Source: Haplodiscus bocki
Taxonomy: Eukaryota
Reading direction: 5' to 3'
Assembly: GCA_965655095.1 (NCBI GenBank)
Contig: OZ296649.1
Location: 29,202,001 to 29,266,000 of the forward strand
Length of the DNA stretch: 64,000 bases
This document shows, piece after piece, positions 1 to 64,000 of the stretch. How positions within the stretch are numbered: the first letter of the stretch is position 1; every line of letters begins with the position of its first letter. The translations under genes and the position numbers were made by a program. Below the pieces are notes generated by a model. The model ran no database searches and was not told the DNA's origin. It saw only the letters and a program-made list of their open reading frames with translations.

Positions 1-3000
1 GTCTCACCCTAGGATTAAAGGTTTGCTCTTTTACCCATGTGGAGTAGAAGATGTCGATCGGCAGCATGTAATATTGGCATGTATTGCTTAAGCTTCTGAT
101 AACGTTCGAAAAAACTAGGTAAACTTTGTCTTGAATCGGGAGCTATTCTTAAGCAGTGGACTGTAAAATGACTGGGTTGAAGAAGGACAGCTGCAGAATA
201 CCGTATTTAATCCAAATACAATTGCGGCCGATTGAAACCTCGATTCGATTTCAAGCGGTTCCGAATGATTCTTGAAAAAAAAGACAGCGTTGAAAAATGA
301 TGACTTTTATAAGCCTCAACCAAGCCTCTGTTTCGAACAAATGCTGACCTCGAATCCCAAATGTTAAGCGATAGTCTTAAAATTGTAGACACTTGAAAAG
401 ATCTGCAAGGTCTAGCAAGATAAGAAGTTAAGCAATCGTAGGCAGCACGGAATAATTCTATGTCGAAGACTCTCTGTGAGTCGAATGAGTAGTCTTCCTT
501 TTTTTCGACAAATCCCGTTTGAATTAAGGCCGCGATATTTTGCGTCATGAGCGTTTCAAGTCACTTTGATGAAGTCAAAACCAGCTTTCTTTCTTTGTCT
601 GAAATGTGAAAACGATTCAAGCTGGTCAACACAATCTTATTACGATTGAAGTTTCTTTTTTGTGTGGCCGTTGCCAACTCAAGTTTGCTAGAAATTCTGA
701 AGGTGGAAGCATGTTGTTTTTATCATTTCTGATATCCTAATTCGAACTTGTTTCATACGTCATATGTTTCCTTTTAACTTGAAGAAGTTCAGGAACCAAA
801 TTCCAAGAAACAATTCAAAAATGGAACTTTCGCGGGATATTTTAAAGCCTGTTGAACTTTGATGGAGAATAATGGTTTTGCTTACTTGTTTCGGTGTTGG
901 AGTCCCGCTGGTGGTTAACTTTTTAGAACAGGATTAAGTGAACTCTCGCGATGCAATTTTCTGGTCTTTTTTATCGAATTAGATGTTTCCGGAAATGAGA
1001 ATGTTTTTGAAAAGCGCTTGAGCACAGAAATTGACGGATGGAAGAAGATACAGTTTCATGAAGGTCTCGTTTCCGGAACAGTTTTTTTTCTGAGAGTATC
1101 TATGGGCCCAGAAACTTGATCACCCAATAAAGTCCAATATTTAGGTTTTTCATGACATCTGCTGTGTTTCCCAAGAGCTTCGTTGCCAAGGCAAGCAAGT
1201 GTTTGTTCTGGGAGTGCCCAGAAGGTTCAAAGACTTCAATCTGGAAATTAGGGAACTGAGTGAAATTCTGTATGACAATCGGAGGAGTTTTGGGTTCCGT
1301 TTTGTTGGCGTTGGAAGGAAACTGTCGTGTGCCAATATCATCGATTCCGAAGATGGGTTACATTTGACGAAAAATGGACTTCGGCAACTGCGACCAATAA
1401 TTTCCAAGAGATAATGAATTGAAGTTCCTGTCATCTGTTCTCATCTAACAAAATGACAACTGATTGGTTTTGAATCCAGAATGCTAATTGATGTTTTTCA
1501 TTTCAAGTGCTTCATTTTCAAGTCGAAGATTGACTGGATTATTTGAAGTTGATTGGGATTCGGGGATAACCCTCATGGTGATCGTTTGTTCTCAATATTG
1601 AAATTTGCTGAGTTTTTATTGTTCATCTTTGAGAGTTCTGATATTTCAGCTGTATATAGCTGATGCCAAGTATAGCATGTTTTTTTTCGTTCAGTTGATA
1701 TGCGTTTTTGGTACCTATGTTTTATTGAATATTTTCACCTGACCTATTCACTTGGAAAATATTTGAATCCATTCCCAAACTCGCTCGGTAATTTAAATGT
1801 ACCTTAGTAGTCGAATTAATATCCCATTTTTGGGCTCTCGTTGATTAATTTCGAAAGTCTACTTATCTTTAAGTTTAATTCAAACGAGAGCCGCCGTAGT
1901 GGTGCTATGTTTTCCATCGATGGGGATTCAGAAACGGCTCAAAAATAAAATTGAAAATTTAAGAGAAAACAGTGATTCTGATAGGAGGCTAGCTTTGAGC
2001 TCAATTATAACATTATTAGACAAAAACAGGTACTCTCGAAACTGATTTCCAGAGGAAAATTTTAATCGATTTCCTCAAAATTCAAACTTTCATTCTGATC
2101 TCAGGCCATTGATTTTCGGCTGTCCAGATGGTGTTCACAAAAAGGATTTCTGTTTGTTCAGACGGAGATTTTTTATCCGGGAATTTGTTTGATACTTTTT
2201 TTTCGAATGTTAAAAGGGAATTTTGGATGGGATTGTCAAAACAGCGTTCTACGAGTCCCGAGGAACAGTGTAGGTGTGACTATTCTTTAGAAAATTGATG
2301 TTCACGCGGAATTGGCAATTTTGCGGAGAATTTCTACGGTTTGAGGGATTTGTTTTCTTTTCGTAGTATACTTTACCACGGATAATGACAAACAGCTCAA
2401 ACACGGCGCTGACCGTCATTCCGGCGCAAAAGTTTCAGTGAACCATATTCTCGCCATACCAAAAAATTCGTTGGCGGGACTCTTCTGGTGTTTTGGAAAA
2501 ATGATGGTGTCGAAAAAAATCCACTAGTTTTGATTTCCGTCCGAGTTTACCTGGTCTCACAGTACCGAAAAGTGTTGCAACGGTCTTATGGCGTTTTCGA
2601 GTACTTCTCCGTGCTAGTTACAATTTTTAATTGCACGCTTGAAAATGATGTGCCCGGGAAAAAGTTGTCAATTCGATGTTATATGATAAAGTGACAAAAG
2701 TAGGCTTTTTCGTAAATTTGGTGAAATGAAACGGATGAAAAAAATGTACCTGAAACAGTGTTTTCGCAACTTCTCTTGTTTTTTACGATTCATCAAATGC
2801 ATTCTCAAACCAAAAGTTCGGGGCGCGTTTGGTTCTTTCGCTCTTTACATCCTGGGTTTGAGATGCCTGGTCATATCGTAGTACTTATGAAAACAGCTTT
2901 TGTTTCTTGAGCAAAACAGAAACTTTCCAAAACGACGTTGAGTACGTTCCAAAAATGTCTTTTTAAGCTCTGGTGGGCTTGTTTCTTTGGTTATAACTAA

Positions 3001-3707
3001 AAAGCTGTTTTGAGAACTTCCTCTGATCTCTCTACTTGAAACAATACGTGTTTCTTGTTCAAATGCAGGGTCAAGTTTTGGCTGGGCTGGTTATCAGAGG
3101 CTACATTTGGTACTTTGGTTTTTTTTTTACGTCGTGTGTTTGACATCTCATGCCATGCCAAATAAAAAACAGTCCATTCCTTGGAAACGTGGTCTTTGTC
3201 GTTTTGGAAATGTACAATCGTTTTGATGGTTTCCGTACAAACCTTTTGGAAAAGGTTGGCCGATGCCACGAAAACGAAAACACAAACTTTCTTTTAAATT
3301 GACGTTTAGGCAGTCCAAAAGTATCGCTTTGATCTGTGCTCGGCTTGTTTCTCTCTTGTGAGAAGTTCGAGAGATCAATCCTCGTGAAGTAATACCTGTT
3401 GTGGTTGTGATATTAATTGTTTCTTCTATTTCAGCAACGTCAATTCCCTGCAGAACTTGAGAAGTGGCCTTGGTTAGTGTGTCTGAAGTTTTTTGGACAG
3501 AAAGACTTGAGAAAAAACTTTTTTTAATATTGATGCTTTTTTATCGTTTTTTTGTTGAAAAAAAGTTTTTTCTTCTGTTTTTGAGAAAAATCTAATTTTT
3601 ACCGAAGAGGGATGAGATCTGAAATTCCAGAAAATGTGAGATCTAAACTTTCCTGCAGCAACTCACGAAAAAGGAATAAGATCTAGGTTTTGGTGAGGAA
3701 TAGGCAA
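1..3707 (+). repeat. Segmental duplication, copy A (left end cut by the window)
   Basis: Position 1 matches 8788 (gtctcaccctaggattaaagg) and identity runs to 3707/12496 (...ggtgaggaataggcaa). I saw only a few substitutions and small indels by eye. The ORF track repeats at +8787 (548->9335). Confidence 0.97.
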
Positions 3708-5284
3708 GGATTTGTAAAAACTCTTTGAAAACTAATATCCAAACAGTAGTTTTGTTTTTAACCGTTTGCAAAAATTGATCAAAATATTTGTAGTTGGGCG
3801 AAAAATATGCCTGTGCTAGCCAGCCGTCTTGTTGACACCTTCATTTGGATTAATTGATTAAAGAGATAAAAGCGTTGGCGTAAACACGCTAGAATGGTAT
3901 ACTTTCATTGTAGCTTGCATTCTCATTACATCTAAAACGCGTTCCTGCCTTATTGCATGGGTATGGATTTACTAAAAAGTATTAAAGGACAGAAAATAAT
4001 TTGAAGTCGAATGTATATTATCAAAATCAGCAACATACTAAATTGCTCGGATAGTTAATCTTGAGATCGAGGCAGGAAAAGCTTTTTTCATGATCCCCTG
4101 CAAAGGCTCCAATAGTGAATGTTGTATGCTTGACCTTCGCGGGTGGTGGCATGTGAAATCCAAATCATTTGTCAAAATTGTACCTAAGCTTGTAACGTAT
4201 TTTTGGTATTCTTGGGCGGAAGAGGCAAACCTTCTGGCAACTGATTTTACAGCAGAGCTGTCGCTTCTTCCTATCCCAAATATTGTTACAGGTCTACTAA
4301 AAACTTCACAAGAGGATCTCATTTTTTCGGCATTTGCATGAAAAAAGTTCTTGGAGAAACTAATTACCTGCCCTGGATACACAAAATTCTTTGTTCGGCC
4401 GCTTTGTCGGAAAATTGATGGTAAATTTCGTCAGTTCAACATTAGTAGGCATTAGGTTCGAGTACTCAGACACCCTTAGCGTACCACTTCATTTCATCGT
4501 GTCTCCGTTTTTAGGACGGTTAGTACGTTAAAACATTTCATTCGTAAATTATCAGCCAAAACCTATTGAAGACACCGGAATTGTTTTTCAAATTAACGTT
4601 ACTCATGATTGGTATCAACCATTGGGTGGGTATGTCTAGTTTTCTTATACACGATGAAGCATTCGGTTTCGTTGCTCTAAAGATTATTTTAAAAATGAAC
4701 ATTTTTTTAGCACGTTCTCACGTCTGTTGAATTCATGTCGGAACAAAAATCGAAAAACTCTTGCCTTCGGCAATTTTTTTAGCGTTAAATTCACCGGGGA
4801 TTTGTTGGTTGGTTGGTGGGTGGTTTGGTTGATTGGAATCTGGGAAAACAGGTGCACGGAGTCAAAATAAAAATTACGTTTTGGTGGAACTTTGACCTGA
4901 AATGTCGAAATAAACGACCTGAACGCATACATTCGACTTTTTATTCAATAAGAGTTGTTTTTGATTTGAATGTGCGTCATTAATACTCTCATAGACAAGG
5001 TTGAGAAGTCGTTTCGCGTACCAACGTCAGCTATGCTTTTCACATGCCATTTTTGCAGGAAAATTAGAAAAAAAATATCAAACTTTTCTTTGTTTTTTTT
5101 TCACATTTTTCCATTATATTATATCCCGCAATTCCTGATGCCACTTACGTGGCCGTTCAATGAGCGTGCGACAATCCTGTTGCACTATGATCCAAAGTTT
5201 AAAAATAACTAAAAATTCCTAAAATTACTCCAGCAACCAGGGTCGAAATATTGGCTGAAATTCTTCCGGTCTAAGGGCGTCAAT

Positions 5285-5303
5285 GGGGGGGGGGGGGGGG
5301 GGG
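5285..5303 (+). repeat. Poly-G homopolymer (G19)
   Basis: Run of G visible in the sequence. Confidence 0.9.
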
Positions 5304-7029
5304 TAAAAGGCGATTAAAAACGGGAAAAATAGCGATGTCAACGGCGTTTTACCGGGTAATAGAGGCGGTAACTTCCGATGCTATACCAGAAAAAAAACTA
5401 ACGTCTTTTCTACTGCCATATCGGTAACTTATGTTGACCATTTTTTCTGTCATTATACTTGCAGTGTCTGGACCCTTCTCATCTTCCAAAGAAAAATCAG
5501 CCACACCAAACAATAGCGTCTGAAAAGGAAGAGTTACGAACCATAACACCAAAGACATGAAAATGTAAAGCGAACGAGAACATTGTAGGAATAAGAAATG
5601 TCGGAACTTTCCAAACTAATAAATCCAGTATTCACGTGTTCAACTTTTGTGAAAACTTAGCTGACCATGACATGTTCACTGACACCCGCAGAGCTGCTAC
5701 ATGCAAGTGCAAATTCAAAACCTCAAAAATACAGAAAAATTCCAAAAAGATGAGGATCTTCCAATTACATAATCTTCCAAACTTCACCTAAAATCTATTT
5801 GAAGATTTCAGGCAGGAAAAAGATCAAAAACATGAAAGTTGACCTCGCAAAACAACCCAGCGGGGCACAAGTGCATAAATTGGAATACTTAAAAATGGAC
5901 GTTGCAACCAGGATGGAAAAACTAAAGACAACTTGAAAGTAACTTCCAGATTGAAACTGGCAGATTGAAATTGCTTCTGCTTTCTTCTTGTTTTGAAAAA
6001 CTTTTTTGAGCGAAGAGTGGGTCTCTTTCTGCTCCAGGTAATTTAGTTTCAATGTCTAATTACAATCTCATCCTGATAGTTTGTTCATTCATCGAAATGT
6101 TGCTCTCCAATAATTGACTGTTTCGACTTGCACGTCTTCGATTGCCGGAATCAATTCTCAAATTACCATGGTCTAAAGAGACAACTTTATATCAAATTTG
6201 TAAATAGTAATCATCCTTAAAACATAAATCAAATCAGGGTTATTTGAGCAGCCCTTTCGAAGTAAGTTTAATGTTTTCAGGAAGGAAGCAAAAATGCTCT
6301 ATAATGCGTATTGAACAGTCATATTTCCCTAAAAGGCTTAATTTTCGGCCAAAAGTTGTTTTTGGAAAAAAAAACATTTATTTTAAACTGGAGAAATGAT
6401 GGAAAATTTGCTAAAGAATAAAAAGAATCTGACTAATACTTAGCGTGGATTATTGTTTCATTGATGATTCATCGATTTTTCATCGATATACCTGGGTTGA
6501 AGTCCCAGAGCAAATCAGCGCTGATCAGCGATGTTTCAGAATGGTTTAAGAAAACCAGCGCTGATCAGCGCTGTTTCAGAGCTGTTCAGCGCTGGTTTTC
6601 TCTGAATCAGCGCTAGATCAAAACGAAGTGAGAAACCGACGAAAATGCTTCGTGTAAGTTCCAAAAGGTATTGGGATCACGAAAAACATGTTCTTTTGGA
6701 GTGTACCAGCTATGAAAAAATCATTCCGGCAAAATTCTAGTAAAAAATTCGAACCCGCCTCTTCCTCATGCTTCTTGGTCGCACGTGACCTGTAGAATAG
6801 TAAAAAGGCTGAAATGTAGGGTTTTGAGTAAAAAGTGGACTGAAAATAAAGCAAAAGTTGTGTTAATTAGTGTTTTTTTTTACTATTTCAGATCAAAATG
6901 TGACGAATTTTGACCAGCGTTGAACAGCGCTGAATAAGAGGAAAACGGCCCTGAACAGCTCTGAAACAGCTCTGTTTCAGAAAAAAAATAGCTCTGAAAC
7001 AGCACTGAACAGGGCTGATAATCTCTAAA

Positions 7030-7400
7030 AGCGTCAGATCTAAGGTTTCCTGGAGAAAACTCCTGAGAAAAGTTCAAATTTTGTCAAAACGGAATAAGAT
7101 TTAAATTTCCAGGGAGCGTGAGATCTGAGGTTTCCCGAGGAAATTTTGCGGTACTAGAATAAGATCCAAATTTCCAGAAAGCGTACGATCTAAGCTTTCC
7201 CGTAGAAATTTGCGAAAAAAGACTAAGATCTATATTTCCAGAGAGCCTAAGATCTCGGGTTTCCTGGACAAAATCTTCGGAAAGAAAACAAGATCTAATT
7301 TTGCCAAGACGGAATAATTTCTAAATTTCCAGGAAAGCTTAAGATCTGAGCTTTCCTGCAGAAGTTTGTGGGTAAAGATTAAGATGTCTTTTCCTAGAAA
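7030..7400 (+). repeat. Degenerate short-period tandem repeat with AGATCT core (agatctaaatttccagaaa-like)
   Basis: AGATCT/TTTCC motif recurs about every 25-30 bp. The same family occurs at 3590-3707, 7830-7935 and 12378-12830. Confidence 0.75.
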
Positions 7401-8787
7401 GCGCTGTAGTTGAGGGAAGGCTGTCGTGTTTCATCTGGACGAGCTATCCACTTGACGATGAACTTCAACCTCTTTCCTTCTCTTTTTGAATTGTATTATA
7501 TACTATTTTACTTCTCATCGTTCAGTCAATTAACAAATCTGGACGAGCCTTCATTGATAGTTTTCATTTTATTTTCTAATTAGTCGATGTAGTTAAATAT
7601 GCAATACGAAGACCTAACTTATAAATCTTACCTCCACTTGCTGATGTTTTAGATGCCTTTCGTTCAATATATGGGACCATTATTGACACTGTAAGGAGGC
7701 TCTGCAAGTTGCAGTGTAGTGATGCCTTTTTTTCTGATTGCCCATGCTCGATCGCGGGTTCCATAATATTTTTCCCCACGAATACTGGCTTCAGTACGCA
7801 GTGTTATTCCATCGCTATTTGAAAATCTCAGAAAGCGTTAGATCAAAAACTTTCCCAAAAAATGCTCTAAATGAAGGGGGTCTAATATTTGCTGAAAGTA
7901 AGATCTGATTATCCAGAAAGCATATTATCTAAAGGGAACTTCTTTACTATAAATTGCCAATTGATCTTTCAAATTGAATTTCAATGGAATTAATGAAAAT
8001 TTTTCGGGTCTTTTTCGTTATTTCTGACCGTGCAGACAATCCCTCGAGTCGAAATTTAGTTACTGCCACGAGTCTGTTCACTGAGTAGATCTTTTGCGAG
8101 TCAGTAAACAGTCCACATAAATGACGAAGCTCAAGTTCTTTCCAAAAAACTGATTGCTTACTGAAGCTAATTGAAGTAAACACAGTTAATTCCAATGACG
8201 TTGAACAGAAATTTAGACCATACTGAGCAGCTCAAAATCATCTTGGCGAAAATAGGAAATTTGTCTGCAGGGCGGGGGGAGAACTTACGGAAACGAACCA
8301 ATATTTCCTAAGATATTTTCACTGCTGCGAAGGTTTGTTGAAAAATACTGCCGAAAAAACCTCTTAGTTTTAACTTATTGGCTTTAGTTTTGCTTGTAAC
8401 GTCGTATATTGGTTACAAAGTCTGTTTTTTCTGCTCTCCATCGTAGCATTGTAGCAGGAGTCCACTGTATATTCATCTGAAAATGATTTCACATTTTCTC
8501 CACAAGCGCTTGAAATAACCTTCAATTAGCTGAGTTCATGACATTAATGTAAACCATGTAATGATGCAACTCGCGAGAATTATTTTGAGCATAATTCTAA
8601 CCAACTCAAAAACGTTCCGGCAACTCTCGGTACAAAGCTAATAAATTCTAGGCAGGGTTTAGGATGATGAACGACGAATAAGAATTGTGTTGAGAAAAGG
8701 CATACCGAGGCTGTCGTGTCTGAGGAATAGCGAGTTGCATGTAGAACGGGTGTGTTATTAGCAAGTCCCACCCGCCGGGTCGACCCG

Positions 8788-11700
8788 GTCTCACCCTAGG
8801 ATTAAAGGTTTGCTCTTTTACCCATGTGGAGTAGAAGATGTCGATCGGCAGCATGTAATATTGGCATGTATTGCTTAAGCTTCTGATAACGTTCGAAAAA
8901 ACTAGGTAAACTTTGTCTTGAATCGGGAGCTATTCTTAAGCAGTGGACTGTAAAATGACTGGGTTGAAGAAGGACAGCTGCAGAATACCGTATTTAATCC
9001 AATTACAATTGCGGCCGATTGAAACCTCGATTCGATTTCAGGCGGTTCCGAATGATTCTTGAAAAAAAAGACAGCGTTGAAAAATGATGACTTTTATAAG
9101 CCTCAACCAAGCCTCTGTTTCGAACAAATGCTGACCTCGAATCCCAAATGTTAAGCGATAGTCTTAAAATTGTAGACACTTGAAAAGATCTGCAAGGTCT
9201 AGCAAGATAAGAAGTTAAGCAATCGTAGGCAGCACGGAATAATTCTATGTCGAAGACTCTCTGTGAGTCGAATGAGTAGTCTTCCTTTTTTTCGACAAAT
9301 CCCGTTTGAATTAAGGCCGCGATATTTTGCGTCATGAGCGTTTCAAGTCACTTTGATGAAGTCAAAACCAGCTTTCTTTCTTTGTCTGAAATGTGAAAAC
9401 GATTCAAGCTGGTCAACACAATCTTATTACGATTGAAGTTTCTTTTTTGTGTGGCCGTTGCCAACTCAAGTTTGCTAGAAATTCTGAAGGTGGAAGCATG
9501 TTGTTTTTATCATTTCTGATATCCTAATTCGAACTTGTTTCATACGTCATATGTTTCCTTTTAACTTGAAGAAGTTCAGGAACCAAATTCCAAGAAACAA
9601 TTCAAAAATGGAACTTTCGCGGGATATTTTAAAGCCTGTTGAACTTTGATGGAGAATAATGGTTTTGCTTACTTGTTTCGGTGTTGGAGTCCCGCTGGTG
9701 GTTAACTTTTTAGAACAGGATTAAGTGAACTCTCGCGATGCAATTTTCTGGTCTTTTTTATCGAATTAGATGTTTCCGGAAATGAGAATGTTTTTGAAAA
9801 GCGCTTGAGCACAGAAATTGACGGATGGAAGAAGATACAGTTTCATGAAGGTCTCGTTTCCGGAACAGTTTTTTTCTGAGAGTATCTATGGGCCCAGAAA
9901 CTTGATCACCCAATAAAGTCCAATATTTAGGTTTTTCATGACATCTGCTGTGTTTCCCAAGAGCTTCGTTGCCAAGGCAAGCAAGTGTTTGTTCTGGGAG
10001 TGCCCAGAAGGTTCAAAGACTTCAATCTGGAAATTAGGGAACTGAGTGAAATTCTGTATGACAATCGGAGGAGTTTTGGGTTCCGTTTTGTTGGCGTTGG
10101 AAGGAAACTGTCGTGTGCCAATATCATCGATTCCGAAGATGGGTTACATTTGACGAAAAATGGACTTCGGCAACTGCGACCAATAATTTCCAAGAGATAA
10201 TGAATTGAAGTTCCTGTCATCTGTTCTCATCTAACAAAATGACAACTGATTGGTTTTGAATCCAGAATGCTAATTGATGTTTTTCATTTCAAGTGCTTCA
10301 TTTTCAAGTCGAAGATTGACTGGATTATTTGAAGTTGATTGGGATTCGGGGATAACCCTCATGGTGATCGTTTGTTCTCAATATTGAAATTTGCTGAGTT
10401 TTTATTGTTCATCTTTGAGAGTTCTGATATTTCAGCTGTATATAGCTGATGCCAAGTATAGCATGTTTTTTTTCGTTCAGTTGATATGCGTTTTTGGTAC
10501 CTATGTTTTATTGAATATTTTCACCTGACCTATTCACTTGGAAAATATTTGAATCCATTCCCAAACTCGCTCGGTAATTTAAATGTACCTTAGTAGTCGA
10601 ATTAATATCCCATTTTTGGGCTCTCGTTGATTAATTTCGAAAGTCTACTTATCTTTAAGTTTAATTCAAACGAGAGCCGCCGTAGTGGTGCTATGTTTTC
10701 CATCGATGGGGATTCAGAAACGGCTCAAAAATAAAATTGAAAATTTAAGAGAAAACAGTGATTCTGATACGAGGAGGCTAGCTTTGAGCTCAATTATAAC
10801 ATTATTAGACAAAAACAGGTACTCTCGAAACTGATTTCCAGAGGAAAATTTTAATCGATTTCCTCAAAATTCAAACTTTCATTCTGATCTCAGGCCATTG
10901 ATTTTCGGCTGTCCAGATGGTGTTCACAAAAAGGATTTCTGTTTGTTCAGACGGAGATTTTTTATCCGGGAATTTGTTTGATACTTTTTTTTCGAATGTT
11001 AAAAGGGAATTTTGGATGGGATTGTCAAAACAGCGTTCTACGAGTCCCGAGGAACAGTGTAGGTGTGACTATTCTTTAGAAAATTGATGTTCACGCGGAA
11101 TTGGCAATTTTGCGGAGAATTTCTACGGTTTGAGGGATTTGTTTTCTTTTCGTAGTATACTTTACCACGGATAATGACAAACAGCTCAAACACGGCGCTG
11201 ACCGTCATTCCGGCGCAAAAGTTTCAGTGAACCATATTCTCGCCATACCAAAAAATTCGTTGGCGGGACTCTTCTGGTGTTTTGGAAAAATGATGGTGTC
11301 GAAAAAAATCCACTAGTTTTGATTTCCGTCCGAGTTTACCTGGTCTCACAGTACCGAAAAGTGTTGCAACGGTCTTATGGCGTTTTCGAGTACTTCTCCG
11401 TGCTAGTTACAATTTTTAATTGCACGCTTGAAAATGATGTGCCCGGGAAAAAGTTGTCAATTCGATGTTATATGATAAAGTGACAAAAGTAGGCTTTTTC
11501 GTAAATTTGGTGAAATGAAACGGATGAAAAAAATGTACCTGAAACAGTGTTTTCGCAACTTCTCTTGTTTTTTACGATTCATCAAATGCATTCTCAAACC
11601 AAAAGTTCGGGGCGCGTTTGGTTCTTTCGCTCTTTACATCCTGGGTTTGAGATGCCTGGTCATATCGTAGTACTTATGAAAACAGCTTTTGTTTCTTGAG

Positions 11701-12496
11701 CAAAACAGAAACTTTCCAAAACGACGTTGAGTACGTTCCAAAAATGTCTTTTTAAGCTCTGGTGGGCTTGTTTCTTTGGTTATAACTAAAAAGCTGTTTT
11801 GAGAACTTCCTCTGATCTCTCTACTTGAAACAATACGTGTTTCTTGTTCAAATGCAGGGTCAAGTTTTGGCTGGGCTGGTTATCAGAGGCTACATTTGGT
11901 ACTTTGGTTTTTTTTTTACGTCGTGTGTTTGACATCTCATGCCATGCCAAATAAAAAACAGTCCATTCCTTGGAAACGTGGTCTTTGTCGTTTTGGAAAT
12001 GTACAATCGTTTTGATGGTTTCCGTACAAACCTTTTGGAAAAGGTTGGCCGATGCCACCAAAACGAAAACACAAACTTTCTTCTAAATTGACGTTTAGGC
12101 AGTCCAAAAGTATCGCTTTGATCTGTGCTCGGCTTGTTTCTCTCTTGTGAGAAGTTCGAGAGATCAATCCTCGTGAAGTAATACCTGTTGTGGTTGTGAT
12201 ATTAATTGTTTCTTCTATTTCAGCAACGTCAATTCCCTGCAGAACTTGAGAAGTGGCCTTGGTTAGTGTGTCTGAAGTTTTTTGGACAGAAAGACTTGAG
12301 AAAAAACTTTTTTTAATATTGATGCTTTTTTATCGTTTTTTTGTTGAAAAAAAGTTTTTTCTTCTGTTTTTGAGAAAAATCTAATTTTTACCGAAGAGGG
12401 ATGAGATCTGAAATTCCAGAAAATGTGAGATCTAAACTTTCCTGCAGCAACTCACGAAAAAGGAATAAGATCTAGGTTTTGGTGAGGAATAGGCAA
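8788..12496 (+). repeat. Segmental duplication, copy B
   Basis: Near-identical to 1-3707. Differences include caaataca/caattaca, ttcaagcgg/ttcaggcgg and a 3-bp insertion at ~10770. Confidence 0.97.
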
Positions 12497-12830
12497 TAAT
12501 TCTCCTGAAAGCATATAAAATGGAAGGTTACCTGCAGAAATTGGCGAAAAAAAAGAATGAGATCTATTTTCCAGAAAGCGTAAAATCTAAGCTTTCCAGC
12601 AAAAACTTGCGAAAGACTAAAATCTAAATTTCCAGAGAGCTCAAGATCTGGGTTTTCCTGGAGAAAATCTGCGGAAAGGGAACAAGATCTAATTTTGCCA
12701 TGACGAAATAATTTCTAAATTTCCAGGAAAAGTAAGATCCAAGCTTTCCAACAGAAATTTTCGAAAAAAGACTTAAAATATAAATTTCCAGAGAGCTTAA
12801 GATCTGAGAGACCAGAGAAAATTTGCAAAA
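12378..12830 (+). repeat. Degenerate AGATCT-core tandem repeat
   Basis: Same motif family as 7030-7400. Confidence 0.75.
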
Positions 12831-15800
12831 AATCCGCTGAGTACAAGAATTGGAAGACAGGTTTCAGGGATGTTCAGCGTTGTCTCAGGGGAAAATCAGG
12901 AATGATGAGAGCTGTTTAAGAAGGCTTCAGTGGGTATCAGCTCTGTTTCAAAGAAAATCAGCGCTGAAACAGCACTGATTCAGAGCTGATTATTTTGCTC
13001 TGGATTTTTGGGTTTTTAGCGCTGTTTCAGAGAAAATCAGCGCTGAAACAGCTCTGATTCAGCTCTGTTTCAGAGAAAATCAGCGCTGTTTCAGCGCTGA
13101 TTTTTAGCTCTGAACATTTCCGTTTTCAGCGCTGTTCAGAGCTGAATCAGCGCTGTTCAGAGATTTTCAGATAATTAACAGCGCTGAAACAGACCTGAAA
13201 ATATTCTGAATCAGAGCTGATCAGCGCTGAATGTCTCTGAGACGTCAACCCGGATATCATTGATCTTTATTAGATGGAACATCACTGGCTTCACTGTGGA
13301 AAAACATCGAAAACATGAATGAAACACTGATTGAACATCAAAGATTCATCAATGTTTACAATGTTCGATGTAGAAATGATGCATCATCGATTTTAATGAT
13401 GACAACATTAATGAGCCAGCAATGCTAACAATGAGTTTTCGACTGTGACCTTCACAAAAATTTTGAATGGCCACAACTTTGTGTTTCTTCATGATCTGGA
13501 AACTCTGATTTTTTTGTACGCCCATTTTATGTTACTTCAGGGCTAGCGGCGGTAAATCGGAAAACTGGAGGCGTTAACAGCGGTCCTTTTCGGCATAAAT
13601 GCGTCAACGGCGTTTTACTGTAAAAAATACCTGAGTTAGGGGTGGTTTCGCCACCATACTGGCAGAATAGTGGAGTATTTTCAGAAAACTTTGGATCAAT
13701 AACTTATTTTTCCAGCCTAAGGACAGTTGTTAAAACTCAGCTCTCAATAACCTGTTCTCAACTTGTTGAAGTCTGCACATTTGTCTTCCATGAATAATGT
13801 ATTGATACATGTTGGATCAACACTTAACACTTATCACATTTCAACTAAAAATAATTTTTAAAAAATGGTTTCTGAGACTCGCAGAAAAGAAAGAAAGTCT
13901 ACTGGATTTCAAAAAGATCAGAGAATGAGAATATTAAATCAGAAAAGGAAACACAAAAGGACTTGAGATTATCAAAGTGTCTGACTAAATTCACTGCGAA
14001 GCAGAAGTCATTCCTCATACAGGAACGAGACTAGACCAAAATCATTCTAGGAAATGAAAAATATTAGAAACTTTTGACAACTATCAGGAAGAGTAGACAG
14101 AAAAGTAAGAGATGGATTATCTCTGACTTGTCTGATTTCAACGCTAGACCAGAAGCGGCATAAGTCTGGGGTAGTCTAAATTAAACTCTGACATCTTCTC
14201 TCAGTTTGATATCAGTTGTCAGGACAGAGCATAACCTTAGTTAATCTGATTGTTCAAATCCGAAAAACAATGTTGAAGAAGGGGCTTTAGGCACTTAAAA
14301 TTTTAGAAGATGTTATTAATCAAGATGTAAAAATAATACTGAACATTTCAGCTAGAACATTTGGAAAACATCAACTGGAGATATGCAAAGCTTGATTGTA
14401 TGTGTGAGGCACATTAGGTTCAAAATCTGAGACTACGAAATGACCATATTCGTTGGAAAATTACTAAGCTTTGCCGCCGCTTTCCACTTCCCGAGAAATC
14501 AACGCTCGATTATGCTTTTATGATACTTTTGTCATTCTTGTGACAAACTGAAATGGTATGTAGATCAAGGTAATTGACCAACAGCAAAAACAGTAGTCAT
14601 GTCTCATAAATTAAAAAAGAACAGTTATCGATTTATTTTCTGGAGTTTTTCGCTTAAAACACCCACGAGTGGCAATATAACGTTTTTCCAAGTCTCAGCG
14701 CTTACCGTTTAGCATCTTGGGGGAACACCAGCTGTCGCAAGCTTCCACATGCGTCGGACAAACGTATAATATTACGTATGGTAACACTTGCAGCGGGTCA
14801 AACAGATGATATTTGCCCCTTTACCAGGATGGAAACAGCAACTAGAACTCTTACATGTGGCTCTACCTAGTAGATTTTTACGTTAGTAAAAGTCTAGATT
14901 TATGTATATGTATATATAAACAAGTGTAAAGTATAGCAAATCCATACAAAACACGAAATTGACAATCTAAAGGCGAACGTGCTCAAAGATACTGTGTTGG
15001 AATGTAACCAATTAGTTATCGGTGCTGCCTTTATCTTGTTGGCTACTAACTAGATATTACGTCAATTCATCCACTAATGGCGGTGCTAGACTCTTTAATT
15101 TAATGTTCAGTCAAAATAACATTTGTCCACTGCTATTTGACCAGCCAAAGATAAAAGTAGCGCAGTAAAGAGAGTCAACAACCGGTCTTTTTACCGGCTT
15201 AGGACCGAACAAAATGAATCAGTTGTTAAAGATGCTATACCAGTATGTAAAAATGGTGAATACGTCATAATTACATTTACTCATATCATACGACCTGAAG
15301 AGTACGTTTATGCAGTTAGAACAGTATTATACTTAAACCACTCCTACTTGAAGAATATTACGTCCCATCAAAATACAATCCTGTCAGGTGATCAAAAAAT
15401 GATGATAGTTATTAAACTGAAGCCTTAATGATGAAGGCAGGCAATGGGAAGTCAGAAAAGCAATCAGTGGCCTAACCAGTAAATCCAACCTAGGTTGTAT
15501 AATGATTTTGACCGATAACCAAAACCATGCAATATATACGTGTTTTATGACACCTTATCCAAAAAGAATGACCCCAATTGACGAGATAGCCACATGGGGC
15601 ACTACAATTCAGGGATGAACCTTTCTAAAACTCATATATTAAATATTCCACAATATATTGATACTCAGGTGTTATTTCAGAAAAAACGGTCAAAAAATTG
15701 CCATCGGTGTTTGACCGGGCTCTACGTTCAAACGGAAGTCGCTCGTAGTAATTTGACCTAAATGGGAATTTGGGCCTCGGATTAGTAATTATAACATCCT

Positions 15801-16010
15801 AATGCAACTTTAATTTCTTAGATTAACATGCAACCATGTATAAACGCTACTGTAGCTTAACGCATGCCCTCTCAAGTATACATTATGTACATTATGTCTT
15901 TGAGAGAAGCCGTCTTTATATTTTAACAGTTTTTTCCACCCTTTTACTATTGATAATAAATTTGAAACGACCTCATGCAAACGCGGTAATAATTCCTTTG
16001 ATGACATTTG

Positions 16011-16051
16011 TAGTTATAGTTATAGTTATAGTTATAGTTACAGTTATAGTT
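16011..16051 (+). repeat. (TAGTTA)n hexanucleotide microsatellite, ~7 units
   Basis: tagtta x5, cagtta, tagtt. Confidence 0.95.
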
Positions 16052-16293
16052 GCACTTGTGACGTCATTAAACGATATACTCCGATAGGAAGCCGAACAGG
16101 GGGTCAACGAGGGGGACGACCGATCACTGACCCAGAAAGATGATTTCATTTGAATTGAAAAAGGAACAATGACAAGTTGCTTCCAAAAAACAATCTAACC
16201 TGATTTGTTTTTATTTTTAAAAATATCGCTGTTTCCGGCTCCTTTGTAAAACTTGACTGAATACTTTTGGTTATTTAACTTGTTGATTTTGCC

Positions 16294-16852
16294 ATGGTTG
16301 CTACTCGAAAGAAGAGGCAGCAAAATAAAAAACTTCTGAGCCAGTTAAGTGAGTCCGATACTGACTTCATGATTGGACGAAACAATCATGAAACCCAAAC
16401 TGAAAGCGGAACAAACACAAAAAAAAATTTAATTCATATAATGCAAATGACCCAGCGCAGGTTGATAGCTCTCAAGTAGATGTGCATACACTTGAGAAAA
16501 GTATTGCCAACAAAGTGCGAAATGTGGTGGGTATTGTGATGACAACGATCGGTATTGGAGTTCAAGATACAATTTTGACTGAAATGGAAAACTCTGTGAT
16601 TCCTAAGGTGGAACTAGCAATAAAATCGGTCATTGCGTCTTCTTGACAGGTTACAGATAGCGTTGTACCAGACACAGACCACAGAGAAAATCTCAGGAAG
16701 TATTGAAGGCCTTCATATGACCGCCTCAAGTAGAAATAATTCGAACACAGACTTGAATAAGATTGTTGAGACTTGTGGTAATTTTACCGTAAAAAGAGGT
16801 GAATTTTCGGTCAACAAAAGAAACTTTGACCAGCAAACACACACTCATCACA
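16294..16852 (+). pseudogene. Frameshifted ORF of unknown function (MVATRKKRQQNKKLLSQLSESD...)
   Basis: ATG in good context (gccATGG) and a basic N-terminus. ORFs 16294..16479 and 16633..16878 join through frameshifts and a stop via a helical-looking segment (VHTLEKSIANKVRNVV...IPKVELAIKSV). Confidence 0.45.
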
Positions 16853-17810
16853 CCAGCCACGCTGACAATTCAACTTAACTCCATAAAGATGCTTCAAAGG
16901 GCAAAAAAATTAAAGGTTGGAAGAAACTTTTTCGGCAATTTTTGGCCTAAATTTAGCTGAAATCATTATTGGAAGCCTAAAATCGACTTAGTTCAAATAA
17001 CCAGAGCAAGTATTTTGCAAGTATAAACATGGCACGTATTTTGCAGAATCCGTGCAATCAAAAGAAGGATTTTTGTCAGCCTAATCTATAAATGCAAGCT
17101 GTTCTGGAACGCCAAATAGGAGGTAAAATTCGGAGAAAAAATTATCGAAGTAGTATAGTCCTCATATCGCCTAAAGCGTAAGTTTAAAAACTTGAGACAT
17201 GAATCTTCAAGTCGCAAAACTTGGAGAACAAATTCATGGAGAACTGAGTGCACTTCCTATCAAATGATGAGAAAAAACTGGCAGAAAAGCTGAAAAAAAG
17301 AAACCTTACGTTTTTTGCGTTTTCCGTGAAAACTTGACAAAAAATTGACAAAGTTTTCCAATAACACTGTTGTAAATCATGGGTTTCCCATCGCTTAGTA
17401 CCAAAATGCCTTTTATTTGAAGCATACTTTACATAAGTTCTACTGTCCCTAAAACGTGAATATTTAGCATTTGCCTTCTCAATAAGCCTCGTTTTGCTAT
17501 TGCTTTTGCTAATTACTCCGGTGAATATTTTTCCCAGTCAAAAATTTTAGTTCTGACTGAATGCGACCTTGTCATTCCAATCATGCACAAATAGAAAAAC
17601 TCGGTTGAGACAATTTTGGGCCAATAAATAAATAAATTCCAAACCTCGAAAAACGTGACGTCAATGGCTTTCGCTACGTTCATCTGTAAATAGACTCCTT
17701 GTCAAAGTTTTTGAAATTATTGCTTTTTTAAAATAAAAAGATTTTGTAGTATGGTGACTGTTTGATGTAAACTCAAATCATGAAGTTTTCAATCTCAAGA
17801 AGGGAATTAC

Positions 17811-17997
17811 TCCGGTAAAATTGAACTCTTTGCAACATTTTTCGACAGCTTTTTTGGGAAATGTGCTGTAATCAAAAGTTGTACTGGAGAATACAGGCAG
17901 GATTTTTATGTTGGCTCGTAACTTTCTATGCACGTGAGTCATATTAAATTCTACTACATCGTTGAAATTTTTGCAGAAATCATCACAACTTTTTATT
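17811..17997 (-). CDS. Candidate internal coding exon of an unidentified spliced gene
   Basis: ttgttgtag acceptor and gtaatt donor; open frame IKSCDDFCKNF...EKCCKEFNFTG; phase-compatible with 18087-18136. Confidence 0.3.
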
Positions 17998-18086
17998 CTA
18001 CAACAAAGACAACTTAGTTTGCGATACATCAGCATTCGTGAAAATTGCGTCAACTTTTTAGAACTATACTGAATCGCAAAACTCAC

Positions 18087-18136
18087 TGGGTATAAAGATT
18101 GCCATTTGAGAGAATACTAACAAAATAACTTTTATT
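18087..18136 (-). CDS. Candidate 50-nt coding exon (NKSYFVSILSNGNLYT)
   Basis: ttctttag acceptor and strong gtgagt donor; phase 0 in, phase 2 out, compatible with both neighbouring candidate exons. Confidence 0.3.
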
Positions 18137-18289
18137 CTAAAGAATTTCAGGTTGCGGATTATGAAGCAAACGTAAACATGTTTCCTGCTCAATTAATCTA
18201 AATACGTCTTTTTTTTTCATTGTCTTGGTCCAATGTAAAACTAGACGAATTGATAATCAGTAATGATTGGTGACTGGAATACTTTTTTC

Positions 18290-20731
18290 CTATTGAAGTC
18301 CTTGTTCTGAGCTTGATTTATCTTCCGTAGCTTTTGAGGGTTCTTTCGAGTGAAAACTACTTTTGTCTTCATTTTCTGTCGCCTCAAAGCCCATTTTGTT
18401 CTCGGGTTTGTTGACATTGGTTTCTGTCGCAGGAACATCATCATTTTTAGAGAAACTATCCCGATCATTCTTTTCACCAACGTCAAAGGATATGTCCAAA
18501 TTTTCTGGGCTCCCTTCTTCAGATCTTTTTTCATCTTGAATTATTTCTGATTCCGCTTCATTTTGATCAATAATCTCATTTCTAATTTCCCTGGCTTCAC
18601 TCCTATCAGGATTAGCATAGTCTATGACATCATAATTATTTTCCAAAAGTACTTCACTCTGTGATTCTTCCTCGCATTCGTCTCTCGTGTCATGAAGTTT
18701 CAACTGTTCTGGCTGTGAATCATCTGACTTCAAATTGTTCTCTCCGGAAACTTCTGACGTCACTTTTTCATCCACTTTTTTATCATTGTTTTCATCATCT
18801 ATTAACTTGACAAACGAATTTTTCGACATACTGATAGCGTTTTTAGACACGTTTTCCAGTTTTTCAGATGACAATTCTTCAAAAGTTCTAGTTTTTGGCG
18901 AACCCCAAGTATTATCTGGTACATCGTCATTTTCAGTCTCACCAATTTCTGGTTCGTGCGCATTAGTTTGAGATGCTGCAAAGTTTTTGTCTGAGTCTGG
19001 TTTTTGGGGACTTTGCTCACTTGGTTGCAATGGTTTGGTTTCGTTCGCCGGTTCTTTCAACTTTTTCGGTGCCTTTTCGTGTGCTAGCTCTTGTCCGTTT
19101 TTCATTCCTTTGTTATTGATTTCATCTTTTTTCGCGGATACTGCTTTACAACTACTGTTTTTCTTTTGATCCTCTAGTGACGTAAGATCAAGTGGAACTC
19201 CTGCCTTCTCAACGACTGCATCGTAAACTTCCTCTTGAACTGGTTCCTGCAGCACTCTTTTGTTCTCCTCGGGACTTTCGTACCCCGACTTCTGTCGCTT
19301 CTTTTCCCCAATCTCTGGAAGAGCATCACGTGACCCCAGCCTTGAAGCGTTTGCAAAGTGTCTAGAATCTTCGGTCAATCCTTTGGATTCTGACTCATCT
19401 GGAAAAACTTTCGTATGTCTTCTTCCTCTCAATCTTGACTTGTTTTGCCTTGTTTCCAAATTTCGAGGAGTTACTTGGTCAGACGTTAATCCACTTTCTT
19501 CGTGTATCGCTTGAAATTGGTTACTCAACTGGTTTTCTTCCGAGGCAACCTGCTGGGCAAATTTTTTACGATGTGCAGCAGAAAGTTCATCATTGCTGAC
19601 GAAATGAACTTTTTTGTTATTAAAAACTGGCTCCGATTGGTGAGAAAAGTGTTTTTTGATGCGGTTTCTTGGCATTTTTGAACTGATTTCAATTAAGTCT
19701 TGATTATTTGGTTCGACTTCAATTTTCATATTGTCATTCTCGGAAAACCTGGGCGTTATTCTTCGTTTGAAAGAGGTTTCCAACTGAATCGGATTTGTGT
19801 TATTGATTGACGGGAAGTAAGAATTTTCGTTTCCATTGCTGTTTGATTTGGCAGGTGTGAACCAATCTTTGTTGTGTTGCACTATATTTTTCTCTATTTT
19901 CCGAGGCGAAAAGTTGATATTCTCAAATGACTTGATTTTGGGTTTGCCTTCCACCTGCAATGGCTCGTCAAAAATTTTCAAATTAGGATTTGATCGAGGT
20001 TGAAAATTCAAGTTTTCTAAACTGCCAATTCTTGCCTTCGCATTCGAGTTGAAGTCAACTTTTTCGCGAAAAATAACAACTTGGGGTCGTTGGTTTTTGT
20101 AATCTAAACAGCTGTACGTGTCTAACTTTGATCTGGCAAGAGATCGGAAATTTACTTTTTCATTGAAAATTTTATAGTTTGATGGCTGTGGGGTACAGTA
20201 AGAGAGGTTGTCTAAACTTCGGACTCGAGATTTTGCCATTTTGCGAAAGTTCAGTTTTTCTTGGTAGATATAACCATTATTGGCGTGCAAAGAATTGGAA
20301 TGAGTCGTAGATCCACTGTTCCTTAGATCCCGCGAGTTTGGATCCTGGTTGTTATTCCTACTAAACTGATCATATCCATGCCCTGAGCTCGTTATAAATG
20401 GCAACACATTGTTATAACTGAACATAGATTCTTTTTCTGCCGCAGATTCGGGTAAATTACTGGCACCATACGTAGGATCGTCTTTTCTTTGGTCCGTAGA
20501 TGGGTTAATAACATCCGGAGCTTCTGCTTCGATTCCAGAGTCGCTGTTATTGGCAGAATTATGGTTGGAAACTTTGACAAAATTTCCATTTGGGTCTGAT
20601 TTATCACCAAACTTTGAGCTCCGTTGAGGATCAATTGCGGGAAGCTTTGGGTTTTTATCGTTGGACTGATCAACAGTTTGAACATCGGCTCTTCCTTCAT
20701 TTTGCCCTCCGCCCTCCGTTTCGGTGTCCAT
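18290..20731 (-). CDS. Intronless 813-aa tau/MAP2/MAP4-like microtubule-binding-repeat protein
   Basis: Only long intact ORF in the window; ATG at 20731 (the track starts at GTG 20740). About four ~32-aa repeats at 19847-20272 (AKSRVRSLDNL, ARSKLDTYSCL, AKARIGSLENL, GKPKIKSFENI) with KIFxEKVxF linkers resemble tau SKIGSLDNI...KIETHKLTFRENAKAK. The remainder is low-complexity and E/D/K/S/N-rich. Confidence 0.8.
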   Translation of the reverse strand: MDTETEGGGQNEGRADVQTVDQSNDKNPKLPAIDPQRSSKFGDKSDPNGNFVKVSNHNSANNSDSGIEAEAPDVINPSTDQRKDDPTYGASNLPESAAEKESMFSYNNVLPFITSSGHGYDQFSRNNNQDPNSRDLRNSGSTTHSNSLHANNGYIYQEKLNFRKMAKSRVRSLDNLSYCTPQPSNYKIFNEKVNFRSLARSKLDTYSCLDYKNQRPQVVIFREKVDFNSNAKARIGSLENLNFQPRSNPNLKIFDEPLQVEGKPKIKSFENINFSPRKIEKNIVQHNKDWFTPAKSNSNGNENSYFPSINNTNPIQLETSFKRRITPRFSENDNMKIEVEPNNQDLIEISSKMPRNRIKKHFSHQSEPVFNNKKVHFVSNDELSAAHRKKFAQQVASEENQLSNQFQAIHEESGLTSDQVTPRNLETRQNKSRLRGRRHTKVFPDESESKGLTEDSRHFANASRLGSRDALPEIGEKKRQKSGYESPEENKRVLQEPVQEEVYDAVVEKAGVPLDLTSLEDQKKNSSCKAVSAKKDEINNKGMKNGQELAHEKAPKKLKEPANETKPLQPSEQSPQKPDSDKNFAASQTNAHEPEIGETENDDVPDNTWGSPKTRTFEELSSEKLENVSKNAISMSKNSFVKLIDDENNDKKVDEKVTSEVSGENNLKSDDSQPEQLKLHDTRDECEEESQSEVLLENNYDVIDYANPDRSEAREIRNEIIDQNEAESEIIQDEKRSEEGSPENLDISFDVGEKNDRDSFSKNDDVPATETNVNKPENKMGFEATENEDKSSFHSKEPSKATEDKSSSEQGLQ

Positions 20732-21202
20732 TTTTAACACAAATAGATTTTTTGAAAATTTTCAACGTTTTGCTGCCTCTAAACAACGACCTTTTTCACA
20801 AAGCGTAACGACGGAGGGAAAGAATTTGCTATGGATGCTAGTAATGAAAAATTGCCACCGGTTGCCGCAGAAATTAAGCGGTTTATGACAAAGTGAATGC
20901 ACCTTGCGTTATGTAATCTGTTTACAACGTGTAGTCCAATCGGTGCCTTCCAAAGTGATTATAATTGTATTTATAATCCACCTTTTGCCCCTTTTTGAAA
21001 ATAAATAAAATAGAAATGTGTGCGAACTGAAAAAGGCAGGTTTGACGAATAACAAACCAAAAAATGTTACGTAATAACGGCTTCAAACGATTTTTTGGGA
21101 TTTGTATTGAGCACCGGCACCTCTGTAGGTATTCAATTGCGGATTGTTTGTAGATATTTTTGGTATAAAATGGTATAGCAGGAAAAAAATATTTCTAATT
21201 AC

Positions 21203-21395
21203 ATCTTGACTACTCCATCCCATGTTTGCACGTAGCAGAGGAAGTGAACAAAAGCGAGTTCTGCTGATTGCATTGTGTATCCCTTCAACACCTGCACAGC
21301 CGGCAAAGCAGCTTTTCTGGTCATTCCATCTCCACTCCTTTCTATCCAACACTTCCTTCCAGTGTAGCCGCAGCGAACCTCCGAACCATGTCTCT
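21203..21395 (-). CDS. Candidate 193-nt coding exon (ETWFGGSLRLHWKEVLDRKEWRWNDQ...MGWSSQD)
   Basis: tctttcattctaaccag acceptor with a ctaac branch-like motif, gtaatt donor, open frame, locally higher GC. Confidence 0.35.
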
Positions 21396-22499
21396 CTGGT
21401 TAGAATGAAAGAGTGCAGCGGTCAAAAACGCGGGAGAATGAATGTACGCTTGGCAAGCATGACCATTTTTGTCATAATTGTTTGAAGAAAAAACAGTTGG
21501 TTGAAATATAACAAACAGAACGTTACGTCAGACGGCGTTTCCAGGACCTTAGGTGTACCAGAAAAGTCGTTTAGATTCTAAAACATTAATGAATAGTCTG
21601 ACAAATGTGATAAGGCGAAGCAGCAGTTGAGTTTTGGTGTAAGAATAGTTTGTTCCAACAAAAAATTACAATAACGAGAAACAGTTGAGGCTAATTAGAA
21701 GGCTCCGTTGTTTGATAGCAAACCAAATGCTGATATTACTTACTTCGAGCAAAAACTAGCAAAATTTATGCAACCGTCACGAAGCTCTTTAAACTGAAAA
21801 AGTTTTGGTTGAGGAAAATTCAGTTAAATAATTTAATCTTCTCAATAAGTTAATATCTTTTTGAATTGAGCACAAAGTATGATAATTTTTTCAGCGCATA
21901 AACCAATTTAAAAGAATTTCAACTTCTATTTTGAATAAACTCTTGAAATATTAATATACTTATATTAAGCATATTTATATTCTCAAGCATCATCTTGATG
22001 ACAATTTGGCCAAAAGTGATGCTTGAGGGCATAGATTTCATTTATCATTGAGTATGTAGGCTCTACATTAGTCTATTGGTCAGTCGAAAAGCACCAATTT
22101 TTTCTACGCATATGAAATTCATTCCAATTTTTTAGGAATCAAAACCAAACGAAACAAGAGGCGCAGTCGCACTGCAAGATTTTACATCAATGGGGCGCAT
22201 AAAAAATTGATCGAACGTTCCACGAATAATTTTTACAAAGAAGCCCAATATTAACAAAAAAAATCTTGACCCAAACCTTGTCGGAAGAACTTGAGCCCGT
22301 AGCTTCAATGAATTTTGGGTTTGAAAATCGACAAAACGAGAATATTAATTGGAACTTTTCGCATTCTCAGCCTACCAAGATTCCAACAAAAGGGATCAGA
22401 ACAGGAGATTGATAAATATAAGGCTCACCTAGCATCTATATATCTGCCAATTCAGACTTTGGTAGAAGAATTCAAAGTTGTAACCTTTGAGAAGGATGA

Positions 22500-24700
22500 G
22501 TTAGAATTCCGAGACTTGTTTATACTAATGACACTTGTGCCCCTTTTGGCCAATCAAAATTCCAATTCTCATGCAAAAAACAAGTTTCAAGACATTTAGA
22601 AACGAAAAGCTCGGCTCAAGTAAAAGGTTGTCGATTGAAACTTTAACCGAAAAATGAAGCAAGTAGAGTTAAAAAAAACAAGAGTTCCATTATGGAGGCA
22701 TATCAACACTGAAAGCAATTTCTGGCGTCTCTGGTCCATCAAGACTCCACTGTGTTAAGGAAAATTAAAGATTTTCAACCGAAAATTGGTATGCAAAAAA
22801 TAGGCGTTAGATCAAGACCTTGAAAGACCAAATCAGTCAGTAGTTATGGAGAAGCACCAGTTTCAAAACAGAGATAAGTCCGTATAACAAACATTTCCGG
22901 CATTTCCGAATCATCAGAAATCCAATGCATTAACAAAAATGATATTTTTTCAACCCAATACTTCTCTCTGAAGTAAAATTTTTTCAAATGTGTCCCTGGT
23001 GGAAGAAACATAGCCAGCCAATGTAGAGAAACACGATTTTGTAAAAGGAGATGTATCAAAAATACTCGCATTTCGGTATTCTCGGCCTATCATGATACCG
23101 ATGCGAATAACAAAATCAATTTTTCTAAAGTTTGTAACTCCATCAAAAATGAAAAACGTTAAAAAGAGACCTATCAGCAAGAAATCCAGTAAGCGATTAT
23201 GCAGAGGAAAGAGTGGGAATATCGAAAAAATGTCACAACTAAATTTCTTGGCATCATTGAACTATCAAATGTCCAACACAAGAGCAAGATCAGTCATTTT
23301 AAAAATCAAAGTAAATGTACGATAGAAAAAATTGTCGATTTCTTGATGAAAAAGATCTAAATTGTTGCTACGGAGAAAACATTAGTTTAGACACCAAGGT
23401 AAGTCACAATTAAAAAAACATTGGAGTACGTTTGGACTTTTTGGAATCCGAGGCCGTGAACAAAAAGGACGGTTTTTCAACTCGAACTCCTCTAAAAGTA
23501 AAACAACTTCGAATCACACCTTAAAGAGAGAATTTAGGTCTGTGGTTACGGAGGAAAAGAGTTTGAATCTCGGAATTATTCAAAAATGTTTGAAGATTTT
23601 GCAACGGCAGGTTTATCAAGATTCTGATGCAAGGATCAGCGTAAATGACTTTCCAATCGGATCCTCCTCTACAAATGTAAAGCTCCGAGCGAGACTTTGA
23701 AGCAAAGAAGCCAAACGGTAGTCAGGGAGAAACTGGTGTCCCAATATCGAGGTATATCAAAAAGATTTTAATTTTTGAAATTTTCGGACGTTCACTTTTC
23801 TTAACCAAAGATCGGAAGAAATACTTTTTGAGAGAAATTTTCTTCCGCAATTTCAAATCTATCCACTGAAACCCTGATGGACCAAACGAAGCCTATTAGT
23901 ACAAAAAATGAGTTTCGAAAAATGGCGATGAATCAAAATTAAAAGCAGTTGTTGGGATTTTAACAATATCAGGATTCTGATACGAGGAAAAAGCAACAAT
24001 TCTTCAATCGAATGGTTTCCAACACGTGTAAATCTTTCCTGTGACATTTTGATGGTAGGAGGTGAACCAGTGCTGGTGAAGATAAAAAGCTTGGAAGCCA
24101 ATATTTTCATAACCGAAGCGTTCTTTTGGCATCACCGTCTACCAGGACTGGGACGTAAACAAGGTCTTGAAAAACTTTTCAATAGATTTTACTGGTACAA
24201 GTGGCAACTTTATTTTTGAGACTTACAAAAAAGGACTGAATTTTGCATTTTTTGGAGAAATGTCCGTTGCAACTTCCGGGACTTTAAATCGAAATTGGCC
24301 TACTTTGGCGATCCCTCGATGTGATCACAGAACGATATGTTCCAGCAAAAACGGATTCGAAATATATTTGTTATTTCAACCTCTGAGGAAGTATGATATT
24401 GAAAAAAATGCTACGGAAAAAACGAAAAAGGTCTTTCTCTAATTACATTTATAAAATAAACTTTGAAGGGGTTCATAAATTTTTTTCCAAAGTGTTGACA
24501 AGATCCAACAATTTTTTCTTCTTCTCGTGAAACATCAAAGAAGAATGATTTGTTTCTTTTACGTCGGAAAACGGAGAATGCACCGGGAAGAAAACCCACC
24601 TATCAAAAAACCTTAATTTTTGTGAAACAAACCCGGCCTTTTGCTATACAAAAAAAATCAGGTGATAACGAGTGTCTACAAATTTGTAGAAATTAGGTCC
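22500..24700 (+). pseudogene. Heavily decayed retrotransposon pol-like remnant
   Basis: Only scattered motifs remain: RVP near 22685, integrase-like IDFTG (24182), NWPT (~24295) and GRKPT (~24585). No long frame. Confidence 0.3.
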
Positions 24701-26599
24701 ACAGCGGCATTTAGATTCCCATCTCTGTGCTACCTAACGGTGGTGACGCCCCACATAATGATTATGCAAACTTTCAACGGTTCTGTAAACAGTCTGCTCG
24801 TCATGGAGGAAATCAGGAAAAAGAAAGAAAAGATATTCTGTTTAGAAGAACTTTCTTGAGCAGAAAAAAATCAGCCTGCAGCAACGCATTCATTGACATA
24901 TTGGAAAATTTGATGCAGAGAAAAAAAAGGGGGAGTTTTAACTCAATTGCAGCAACAGTTATTTCGGCATATTACACCAAAATTTTAGTTGTAACAATAC
25001 TGTGATCAAAATGCCTTTACTGGTCAAGTTTAGATCAAATTGTTTGGAAAATGCTGTCAAAGTCAAGTCTTGAATTTGAATTTCCACGGCACCAACAAAA
25101 CTAGCCACCTCTCTCCTAAGTTTCTTGACAATGTTTTTTTCAGTGTTTTGAAGGTTATTCTGACTAATATCACCAGCCTTTACTAGACCTGTTCATTGGT
25201 CAGACCATTTTCTCGAATCACCAAGTTCTCGATTTTGGTCTGTTTCTCAGAAAAATTAATACCAGTGACCTAATCATATAAGATCTCATCTAAGTATCTA
25301 ACGAGTCTCCTATTCTGCTGCTTCTTTCTCCAAGTGTAAACCATGATCGTTTCAACAACTGCAATAGCTTCAAGTAATGAAAGTCATCAGTCTCAAAAGA
25401 TATCAATCAAAAAATTGATGAACTCAAAGTTTGAAAGTTTCCGGGTTCAAACAAAAACGCAAATTTTTGCCAAGAAAATCCAAATTGTGTTTTCTAGGCA
25501 TTAGCATAGTGTCACGCCTTTTTCAGGTGACTACATTTTGTCGTCGAACAAGCCGTCTTCATCCGAGGTTGACATCATACTTGAACGCAAATTTGTGACT
25601 GAGACTCAAACGTTGATCGAACTTAAGTTACCACACTTACATGACATCATCTTTACGTCATCGACGAGTAACAACTGGGTAGTCTGGTTGAAATTTTTGG
25701 TTAAACTTTGATGGCGATACATGATGATTACCCGTTGCCGTGTTCTGATTTCTATTCTACATGTGCAAGTCAAACTATTTAGGAGAAATGTTTTACGCTC
25801 AGATTAACTCACGTCAGGATTCTGACGTAAAACAGGTGTCCAAAAAGTTTTCAATAGACTTTACTTGTACTTTTGGTGTGAGAGTATGTGTGTGAGAGAG
25901 AGGTGCCCGGCAAAAAAAGAGCAATTTACTCCCCTCTCCTCCGTTTCTTTGCCTTCAAAAACTTGCATACGTTCGTTTCGTTTATCAGTTTCCTCCTTTT
26001 CATCGACGAATTTCCAAATTGTAAAGAAAAATATGTTCACATAAGATGGATTTGGGAACCATAAAAACAATATAGGAAAATTAGAGAAATAATGTGGGCG
26101 AGTGAGGTTAGATCTACGTTTTGATTGTCAGCCACCTATAAACGAGGCTACTGATTAAGAAAAGATCGGAACCAAAACAGGTAATGAACTCAAAATCGAT
26201 GTGCACCAAAGATCGAGTCCAATCAAAGACTCATTTACCTATGTCAATCCAAATCGAGTAAAATGTCACAAAAAATTTTGTCTTCAATTAACTTACTTAA
26301 TAATATTCGTTTCGTAAACTTGGGTAACGTGTTTGCAATTTTGAACAAATAGGAGACCCATAAAATATGTTCTTTGAAACCTATTTTAATAAAAAAAAAT
26401 AAGTCTGGACTCACTTTTTCATACTATGTTTTTTTTCAAATGAACTTACTCTTGCTGTGATCGAAAGCCACCATGTGCAAAATTGTTGTGGTACAATTGA
26501 AGTTATCCAAAAATAAAAAAAATTATTTTGTGGTTTCTACAAAACTTGAAATAATAAAAAAGAACAACACAAAAAAGTGGTGAAGTTTTTTCTGCAGAA

Positions 26600-28980
26600 A
26601 ACTCATGTCGAGAGCTTTTGAAGAAAGATTCGACTTCGGTTGCCAGTCAGTTTTTTGAAGTTTTCATTCCTGAGTACCCATCTGAAGAATAGAATATTGC
26701 GTTCATTGGGTTTTGTATATTTTGGTTTTGCTTTTAATTTTCACAATTAAGCAGATGAAACTGGATATCAAATTTTAGTAATATAAACATAAAGACAAAA
26801 TAACTTGGCGAATTTATTTTTAAAAAAAACAAGATGAATGAGGTGGAGAGAAAAGTGATTATGTCAGAAAAACAATAGCTTTGTTTAAAAGAAAAATTGT
26901 TCTCTGCTTTTACTACAGAGTCGGCATCTAAAACAAAAAATACTGACTCAAATTCAATACTGCGACCAAAAAAATTAAAACTGATTATTGAAATTTCTCG
27001 AATTTTAAACAAAAACCTCTAACCTTACCTAAAATTAAATAGCGAAACAAATGAGATTTTCAGATTCAACAAATAAACGATATGGAAAGGAGTAGAATAT
27101 CTCGGACAATCCGTGTAACAGAAATAACCTGAAAAAAAAAGAACCCACAAAAACTTTTTGTAGCCCAATCCAATGTCAAAACTTGTTTCGGGGCTAAAAG
27201 TTTAACAAAAAAAAACAAGGCTTTAAAGGTATTGATGAAGACCACTGAAAAAAACTGAAAAAAATGAAGTAAATTAAATAGAGGCAATGATGAAGGTTGC
27301 ATCAGAAAATAAAACTGTAGGAGAGAAACAATTCGATTTTTAAGTGTTTTTAAAACCCAATCTTTACCAACACAAGCTTTGAGATGGGAATAACTAGTAG
27401 GAAGGTTACCAGCTTTTTAAAAAAATTAATTTAATGGGAGATGAGATTTTACAGGTTTCAACCGGAAACAACCTAATGAAAAAGCTGGAGGTGACGAGAA
27501 ATTGTCGAGAGAAACTGTAGCCAAACAACCGAAATAGTGACATAAAAAGAGCTAGCTTTTTCTAAGAGTAAGGAAAAATCGTTTAGCAGAATCAAGAATT
27601 GTAGAAGATAGTTTTTTATGTATTTGATTTTTGATAATTTTGTTAGAAGTGAACTCTATTACAGTGTATCTGGAAAAGATAAACTGCAACACAAAAACTT
27701 AGTCAATTGAAACCGACTGTAGGTAAAATAGCAGAGCAATTACAAAAATTAATGAAACATTTTCGAGAAAAAAACTTTTATGATGAATTAAATAACGAAC
27801 TAGAGAAGACACTTTTGAACAAAGCAAACGGTTCACTAAATTTTACTGTCAGTTAATTCTTGGAAATTTTTTATACGAGTTTGAATAACAACATAAGACT
27901 GGAAATTATTTGGCTTTTAGACTATTCTGTTAGAAGAATGGAGGACTATTATAATAAAGACGTAGTCTTCATGAGTTTTAAATTTTTCATTAACAGAAGA
28001 GGAGCAAAATTAGAAACAGAAAAAGTTGATCGCTAAAGGCACTAAAACGTTTGAAGAGGTTTTCAATTAAGACAGAATGAAAAAAAAACAAGACAACTTA
28101 AAATCTGGAAACAATGTAAATACTGAATAAATTAGGATTTAAAATTGTCATAAACGTGAGGGATTGAAAATTTACGACAAGCAGTCGAAGTGGTAGTAAA
28201 ATTACACACGGGGTGACATAGAGAAGTGAAAACATTTTTGCTTCTAACGGATGCCCACCTCCAACAGGAATAACAGAATTTAATACTAAAAGAAAAAAGA
28301 AAATGTGTTTTATTTGAAAATAAAACTCAACGAAAGGGACAGTTTTTAAAACGGTTGTTGTTGATGCATTTATTACTTGACAAAAAACTTGGTAAAAGTT
28401 TTAAAGTCTGCGGCATTAACTTTCTATCATGGTACGTAATGGCAAAAAGAAAAATACTACTTGCTAGCAGTTGGAAAATATAAACCTAATAAAAGAAAGG
28501 GCGACACAAAAAGACGCGATCCGTCTCTGAATGGCAAAAGAAACTACTTCTCCTGATAGTAGGCACCGTATTAGGAAAAATTCTCGAGAAGGGTTTGAAG
28601 ATGCAAAAAAAACTTGGTTGAAGAAATATAGGACAGATGAGTATTAAAAAAATGCGAAGAGTTACTAATTTTGGTTGACACACTCATTGAAGAGTCAACC
28701 ACACCACAAGATAATTTAGAATATATATTAATAATTGGGATACTTCTTCAGATAGTACCAATTAGAGTTAGATTAGGAAAAATGGATTTTGGGAGTCACT
28801 AATTTAGAAAAATTTAACATTCTTTTCATTGAAAAAGAGAAAAAGATGTACATTTCGAACTTTCTCACATGCTTTTTGGGATGACATTACTACAACCAAC
28901 AAAATAGATTACATAATTGCCGGAAACGCCGCTAGAAAAAAAAAGAAAGCAATTAGGAACGCGGAAAAAAAATAAACAAT
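26600..28980 (+). mobile_element. Left portion of a decayed Polinton/adintovirus-like endogenous viral element
   Basis: Very AT-rich. 28678-28820 encodes DTLIEESTTPQDNLEYIL and EKWILGVTNLE, paralogous to the start of the penton-like gene at 52070. The left boundary is uncertain. Confidence 0.45.
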
Positions 28981-31338
28981 TGTCGCAGAGCATGTGTAGT
29001 TAAGAGAGAGAGCTAGAGATTGAAATTGGAAATAGTATATGGTTCTAATTTTCTCTCTCGCTTAGAGCGGTGTGTGACTAAACGCCATTAAGGCGGCTGC
29101 TTTCACACTTCAATTGTTTTGTTAATCAACAGAACAAGTCTCTAGAGATTTATCTCTCTATTTCCGTTGCCTTGCTAGCTCCGCGAACAAAGATTGCGTA
29201 AGTTCAATAGCATGGACTTCATGAGCGATGAAAGGATAATAGAAATGAAAATATTCATTTATTCAGTCAGCCGAGGCAATCCAATAAGTTCAAGTAAAAA
29301 TGAAAGACAAACATCGGAAATTGGAGACTGAGTCACGTCTCAGTGCAAAAATTGAAGGTGGAGGAAAGAGGGGACGTCAGTATCTATTCTTTTTTGCGTA
29401 CAGCAGTAGTCTCTTTCAAAAACATAAAAATTCTCTACATCCAACAAATTATTCTCTCACAGCAATTTTATCCCCTATTTGTAAATATTCCTGAAACTCG
29501 TGAGCTCAGAAGTAACGTTTCAAAAGTAACAACCTTTTCGGCAATTGAGGACAAAAAATGATCGAAGTTAGAATGCTGACAATTTTAAAAAAGAAATCTA
29601 GATATAATATCATAGATTATAAACTTTTACAAAAACATCGACAAAAATGAAATTCATCCAAAATGCAAATAAATTAAAGAATCCCAAAAAAAAACAAAAT
29701 GTACGTTAATCTCTAAAAAACTCCCAGCTAATGTTGTCTGGGACCTATTCGACACAAGGTAGAGTAATAATGACAAATTCTTTTCTTGTTTGGGCTAGGA
29801 AGGAGATTTTGTTTCTCCAACTTTTCCAGCACTATTTTCAAGGTTGGGTTCAGTTTTTGGTAATTTTATTTTTAGTTGTTTATGTTATATCATATAAAAA
29901 ACGTTATCTTTTAGTATACACTCAGTACTTGCATTGGCATAGTAACTGGTTCAAGCAGCTTAGTTTTCTGGAATTTTCCAAACCGTGAATAAATCACCGG
30001 GTTTATTGGCGAGGTTTGATTTGTTTCAAGTTTTGTCAAATGCTGATGTAAAGAGCTCGCTTTCTAGCGGCAACCCGGTCATGTTCTCTGAGTCCCTTTT
30101 TTCCAACCGAGATTTTTGTCTAGCGGATTTTATGGATGGGATTTTTTAGAATATTGTGAATGATCATAGAGATATACTCATTCCGAATTAGAATATTCTT
30201 TAACTAACGTATACCGTTGAGGGAGTTGGGTGATCTGCGCGTAGCTCTGGGACTCTCCTCTTGTGAATCTGACTTGCGAAGAAATTGAAAAGGAAGTTTA
30301 GAATCAATGCAAGGAATGGAATTGTTTGAATGTTGCAAAAGAGACGGTTTCTGCGTACTTAATCCGTATCCCGGAATTTAGAATAAATTCTAAATACCAC
30401 GGAAACAGACGAGGTGAGATTTGATCTATGTAACGTCAACTCTCTCTTCCTAGGGACTTCGTAGGGGTCGTGTTGTTCAAGATCCACTCATGCTTCAGAA
30501 ACGGAGCTTGTCAGCGGAATCCGCATACGCTAATGCCGAAGCAAGCGTTAGTGGACACTGATTAGACTCCAGCGGCAAGAGTATAGAATAAAAAAAATTG
30601 TGCAAATTAAGATTCACTCTTGTTGCAGAACCGAAGTTCATCCACGGAATCATCACACGATAATACCGAAGCTAGCGTTAGTGGACACCGTTTAGACTCC
30701 GGAGGCAAGAGTATGCAATTGGTAAGCAGAGAAGAGGGAATTTTTCTGAGTCAGGAAGAAAATATGACTTAGAATGTTTTTGCGAGATTGGAAAGAATTT
30801 GCGGCTAAGACAGAATTTGGAATTGTCTTCGAATATTTTTACAGAATTGGAGTTGGAATTAGAAAGTTTTAGTCCGAAAAGAAGAGACAAGAGGAATTGG
30901 ACTTACAAAATTTTTGTACAAAAGGCAAATGGAGAAGGGGAGTTGGACTTAAAATAATATGTCCAATTAAAAAAGGGAGAAGAAAACTAAAGTAAAGCAA
31001 GTCAGAACAGGAGTAAGGAGTCCCATCCGCTATACGGGGAAGCGAATAATGATCGAGTCCGTTTCCCAGATCGACCCCAAAAGAACAGCATGCTGCCGTT
31101 TCATGCAACCAATAGAAAAGAAGCTTGTACCAGCCATGGATTGGCAGCTGGCGCCAATAGAAAAATAGCTCCCGTTAGAATTTTTTTATAAAAATTATTT
31201 GTCCATTACCAATGGTTTCCCTATTCCATCAGCTTTCATAAGCTTTTTATATCCTGCATCAGCTCCTCAAAAGGTTAGTTTTAATTAATTAATCATGTTT
31301 AAATTATTTAACGTTTAAGCGTTATGTGTAACGCGATA
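28981..31338 (-). repeat. 3' LTR (2358 bp)
   Basis: tgtcgcagagcatgtgtagtt...gtaacgcgata aligns end to end with 46460-48825. Confidence 0.95.
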
Positions 31339-31350
31339 ACTCACCCCGCT
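31339..31350 (-). promoter_or_regulatory. Putative polypurine tract (AGCGGGGTGAGT)
   Basis: G-rich stretch immediately 5' of the 3' LTR on the minus strand; short and imperfect. Confidence 0.45.
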
Positions 31351-31379
31351 GAAAGGGAAGTGAAAATGATTGAGGGGCT

Positions 31380-32744
31380 CTATGGAAATGGGAAAAGGAG
31401 GGAAGTTTGGATGTGAGATTTTAGCACAGGAGGTTCGGAAAATTTGATCTTATAAAACTCGCACCAGCAATTAGAAAACTTCCAGTTTCGCTAAAGAGTT
31501 TAGAGTGAGGAACAAAGTTGTTGATGATGGTTGCTGCAACTGTTGTTTTTGTTGACATTGTGGGCTTCTTGTAGGCCAGGTCTTGATCAGGCTGAATTGA
31601 TTTCGTCCTTGTATTCAGCGGGTCCAGTTGATCACGGATAGCAATGTGGATGATCTTCGAGAAGGGCCATTTATTAGATAGTCGTAGTCACCAGGGAAGA
31701 GGGTGAATAAAATTGATGCACATTGGCTAGTAGCGGGTCCAATAACATAAGGGTAGAATTTGATGAAGAAATTGTATCCATGATGGTGAATCCTGAAGAT
31801 AGGACTACAAAAACTTGTGGTAGGTTCAATGAGGGGATCAGATGATGGTCGGGCCACTTTTGCAGAGTCGAATACAAACTTCACTGAGGAAGTTTCGAAA
31901 TTATAGCAACTGAATTGCCAGGTTCAAGCTGGCGAATTTTATCATATAAAAGTATTGCGAATGGATCCCCGCAGTGATGGATGTGTAGGTTGATATTTCA
32001 TCGGCAAACAATTTTTCCAGTTTGAAAATCCTTGATGTGAGGTTCTCTACCGTAGTTGAAGGAGCTTCCTGCGTGTTGGGTGTGGGCTGGAAATCGGCGT
32101 CTGCAGATTTGTTTGTTTTCGTTCTGGGTGGTCCCACAGCGCTCACCGGGTTAGAACGACGAAGTTCAGGTTCACCAGGGCCGGGAAGTGGGAAAGCAGA
32201 TGAAGTAGGGTTAAGGATAGGGTTAGGGCTAGGTTTAGGATTAGATAAAGGACTGGTACCGGAGTTTTCAACGGCAAAATCCTTGTTGGAGATTGTTTCA
32301 ACCGGGGAGAAGAGCAAGTAGCGCAACAAGGCAAAGTCATTTTGCAGTTGAAGGACAAGGAGTAGTAATGTCTGTCTGTCTGTCTAGATGTTCTGCCTTC
32401 AAGTGTTGGTTAAACTGTTGGATGGTTTTGTGAAAAGCCTGTAGACAATTCGGCTGATGTTGGATAGATGAAGACGAAAGAGCTGAAGATCCAGGAGTTA
32501 GTTGATGAGCTGCTGCATCCGGTTTAGACTGAGTTGTCGGCAGGAGAAGGACGAGGAGGAAATTGCCGTCAGTGATGTAGTGGTTAGTAGAAGGAGCATG
32601 AGAGGGAATGGTTTATGGAGGCATTCCGCAAATTAATTGAGCCAAGAGGAGACTCAGTGTAGTAGAGTTGCACAGCGAAAAAGGTGGGTCAGATGAAAAT
32701 TGATAATTAGGGAGGAAAGCTGGTGCAAGAGGTTTAAGCGACAT
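31380..32744 (-). pseudogene. TRAF-like protein: Pro/Ser-rich N-terminus, coiled coil and MATH (TRAF-C) domain, no RING or zinc fingers
   Basis: Translation across frameshifts: VENLTSRIFKLEKLF...LYDKIRQLEPGNSVAIISKLP/VKFVFDSAK...SFCSPIFRIHHHGYNFFIKFYPYVIGPATSQCASILFTLFPGDYDYL/WPFSKIIHIAIRDQLDP...IQPDQDLAYKKPT...NFVPHSKL...FLIAGASFI. This follows the TRAF MATH pattern (LIWKI, S.PF...GYK, G.YD.LL.WPF, DQ, F.KP). Confidence 0.85.
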
Positions 32745-33313
32745 TAACGGGGAAGTGCGGTGCTTGCCTGTGGTGCTACAAGCAATCGTTGAGAGGGGAG
32801 AGATGTGCTTTGAATTGTGTATTCTTGACGTTTGCTATCCCAAAACATTATTTCCCATTTGCAGAACACTGGCTTGAGACAGTATTGTAAGTCTTGATTA
32901 AACCGGGGTCGTTTGGTTCTGCGTGCGTGATTAGTATAATATTCACGGCGATGTTGACGTCCAAGAATAGAATGATCGGGCTGGAGTTTGAGGTAAATGG
33001 GGCGAGAAAGAAGGGGTCGAACGTCAGAAAGAAGTGAGCCAAATGGAGGAAGTGCTTTTGTAATTCTAGACTGATCGTTTTCAGGAATGGAAATTGAGAA
33101 CTGCAATCCAGTTGAGGGAGAAAGAGCGAGGTTTGGGATTAAATTGGTGGGGTTGTTAGTAGATCGTAGAGGTGAGGCAGGTGTCTCGTCAAGCGAAGCT
33201 GGGTTAGAGGGTATTCTCCAGGGAGACGAGATAGGAGATAGAAAAGTGACGACAGAGTTAAAACGAAGGTCCAAACCCGAAGGCGTAAGGGGTCGGAGAG
33301 GACTGAAAGACAA
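32744..33313 (-). CDS. Accessory ORF, 189 aa, Pro/Ser-rich N-half and basic C-half, unknown function
   Basis: Uninterrupted frame (TTG start in this copy) between env and the TRAF-like gene; its TAA overlaps the next ATG. Confidence 0.55.
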   Translation of the reverse strand: MSFSPLRPLTPSGLDLRFNSVVTFLSPISSPWRIPSNPASLDETPASPLRSTNNPTNLIPNLALSPSTGLQFSISIPENDQSRITKALPPFGSLLSDVRPLLSRPIYLKLQPDHSILGRQHRREYYTNHARRTKRPRFNQDLQYCLKPVFCKWEIMFWDSKRQEYTIQSTSLPSQRLLVAPQASTALPR

Positions 33314-33360
33314 TAGTCACAAGCAGGAAACATTGATTGTAATTGGGCCTAAAAAAAGAA

Positions 33361-35554
33361 TTAAGACAAATTTAAACAGGGGAAATTGGTGTCACGTGTC
33401 ACGACTTGGTTAAATTGAGCCGGACTCACAACTGGATAAATATGTTCCTCTTTTTTCTTAATATCATCTCTGATATCATGTAATTCTTCCTCATTACAAA
33501 AAAGTTTTTCTCTCTTCTTCCACCGCGGCGAGTGTAGGCTCGCGTGGATCATACATTGAAGTCAAAACTGACATGAGAAAAATGTTACATGAAGCGCTTA
33601 GAAGGGTCTTACGAACCCGAGTGATGCGCCAGTCACTTTAGTTATCTGTAAGTGGCGTATTACCATAACCACAACATCTATTATAAGTTTGAAGAATAAA
33701 AACACGGAGAAGTAGATTCCGCAGTGTTCAGAAACATATGCAACTGGTCCAAATGTATCCATGAACCTATCTTTGAAATAGCCAGGTGAGATCATGTTGT
33801 CTACATAGAAATTTGTTCGAGGAGCATAATAAGGAAAACTGTCCGGGTTCTTGATGTTGTTTGAAAAGACAATGAGTTTTTGCGTAAACTTTTTCAAAGC
33901 ATTTCAGGAGGCAGCACTGGTCAAGATACTGTCCCAAAAATCACTGAGTTCACTTCTAGTGTACATTCCAGCATCTTGAGATCCAGGGAAAGAATGAACT
34001 AACACTGGTGAAACGTCTTTGGGCCCGAACACAGCGGGTCTATCCTGATGTACAATGCCAGGTGTTAGTGTATACCATGAGTCTTTTTGATCCATGTCAA
34101 ATTGAAAGAGATTTTTGATCCGGTCAGTAAAATTTTGTAGGTTAGCCGTCGGGTGTGTTTGCCGTGTAATAGGGTCGACAAATTGAATCTGGCTTTCGTA
34201 GAGGGCCGGGATCCGATCGTAACACCGGTTCGTCGTATGAAGTGGTGAAGGAACTGGTGGGCAGTGATACAACCAAGCTTCCACCAGTTTCCAGAAACAT
34301 TGCCCGGTTTTCGGTGAGCATATATCCTTCGAGGCGTGGGTTTTCAAGATATAGCATCAAAATAGTAAGAATCTGTGTTCGTTCTTGCTCACCATGATTT
34401 TTCAAGAGTTGTATCTCAGAAGTTTAAAGTAATCGTGGGCTCTGGAAGAAGAGATTGTCCAATTTTGTTCCCATGTGCTTCTCATAGTCCATATTGAGCT
34501 ACATGTTTTCATCGCTTGTTTTTTGAAATGTGTGTTTCGGATCATATGGATACAGTTGGGCCAATCCGTTGTTCTTAGTGGGTGCTATACACTGTAAGAG
34601 TTAGGTGACACCATTCCGTTCATTACCAAAATTCCTTCCGGATCTCAGGTAGAAGCCTCCACTAATGATTGCCACATAGAGTGAATCCTAATTAATAAGA
34701 TAAATATCCGTAGGCTTTCCACAATGTTTTTGAGGATTGTTTTAAACTTCAAATACAATTCTTTTTGTTGAATCTGGTCCACTGATGATGTAAACTTTTG
34801 TTCCTTGTTTCACCATGTTACCCTCTTCGGTTCGGAGCTTTGATAACACACAGTTATCAGGGTAGTCCGATATATAGGCGTAGGGGTCCAATGAAGTTGT
34901 TTCACAACCTAAATCTTCCAGTGCACATGGCAGTACTTGAGTATAGTCGGATAAGATCTTCCCAGTTGACATTCTGACTTTTAGTGTTGTTCGTTGCATA
35001 TGAGGGAGGAAGATATCACGGGTAATCCAACCACGCGAGGTGCAGTGATTTCTCTTAGTGTCGGTCGTAGAACCGTCGGTGATTACAATGGGATTCTTGG
35101 TATCATATTCAACTCCCAAAAACTGATCGGCCAGATAGATCATTTTTCCTTTCGCCAGAGATCGGCATTGTTCTGGTGAGACCACTAGGTCAACAGTAAT
35201 TCCAGGTACAGTGTGATCGATGCTGCTGTGGTCGTTATGTCCCCAGTGCCACTTCTCGCGTTGATGTTGTATTCCACACTTTGTTGTGTTAAGCTTTTTT
35301 CGGAAGTGCTCAGTGTAGAGAATGATTTTCGTTTGACTAATTTCCAATTCCTCCGGTGTAATGTGGCATTGTCGTACCTGGTTGAGAGCATAGAGAGTGT
35401 TTTCTGTCATTGCGCCGCAGTCAAACTGAGACACTTTAAGATTCTTGGCAACCTGCTCTGCGTCTAGAACTAAAATCTGAACAATCTCGGAACAAAACAC
35501 GAGGACTTGAAAGAAAAATAGTGTCATCGCCGAACTTTTCAGCTGAAGCTCCAT
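33361..35554 (-). pseudogene. env: Envelope glycoprotein, chuvirus-G-like (class III fusogen-type), disrupted
   Basis: Hydrophobic signal-like N-terminus; VSQFDC...YALNQVRQC, KC.IQHQRE.WH.GHNDHS, SPEQC, LPCALEDLGC, HCGKP, QERTQIL...NP, LYHCPPV...CYDRIP...FVDPITR, SWY, GMYT..EL; C-terminal TM GIYFSVFLFFKLIIDVVVMVI and a charged tail. Spread over ORFs 34742..35554, 34142..34405, 33904..34347, 33598..33897 and 33361..33552. Confidence 0.8.
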
Positions 35555-35857
35555 CTCTTGTATTTTACTTCAGAGGGAATAACTATTGAAAGAAAAGAAA
35601 ATAGCGCCTTCACGGGGTTTCCCTGTGGAAGTTCACTCTATTTTTTCAGAGGAATAGCTATTGACAAATGCCGTAATATCAAACTGGCGCTTTGTGGGCA
35701 CTAACACAAAGTAGGAGCAAATATTTTACAGTAGTAGCTCCACTACGAATAAAACGCTGTCGAGATTTTTATAAAGGGTGCCGGAAGAAAACCGGTATCA
35801 CCAAAAAAGTGCCAATTTGAATGTGTAAAGATAACTCAGCTCAACCATTGGATTTCT

Positions 35858-36202
35858 TCAATCGTAGTTTGTTTTATTGCGTTTTGGGTTTGTTGCCTGA
35901 TCTTCAGAGGTTGAAGATTGACACTGATGTATGAGTCCTTTAACTGAGTATCTGGTCAGAGGATGAGTGGTTTTGAAGTGCGGAAACTTCGTAAATTCTT
36001 GTAGGGCTGAGAGGAGACTAGTTAGCTCTTCATTTCCTGGTTGAATGGGATTTTTCCAGTTTCCAGGTTGCAGTTGCCTCAGACTGTGGGCTGTTATGAC
36101 AATTGGGTCAGATATTTCGCTCCACTCGATTTTCGTGATCTCCAAATGATTACTCGTAGCAGAGTGCTGCCAGAGGCACTTGTTGTTAAGTTCAAATGTC
36201 AT
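35858..36202 (-). CDS. Accessory ORF (~114 aa, MTFELNNKCLWQH...), unknown function
   Basis: ATG at 36202 overlaps the end of the upstream ORF (ATGACATTTGA); open to the stop at 35858. Confidence 0.4.
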   Translation of the reverse strand: MTFELNNKCLWQHSATSNHLEITKIEWSEISDPIVITAHSLRQLQPGNWKNPIQPGNEELTSLLSALQEFTKFPHFKTTHPLTRYSVKGLIHQCQSSTSEDQATNPKRNKTNYD

Positions 36203-36575
36203 ATAGATCAACAAGAGCGTGCAGGATATTGATGTGTGACACCTCGTTAAATCTCCCAAGCTTCTTGTCCATATAATCCAGAAGATTGTCCAAGCTTCGG
36301 TTTTCCCTCTTATCCAGCGTCCTGGAAATTTTAAGAGTCACAAAGTGGTTGGCGAACTCTTCTGTTTGGACTGTTATGGGAATAAGGATTATCGCGAGTA
36401 GAGTCTCAGTAATCCGCAATCTGACTTGTAAGGGACTTCCGTCCGGTATCCAGAAAATTGTAGTTATAAAGTGTTTTCCTTCCAAGGAAAGTGGTGTCCA
36501 CTTGCAGCGAATGTCAGCTCTCGAATGTGTCTTGTTGTCACCAAGTCAAATTAAAGTGATTTCTATTGGGTTCAT
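36192..36575 (-). pseudogene. Accessory ORF (MNPIEITLI*LGDNK...DLYDI), one internal stop
   Basis: ATG directly follows a TGA; in frame with track ORF 36192..36485; globular-looking composition. Confidence 0.45.
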
Positions 36576-37460
36576 TCAGTGAAGTGTTGATTATTCGGAT
36601 CGTTTGGTACATGCTCACAAGCTTCGTTGGAGGAGGGTTTTTGAATAGACTCTCAAGAAATTTGAAGTTTGTAGACGCAGAAGGACAAGAAAAAGTAGCT
36701 TTTTCCCAAGTTTCAAGTTTTCCGTGTCAATTTTGGAACTTTTAAATGTAGTGTTGTAGGTCAGGCTCTTGATAATGTAGATTTCGTCGTTTATATCGAG
36801 AAAAATAGTTGTCATCTAAAACTTCCCGTCTTGACTCATGATCAGGACTGGGGGTGGATTTTTGAAGAGAACTTCGATGAATGAATAATGTGATGATCCA
36901 GGGGTACAAATGAAGGCTGTTATTTGTTCGTCGTTAGTTGACTCCGTTATGACTCTGAATTCTTTGGTATATTATTGAATATGATGCTCACAATTATCTG
37001 GTGTTGATTGTCAATATTCAGAAGAGTCAGTGTCATCTAGATAATGAAATCTTCGTTTCTACAAACGATGTCGCTAGGAATATAGATTTCTGAGGAAAAG
37101 ACTCTGCGCAAATGACAATAATTAGGAGATCCAGAAGAGCAATTATACACCTCTTCTTTCCCTGTTTCAGTTTCAATATGCAGTAGAATAGTCTTTGAAT
37201 CGGACGTCAGTTCAATTCTTTTGATTGCTTTTATTTGTCCGTCATTTTTCACATACATCGCGTAATAACAAATCGGAGAACGAAGCCTTCAATTATTTCA
37301 TTGTTCTTCGAGTATGTAATAGTTATAAATGATTATTATATAACTCAGATCATTTTTATAAAAACTTTGATTAGGTTGAAAATTAGTAGCAACAAATTAA
37401 AGAAAACATTGGTCAAGTCAGCATTCTTCATTTTTTCCACTCTTATGTTTTCTCTATTCT
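36576..37460 (-). pseudogene. Decayed accessory coding region(s), unknown function
   Basis: Track ORFs 37037..37258 and 36615..36815 extend through isolated stops and a frameshift into protein-like sequence (QITAFICTPGSSHYSFIEVLFKNPPPVLIMSQDGKF). Confidence 0.4.
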
Positions 37461-37699
37461 GCTACGTTTATCGTAGTAGGGCCTTGCGGGGTAGAAGTAG
37501 GTGTCTCGAGAGTAGGGTAGGAGTCTGGTTCGGGTAGGTGAAGAAGTTAGGAGATCCATTGAAGGAGCTAGGAATTAAGTAGGAGTAAAGCAGGAGTAAT
37601 GAAGGATATAAAAGAATCTTCGAAAAGAGGAGTCAGGAGAAGTGCAGGGGGGTCGCATCTTCGTAATCTAATGTTTTGTTGTTGTAGGGTGTAAAACAA

Positions 37700-38500
37700 C
37701 TATCAAGAGCCGTTAGAGGTGGAAGTTGCGGCGCAGGAGTCCCCGGAGTCTTCGGATCCCTCTCCTGGGTCCCCGTCGCCTGTGTTCCAGTTACCGGTGG
37801 GCGACGCGTCTAATTTCATGGGTTCTTACACAGCCGACGAAATTGATGATATTGAGTTTTGGGCTAACCGGTAGCGAGACCTAAGGGGGTGTCAGGTTCC
37901 TTTGCTGAGGAACCCGACATTTCGGACAACCTAAAGTTGTTCTTAAAATACACAATGGGGCCTCAATGGCAGTATAAGTTGACTCATTCTGCCGGAGAAG
38001 TCCTGATTTTCCAACTTCGGGTGATTTTCCAACCTGAGAGGGTACGAATAATTAACACACTTTAACCGTCGGCAGTGGCTCCGGTTGTTCTCCGCGTGGA
38101 CAATTTCTGAGGGCCGTGAACAGCTGGGGTTGGTGGCCATCTCCGGCGGTTTTCAAGAAATTTAGGGCCTCTGGGCCTTCTTCTGGGTCGCTGGTCGTTC
38201 TCGGCCGGCGGCCTTTTTCTACTGTCTTATGCCCGTCTTTGTGTTAAAAATCTTGGAGTTTCATAAAAAGTAAAAAAGATATAAAGGTCTTTGAGAAAAG
38301 TAGGTTGAATCGTCAGAGTAGAATGCAGAGATTGAGGAGTCGATCGATCTGACAGACTCGTCATCGGAGCTTTCGTATGCAATACAATCAAAGATGTGGG
38401 AAAGAAATCGAGTAGGGAGATAGGAAAGCACTTCTTCAAGAAATGGATAGTTAGTCGTGAGAGAATAATGGCATAGAAGTTGATATAAACTGGCCATGGC
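37700..38500 (-). pseudogene. Decayed accessory ORF region just downstream of pol
   Basis: ATG-initiated ORF MASLYQLLCHYSL...SSDDESVRS (38261..38497), followed by a GC-rich, partly open region. Confidence 0.3.
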
Positions 38501-38797
38501 TTTAGAGCCGAAAAGGACCTGAAGGTTCTTTTAATCAGTGAGGCCCAGCTTGGAGGTTTTTGGCGAAATCGCTGTGACGCACACTCGCACAATGGGAGTG
38601 GCATAATTCCAGTAAAATTTAGTTAGAAGAGCTGAGTAAAAACCCAGGGTATGCCATTCAGTCAAAACCTGCCAGATTCAATTTGGGTAAAACTTATGGC
38701 ACTTAGGCATGTTTGTCTGGAATATAAAAAAGTGAAAGCCTAATAGAAAGGTAGTGAGTTCCAAAGAATAGTAAAAAATTATACAAAAGTCGGAATT

Positions 38798-40695
38798 TTA
38801 GAGTTTATAGCCTTGTCTAGTGCGGGTTTGAAGCACAGACTGTGGGTCAGGATGATCAGGTTGGGAACGATTGTATTTAGGTTCCTTGTTTTTTGATTCT
38901 CGGCTATTAGTAATGAATTGTTGTATTCGGGTTAATGGTCCACTAGGAGGTTCCGTTCGTGAAGTGGATGAGATGAGATGAGGCTGCGAATTATCAGGAT
39001 TTATTGGCATTGTTGGTGACAGAACATGAGGAGAATTTACTCCAGAGTCACTGCTAGTATTATTGACCCGTTTCTGTGGAAGTGTACTCGGGGCTGTACG
39101 AAGAGGTTCAATAGGAAATGGGAGCGAGTTTTCCATGCAAGGTTGTTGGGAGTTGCTTGGCTTCCAGATTCGCTGCTCCATGAATCGTTCCTAAAAATCG
39201 TCATGACGTCGGTCCATCAGCACAAATTCTCCGATCATCGGAGGTAGTGTTTCTTCTTTAGGATAGTACTCAACTAAATGATTTCGATGCACTGTTTTGA
39301 GAATTGTAGGATCTTTGTCATCTTACGTTTGATAAGTTGTGTTAGTTACTCGTTTTGTTACTGTAAAGGGTCCGAGACGTCTCTGTTGAAATTTTTGACT
39401 CTTAGAAAGATCTTGGCGAACTTTTTGTCCTATCTCTAATAGTTGTACCAACTTGAATCGTTTTTTGTAGGCATACGATCTAGCTGTTTGTTCTCGACAT
39501 CCTTCGAAAGTAGCGGAATAGATGCTTTTGAAATCAATTTCTCGTTCCAGGAGTGCGTGTGAAAGTTGTGGTCGAAGAAGATTGTCTAATAGTTGATTCT
39601 TTAGGTTGTTCTCACCATGTGAATAAAATAGCAGGTCTCTGCAGAATTTAGAGCAACAATGTTTAAGTTTATTGCAGTAAAGTCCAAGTTTCAAAGACAT
39701 AGGGATCTGAGGTTTTGTACCTAAAACTATTTCGTAAGGTGTTTTCCCAGTAGTGTAGTTAACGCTTGAGTTGTGGGCAAAAGCGAATTTCGGTGCTAAA
39801 GAAGACCAAGTGTTTCCAGCGTCGTTCAAGAACTCCCGCCAATAACGGGCGATGTGTTCGTTCTGGGTTCCAATTTTGCCATCAGTCCAAGGCGAGTGTG
39901 CTGTTCTAGGTCGCAGAGTGATTCCCATTTCTTTTGTCCAGTTAATGAATTCGGTATTGATGAAAGCCGCACCTCGGTCATGCACAATAGATTGAGGAAT
40001 TCCGAATGAACGGATCCATTTCTCAACAGCAGAGATAATAACCTGAGCACCAGTGTTAGTAACTGGGTATACCAATAAAAAGAGAAAAAAAGCATCAATA
40101 ATCAAGAGACAGTGAAGATTCCGGTTACTTGGGGGCTGAAGAGGTCCCTTGTGATCAATATGAGTTGTTCGGAACGGGACTGTCTCGTGTTGCCATTCTT
40201 CCAGTGGTATTTCGTTCCTGTGTTTAGGTTTTGGTTTGTTGTTTTGGCTAGTCAGACAATCAGCAGTGAGTGTACATATCCAGTTGAACATACCAGGCCA
40301 GTAGTAGAATCGTTTTGCATTGTTGTAGGTTTTTCAAGCTCCCATGTGTCCGTCCATTTCGTTGTAGTGTCCAAGTCTGAAACGCGCTAGGAAGAGTGAT
40401 AAAGGTAAGCAAATTTGCAGGTTTTCATCATCTAGTTTTTCAGTAGGTCCGTTGTAACATAGAAGTTGTGCTTCTTCTTCAATTAGAAGTCAGTCTAATT
40501 TTTGGCAGTATCGAAGTAAGCTTTTGGACTGTTGTATTTCGGGGACTTTGTTATGGGTGAAATTCCTTTACGTAGCCAGGATCGAGCAGTACCAAGAACT
40601 GGGTCTTTGATTTGTTCGGCCAGGATCGTGGAGACATCAAGATCAACTGCTTTAGAAACATCATCCAGTTTAGCAATTAAGGATTTAGTATCCAA
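38798..40695 (-). pseudogene. Integrase (HHCC zinc domain, DDE core, GPY/F module, Pro/Ser-rich tail)
   Basis: EQIKDPVL; HYNEMDGHMG...YYWPGMF...CLTS; HIDHKGP, VHDRGAAF, WTDGKIG (catalytic E lost in this copy); LGPFTVTKRV; VHRNHL. Confidence 0.93.
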
Positions 40696-41289
40696 ATGCG
40701 GCGCTTCCGTAGCTGTCGGCGTTTTCTAAACTAGGGAAGCATCAATTTTTCCTAAGACAGCGTCATGAGCTGCTTTGGCTTTGCACAGCCTGTAGTGGTC
40801 GGCATGGGTGTTTATTTCACATATTAGGTTGCCTTCGTCATCGTTGATGATCGCAGCAGCGTCCTCGGATGGTTCATCCAGTACCTCATCGCTTTCGTTA
40901 GCACTCAGCGAGTTGATCAAACTGTATGTTGGTTCAGAGTCTTCTGCCAAGCTCAAAGACAGCGTTGAGGGTAGGCATAGGCCTCGGAATTGTTTGATTG
41001 TTCGGTCCAGTGCAAAACAATCGGTTGCGGATTGTATCGTCGTTGTAGGAAATTCGTTACTAAGGCTATTCAACGTGAAATTCTCACCGCTATTGTGCAA
41101 TCGGAGAACCTTATTGTCGTTGTTTTGTTGGCAATGGATTGGGTAGAAGTCGTTGCAAGTATTGTTAGGATTATCATCGTTTTGAATTCGATAGGTAACT
41201 GGAGATCCATGTTCATCGTAGAACTCTATGTCCCTAGGTACCTTCTTGTGTTGTAACTGATGTTTTCGGTATTCTTCTACTGTTACGTT

Positions 41290-41920
41290 TCGATTTAGGA
41301 TATCCGGGAAAGCAAGATTTGATCTCGGAGTCCAGATATTTTTAAGTTTTTGGAATTTTGTTATGATTACTTGATACCTGAAAACCGATGTGATAGTTGT
41401 CCTTTTGTCCCCATAGATAAAAAATCGGTTTGTGATCACAATAGAGGTATATTGGAAAAGGAAATCCAATGATTTAGTGTTCATATGTTTGTAAAGCTGA
41501 AACTATTCCACATAGTTCTCTATGGAGAGAAGACATCTTCTGTTCGGCTTTGTCGAAAATTCTTGAGATGAAGGAGAATATTCGTTTTCCCTCAGGAAAT
41601 TGTTGAATTAGGATAAAACCTGTTCCAGTATTTGACGAGTCCACATGAATGTGAAAAGTATAATCAGTTGAAAGTACAGCAAGGATCGTATCTTCACTAA
41701 TTCTGTCTTTGATTGATTGGAATAGTTTTTCATAATCCTGTGTCCAGTGGAAAGGAGTCGTGTCCTTAATCAAGTAGTAGAAGGGCTGACTGTCCACATG
41801 AAGGTTCCTAATATCGCAACTGCAGAATCAGAGGCCTCCTAAAATTTTCATAACATCTCGTTGACTTTCTGGTTATTTGAGTTTTTTCAAGTCTTTCACT
41901 CGTTTTGCATTAGGTTGGAT
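41290..41920 (-). pseudogene. RT connection and Ty3/Gypsy-type RNase H
   Basis: FHWTQD...FHIHVDSSNTGTGFILIQ...AEQKMSSLHRELCGIV...NLAFPDILNR. Confidence 0.9.
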
Positions 41921-42720
41921 TCAGTCTGGGGATATAACGTGACCAAGAAATTCACCTTTCTTTAGAAAAAATAATGTTTTGTCAGGGGCTGCCTTGAGAC
42001 CTGCTTTCCTAAGAAGTGTATCGTACTCGTTGATGACCGTGAACATCTCATTCTTGTTTTGTGACTGCATTATTGAATCGTCAATGTAGGTGATTGCTTG
42101 TTTCCTCCCGATGAGAGTGTCAAAAAGTATTATCATTAGTCGGCTGAAGAAATTTGGGAGCCCGCACAAGCCATAAAATCCACGTGTGTAGGTGCACTGT
42201 TTTCCAGCGATTATGGAACTAGTTAGTTTTTGTGTTTCCGGGCTCAACGGGACTTGATGATAGTCACAAGAGAGATCACTTACCGAGAAGACCTTGCGAT
42301 TGACCCTAGTCATGATCATCAGCGCTGGTTCCAAGGGCCAGGAGTAATTTGTAAGATCAGTCACTGAATTACGATATCTTTTGTCAATCACTAACTTCAC
42401 ATAGTCCGTTTTAGGCATTAGGATAATCATTGACAAATAACGATCCCATCTCGTCGTCGTCACCCATCTCACGAATGATATCTGCGTCCTTTGTTTGTGT
42501 GAGTAGTTTTTTTTTCTTTCAAGTGTAAGGGAACTTTGTTAGGTCGTTGTCGTTTCAGTTCAACGCTAGGTGTCAGTGTGACGTGGAACTTCTGGCGGGT
42601 TTTGCCCACATCAAACATATGTTGAGAATAAACATCCCGCGCGTCGACTAACATATCAATCAGGTGAATCATTTCTTCATCTGTAAAGTCTGAGTACTGA
42701 AAATCGAAATCTTTAACGTA
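41921..42720 (-). pseudogene. Reverse transcriptase
   Basis: KLVID, DLSCDYHQVPL, GFYGLCGLPNFF, YIDD (42077-42088), FLGHVIS. Confidence 0.96.
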
Positions 42721-42959
42721 GTTTATGAGTTCTTTTGGCTGATATTGAAGATAGTGATCAATGAGTCGGTTGTTGTGATCTTTCTCACGGAGGACTGGAA
42801 ATTACTTGTCACAGGTTGGTTGGCAGGACTTGGAAACCTTAGTGAAGTCTGTTTTTAACTCACGGTTTTCTAGGAGGAATTCTTCACTGTGTTGTTCTAT
42901 CTCGTCGTCAGCACAAAACTCAGCGTCTCCTTCAGCGGACAGCGCGTGGACTCTATTTT

Positions 42960-43400
42960 CCTCAAGAGTGTATACTACAATTTGCACGTCAGCGTTAGCG
43001 AAGATATCTCGGAGTAGTTTCACAACTTCTTGCTAGTTCATTTGATATAGTGCACAACCAAGTTTGGTTATAGCAAGAGTAAAACCGCCATTCGTACTTG
43101 CATGAATCTTCAATGCTTCCAATGTTTTAGACAGTGTCGATAGGTTGGGTTTATCGCAAAAACTTTCTTTAGTCACCAGATTGTAGATATAACGCTTTCC
43201 TAGTGAATCCCAGAAAAGGAAGACTTGTCCCATGAACAAATTTTGCTTTCGGGCAAGTTGATCTGAGACCAGGAATTCTCTAGGGTAGAAAATCAGCAAA
43301 ACTTTCACTCATTCGAGCAACCGCAGATATGCAATGTCCAATTGAATTAGGTTGTTGGAGGATCGAACTTTCTGTACCATAGATAATCTGCAGAAATTCG
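42960..43400 (-). pseudogene. TARG1/OARD1(C6orf130)-like macrodomain (ADP-ribose glycohydrolase) within pol
   Basis: SIGHCISAVARMS..FA / RYIYNLVTK..KPNLSTLSKTLEALKIH..NG..LAITKLGCALYQMN*QEV..IFANADVQIVVYTL is collinear with OARD1 as recalled (SLAHCISEDCRMG / RYIYYLITK..KPTYENLQKSLEAMKSH..LSMPRIGCGLDRLQWENV..VFEATDIKITVYTL). Confidence 0.9.
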
Positions 43401-43798
43401 TCACCGCTCTGAGCTGGAACTGTCGGGTGTAAGAGAAAACAGTCATTAAACCGTTCATCAGTAGAGATGATAGCGTTCGTTAACTCGTAAGGACTTCGTA
43501 TTTGGTACTTGGGCTCATCTTGATTAACCACTTCCAGAGAAGAGAATCCAATCCGTCCCTTTGGTAATGTAATTTGGTGGTTCTCATCGTTTTCCATCAG
43601 TATCGGAAGATAACGTTCATATCGGGTGCATAAAGTGTTTATGAAGGATGGGCCAGTAGCCACAGCATGTCGATTTGGTTGAAAAGTAGAACCTGGTGGG
43701 AAGTGTGTATGAGTGTCTGCGGGACAGTACTTCCAACAACGGGCACTTTTAGCGTCAATACACATCGTATAGGGGGTTCTAACTGTCACAATTTGTGA

Positions 43799-44281
43799 TT
43801 AGTGAGGATGGGACTTTTTTTGATGAAACCTGCCATAGAGGATTGACTTGGGAGGATTCTTTATTTCAATTCCACGCAGATCAAAAAGAATTCCAGAAAC
43901 TTGTTTTTGACAGAAGTCCATGCCAAGAAGATTCTGAGTTCTCATCTCAGTGATCCATACTGTTAGTGGGAAGATAATTTGTCCATCTGGATCATAACTA
44001 AAAGTGATAGTTGCATAGCCAATCATCGGAACTGTTTGTCCCGAGTATGTCGTTGTTACTTTGGTACTTTTTTGTATAGTAATTGGGAGCTGTAACTGGC
44101 AGATTTCCCAAAACGTTCGGTAAATGATGATTGAGCAAGAAGCTCCTGTATCTAACGTGAATTCGATCTCTAAACCACTATCTTTTTGAATGTCTCCGGT
44201 GGCGAAGTAAGAGACATTGAGGCTAAGCCTCGAGTTTTGAGATTTATCGGTGTTCGAGTTCGGAGACCTTAGTAGTTTAAC
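43799..44281 (-). pseudogene. Aspartic protease (start of pol)
   Basis: FTLDTGASCSII active site and NLLGMDF motif. Confidence 0.95.
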
Positions 44282-45700
44282 AGGCAAAGGTCTGACACTT
44301 CGTTAATGGTATCATCGGTTGTGGTGAAGCGAACCACATTAGATGATGTCTGATTTTTGTTCTGCGGAAACTTTTATTCATAGAGCGTAAAACTAGTCGT
44401 AGATCGATTGTCAGATCTGCGGAAGGCAGAGTAGTTATGTTGATCACTTCTTGGTTGGCGATAGGAGTTATTTTGTGAGAAGTCTCTTCTTTGAGCCGAT
44501 GAAGAACGAGAAACATTTCCATTGTTTCGCCAGTTCCCATTAGATTTGTTGAAAAACTCATTTCGAGATCGATTTCCCTGATTTCTATTGAATGTTTGGT
44601 TTCGGCGTTGATCAGATGATCTTCTGTTGTTCGGGTGATTCTTCTCATTTTCGAAGCTGGGCCTTGGAGGGAAATTTCGATAAGATGTGGGAAAATTCCT
44701 TGTGGGTCCATCATTATTGTAATTTTGATTTCTTTTTTGGAAATCCTGGCCTCTAATCCATTGCTCTTCTCCATGATCTGGTCCCCCTTTTTTGTTGTAA
44801 TCCTGAGTAAACGTGACTTTCCTTTCGGTAGATCTTTCGTTTTCAGTTCGTTTTAATTCTTCGTCCCGTATCTTCTTGCGGCACCAACTTGGGGTATGTC
44901 CGTTTGTGCGGCAGTAATTGCAAAATCGTGTTGCATTCTGTCTTCCTTTTTGGTTTGGGTCTACTGTTCGAGAATTTTCTTCTACAGCAATGACTGGGTG
45001 TTATTATAGTTGCAATCGTAGATTCTTCATCTTTTGACCCAAGGTGGCCATCTGAGCCCTGGTTTGTTCTTCGTCATTTAAAAAGTTGGAAGGAACTTGG
45101 AATGATACATCTTTTTGTATCATCCTGGTAGAAAGTCATTCCACGTAACAATCGGGTTTTCCATCAGATATTCTTATGCTTTTTGCGGGAGGTACCTAGG
45201 TCGTAATCCTTTTAGCGAGTAGTCGCTGCATCTTTGTCTTAATTGTCGTCCTTGAGCTGCTCTTTCAGCACCATGATCTGCTGCGGCACTTCCCTCCATA
45301 TCGTATCGCCACCTTTTATCCACGGTTCTTCTAATGCGGTGTAGGAAGTTCCGAATTTCTTCTCCATCTCCTCTAATACAATGGTCCACTTCCATTCGGT
45401 ATCGGAATTTGTTTCGTCCATCTGAAAATCTAGTGATGAAATTTGTTCAAACATTCTCCCAGGTTGTTGCGTTGGTATTATTGTCCTCGTACCACTCAGC
45501 GGCTGGTCCTCGGAGCAAAGAGGAAAACAGCGCTTTCTTCCTGAAAGTGTAGTTTGCCAGTTCACCAGCATCTGCAGGTGCGTCTCCAAGAACAAAGTTG
45601 ATTCAAGTAATTGGATGAAAGATTCGGCGTCCTGATTGGGATCTGTGCCAGAAAATTTGTCGATGGCTAGATCAAGATAAGCAAGATGAGTATTAGCCAT
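44269..45700 (-). pseudogene. gag: Gag (capsid, CCHC nucleocapsid, N/Q/R-rich tail)
   Basis: KFSGTDPNQDAESFI, LRGPAAEWY, TWENV..FITRF capsid motifs; zinc knuckle CNYCRTNGHTPSWC at 44881-44922. Confidence 0.93.
44275..44281 (-). promoter_or_regulatory. Putative -1 ribosomal frameshift site G_UUA_AAC at the gag/pol overlap
   Basis: gag frame ends ...CTG TTA AAC TAC TAA; the pol frame CCT GTT AAA CTA is -1 relative to it. Confidence 0.7.
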
Positions 45701-45809
45701 TGTAAAGGTTATATCTTCAAAATAAGGAGTCTAGTAGTTCTCCAAGAATATGAAGTTGATTGGAGTTCAAGGGGGGTTCAGGAAAATTTTCGTTATCGTC
45801 TAGGGCCTC

Positions 45810-46058
45810 TCACAGAGTATTAAGTAACGGATTATGCTTATTAATGTCTATTTGTTTCGAAATACTTCGGTTTCCTTCTGGATGGGCAGTCACTCTTATC
45901 CAAAAATCATAGTTGAAGTTCCATTTCAAGCATGTGATGACGACTGTCAAAGTTCCGTTTTGAAAACTGATTGTCCACGGACAATTCACTGGAATATGCT
46001 GGCACTCATGGTCGATATCATCCCAATTTGGAGGAAAATTCTCAAATTTGTGTGACAT
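45810..46058 (-). CDS. ORF0 upstream of gag (82 aa; frame continues ~30 codons past a TGA)
   Basis: ATG start; Trp/Cys-rich globular-looking sequence; lies between the PBS and gag. Confidence 0.45.
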   Translation of the reverse strand: MSHKFENFPPNWDDIDHECQHIPVNCPWTISFQNGTLTVVITCLKWNFNYDFWIRVTAHPEGNRSISKQIDINKHNPLLNTL

Positions 46059-46440
46059 TTACAGTTTATTCAAATTTAACATTAATATCCAGATTGAAAA
46101 ATGAATGATACTAGTAACGATCACAGTTTTAAGACTCAGTTTCCAGAGGTTCGGTTGTGGACAATTTTTTCCAATTCAAAAACTCCTAGAAGATAGGTAG
46201 GTGTTAGAAGTTAGGCTATAATCGCAATTAAGAAAAAATATAGCGCAAGGATCAGGTCAGTTCTGATTTCGAAAGGTTTATACTGGAGAAACTCGGGAAT
46301 TGCTGGATGAGAGTTTTCTAATTAGAGCAACTGTTATAATTCCCAATGATATGAGAAGATTAAACGTTACGAAAGGGAATATGAAGAAAAGCTTTTACGC
46401 CAAGATATAATCAACTGATCGGTCAAAAAGATAAATATGC

Positions 46441-46456
46441 TTCACTGGTCGCACCA
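46441..46456 (-). promoter_or_regulatory. Primer binding site TGGTGCGACCAGTGAA
   Basis: Begins with TGG 3 nt after the CA end of the 5' LTR; complementary to a tRNA ending ...GGUCGCACCA; isoacceptor not assigned. Confidence 0.8.
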
Positions 46457-46459
46457 GTT

Positions 46460-48825
46460 TGTTGCAATGCATGTGTAGTTAAGAGAGAGAGCTAGAGATT
46501 GAGATTGGAAATAGTATTTGGTTCTAAATTTCTCTCTCGCGTAGAGTGGTGTGTGACTAAACGCCATTAAGGCGGCTGCTTTCGCACTTCAATTGTTTTG
46601 TTAATCAACAGAACAAAGAACAAGTCTCTAGAAATTTATCTCTCTATGTCCGTTGCCTTGCTAGCTCCGCGAACAAAGATTGCGTAAGTTCAATAGCATG
46701 GACTTCAGGAGCGATGAAAGGATAATAGGAAATGAAATTATTCAATTATTCAGTCAGCCGAAGAAATCCAATAAGTTCAAGTAAAAATGAAAGAGAAACA
46801 GCGCAATTTGGAAACTGAGTCACGTCTCAGTGCAAAAATTGAAGGTGGAGGAAAGAGGGGACGTCAGTATCTATTCTTTTTTGCGTACAGCAGTAGTCTC
46901 TTTCAAAAACATAAAAATTCTCTAGATCCAACAAATTATTCTCTCACAGCAATTTTATCCCCTTTTTGTAACTATTCCTGAAACTCGTCAGCTTAAAAAA
47001 ACTTTTTCAAAAATAACAGTCTTAACAGCAATTGAGGACAAAAGATGATCGATATTAGAATGGTGACATTTTTAAAATAGAAATCTAGAAATAATATCAT
47101 AGATGAAAATTTTTTACAAAAAACTTCGACATAGATGAAATCCATCCAAAATGCCAATAAATTAAAGAATCCCAAAAAAAACAAAATGTACGTTAATCTC
47201 TAAAAAACTCCCAGTTAATGTTGTCTGGGACCTATTCGACACAAGGTAGAGTAATATTGACAAACTCTTTTCTTGTTTGGGCTAGGAAGGAGACTTTGTT
47301 TCGCCAACTTTTCCAGCACTATTTTCAAGGTTGGGTTCAATTTTTGGTAATTTTATTTTTAGTTGTTTATGTTATGTCATATAAAAAAAGTTATCTTTTA
47401 GTATACACTCAGTACTTGCATCAGTACCATAGTAACTGGTTCAAGCAGCTTAGTTTTCCGGAATTTTCCAAACCGTGAATAAATCAGCAGTTTCTTGGCG
47501 AGGTTTTATTTGCTTCAAGTTTTGTCAAATGCTGATGTAAAGAGCTCGCTTTCTAGCGGCAACCCGGTCATGTTCTCTGAGTCCCTTTTTTCCAACCGAG
47601 ATTTTTGTCTAGCGGATTTTATGGATGGGATTTTTTAGAATATTGTGAATGATCATAGAGATATACTCATTCCGAATTAGAATATTCTTTAACTAACGTA
47701 TACCGTTGAGGGAGTTGGGTGATCTGCGCGTAGCTCTGGGACTCTCCTCTTGTGAATCTGACTTGCGAAGAAATTGAAAAGGAAGTTTAGAATCAATGCA
47801 AGGAATGGAATTGTTTGAATGTTGCAAAAGAGACGGTTTCTGCGTACTTAATCCGTATCCCGGAATTTAGAATAAATTCTAAATACCACGGAAACAGACG
47901 AGGTGAGATTTGATCTATGTAACGTCAACTCTCTCTTCCTAGGGACTTCGTAGGGGTCGTGTTGTTCAAGATCCACTCATGCTTCAGAAACGGAGCTTGT
48001 CAGCGGAATCCGCATACGCTAATGCCGAAGCAAGCGTTAGTGGACACTGATTAGACTCCAGCGGCAAGAGTATAGAATAAAAAAAATTGTGCAAATTAAG
48101 ATTCACTCTTGTTGCAGAACCGAAGTTCATCCACGGAATCATCACACGATAATACCGAAGCTAGCGTTAGTGGACACCGTTTAGACTCCGGAGGCAAGAG
48201 TATGCAATTGGTAAGCAGAGAAGAGGGAATTTTTCTGAGTCAGGAAGAAAATGGGACTTAGAATGTTTTTGCGAGATTGGAAAGAATTTGCGGCTAAGAC
48301 AGAATTTGGAATTGTCTTCGAAAATTTTTACAGAATTGGAGTTGGAATTAGAAAGTTTTAGTCCGAAAAGAAGAGACAAGAGGAATTGGACTTACAAAAT
48401 TTTTGTACAAAAGGCAAATGGAGAAGGGGAGTTGGACTTAAAATAATATGTCCAATTAAAAAAGGGAGAAGAAAACTAAAGTAAAGCAAGTCAGAACAGG
48501 AGTAAGGAGTCCCTTCCGCTAATCGGGAAAGCGAATAATGATCAAGTCCGTTTCCCAGATCGACTCCAAAATAACAACATGCTGCCGTTTCATGCAATCA
48601 ATAGGGAAAAAGCTTGTACCAACCATGGTTGGCAGCTGGAGCCAATAGGAAAAAAGCTTCCGTTAGAAGTTTCTTGTAAATATATTTGTGCAACTCCAAT
48701 AGTTACTTAATTCCATCAGCCTTTATATTCTTTTTATATCTTGCATCAGCTCGTCAAAAGGTTAGTTTTAAATGTTTAATCATGTTTCAATTAATTAACG
48801 TTTAAGCGTTATGTGTAACGCGATA
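46460..48825 (-). repeat. 5' LTR (2366 bp)
   Basis: tgttgcaatgcatgtgtagtt...gtaacgcgata; adjacent PBS. Confidence 0.95.
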
Positions 48826-49545
48826 TAAACACAGGAAAAATTCGACGGTTTGATGTGCAAACAAAGTTTTTTGAACGATACTGAATACGAACTTCCTGGG
48901 AAAAAAACCAAACGCGGACTAGAGAAATTCTAAACACTAGAAACACATGAAGTACTCCAGGAATGTAATTTTAAAAGAATATTGAGAAAAATTTGTAGTT
49001 TCTTATCATGAATCGAAAACCCTTTATTGGCAAAAACTAGAAGAGGTTCAAAGAACAAAGTTCATAATACAATCTCAACCTCATTTCTTAAGAGTTGAAG
49101 CTGACAGTACAATAATGAAAACAAACAAGAAAACATACAGCGGAAACCCAGTCTTTCAGAGTCACGACCTTTCTTCAAATCGCAACAAGGAGTAGAAATT
49201 AATAAACTTCTTTTCTTTTCATGCAACAGTAGTATTTTGCTGTTTAAAAATGAATGTTTTATTGGAAGTTATAAGAAAATAGATTGCTTAGTTTTACAAC
49301 AAATGCCAAATTTCTCAAAAATGTATTAGTTTTGATAAAAAAATAGTAAAGGAACTAGAAAAACCTATTTCATCTAAGTTTGCATTAGATGTAGGTCCAG
49401 TACGTAAAACAACTAAAAGATCAACATCCATACCTTCGAAGAAACAAAAAACTTTCAGAAATAACATGCATTTTATTTGGAAGACGATGACCACATTGCA
49501 TTGGATTTCACGGGCGAAACTACAATTTTTACTGTAATACCAACA
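48826..49545 (+). pseudogene. C-terminal part of the minor-capsid (penton)-like gene interrupted by the LTR element
   Basis: GTRKPISSKFALDVGP...FYLEDDDHIALDFTGETTIFTVI (49471-49540); its N-terminus lies at 28678-28820. Confidence 0.55.
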
Positions 49546-50469
49546 ACAGACCCGGCCACCTCCCGAATAATTTGCGCCCTCCAACATTGTTAAAAAACCT
49601 TTTAGAAGGACGAAAACTTTTTCTTCCGGAATACTTTTTTCTGTTTCTCATGAAATCTACTTTCTCCAACTTTAAATATTTTCTGATTTTAGCCAACAAA
49701 ACTTCAACAAAGCTGGAGAGACATTTTAGAGTAGAACTGCCTTTCTAAACAAAATCTAGAAAAATCTTGCCACATTTATTTACTTCGAAAACTTTCAATG
49801 TCTTCTTCAAAAACAAACATCTATTTATGCGAAAAAAACCCAATTTTTGAACGCTTGAGGGTTCGACTATCCCAGTTGCATTCTACGGAAAATTTGTTAC
49901 AATTTTTTGAAAAAAACTACCTTGAGAACGAGCCAACATCGTTTTAGCGCCAGCTCAATTAGCAAACATCGGCTTAAAATAACGCACTTAATTCAGAGGA
50001 AGATTTTGCTTTCATATTTCAAATTTGGTTTAAAAAAATGATTGAATACTCATGTGCATACTTTGATACTTTTGTATACACCCACAAACAAAGTAATCGA
50101 GAATGAATTTCCAAAAACACAAGAAATTTGATAACATTCTTTAAGTGTTTCCAATTGTAAATATCTAACTTTTACAGTATCACTAATTAAAAAGATGTGG
50201 ACTGAAAACGATTCACCCACACAATACAACTCCAGACTTGCAACTTTCTCTTATTCAAAAGATAGTTACCCTAATTTCATAAACACAAAGGGAACCACAA
50301 GAAACATTAGAATTTATATTGAACAAACCGATAAATTCTTTATCCTATGACACCACTTCAATGTTGGAAGGCGATTAACTATCACGACTGACAAGCTTAG
50401 GGGTATTCAGTTCTTTTTTTATTATATTAGATGAAAACAACAATCCCAAAATAAACAAATTTTTAGACG

Positions 50470-51960
50470 ACGATAAGATAATAAATTTGAATAGATCTCT
50501 TCATTTATATGAACATGAAAAAAAATGGTCAAATTAAATTAGGTGAGACGATTATTCAGGAACCAAGACTCTAAATGGAAGATAGATTTGAAAAACTAAA
50601 ATTTTTTAACTTAAATGTAATGAAAAAATCAATAGTATGAAGAAAAGACGAATTAGATTTTTTTTTGGATGACGAAGGTAGTTGTGCTTATGGGAAACGT
50701 TCAACGGAGTAAAAATGATATTTTTTTGAGAAGAAAAGAGATTCCACTGAAACAAAACAACAGGAAAGAAGATAGAAGAACACTTCTGAAACCAAAAGAA
50801 ACAAAAAAATTGACAAAAGATCAACACAATTGCCCTAACAATGGGGATGCCGATTCAAGAAGCCGCTTCCCCTCTCTGAATGCCACAAAATGCTAGTTCT
50901 CTTGTAAGTAAAAAGTTTCAAAAAAATTTGGTAATTTTTTCGAATAGACTAAAGAATTTGTTCAATATTTGAAACTGTTTATGAAAGAAGTTAACCAGAA
51001 GAGATAAATTGATTATCCGAAAAAACTAAAAAACTCGTTGCATCATTGGACAAACAAAAATAAGTCAAGAAGAACTTTCAAAATTTAAATTATGTAAAAC
51101 AAGCAAATTGTCGCCAATGAAAACCATCTTAGAAAAAGAAGAACAAAAATCGAGGCCGGGAAAAACTCATTTCAAAACTTTTATTTTGAATTTTGAAAAA
51201 AACAGATAAAAATAACTTTTTTTGAAAACTTTCTCCTAGATATTGTGATAATCTTATCACTGTTAACAAAACAGAACACGCAGTCCCAACAAAAAAAAGG
51301 AAAGGACAAAGAAGATGATAACTAACATGCAAAAAAATCAAAAACAAAAGAGTACACATAAAAGTTATCTGACAATGATTACGATCTTCCCGAACAAATA
51401 TATTTAGTTAACTGTAAGCAGCAAAAGATGAAGTTTCTAATGATATGATACACAGAAGAGCTAGTTTTTAAAAGAAAGTTCAGAAGTGTTTGACATAAAA
51501 GATCATGAGTCAAAAACATAATAATCGTCAATACTAGAAGAAGCTTATCAATTAACAACTGTTAATGATGCCCCTCACCATTTTATAACAATTACAGCTG
51601 ACCCAACAACAATGAAATTAATTATGATAATAAACAGAGAGAAAGACAATACAGAATTGAACCTTGAAAATACTTCTTCCTTTCTCCGCATTTAAAATTT
51701 TTTTCCAACCGAACGTAGAAAACGAAAAGAAGATTTCAATTGCCACAATTGACAAAGTTCCGCTGAAACGTGATTGATTTCTTAGCAATATTGTTAATGA
51801 CGAAATAAAACGTTTTTATGTGGCACCAGGACGAAAAGGAATTGAAACGCGCAAAATTAAACAGTATAGAAAAAAAATTATTTTAATAATAATAAATTAT
51901 TCTACTTGGCAGATGATGACGAAAACACAGTCAATTACTGAGCTGACACCATGGCGTTTT
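50470..51960 (+). pseudogene. Penton-like paralog remnant
   Basis: IDKVPLKRD...APGRK...FYLADDDENTVNY (51900-51940). Confidence 0.45.
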
Positions 51961-52065
51961 TATACTTTTTTAACTAACTGAACAATCAGAACAGGTTGAA
52001 AAATGTTTTTTTTCTTAAAAACCACAATTGAAGGTTTGTCATTTTCAATTACTAAAATTGCATAT

Positions 52066-53102
52066 ACATTAATCTCATTAAAAGAACAAACAAAACCACA
52101 AGGGACATTGGACTTTATCTTGGAAAGACTAAAAAAACTGTCATAAACTTTTCTTTTGATACCTTTTTGAAGTAAGAAGGCGATTGGCTACTAGGACCAA
52201 CAAGCTCAGAGATATTATTTTTTTATTATTGAAATTGAAAATAACAAATCAGGACTTATGGGGATTCGCAAAGCAAACATGAAAACGATGTCAAGTTTTT
52301 GAACAGAATAATACGTCCAGTTGAAACTGAAAAAAAAGTCAAGTTGTTTTAGTTCGAGGAAAAGATGGAGCACAAGGACTGACTTTCCTTGAATCATTAA
52401 AAAGATAATTGTTTAAGACAAAAAGTGTAATAGGAAACTCATCGAGGATAACGGAAGGAGAAATAAAAAAAAAGTGTTGATAATGGAGGTAGCCTTGCAT
52501 AAGAGGAAATGTTAGATGAATTCAAACCAGCAATGTTTTGAGACTTTGAATGTACTCTAAAAACAAAAAGAAGGGAAGAACGAGAGATTAATTGTATTTC
52601 AAGATAAGGTAATTCTAGTTTATTGAGCAAGAAATTGGATCAAGATTATCCTAAAAAACACCCTTCTTTGGAGACGTAGAAGTTTCAATTTTTTTATTTC
52701 TGTGAACCATTTAACAATGAAAGCAAAATTAGAAACAAAAAAGTATACGATTTGATGAAAAAACATTTCTTAATCTAACACTATATTTTAACACCTATTG
52801 GGAATATATACTTCATATAAGTTAGTCCAGTAGTAAAGTGGTAAATTTAATTACAATTGCGAAATTTTTTTAAAATGTGCTTGTTTTGTAGGAAGTACTG
52901 TAATGGGAGACTACCAATTTCAATCACTTTATTTCACATACAGGCCCAGATTTTGAAATTATCTGTGACTCAGTAACAGAATAAAATTAAAAAAAAACTT
53001 TGTTTGAAGAGTATTATATTCTACTTAATTGAAACGACGAAAGACAAAATTGACTTTAATGGAGAATCTTTGCCCTTTACTTTAATACAAATCAAAATTT
53101 AG
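52066..53102 (+). pseudogene. Penton-like paralog remnant
   Basis: TLISLKEQTKPQGTLDFIL, EGDWLLGPTSSE, and C-terminus IIFYLIETTKDKIDFNGESLPFTLIQIKI*. Confidence 0.55.
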
Positions 53103-53368
53103 ATAAAAGCACTTCGATAAAGGTTTATTTGGTGACATATATGCACTTCTCTTCGATAATTTTGTTCAGATAAATTAAAGAAAACATGAAAAATCAACAG
53201 GTGTCAACTGATTGTGATTTGCAAAATGAGACTATCATTTCTACTTTGTTAATTAAAAAAAGTTGTTGAAGTTGAAGTTTATCTTTGAAACGACAATTCA
53301 AATGAGTTTTCGAAATAAATGGAATCATATGTGGTTGATTTTAATTCACTCTATCAATAAATTTCCTT

Positions 53369-53775
53369 TTGTCCAAAGAAAAATTCAGAAAAAATCCCTT
53401 TCGAGTGGGCGAAAGCCGTTGTTCCGGTAATGTGATTATTGATACTGATAAAAGTAGAACAGATAGGGAATTATCAGTTGGTGAATGCATTAAAGGTAAA
53501 AGAAAGAAATCAATAGCTGTTTATAACAAGTGTCCTGAAGTTGAGTGTTTGGGTATATTCTTTATAACGGTACAGAAATCTTCTACAAATTTAGTCAAAT
53601 AAGTAGCTACAAAATTAAAGAGAAATCCGGGAACAGCCTTGATAATAGGAGCAAAAATTGGTAGCGCAGCAGTTACTAAAAAAAACCTGAATCAGCTTCC
53701 TCTACTATTACTGATGTAATGAACTTTTATTTTGATCAGACTAGAAAAAGAGTACAACTCCAAAAGTTTGTGTTA
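53369..53775 (+). pseudogene. Small basic/amphipathic virion-protein-like remnant
   Basis: GECIKGKRKKSI..ECLGIFF..VATKLKRNPGTALIIGAKIGSAAVTK resembles Polinton-like core/lytic ORFs. Family assignment from memory only. Confidence 0.35.
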
Positions 53776-54129
53776 ATAGAGGACTGCTACTATGGTATAA
53801 CTATCTGCACCTTGAAATAAAAACGAAAAATTCATACTTTATCTTGAAAACGTGTGTGAAACAGTTTTAGTTGATTAGAGTGCAGGTATTTTTTCCACAC
53901 ATTGTTTCCCCTTCAAATATTTCGGATGAACTTTTCTATCGACAAAGAAACTTTTCCCAGTACTTTACAACTATCTGCTCGAATCAAACCATTCACTGTT
54001 GCTAAAGAGAGATTTGCAGTGGAAAACAACGATATGAATAATTTTAATTTTTTTTAGCAAAAATTTAAAAGGATCACATTCCTACACCAAAGCCGAGAAC
54101 TCCAAACCAAGAAAAAAATTTTAAAATGT

Positions 54130-54420
54130 AAATAAAATGTTACCCGTTTATCACGTTTTACCTTTTATTGCTACAAGTTCTGTTTCTGTTACATTAACTA
54201 TTACTGATTTTGGCTTGATTTTAATGCTTTATCCAACTGGTGCAGCCTGTGGTTTAACTTCAATGAAAAAATCGCTAATGAAATAACTACGAATGAACAG
54301 AACAGATATAAAAAAAATATATCAGAGATCTCAACTAAAAATTTGTGAAAGTTGTAAAGAAGCGGTTTTGAAGAAAATGTGGTTTGTGAAAAAGACTATG
54401 AATCTATGTATACTAAGTTT
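54130..54420 (+). pseudogene. Hydrophobic-hairpin membrane protein remnant of the type seen in Polinton/adintovirus-like elements
   Basis: FIATSSVSVTLTITDFGLILMLYPTGAACGL. Confidence 0.35.
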
Positions 54421-56479
54421 ACAAAAAACTTCAAAAAAAATAGAAATGATTCGTCGTTGGGAAAAAGTTCGGAACAATCTTTTTAGTGAAACTGAAAACA
54501 AATTGAACTCAAATGTTTCCGGGACGGGAAACTAGAAGACAACTTAGACTTCTTCCAGAAAGTGATATGAAATAGAATAACAATTACAGTTTTCAAAAAT
54601 GAGATTTTTTGGAGGTTGTAAAAGCAAGTTTAGAAGGTCAAAGTTTTTGTTAACTATTTTTTAAAAGGTTGTAAAAATGGCTCGTGAAGAACTTGAGTTT
54701 TATTGAAAAACTTCTAGTGAAAAAAATTATCAACACCTAAATTTAAAAAAAAGAAACAAATTTTAATTTTAAGACTAATCTTGTAATTAAAAAACGGGAA
54801 AACTTTGACAAGGCCAACTGTTCGCAAAACCTTCGCAGCAATCGATATAAATTCAAAATAACTAGATGACTTGAACGAAAGAAAATTGCAAAAAAGTTTG
54901 CGAGCGTTTCCGAGAAAAATTTAGTTAATGAAGAATAAAAAAGCGGAATTCTAGATTTTGTTGTTTCTGAAAAAATGTTGGATTTTTATCAAATAACAGC
55001 AGATCCAATTTTTACAAGATGGCGACATCAAGCGTTTTGAAATTTAATTTTTGCGATTTTGATCAATCCGAATTTTACGTTCCGGAATGAAATATAAAAA
55101 ATTAATAGTAACACATCTTTAGTCACACAAACTGCCAAAAAATGCGGAAGGTTTTTGTAGAAACAATACTAGATTTGATATAAGTTGACGAACTTCGAGA
55201 GTTTTGTGATGGAGTATGAAAAAACAAAGATCAGAATTGTCTTCATATACATGATGTTATCAAAAAAATGCACGTAAATTTAGTCTTTGTAATGAAAACA
55301 GACCAATTTTGTTTTCTGAGTGTATACCAGAGACCAAACTTCTCCACTATACTCAAAAAAATTTGTTGCAAAAGTAACATCAAAAGAAACCGACCGGCCT
55401 TAAAGTCTAGCAACCTCACGAATAGAATTTTAACAGTTATGATTCAACAAAAATTAGGTGAACGGGATATCATTACGATAATGTAGACCTTTTGAACCGC
55501 AAAAAGATACGATAATGGTACGAGTAAAAATTATTTGCAAAATCCCCTCTGCATTTTCAACTTTTGACGATATTTTGGAAAGACTTTTTCAAAATTCACC
55601 TACAAAAGAAAAAACAACTTATTTGAGTTACACAGACTCAAACGTAACTACTGCAATTAATTAATTTACAAGAAGTAAACACGCAGAAGACCTTCTTCAA
55701 AAAAAGAAGCAAGAGAGTCAGATCCATTTAAAAAGGTATTAGCTAGCATAGCGTATGTTACAACCTAAAACCGTAAAAATCCCAAATTGCATATAAAGGA
55801 GAAGCTGACGCACAAGAAAGATATCTTCACAAAAGAACGGCCGACTAAAAAACTGACCGGTTATAAATTTTTTTTCATAATGATGACAATCCTTTTAATC
55901 TCATTGAGTGATCTTTTAGATCCATCTAATGATATCTAATAGTAATTGCAATGAAAAAAACTTTGTTCCTAAAACATTTTCGAAACTTTGAAAGAAAAGA
56001 ATTTCAACGTATGGAGAAAAGACCATACATTATAACAGATAAGCGGGTTTAGAAACTTCTGCTTTGCCCCAGAAAAAATAACCTTTTGAAAAAACTGAAA
56101 CAGAGGGTAGTATTCCATGTAGTTCGGAAAAAATAAGTGTAGATAATGAAAAAGACGAAGCCCAAAATGCTAGTGCACATTTACACGCATTTCTGAAACT
56201 AACAGCTTGGAGACAGGCATTCCTTTTGCGGATGATGAGTTGAATAACTATAATGAAAATCCATTCACTTCAGTTTGGGATCTCTGGGCTCTGAAAATCC
56301 AGATGAAATATGTAATACAAAACAATTAACATTAAAAGGAAAGAAACTTGGAAGTGATAAAAAAGATTCGAATCGAAGTGTTTGCTAAATTGAAATTAAT
56401 ATAGAAAAATGATATACCAGCAAAATATCAACAAAAAAATTAATTCCATTTTCAACTAATTGAAATGATATTGTATAGG

Positions 56480-57680
56480 TGATCTGAAGAACAACATGGT
56501 TGACAGATCAATCATTAATCGAGATTTTATTTGTCATACTCCTCAATCAAAACTGGCTGCAGATACAACGAACAAACACAATTAATTGATATAGCAATAG
56601 GAGAATTAGTAATATCCTTAAACATCAGCTTTCTTGAACTGGAGTTTGGTCTAAAACTGTTAATTGCTGATGCAAGTGTTGCAGATGATGCTAAGACAAG
56701 ATTAGTTACAAAAACTGATCAAGCACACAAAATTAGCTTAATGTATAACTTGTGTACTACCGCCCGAGGCAATCATACCTTTTCTATAAGATTTGCTTGT
56801 GATTTTGCTGGTCGTGTAAAAGAATGTATTGTTGCTAAGGAGACTTAACAGTTAATTTCAATTAAGGTTTTTGTTAAAATATGTTTTCCGTTTTGTGAAC
56901 ATCAAGTGATTCCTACAAAAATATTAGGTTATAAATTGAATATCAAGATATATTTTGATAGAACTGTATTATCACGAGCGGCTGGTACAGATGATGAAGA
57001 CATTCTTTTAAAAACTTTTAGTTGGTAAAACCGACGCTACACTAGACGCGAAATTTATCAAATTTTAAATAAAGGCACTATTTTGACAAAAAATTTCACT
57101 TTGAATTGTCTTTTATCGAAAGATCTTTTTATTTGGAGGAGGTACCACAACAAAAAGGATGGAAAAAAGAAAAAGTTGAAGGAAGTGGAATTGAAGTACC
57201 TCTTTACGTTATAATAAGACTTAAACAAAGAAAAGGACAAGACAACCAACTACTATACAATGATTTCTGCTGTAGACCTCCGGTTAATTCTGTTCAATAT
57301 AATTCTGGAAATGGAGAATTTCTGTACGCCGGTATAAATATAAACGTTGCTGATGATACATGCTGTCAACTTCATGTTCAAAACGTATCTTGTTTCAAGC
57401 TTTTCACAAAAACTGACATCCCATAGCCATTTATAAGTAAAGAAGACAATGTAACTAATAATTTCGATGCTACTGGTCAAAAACTGATGAAATTGGGTAT
57501 AACTTGATTGTTTCTATTACGCGTTACCACAAAAAAGTTCTGCTGTTTAACCTATTTAAGTGAATTTTTCATTGCTGAAACAGTTCTGGCTGGTAGAGCT
57601 GGATATGATCTTGTTTTTCAAAAAAAATTAACTAGCGGTGATGGAAAAATTTTTCTGGACTGGAAACTTTTTTTATAGCT
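56480..57680 (+). pseudogene. Major capsid protein (double-jelly-roll type) remnant
   Basis: ISLNISFLELEF, TRLV, AHKISLMYNL, LGYKL, SFIERSFYLEEV, VPLYVIIRLKQR, NDFCCRPPV, YAGININ, IGYNL, SGDGK motifs in collinear order over ~1.2 kb. Confidence 0.55.
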
Positions 57681-57749
57681 GTACATTTGAGAAGGTGATT
57701 TTAATTATACCCACAGGGTTGTTTCAGTTACAATCATGCAATTCCCGTT

Positions 57750-59900
57750 GTCACCAGATGACTTCAATGCTATCCTTAAAACTGCTCCTAAATACTTGTC
57801 TTTTATGATAGTTACTTAATTAATTTTGGTGTTGTTTTCTACTTATCAGACAATTAAGAGCATCTCCATAATCAGTTTCAATTCTGGATCCTTCCAAAAA
57901 TCTTTTAGGTTCGTTCTATTTTCCCAGTTATTAAAGGGTTTAAATGAAAATGCGTAGGCTTATTCTCAATCCGAAAAATTAAGATTTTCTTTTTTGACAT
58001 TACCAAAAACTATCATTCGCATTTGGGAAAAAGTAAAAACTTTTATCTGAGTTACGGAAAACTGAAACACGTTTCCTCATTTTTTAAATCTCTGAAAATG
58101 TCAATCATCTTTGAACTAGGAATGAATGAGGCATGGTCCACATGTCGTTCTAGAGTTTTGAGAATTCGTTTCAAACTATTATATGTTTCTCACAGCCATA
58201 ACTTTCAATAACCTAAGTTGCATAAAAACTAAAAATGCGTTTATTAAATGGTAATGCCTCTTTTTCAAAAAAATAGGCAGTCAAAGACGATCATGGGATT
58301 CGATTTCCGTGATTTTTGTTTCTGGTTCTTCATATATATCCTCAGTGTCTTCGGAGTTAAAAACTTTTTTCTTTCCTTTTTTACGCCTCCTTTTTCAATA
58401 AGAGGCATTGCTTAAATGTATTGATTGCTCTCTTAGAATTTTTTTGATGCTGCTGTTTTTTCGATGTTTTCTTTTGTACTGTTTTTGCTGGAGACTTTTC
58501 TGCAGAAACTATTACACTTGTATTCTGGGGGCAAAACGGAAAAAACCAAGGTGGACCTTTTTCTCAGATTATTCATGACGTAAGTCAACTTCCACAGCTT
58601 ATCCAATCTTAGCATTATCTTGAGCAACAGGTAATCCATCTAGATTGACATTATCTTCAAATTTCATCTCGTTGTGCGGTAAAGCTTGAGACATGCCAAA
58701 TCCGCCTAAAATAATTTCGTCTATGTAAATTTTTACTTTGTCTGCATCAGAAACAAAATACTATAAAAAGAACAAATCTGGATCTTTTTTTCAACAGATC
58801 AGTTTTAATGTTTTTTAATTGAACGTTCCGTTTATAACCAGGCGAAGAAAAAAAAAGTTCAGACCATTTCTTCTCCCTATTAAGAGTTCCAAAAAACTCT
58901 GCAATTGTATCAACTAACTATAGAACATCTGAATTTTTGTGAAAAATAGATGCTTGCCAGTCCTAGGATTCAGTTTGTCCTTTTTTAGAAATTTCTGTCT
59001 ATTTCAGCTTGTGCAGGTTTCCTCATAGACAATTTTGGGTAATAACTTTTCGTTTTATTTCCGTTAATCGGTTTGTCATAATTTTCTTCCTCGTGGAAAT
59101 ATTCAAAAAGTTGAGCTAGTTCTTCGAGTAAAAAGTTCAACATTGTTAACTTATTCTTTTTTTTGTTGTCATGCAGGCTTCTGCGTCTCAAAAGCTCAGT
59201 AATTTATCTTAAGTTCTGAATATCTACATGAATCCGAAGATTTGAAATAGCCAGAACTTAAAGAAAAAAATTTGTGCGGTAGTAAGAACTGTATTCAATT
59301 TTATCCAACTTTAACGTTTTTTATCAATTTTAACGTTTTTTTTGCAGTAAAATTTAAGTTTTTGATTCCGCTTCCCATTTTTATGTTTTCATCAGTTTCT
59401 TTGAAAAACTATAGGCATTTCGTTTTCTAGTTCTTGCGCTTTATTTACAAACCAATCTCAACAATCATCTCTAAAGTAAAGAAAACAACCAGATGGAAAA
59501 ACTTCAAGTAAATCCAAATTTCCATGAAAATTAGTTCAGAGTGGTAATTTATGATGAAGTTTGCTATAAATAACTCCCTTGTTTTCCTTTTTATTATCAC
59601 ATCACTCTCCGAATCAGAAAAAGGTCCCAAAAAGTATGAAGTTTTCTGAAAAAAATGCGATTGGTGAAAATTTTCTCCCCGTGTCTTTTCAAAATAAAAA
59701 GCGTACTTTTCGAGGGTTCTCATTTATGATTCAAAAAAAGTCTTACACAACACAATGGCTTCAAACACTGCTTACAAAGAAAAGATTTGTTCGAATCAGA
59801 TTCATCATCCATCATCTTGAAAAAAAACAAGTAAGTTTTTGAATGAATGATGTCTCCAGTTTATAAACCTGTTACAATTGTCTTTTTACATGGTTTCTTA
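57750..59900 (-). pseudogene. Protein-primed family B DNA polymerase remnant
   Basis: WFVNKAQELENEM, FKSSDSCRY (FIDS-like), LTMLNFLLEELAQLFEYF (DVLLL..FE.F-like), IYIDEIILGGFGMSQALP (YxDxNxLYGxAMSQxLP-like), FRFAP. Confidence 0.55.
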
Positions 59901-62900
59901 TGTTGCTTCAACAAACTATCAGAATTGTTCTTATGGTTAGCCTCCTGGTTATCATTGTGGAGTTCCTCTAGGCTGACCTTAAATTTATCTATTTCGACTC
60001 CCCCAGGGTTATCCGTGTGAAAAACTTTTTGATTTCCTCGCGGTTGTCTTTTTCAATTTTTCTATTTTTCCCAGCTCATTTTCTTTGTTACGTATAAATG
60101 CGTTAGATTTTTATCAAAATTTAACACAAAAATATTTATCTTAACAGTATTCATTTCTTCTAGCTTTTCCATTTCATCAATATTCATTCCTTTTTTAAGA
60201 AAAAAAACATCTCTTTCGATTCCTACTAGTTATATTATGTAGATATTCACTCTACCAAAACCATCTCTCAGTGGCTATAATTAACCTCTGATACTCCAAT
60301 TAGCACAATAATTATCTTCAACTTTTTGGTTTTTTTTCGAGTGACTTTTTAGTGGTAATTTTTCATAAGATGCTTTTTTTCCTAATTTCCCTTTTAAGAA
60401 ATTTAATCTCCGTGAAACGTTTTCTATGAATATTCATCTTGTCTTTTCAGTCCAATACTTTCAATGTCACTCTGTAAATCTATTTCAATGATGAGAAATG
60501 AAATGTCTTCATCGATTATTACATATTTAAGAGGAAATTCAGGAAAATTTTCTAAATTTTTCTGTTTCTCCGAAATACCTCATAAGAGGATACGTCCTAA
60601 CTGAAATTAGTTTTGGAGTATCTTCGGGGATTTTTTAACATTTTCACTTAGAAAGGTTAAAAATACTATACTTGTTGAAGTAGGCTAATAAATGAAACTT
60701 TTGTTTCAATAAATTGGTGTTTAGCAGATATTCATTCAGTTTAAATACATTCTCTGGAGTAGACTATATGGAGTGATTTCATTTTTTTCTCAGGTTTTGT
60801 TTTTACGGGCTTCGGTATCTTCATGAGCTGTATTTAATATTGAAATCCAAAAATTGAAAAAAAAATCAAAAAGTTTCTTACTCTCGTTGTAATTTGTTTT
60901 ATTTTTCATTTTTCCAGTTCTCATAAGTATAATTGAAATTTCATGCTACTAGCAATAATTTTACGTAACAGTTCAATCAAACAAACCAGATTGCATTTTG
61001 GTTTTGCCACAGTGCTCACCGTCAGAATTTCCATGGTCCTCAGAGTCTAAATGACACTCATGATCAGTGGTTTTCTATAATTTTTTTAACATGTCTGGGA
61101 TTTAATATTCTATCCCGTAAGGAGTAATTGTTTTCGGATTTTATATGCTTCCGGTAACTAGTCTTTAGAAACTAAATTCCGAGAGTACCATATTGCTTAA
61201 TGATGTTATATTGTATAGCCCTTTGAAAAAAGCACAGATTTCTTTGAAAAAAAACGCTTATGAATACCTGTTACAAAAAAGCGACATCCTGACTTACGTT
61301 TTCACTTTTTTTCCAATTTTCGAACTTTCATCTTTATCAAATGTATGTTCTCCTTTTGATTGATGAGGATCAAAATTATTTACCGTAATCTATAATCTAC
61401 AGTCCTCTTAAGAAGCCTAATGTCTCTAATTCCAGTAAAACTTATCATGATATCCTTTATTTTTCCAAAAGCTCGAGGTTTCTTTGAGTAGTCATGGTTA
61501 TAATCTTTTTTCCTGTCTTCACAAAAGGCCTACAATGTCTATATTGATAATATTCTTTTCCTTCCTCTTAATAACTTCTTCCAAAAGTTTTGATATTTTG
61601 TGTTTGTCCGTAATCAACCCCACTCTATCGCAAAATTTATTTAATTTCTATTCTGCTTATGTTCATATTTACATGAACATTCTGATTAAAAGCTGTTTTA
61701 TTTTTCCTTATTTTGATTGATGACATTTTTCTACTGATAAAATTTTCATACTGAATGGAATAACAAGATTTATTAAACAAATCATTTCCCGTTGACAAAT
61801 ATTCATCAAGTTTTCTATTATTAACAAGACTTTCACAATCATCGGAGTAAGTTCTGGGAAATATTTTGGGTTGATACCTATTTGGGAGTCTTCCTTTATC
61901 GTAATATTGGAATCTAGTTTCAAGAAACTTTTCATACTCACCGATCAACATACGTTTCAGAGGAGGAACAAAATTAACATATTTTTCATGTTTTTCCCTA
62001 ACGATTTAGACTATTTGTTGACAAAATATGTGATTTCACATTTTTGCAAATGTTTTTACATGTGACACAAGAGATAATTTTCATGATTTCTTCAATATAT
62101 TTCGTATGAACTGAATTACACAATGATGTTTCAGTTATTGTTGGACAAATTTCTTTACTTTTTCGATCAAAACCTACTTGTCCGTCCTCATAGTCGCGAA
62201 CCAAAGAAATTGTTTACGGAAAAAAATTTCATTGGGACCAATATGAACTACGTTTTTCTCAGGAATCTTTTCTTTCATTTTTTTTTCGATGGTTTTCATT
62301 GATAATAAGTAATTGATCCATACTTGAAAAAAATGTGTGAATTTTCTTCAGTAACCCGATTTTTACAGTCAATACAAAAAAGTCATGGAACAGTTTCTTG
62401 AGTTTTCATGATAAAGATAAAGAAACATTTCTCATTATGATAAAACTTTGATTTCAACCCATATATTTCCTTTTTTTCTTCACTAGCAAAAAAATTGCAT
62501 CATGAAAAAAACAAAGCTTTTTTCATTTTCAATTGAATCTTCCACAATATGATCTGTAGTTTAAACAAATTGGTTCAACGAATTACCCCTTTTTCGGGAA
62601 AGTTCACGTTTTTTCAAATTTATTATCATTTACAAAATAACAAGTTTCCTAAAAATTCGACTGTTCTTTATATAAAAAACAGCATCAATTTTCTTTCAAC
62701 AGTTGCTACTTTTTTGCAGTACTCCTCTGTTTATTAGTAAATTCTAGGCGAGTGAAGCAAAACCTATTCGCTCCAGGACACGTCAAATGATGTTGTATTT
62801 TACCGTCCACGGCATCCTTCTGCCTTTCATCTCCTTAAAGGTAATTTCCGCGGCACCTTTTTGTCAAATTTACAAACTTTTGTAAAGATACTACGACGAG

Positions 62901-64000
62901 TTCACGATCTATCTGTTTCCAAATTTTTGGCAGTTAAAAAAATTTGCCTAATTATTAGCAATAAAAGTTTCGTTTTTCGGCTTTTCTGGCGAACGAAAAT
63001 TACATTTTTGGATCCTGTTTTTACAGGAAGCTTGAAGATGCTAACGTGTTTGCCTTAATCAAAAGATTGTTATACAAATGAGCAGGTTTTTATGATTCAT
63101 TTTTGCCAAAATATAAGTTAGGCCCAGTTTTGTCAAAAAATGGTCAGAAATTTTTGATTTTTTCCGGAAAAGATTTGACCTTCTGTTGCTCACTGCCCAC
63201 CGTGTTTCATCTCTTTGACGTTCACATTTTACAAACAGCTTTGTAGGGTCCGTTTGTTTGTCATTTAGCTGCACTGGCAACGTCATGAAATAGCTGGGCC
63301 AAAATTTTTGGTGGCCGAAAGTTTTACGCCGCCGAGTTTTTGGGGAAAACAGTTGGAAACGCAGACTTTTTCGGAGAGCAACTGTTACTTTGTTGAACTT
63401 CTCTGGAGCAGAATCTCATGTATGGCATCCCAATGCTAGGTAGGCCATAGAATAAAACACGTAAGTTGCATTTAGTTGATAGCTGGAAGTTTTCAGATTT
63501 TTCCACAAAGTTTTCTCCGAAAAATTTCTGGAAAAAATTGTGTTTTCCCATAAATTTTTGCCAAATGTAGAGTATAGCGCATCCAGCGTGCCTCAAAATG
63601 AAGCCTAACACTTGAATTTGTAAGAAACTTATGCGATGTGTACAAAAGTGGGTTCTGATTATAGTTTTGACTGCGAACGAACTCTTCTCATCGATTTTTT
63701 TGTCGAAAATTTTCAAAACAGAGGTTTCGTTAGGACTTGTCGAATATTCTAAAGACTTTCTTTATTGATTTACAAACGATAGAATTAAACTGGGCTCCGT
63801 GACTGCAACTGAATTGCCTGGAGAAGCAGCGGCGACCCTTTCAGCATACGTTCGGTTTCAGATAGGTGTTCCGGGCAAAGTACTCTTTAGGTGTAGCGCA
63901 ATTTTTTCAACTGTTTTTGCCCTTTGCGATAAATTGACTGTGACTCTTATCACTTGAAGTATTACCCCGAGTGTTGGACTCATAATAACGTCAGCATCTT

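Follow-up and report, generated by a model that had tools for sequence, protein, structure and literature searches.

Env-carrying gypsy elements are widespread; among them are errantiviruses with an HSV/gB-type env (PMC13524379). It is rare for an LTR retrotransposon to carry a host regulatory gene that is kept under selection. In Burro/GYPSM1, giant gypsy-like LTR elements of planarians with an env-like gene, a MATH_TRAF_C domain is known and has been proposed to meddle with host apoptosis or ubiquitination (PMC6431247). A peptide class bearing on the present case is PAM2, a 12-residue pattern (L3-N4-P5-A7-F10-P12) shared by eRF3, Paip2, Tob, PAN3 and ataxin-2, all ligands of the MLLE domain (PMC2854688).

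The window analyzed here, a 64,000-nucleotide stretch of Haplodiscus bocki DNA, contains a 19.8-kb Ty3/gypsy element on the minus strand with a Monjiviricetes-type fusion (env) gene. Self-comparison revealed two LTRs, between which gag, protease, RT, RNase H, integrase and env follow one another on the same strand, all of them broken (Table 1). The protease–RT–RNase H–integrase order together with the LTRs assigns the element to Ty3/gypsy, and a fusion glycoprotein ORF placed after pol (PF24664) makes it an env-carrying one. We take PF24664 to be the gB-type env of published errantiviruses. A target-site duplication of the window copy was sought, and none could be fixed. After env comes an ORF of about 200 residues and then a TRAF-like gene, reading from an ATG at 32744 to a final stop at 31382–31380. 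This stop lies 41 nt from the 3′ LTR, so that the first-pass annotation was right to call the gene the last cistron before that LTR.

Table 1. Features of the element in the window (families A–E are introduced in the text)
Feature	Position	Strand	Basis
5′ LTR (~2.37 kb)	46459..48825	-	94.5% identity to 28980–31338; K2P 0.049
PBS-like sequence, begins TGG, 3 nt after 5′ LTR	46440..46456	-	read from sequence
gag, broken	44272..45703	-	76–83% to gag of a natural family-A copy; family-B gag matches PF03732
pol (protease, RT, RNase H, integrase; Ty3/gypsy order), broken	38801..44311	-	Pfam PF13650, PF00078, PF17919 and PF00665 on window pieces; 74–95% to a natural copy
antisense ORF remnant, common to families A, B and D	37782..38162	+	tblastn E 3e-6 to 6e-9
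pre-env ORF, common to families A, B and D	36195..36575	-	43% to family-B ORF, E 5e-28
env, Monjiviricetes-type fusion glycoprotein, broken	33364..35569	-	PF24664 E 1e-7 and 3e-9, two pieces; 45–55% to 721-aa family-C env
upstream accessory ORF (~200 aa), conserved ~65-aa C-terminal domain	32744..33348	-	present in families A–D; also in TRAF-less E, fused to a coiled coil
TAATG stop-start overlap, upstream ORF/TRAF-like ORF	32742..32746	-	sequence
TRAF-like gene; one stop and five frame changes	31380..32744	-	sequence, Pfam, comparison with natural copies
PAM2-pattern N-terminus	32709..32744	-	window copy fits positions 3, 5, 7, 10 and 12 and departs at position 4; definition PMC2854688
first coiled coil (CC1), related to host motif FPL.N.K..QYLH..Q	32310..32460, approximate	-	sister-copy model helix 92–144; alignment
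second coiled coil (TRAF-N), ends LYDKIRQLE	31923..32050, approximate	-	model helix 228–275
MATH/TRAF-C domain	31440..31905, approximate	-	Pfam, PDB sequence and fold matches
purine-rich tract before 3′ LTR	31339..31352	-	sequence
3′ LTR	28980..31338	-	self-comparison

The window copy of the TRAF-like gene is dead. Its reading frame meets a stop near 32615 and changes near 32380, 31950, 31890, 31670 and 31450, and the lesions fall in the same places against all three natural copies compared. The signatures GY, GDYDYL, KWPF, DQ, KKP and LYDKIRQLE, from which a frameshifted MATH domain and a preceding coiled coil had originally been read, are all present, spread over three different frames. Pfam bears the MATH domain out. 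TRAF-MATH (PF21355) matches two unjoined window pieces, 31615–31923 (E 9.3e-6, profile 2–61) and 31424–31687 (E 5.6e-4, profile 52–114), both slightly below the curated cut-off, and it matches six of six open family-A sister frames at 59–65 bits (cut-off 27.4). The absence of a RING or zinc finger holds as well, with no such Pfam match in the six family-A and three family-B open frames scanned.

In sister copies the intact gene is a single frame of ~455 residues encoding two coiled coils and a TRAF-type MATH domain. An AlphaFold2 model of one natural copy, of low confidence (mean pLDDT 58, pTM 0.39; residues 1–91 under 50), shows long helices at 92–144 and 228–275 followed by a β-sandwich, with a disordered N-terminus and middle linker. 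The modeled helix 228–275, with the first strand starting at 282, would put the TRAF-N coiled coil directly before MATH, and it aligns with host TRAF-N. The best Foldseek matches are TRAF4, TRAF1 and TRAF5 (E 1e-13), the top named viral fold matches are iridovirus TRAFs, and PDB matches by both sequence and fold are TRAF1–6. Thus, the TRAF-N plus MATH part of the initial domain account stands, while the account had omitted the upstream coiled coil, a PAM2-pattern peptide and a stop-start overlap.

Sister copies were sought in the 1.5-Gb assembly. The DNA search listed at least 41 matches (1430 first-look candidates), with 39 of 40 non-self matches at 82–87%. In the protein search, 92 of 114 scored matches (the best 114 of 4770 candidates) are without an internal stop, most of the stop-free frames being about 485–505 codons long; because only the best scorers were taken, this sample is biased to intact copies. 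The predicted presence of the gene in sister copies is thereby confirmed, with many frames open. Reading from the ATG, the ~455-residue frame occurs in 25 of the 48 loci examined in the window element's own family, A, and 21 of the 46 family-A loci with an ATG are broken. Some 23 kb ahead of the window is a further TRAF-like copy of family A (G000:C2:29177568–29178638).

A MATH search (best 150 of 2967 candidates) returned mostly a second family, B, with frames of 433–441 codons. The gene order in a family-B copy is as in A and its LTRs are 99.7–99.9% alike; young family-A copies have LTRs 95–99.5% alike. An env search led to three more families. Family C has a TRAF of ~250 aa in 15/15 loci and a 721-aa env (L110–L124, L148), and family D is represented by one copy (protein record P0174). 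In family E, env is only about 35% identical, no TRAF match was found in 7/7 downstream 8-kb stretches, and the LTR match of 99.4% indicates youth. The TRAFs of the four families A–D are about 30–38% identical. The env tree (midpoint root) sets E apart from A–D and puts A and D together; in the TRAF tree, A joins D, then B. A further diverged TRAF-like type, 33–39% identical to family A (protein records P0185 and P0258), is possibly a fifth TRAF-bearing family judging by its sequence. In this genome the captured gene occupies hundreds of scored sites and probably thousands overall; the four families that carry it have diverged and include young copies.

Several other parts of the element and window deserve description. 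The C-terminal domain of the upstream accessory ORF (also L148:4189–4665 and L128:6692–7777) follows a basic stretch, reads P.F...L.Y.L......W.I..WD..RQE..I.N......QR..V and is found in all five families. ESM Atlas gave weak HSF/ETS winged-helix leads for this ORF (0.79–0.80) and nothing for its family-E version. The antisense ORF between integrase and env (also L131:1901–2569 and L051:9176–9739) has an acidic N-terminus and a conserved C-terminal part, and the ORF just before env, ~160 aa long, is conserved in A, B and D (also L048:7598–8083). Pfam returned no match for the accessory ORF (window piece or family versions scanned), for the B and D versions of the antisense ORF or for the pre-env ORF. 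An insert in pol between protease and RT (window 43036–43308 (-), also in L154) contains …FWDSLGKRYIYNLVTK…TLAITKLGC…, which by eye looks macro-domain-like. Outside the element, a 3.7-kb segment of the window is duplicated at 99.8% identity (1–3707 and 8788–12496), with ~65-nt and AGCGCTG-rich satellites after it, and an 823-aa open frame lies at 18290–20761 (-). This frame, in which PF00418 (E 5.6e-13) identifies a Tau/MAP tubulin-binding repeat, is probably a large host exon.

Where did the TRAF-like gene come from? Two host genes with introns (L043:2794–5412 (-) and L045:2471–4190 (-)) give the best MATH matches in the genome. Their clade has two coiled coils and relatives in other assemblies (P0122–P0135), and the motif of the first coiled coil is common to the two host genes and families B and D. 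In a tree of the second coiled coil (CC2) plus MATH, element families A–D and the intron-bearing host clade are united at 99/99, apart from four other TRAFs, and the phylogeny thus supports the original claim of a captured gene. The tree neither rejects nor establishes a single capture (long branches flagged; p-AU 0.21). In both host genes an intron interrupts MATH; the elements have none there, as would be expected for capture from spliced mRNA, and this is the likely route, as far as gene structure can tell. As for the donor, L043 has a short upstream exon in which the ATG comes after an in-frame stop, at the same position as in two related records. It has at most one zinc-finger remnant (Cys/His, read by eye), for which Pfam gave no support. 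The donor appears to have been RING-less already, though a hidden upstream exon may exist. The missing RING was therefore probably inherited rather than produced by truncation in the element, and its absence is no pointer to an element-made dominant negative.

The most distinctive feature is at the N-terminus. The protein starts with MSLNPLAPAFLP in family A, MTLNPHAPIFKP in family B and MTLNPFAPTFRP in family D, and these peptides agree with PAM2 as defined in the literature at positions 3, 4, 5, 7, 10 and 12 (PMC2854688); beyond them, the A and B N-termini cannot be aligned to each other. PAM2 ligands have a hydrophobic residue at position 3, Asn or Ser at 4, Pro, Val or Thr at 5, Ala at 7, Phe at 10 and Pro at 12. 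With an in-register ATG, the pattern begins at residue 1 in 40 of 46 family-A loci (38 with Pro 12), 19 of 22 family-B loci and the one family-D copy; it does so in 0/20 host-type proteins, and family C is without the motif. These counts, like those for the ATG and the overlap, exclude two duplicates (L024 and L041) and one locus identical to L008 (L023); in family B, three of 27 loci lacked the anchor and were left out. In shuffled frames, the pattern occurred anywhere in 147 of 8800. PAM2 (PF07145) is also the only Pfam match of the 31-residue N-termini (A: E 0.079; B: E 0.017), with 13.1 and 15.3 bits, below the curated cut-off of 20; it gave no match to the family-D N-terminus, and was seen with the short N-termini only, whole-protein scans not reporting it. 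Position 9 in the elements is not the preferred Glu.

The same 5′ end is joined to the preceding ORF. The upstream stop overlaps the TRAF ATG as TAATG or TGATG in 46/46 family-A loci with an ATG (48 examined), and as ATGA in 22/22 family-B loci and in family D; family C has a 2-nt gap and no overlap. Overlaps of this kind are a mark of termination-reinitiation in viruses; among retrotransposons, SART1 reinitiates at UAAUG (PMC10275272). The arrangement suggests that the TRAF-like ORF is likely translated by termination-reinitiation, while expression by splicing or an internal promoter may take its place. The motif is only 12 residues long, and part of the constraint at the 5′ end could come from its overlap with the upstream ORF or from a signal for reinitiation. 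Moreover, since family C thrives without either the PAM2 pattern or the overlap, neither is required.

We next consider selection, estimated from pairwise dN/dS among 25 open family-A frames and 18 family-B frames (L074, of 518 aa, was left out of B). In family A, dN/dS is 0.11 for the PAM2 pattern (residues 1–12), 0.11 for CC1, 0.15 for CC2 and 0.12 for MATH, against 0.42 and 0.52 for the linkers; the corresponding family-B values are 0.04, 0.14, 0.17 and 0.16, against 0.28 and 0.31. Counts of extra amino-acid versus extra synonymous states agree with this pattern, with p about 5e-4 for PAM2 in each family; the p values are approximate, since the copies share ancestry and were chosen for having open frames. 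The contrast between domains and linkers is drawn within the same copies. The TRAF-like gene is under purifying selection. The possibility, allowed for at the outset, that it is neutral passenger DNA might draw on the broken state of the window copy and of the family-A loci counted above, but the lower dN/dS of the domains and the retention of the gene in four families of such divergence speak against it. Barring an alignment artefact, the selection pattern refutes this explanation, which we regard as scarcely credible.

What the first-pass annotation had proposed as function was a decoy that dampens TNFR/TLR–NF-κB or cell-death signaling. The receptor groove does not bear this out for the window family. 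Two groove positions were read: a β3 Arg and a β7 Gly, the latter being, judging by alignment, the probable equivalent of TRAF2 Gly 468. The β3 Arg is replaced by Lys in 24/25 family-A frames and by Gln in family B (17/18); the β7 Gly is replaced by Leu in 24/25 of family A, by Thr, Met, Ile or Lys (mostly Thr or Met) in family B (17/18), and also in family D. Host proteins keep the Arg (11/11) and, in all nine that the pattern read, the Gly. Arg 393 is a peptide contact in TRAF2 (PMC6125299). The receptor-binding hot spot of TRAF1/2/3/5 (Arg393/Tyr395, serine triad, β7 Gly-Cys) is therefore altered in A, B and D at the Arg and/or Gly. The Gly is lost in exactly the PAM2-bearing families; as these form one clade, its loss counts as one event, not three.

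A decoy or dominant-negative TRAF, acting through receptors or host TRAF trimers, has arguments of its own. Both the TRAF-N coiled coil and MATH are under purifying selection in a gene without a RING, the host-like CC1 motif is retained in B and D, and interference could occur through coiled-coil mixing. In Burro, too, MATH_TRAF_C occurs with BIR and BCL2-like domains and is read as meddling with apoptosis (PMC6431247). Set against this are the replaced groove residues, a donor that seems RING-less already and a PAM2 peptide that a decoy leaves unexplained. Furthermore, a search of the genome for Rel-homology and TNF domains was blank, though it also missed PABPC, and the two TIR matches examined were not Toll-receptor-like in the frames read. 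We consider this reading doubtful. By its sequence, family C suits it better, having kept both the β3 Arg and the β7 Gly (15/15 each) and having no PAM2 pattern; among the families, C is the strongest candidate for a genuine receptor decoy.

The conserved PAM2-pattern peptide suggests a partner other than TNFR or TLR. We tentatively favor a role as an MLLE-docking adaptor, in which a captured RING-less TRAF would use its PAM2-pattern peptide to dock on poly(A)-binding protein, at the MLLE domain, and would link mRNPs to further partners. The proposed course of events is as follows. An intron-less, RING-less TRAF with two coiled coils and MATH would have been captured from a spliced host mRNA, and three lineages (A, B and D) would have gained the PAM2-pattern peptide. 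The protein would trimerize like other TRAFs (PMC6125299), and a trimer would display three PAM2 peptides, allowing high-avidity binding of PABP-coated mRNPs. It could thereby bridge mRNPs (the element's own RNA probably among them) and ligands of the coiled coils and the altered MATH groove, host TRAFs being one candidate. Most plausibly, it would favor the polycistronic RNA of the element itself or keep host partners at these mRNPs. Resemblance of the peptide to known ligands makes docking on the MLLE of poly(A)-binding protein likely.

A search for the docking partner in the host brought up a rival to this adaptor. PABPC was not located in the genome: PF00658 led only to UBR5, a degenerate pattern gave 0 matches, and of 53 matches to TIGR01628, none of the six loci read was PABPC-like. 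The only MLLE found is that of a UBR5-type MLLE+HECT region. Just before its MLLE, the host UBR5 has a PAM2-like stretch, LNVNAAPYQP (L165:8139–8849 (+)). It is conceivable that the peptide recruits UBR5, a HECT ligase, by its MLLE as a borrowed E3, so that partners of MATH or the coiled coils, for example host TRAFs, would be ubiquitinated or degraded, which would give a RING-less TRAF a function. PABPC, on the other hand, is generally far more abundant than UBR5, and no substrate is known. PAM2 proteins are bound by the MLLE of UBR5, which targets one of them, Paip2, for degradation, but this binding is weaker than that by the MLLE of PABP (PMC11326040). On balance, recruitment of UBR5, the chief alternative to PABPC as partner, is unlikely.

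The captured domain might instead have been repurposed as a structural part of the particle or RNP, in a trimer that joins PABP on RNA to the env tail or other element proteins during assembly and has no part in signaling. Co-transcription of the gene after env, apparent translational coupling, and groove residues that are changed yet fixed within each family are consistent with such a role. Nevertheless, a search of the env tails of A–D for a ligand of the MATH groove found no canonical PxQxT/PxQE motif, the conserved YP motif of the env tail is also present in TRAF-less family E, and family E is young without any TRAF. A purely structural role is quite improbable.

The adaptor, UBR5 and decoy readings are partly compatible and not fully exclusive. 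A broader formulation covers the first two: a retrotransposon lineage built a PABP/UBR5-docking PAM2–TRAF chimera and remodeled its groove, turning it into a trivalent mRNP- or E3-recruiting adaptor, with families C and E, in the same genome, as would-be relics of earlier stages. We see the case for this as evenly balanced. If the PAM2 peptide works, the target of this retroelement accessory protein is either UBR5 or the poly(A)/translation-termination machinery, and, if true, this would be a link between TRAF scaffolds and mRNPs that we did not find in the literature searched. Families E, C and A/B/D offer a natural series for how a captured gene is repurposed.

How does the element compare with systems already described? 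Burro elements exceed 30 kb, have env in frame between gag and pol, carry MATH within the polyprotein or else in an accessory ORF upstream, and contain BIR, BCL2-like and ankyrin domains (PMC6431247). Here, in contrast, the element is 19.8 kb long with a gag-pol-env order, no BIR, BCL2 or ankyrin Pfam match was found in the element ORFs scanned, and the TRAF, which has its coiled coils and starts with a PAM2 pattern, is a cistron of its own, the last one. With the errantiviruses it shares LTRs, gag-pol-env, a viral fusion glycoprotein and many young copies, and it differs in the extra ORFs around env; in that study, TRAF and MATH are absent from the text and, together with PAM2, from seven supplements (PMC13524379). 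Cellular TRAFs have the same succession of TRAF-N coiled coil and TRAF-C/MATH, and TRAF1 likewise has no RING (PMC6125299), but compared with TRAF1–6 the element protein has no zinc finger, a second, upstream coiled coil, an altered groove and the N-terminal PAM2 pattern. A virus-borne TRAF homologue with coiled coil and MATH is ISKNV ORF111L of a megalocytivirus; it comes from a DNA virus, however, keeps its RING, is near fish TRAFs, binds TRADD and induces apoptosis (PMC3352826). As to PAM2, the element's peptide, recognized here from sequence, differs from those of cellular ligands in starting at residue 1 of a retroelement protein and in being fused to a TRAF. No PAM2–TRAF chimera was found in the literature searched, most subscription papers and Repbase-type entries being outside that search. 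Thus, while a MATH/TRAF domain in a gypsy element was already known, the PAM2-pattern start, the stop-start overlap and the loss of groove residues are new here.

Follow-up and report, generated by a model that had tools for sequence, protein, structure and literature searches.

The stretch of DNA analysed here (64 kb, hereafter the window) carries an env-bearing LTR element of Ty3/gypsy type, 19.9 kb long and on the minus strand, in which a macrodomain of the TARG1/OARD1 type lies within Pol between the protease and the reverse transcriptase (RT). Every gene of this element is broken and the macrodomain copy in the window is dead. The macrodomain in Pol is a trait of the element family, and in unbroken copies it is predicted to be an active ADP-ribosyl hydrolase, an assignment that we consider likely.

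The macrodomain occupies 42964..43396 (minus strand, as are all coordinates given for the element). A preliminary description of this DNA had placed it across three ORF pieces interrupted by two stops and a frameshift, and the pieces were found as located: the end of ORF 43798-43283, ORF 43308-43036 and ORF 43032-42805. Two in-frame TAG stops inside the domain are evident from the ORF translations (43280..43282 and 43033..43035), and the frameshift lies at about 43230..43255, where the tblastn frames change and the exact base is not fixed. When the domain was read as a 155-aa stretch with X at the three breaks, chains of human C6orf130/OARD1 were the sole significant matches in PDB (five of the seven listed sequences, E 4.5e-17 to 6.7e-17), the remaining two sequences being unrelated (E 0.2–0.3); the match to human TARG1 covers residues 22-152 (E 4.5e-17). 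Weak matches were also obtained to DarG models of NCBIfam (E 6.6e-8) and PADLOC (E 8.1e-11). Identity with full-length DarG was rejected, as the NCBIfam score of 32–49 bits is far below the full-length cut-off of 250 and the match is confined to the macro part. Pfam Macro matched neither the window copy nor the unbroken relative P0009, and the family may be unannotated because this model fails to detect it. The expectation that profiles would recognise a macrodomain was thus borne out in part, by the TARG1 structures and DarG profiles, with Pfam Macro silent. Alignment to TARG1 also agreed with the earlier reading of the active site: the Lys of the LVTK motif, equivalent to catalytic K84, is kept (codon 43168..43170), and the position of catalytic D125 is occupied by Tyr (43045..43047).

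The 5′ LTR (46460..48833) has TG...CA ends, and 3 nt beyond it lies a primer-binding-like site that starts with TGG; the 3′ LTR (28981..31343) is 94.5% identical to it. The pair is a mosaic, with about 800 bp at 99–100% identity and the remainder at 85–97%, possibly owing to gene conversion or to an origin as a recombinant of two copies. K2P over the whole pair is 0.05, a value that does not give a straightforward age. No target-site duplication was found at the ends of the element. Troyka LTR elements are described as having CG...CG ends and a 3-bp duplication (PMC12440569), and membership in that group was rejected since a CG-ended reading with a matching 3-bp flank is absent at the termini.

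Between the LTRs the order protease, RT, RNase H, integrase is that of Ty3/gypsy elements (Metaviridae); the RT itself was placed in a 10-row tree built without named Metaviridae references, in which it sits on a long branch with 26–32% identity to the others. A broken gag (44272..45700), located by tblastn of P0164, on which Pfam recognises Retrotrans_gag, lies in a frame separate from pol, an arrangement found both in the window copy and in L001. It is followed by an aspartic protease ORF piece (43802..44302, Pfam Asp_protease_2, E 3.5e-5), a spacer of ~160 aa (43400..43900), the macrodomain, a linker (42740..42963) and broken RT and RNase H (41477..42740, Pfam RVT_1, E 4e-12, and RT_RNaseH_2, E 1e-20), with the Pfam RT match spanning 42538-41924. 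Placement of the macrodomain between protease and RT was therefore confirmed by Pfam matches on both flanks, and can be refined by the spacer on its 5′ side and the linker on its 3′ side. This linker is acidic (22 Asp/Glu per 74 aa in P0009) and begins with a possible protease site: a His-centred motif with hydrophobic neighbours, VHAL in 44 of 105 relatives, follows the macrodomain and resembles a Gag motif, and by the preferences of Ty3 it may be a point of cleavage. The spacer was considered as a dUTPase-like domain, an idea that found no support, given a model pLDDT below 50, Atlas matches under 0.9 without a common family, and a profile comparison with two other gypsy spacers that returned a probability of 0.1%.

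Downstream of RNase H, an insert of ~195 aa (41400-40730), for which a Pfam scan gave no match of note, precedes a broken integrase with H2C2, core and SH3-type tail (38801..40549; Pfam and tblastn). The 3.2 kb from integrase to env (38800-35570) contains several broken ORFs, and for ORF 36545-36195 an Atlas search gave weak, mixed helical-repeat matches and nothing else. The broken env-like gene (33600..35569) encodes a fusion glycoprotein of the Monjiviricetes (chuvirus-like) type (PF24664, E 1e-7 and 3e-9), here within a gypsy-type element. Anakin elements are of BEL/Pao type. Anakin is likewise an LTR element with a chuvirus glycoprotein (PMC12440569, PMC7642597), so that a Monjiviricetes-type env is common to both, whereas the Pol of the window element matches gypsy-type Pfam models and the element carries macro and TRAF domains in addition. 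The latter domain belongs to an accessory ORF, likewise broken, that lies past env and ahead of the 3′ LTR (31370..32100); it matches the TRAF-type MATH domain in Pfam (TRAF-mep_MATH, E 9e-6) and TRAF1-4 in PDB (E 0.004–0.4), and its product is possibly an immune-signalling decoy. Together, the TARG1 and TRAF domains suggest that the host is an animal.

That the macrodomain belongs to the family and not just to this copy was established from its relatives. A search among longer proteins yielded 291 relatives from 691 candidates, the best 120 of which share 61–85% identity and include clusters of 854, 617 and 498 members. P0009 is an unbroken ORF of 1827 aa comprising protease, spacer, macrodomain, RT, RNase H and integrase, and together with seven further protease-to-integrase ORFs it shows the domain to be in frame with pol in unbroken copies. 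Among the 185 family proteins besides P0009, macrodomain and RT share an ORF in 37, protease and macrodomain in 40, and protease through integrase in the seven already mentioned. In every one of the 102 relatives spanning both flanks, no fewer than 139 of the 144 macro positions are kept; this sample was mostly recovered with the macrodomain as query and would hence be poor in copies without it. At the DNA level, all 30 bins of the internal region of the element were covered by contigs of two DNA runs (one organism, one study), with 56,590 and 51,582 matching contig records per run, most of them 80–95% alike; depth there does not equate to copy number, and the coverage fits a large repeated family. 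The TRAF-type MATH ORF is probably a trait of the whole family too, because many divergent contigs cover its bins. No relative of the family was present in the viral contigs searched, and the metagenome contigs searched contained a single locus, 1.4 kb long, which stops short of the macrodomain. Word-limited searches of proteins of 1004-3198 aa gave 4 of 166 candidates, all of this family, and, with P0292 as query, 3 of 151 candidates.

TARG1 acts through Lys84, which attacks C1′′ of ADP-ribose, and Asp125, which resolves the adduct (PMC6397177, PMC9411070), whereas DarG uses the Lys only (PMC9411070, PMC8120803). The catalytic Lys84 position is kept in 133 of 147 aligned relatives and the Asp125 position in 138 of 147; both residues occur together in 127 of the 144 relatives in which the two sites are covered, in all eight protease-to-integrase ORFs and, among ORFs of at least 1000 aa, in 19 of 20, and the Tyr of the window copy is thus not the family state. 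Retention within the family (Lys 0.92, Asp 0.95) barely exceeds that of the median column (0.90), so these counts alone show the family state and not selection. As judged from sequence, better evidence is the retention of motifs in more distant relatives: in P0188 and P0191, at 41–46% identity, the HCIS loop is kept, as are the Thr-Lys pair and the GxGLD loop, and the distal-ribose and phosphate-loop residues are conserved in subfamilies at 73–75% and 41–46% identity. The published TARG1 pattern TKx(30,35)Px[IL]GxGxD (PMC6397177) is matched exactly by 64 of the best 120 of the 291 relatives; the window copy does not fit it. One divergent member, P0222, has an open frame in which the HCIS and GCGLD motifs are lost, and represents either a pseudo-enzyme subfamily or a decayed copy.

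This pattern of retention bears on whether the domain does anything for the element. It could be a passenger, a captured piece of a host gene tolerated without benefit at the protease-RT junction, and its divergence, faster than that of RT (72–78% as against mostly 90–96% identity between subfamilies), is what such a passenger would show. The macrodomain diverges, however, much as do the protease (79–82%) and spacer (72–78%) and less than the RNase H-integrase insert (55–60%), none of the 102 spanning relatives has lost it, and its active-site residues are selectively kept, all of which makes a passenger very improbable.

A model of P0002, a natural relative, has a macro region of pLDDT 81–98, with an underlying alignment that took in 33 distant TARG1-like rows, and its nearest fold is TARG1 (4j5s, rmsd 1.9 A, TM 0.91). 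DarG comes next in the ranking, with domains of MacroD and of alphaviruses a long way below; Poa1p also matches, more distantly, and the matches include invertebrate virus proteins such as Kadipiro virus VP8 (33% identity). By sequence and by fold, then, the domain is nearest to TARG1, in agreement with the earlier assignment to this class and not to the MacroD/coronavirus type; identity with MacroD-like or viral Mac1 domains was rejected on the lack of any such sequence match and on fold ranks of 38 and lower (11–15% identity). Human TARG1/OARD1/C6orf130 (4J5S, 4J5R, 2EEE) shares with the family the fold, 36% identity, the Lys84/Asp125 dyad and the HCIS and GCGLD-type loops. The family domain differs from it in being embedded in a retroelement Pol, in short insertions, one set close to the first strand and one ahead of the catalytic strand, and at two positions considered below. 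The DarG macrodomain (5M3E, 5M3I; rank 9-11, 21–23% identity) belongs to the same clade and fold and has the catalytic Lys as well, but DarG is described as having a C-terminal extension and no Lys/Asp dyad (PMC9411070), whereas the element family has the dyad. No DarT-like partner was found among the Pfam-scanned ORF pieces of the window. Viral Mac1/X domains of corona- and alphaviruses provide a parallel, as macrodomains in viral polyproteins directed against host ADP-ribosylation (PMC6397177), but they are of the MacroD-like clade with other chemistry.

The two positions concern the predicted adenine-binding pocket, which is altered family-wide, a feature that escaped the preliminary description. 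The position of D20 is Asp in none of 141 aligned relatives as against 88 of 105 other TARG1-like domains, and that of I44 is Phe in 140 of 142 relatives as against one of the 105; 17 of these other domains likewise have no Asp at D20, and the D20 and I44 contacts lie outside the published pattern. Such a pocket could have lowered or changed activity. One outcome would be a module that binds but catalyses weakly or not at all, anchoring Pol or the pre-integration complex at ADP-ribosylated chromatin or at sites of repair, or accommodating another nucleotide in the reshaped pocket; the remodelled pocket, the loss of catalytic motifs in P0222 and the position of the domain after integrase, that of a chromodomain, in several other gypsy lineages are consistent with this. 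We nonetheless regard it as quite unlikely, since the dyad is conserved across subfamilies that are 41–46% identical, and the domain lies far from integrase here, from which processing would separate it.

We give about an even chance to the reading that the domain is packaged and, as a hydrolase, frees the RNA or cDNA of the element itself from ADP-ribose, with its activity, release and substrate all predicted. Known TARG1 substrates are Glu/Asp-linked ADP-ribose and thymidine-linked ADP-ribose in DNA (PMC6397177, PMC9411070), and a 2026 preprint reports removal of uracil-N3- and guanine-N1-linked ADP-ribose from RNA by TARG1, alone among four enzymes, since MACROD2, PARG and ARH3 failed on these base-linked forms (10.64898/2026.03.31.715305). 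Made at the low level of Pol, as the different frames of gag and pol suggest, the domain would be packaged with Pol and travel with RT, from which it may be cut free or to which it may stay tethered. RT would stall at a template base that bears ADP-ribose, and a few enzyme molecules within the particle would then rescue replication. A small number of copies packaged with RT would be better matched to repairing the template or cDNA of the element than to acting in bulk in the cell. The surface of the domain is less favourable to this reading: with a median net charge of +2, as against +4 in other TARG1-like domains, the family domain is the less basic, and at the R126 position, part of the RNA-binding surface, it mostly has Gln, so the case for a nucleic-acid substrate is weakened.

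The same surface is in keeping with an eraser for proteins, which would take Glu/Asp-linked ADP-ribose off Gag and Pol or off host signalling proteins in the manner of viral Mac1 and, together with the TRAF-like protein, damp innate signalling. TARG1 acts on protein substrates, and the TRAF-type MATH domain and env are in the same element; set against this, expression at Pol level, as judged from the gag and pol frames, would supply few molecules for cellular proteins, and overall we think a protein eraser unlikely. Processing of a small metabolite (O-acetyl-ADP-ribose or ADP-ribose-1′′-phosphate) in the particle or cell deserves hardly any credence: TARG1/OARD1 does deacylate O-acetyl-ADP-ribose (PMC8120803) and Poa1p is among the more distant fold matches, but a benefit to the retroelement is not evident and host enzymes do the same job.

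Whichever the substrate of the putative hydrolase, the arrangement is less unique than had been implied, as TARG1-type domains were found in other gypsy Pols. Among 1.84 billion representatives searched, 3430 matched at E ≤ 0.001, and 63 of the best 150 matches (those of at least 195 aa, with five family fragments excluded) were scanned with Pfam. Four of the 63 carry RT, RNase H or integrase domains (P0273, P0292, P0316 and P0324), and a fifth case, P0221, groups with the gypsy Pol P0349. In all, five other gypsy lineages carry a TARG1-type domain in frame within Pol at other positions, either between RNase H and integrase (P0324, Athalia rosae XP_048515211, with two copies, and P0328) or after integrase (P0292/P0347/P0348, P0316 and P0349); P0258 may be a further case of protease followed by macrodomain. 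The RT-RNase H of these carriers is 26–32% identical to that of the window family, and P0292, P0316, P0328 and P0347 keep the Asp at D20 that the window family does not have. The macrodomains of the window family form one group in a 130-row tree from a quick search (support 93). The sister position of P0219/P0221 had support of 90 in this tree and became an open fork in a later quick tree. A constraint grouping 15 element-borne domains apart from 26 others was not rejected (p-AU 0.26, likewise from a quick tree), and repeated capture and shuffling between elements both fit the macrodomain tree.

Outside Pol, TARG1-type domains were seen fused in eukaryotic DNA ligase III-like proteins, before BRCT (P0237, P0247, P0257, P0272 and P0327), and P0297 combines PHD, a TARG1-type macrodomain and a GDSL esterase in one protein, a layout like that of LINE ORF1 proteins.

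A wider proposal, possible and in our view rather doubtful, is that gypsy elements have repeatedly armed Pol with TARG1-type hydrolases, at three positions, since the RNA or cDNA of retroelements is tagged by animal hosts with ADP-ribose on its bases, in a conflict like that of DarT and DarG; in the env-bearing family a reshaped-pocket eraser and a TRAF-like decoy would then make up an anti-immunity kit. The source and purpose of base-linked ADP-ribose marks in animals are given as an open question in the preprint cited above (10.64898/2026.03.31.715305), and silencing of L1 has been tied to ADP-ribosylation by a different route, via SIRT6 and KAP1 (PMC4695847). A captured macrodomain in a reverse-transcribing element is already known: some fish endogenous retroviruses encode macro domain proteins (review PMC4977317, citing Basta et al. 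2009). These teleost retroviruses are LTR elements as well, but are epsilon-like with macro as additional ORFs (PMC4977317), while here the domain is TARG1-type and inside a Ty3/gypsy-type Pol. The TARG1 class, the altered pocket, the recurrence among gypsy elements and the TRAF-like companion are what add interest. Literature on macrodomains and retroelements gave no report of TARG1-type domains in gypsy Pol, a weak negative with subscription papers and Repbase notes thinly covered and supplementary tables outside its scope; the available portions of a survey of chromatin-TE fusions (10.1101/2021.11.30.470311) and of the Troyka paper (PMC12440569) make no mention of such a domain. A TARG1-type domain kept beside RT here, and elsewhere in Pol in five other gypsy lineages, suggests that nucleic acid or protein of retroelements is a natural target of this class. 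If the domain removes ADP-ribose, this would point to a use of such tags by hosts against mobile DNA; macrodomain counter-defence, a theme of RNA viruses and phages, would then extend to LTR retrotransposons and involve another class of enzyme. The families supply small domains for direct assay.

No tRNA genes were found anywhere in the 64 kb. Two segments, 1-3707 and 8788-12496, form a direct repeat of 3.7 kb at 99.8% identity, 8.8 kb apart; these may be LTRs of an element that is much younger, or may have arisen by recent duplication. Degenerate arrays of 65-bp and 11/43-bp repeats with palindromic CAGCGCTG cores, partly inverted, were noted at 6488-7400 and 12550-13260.
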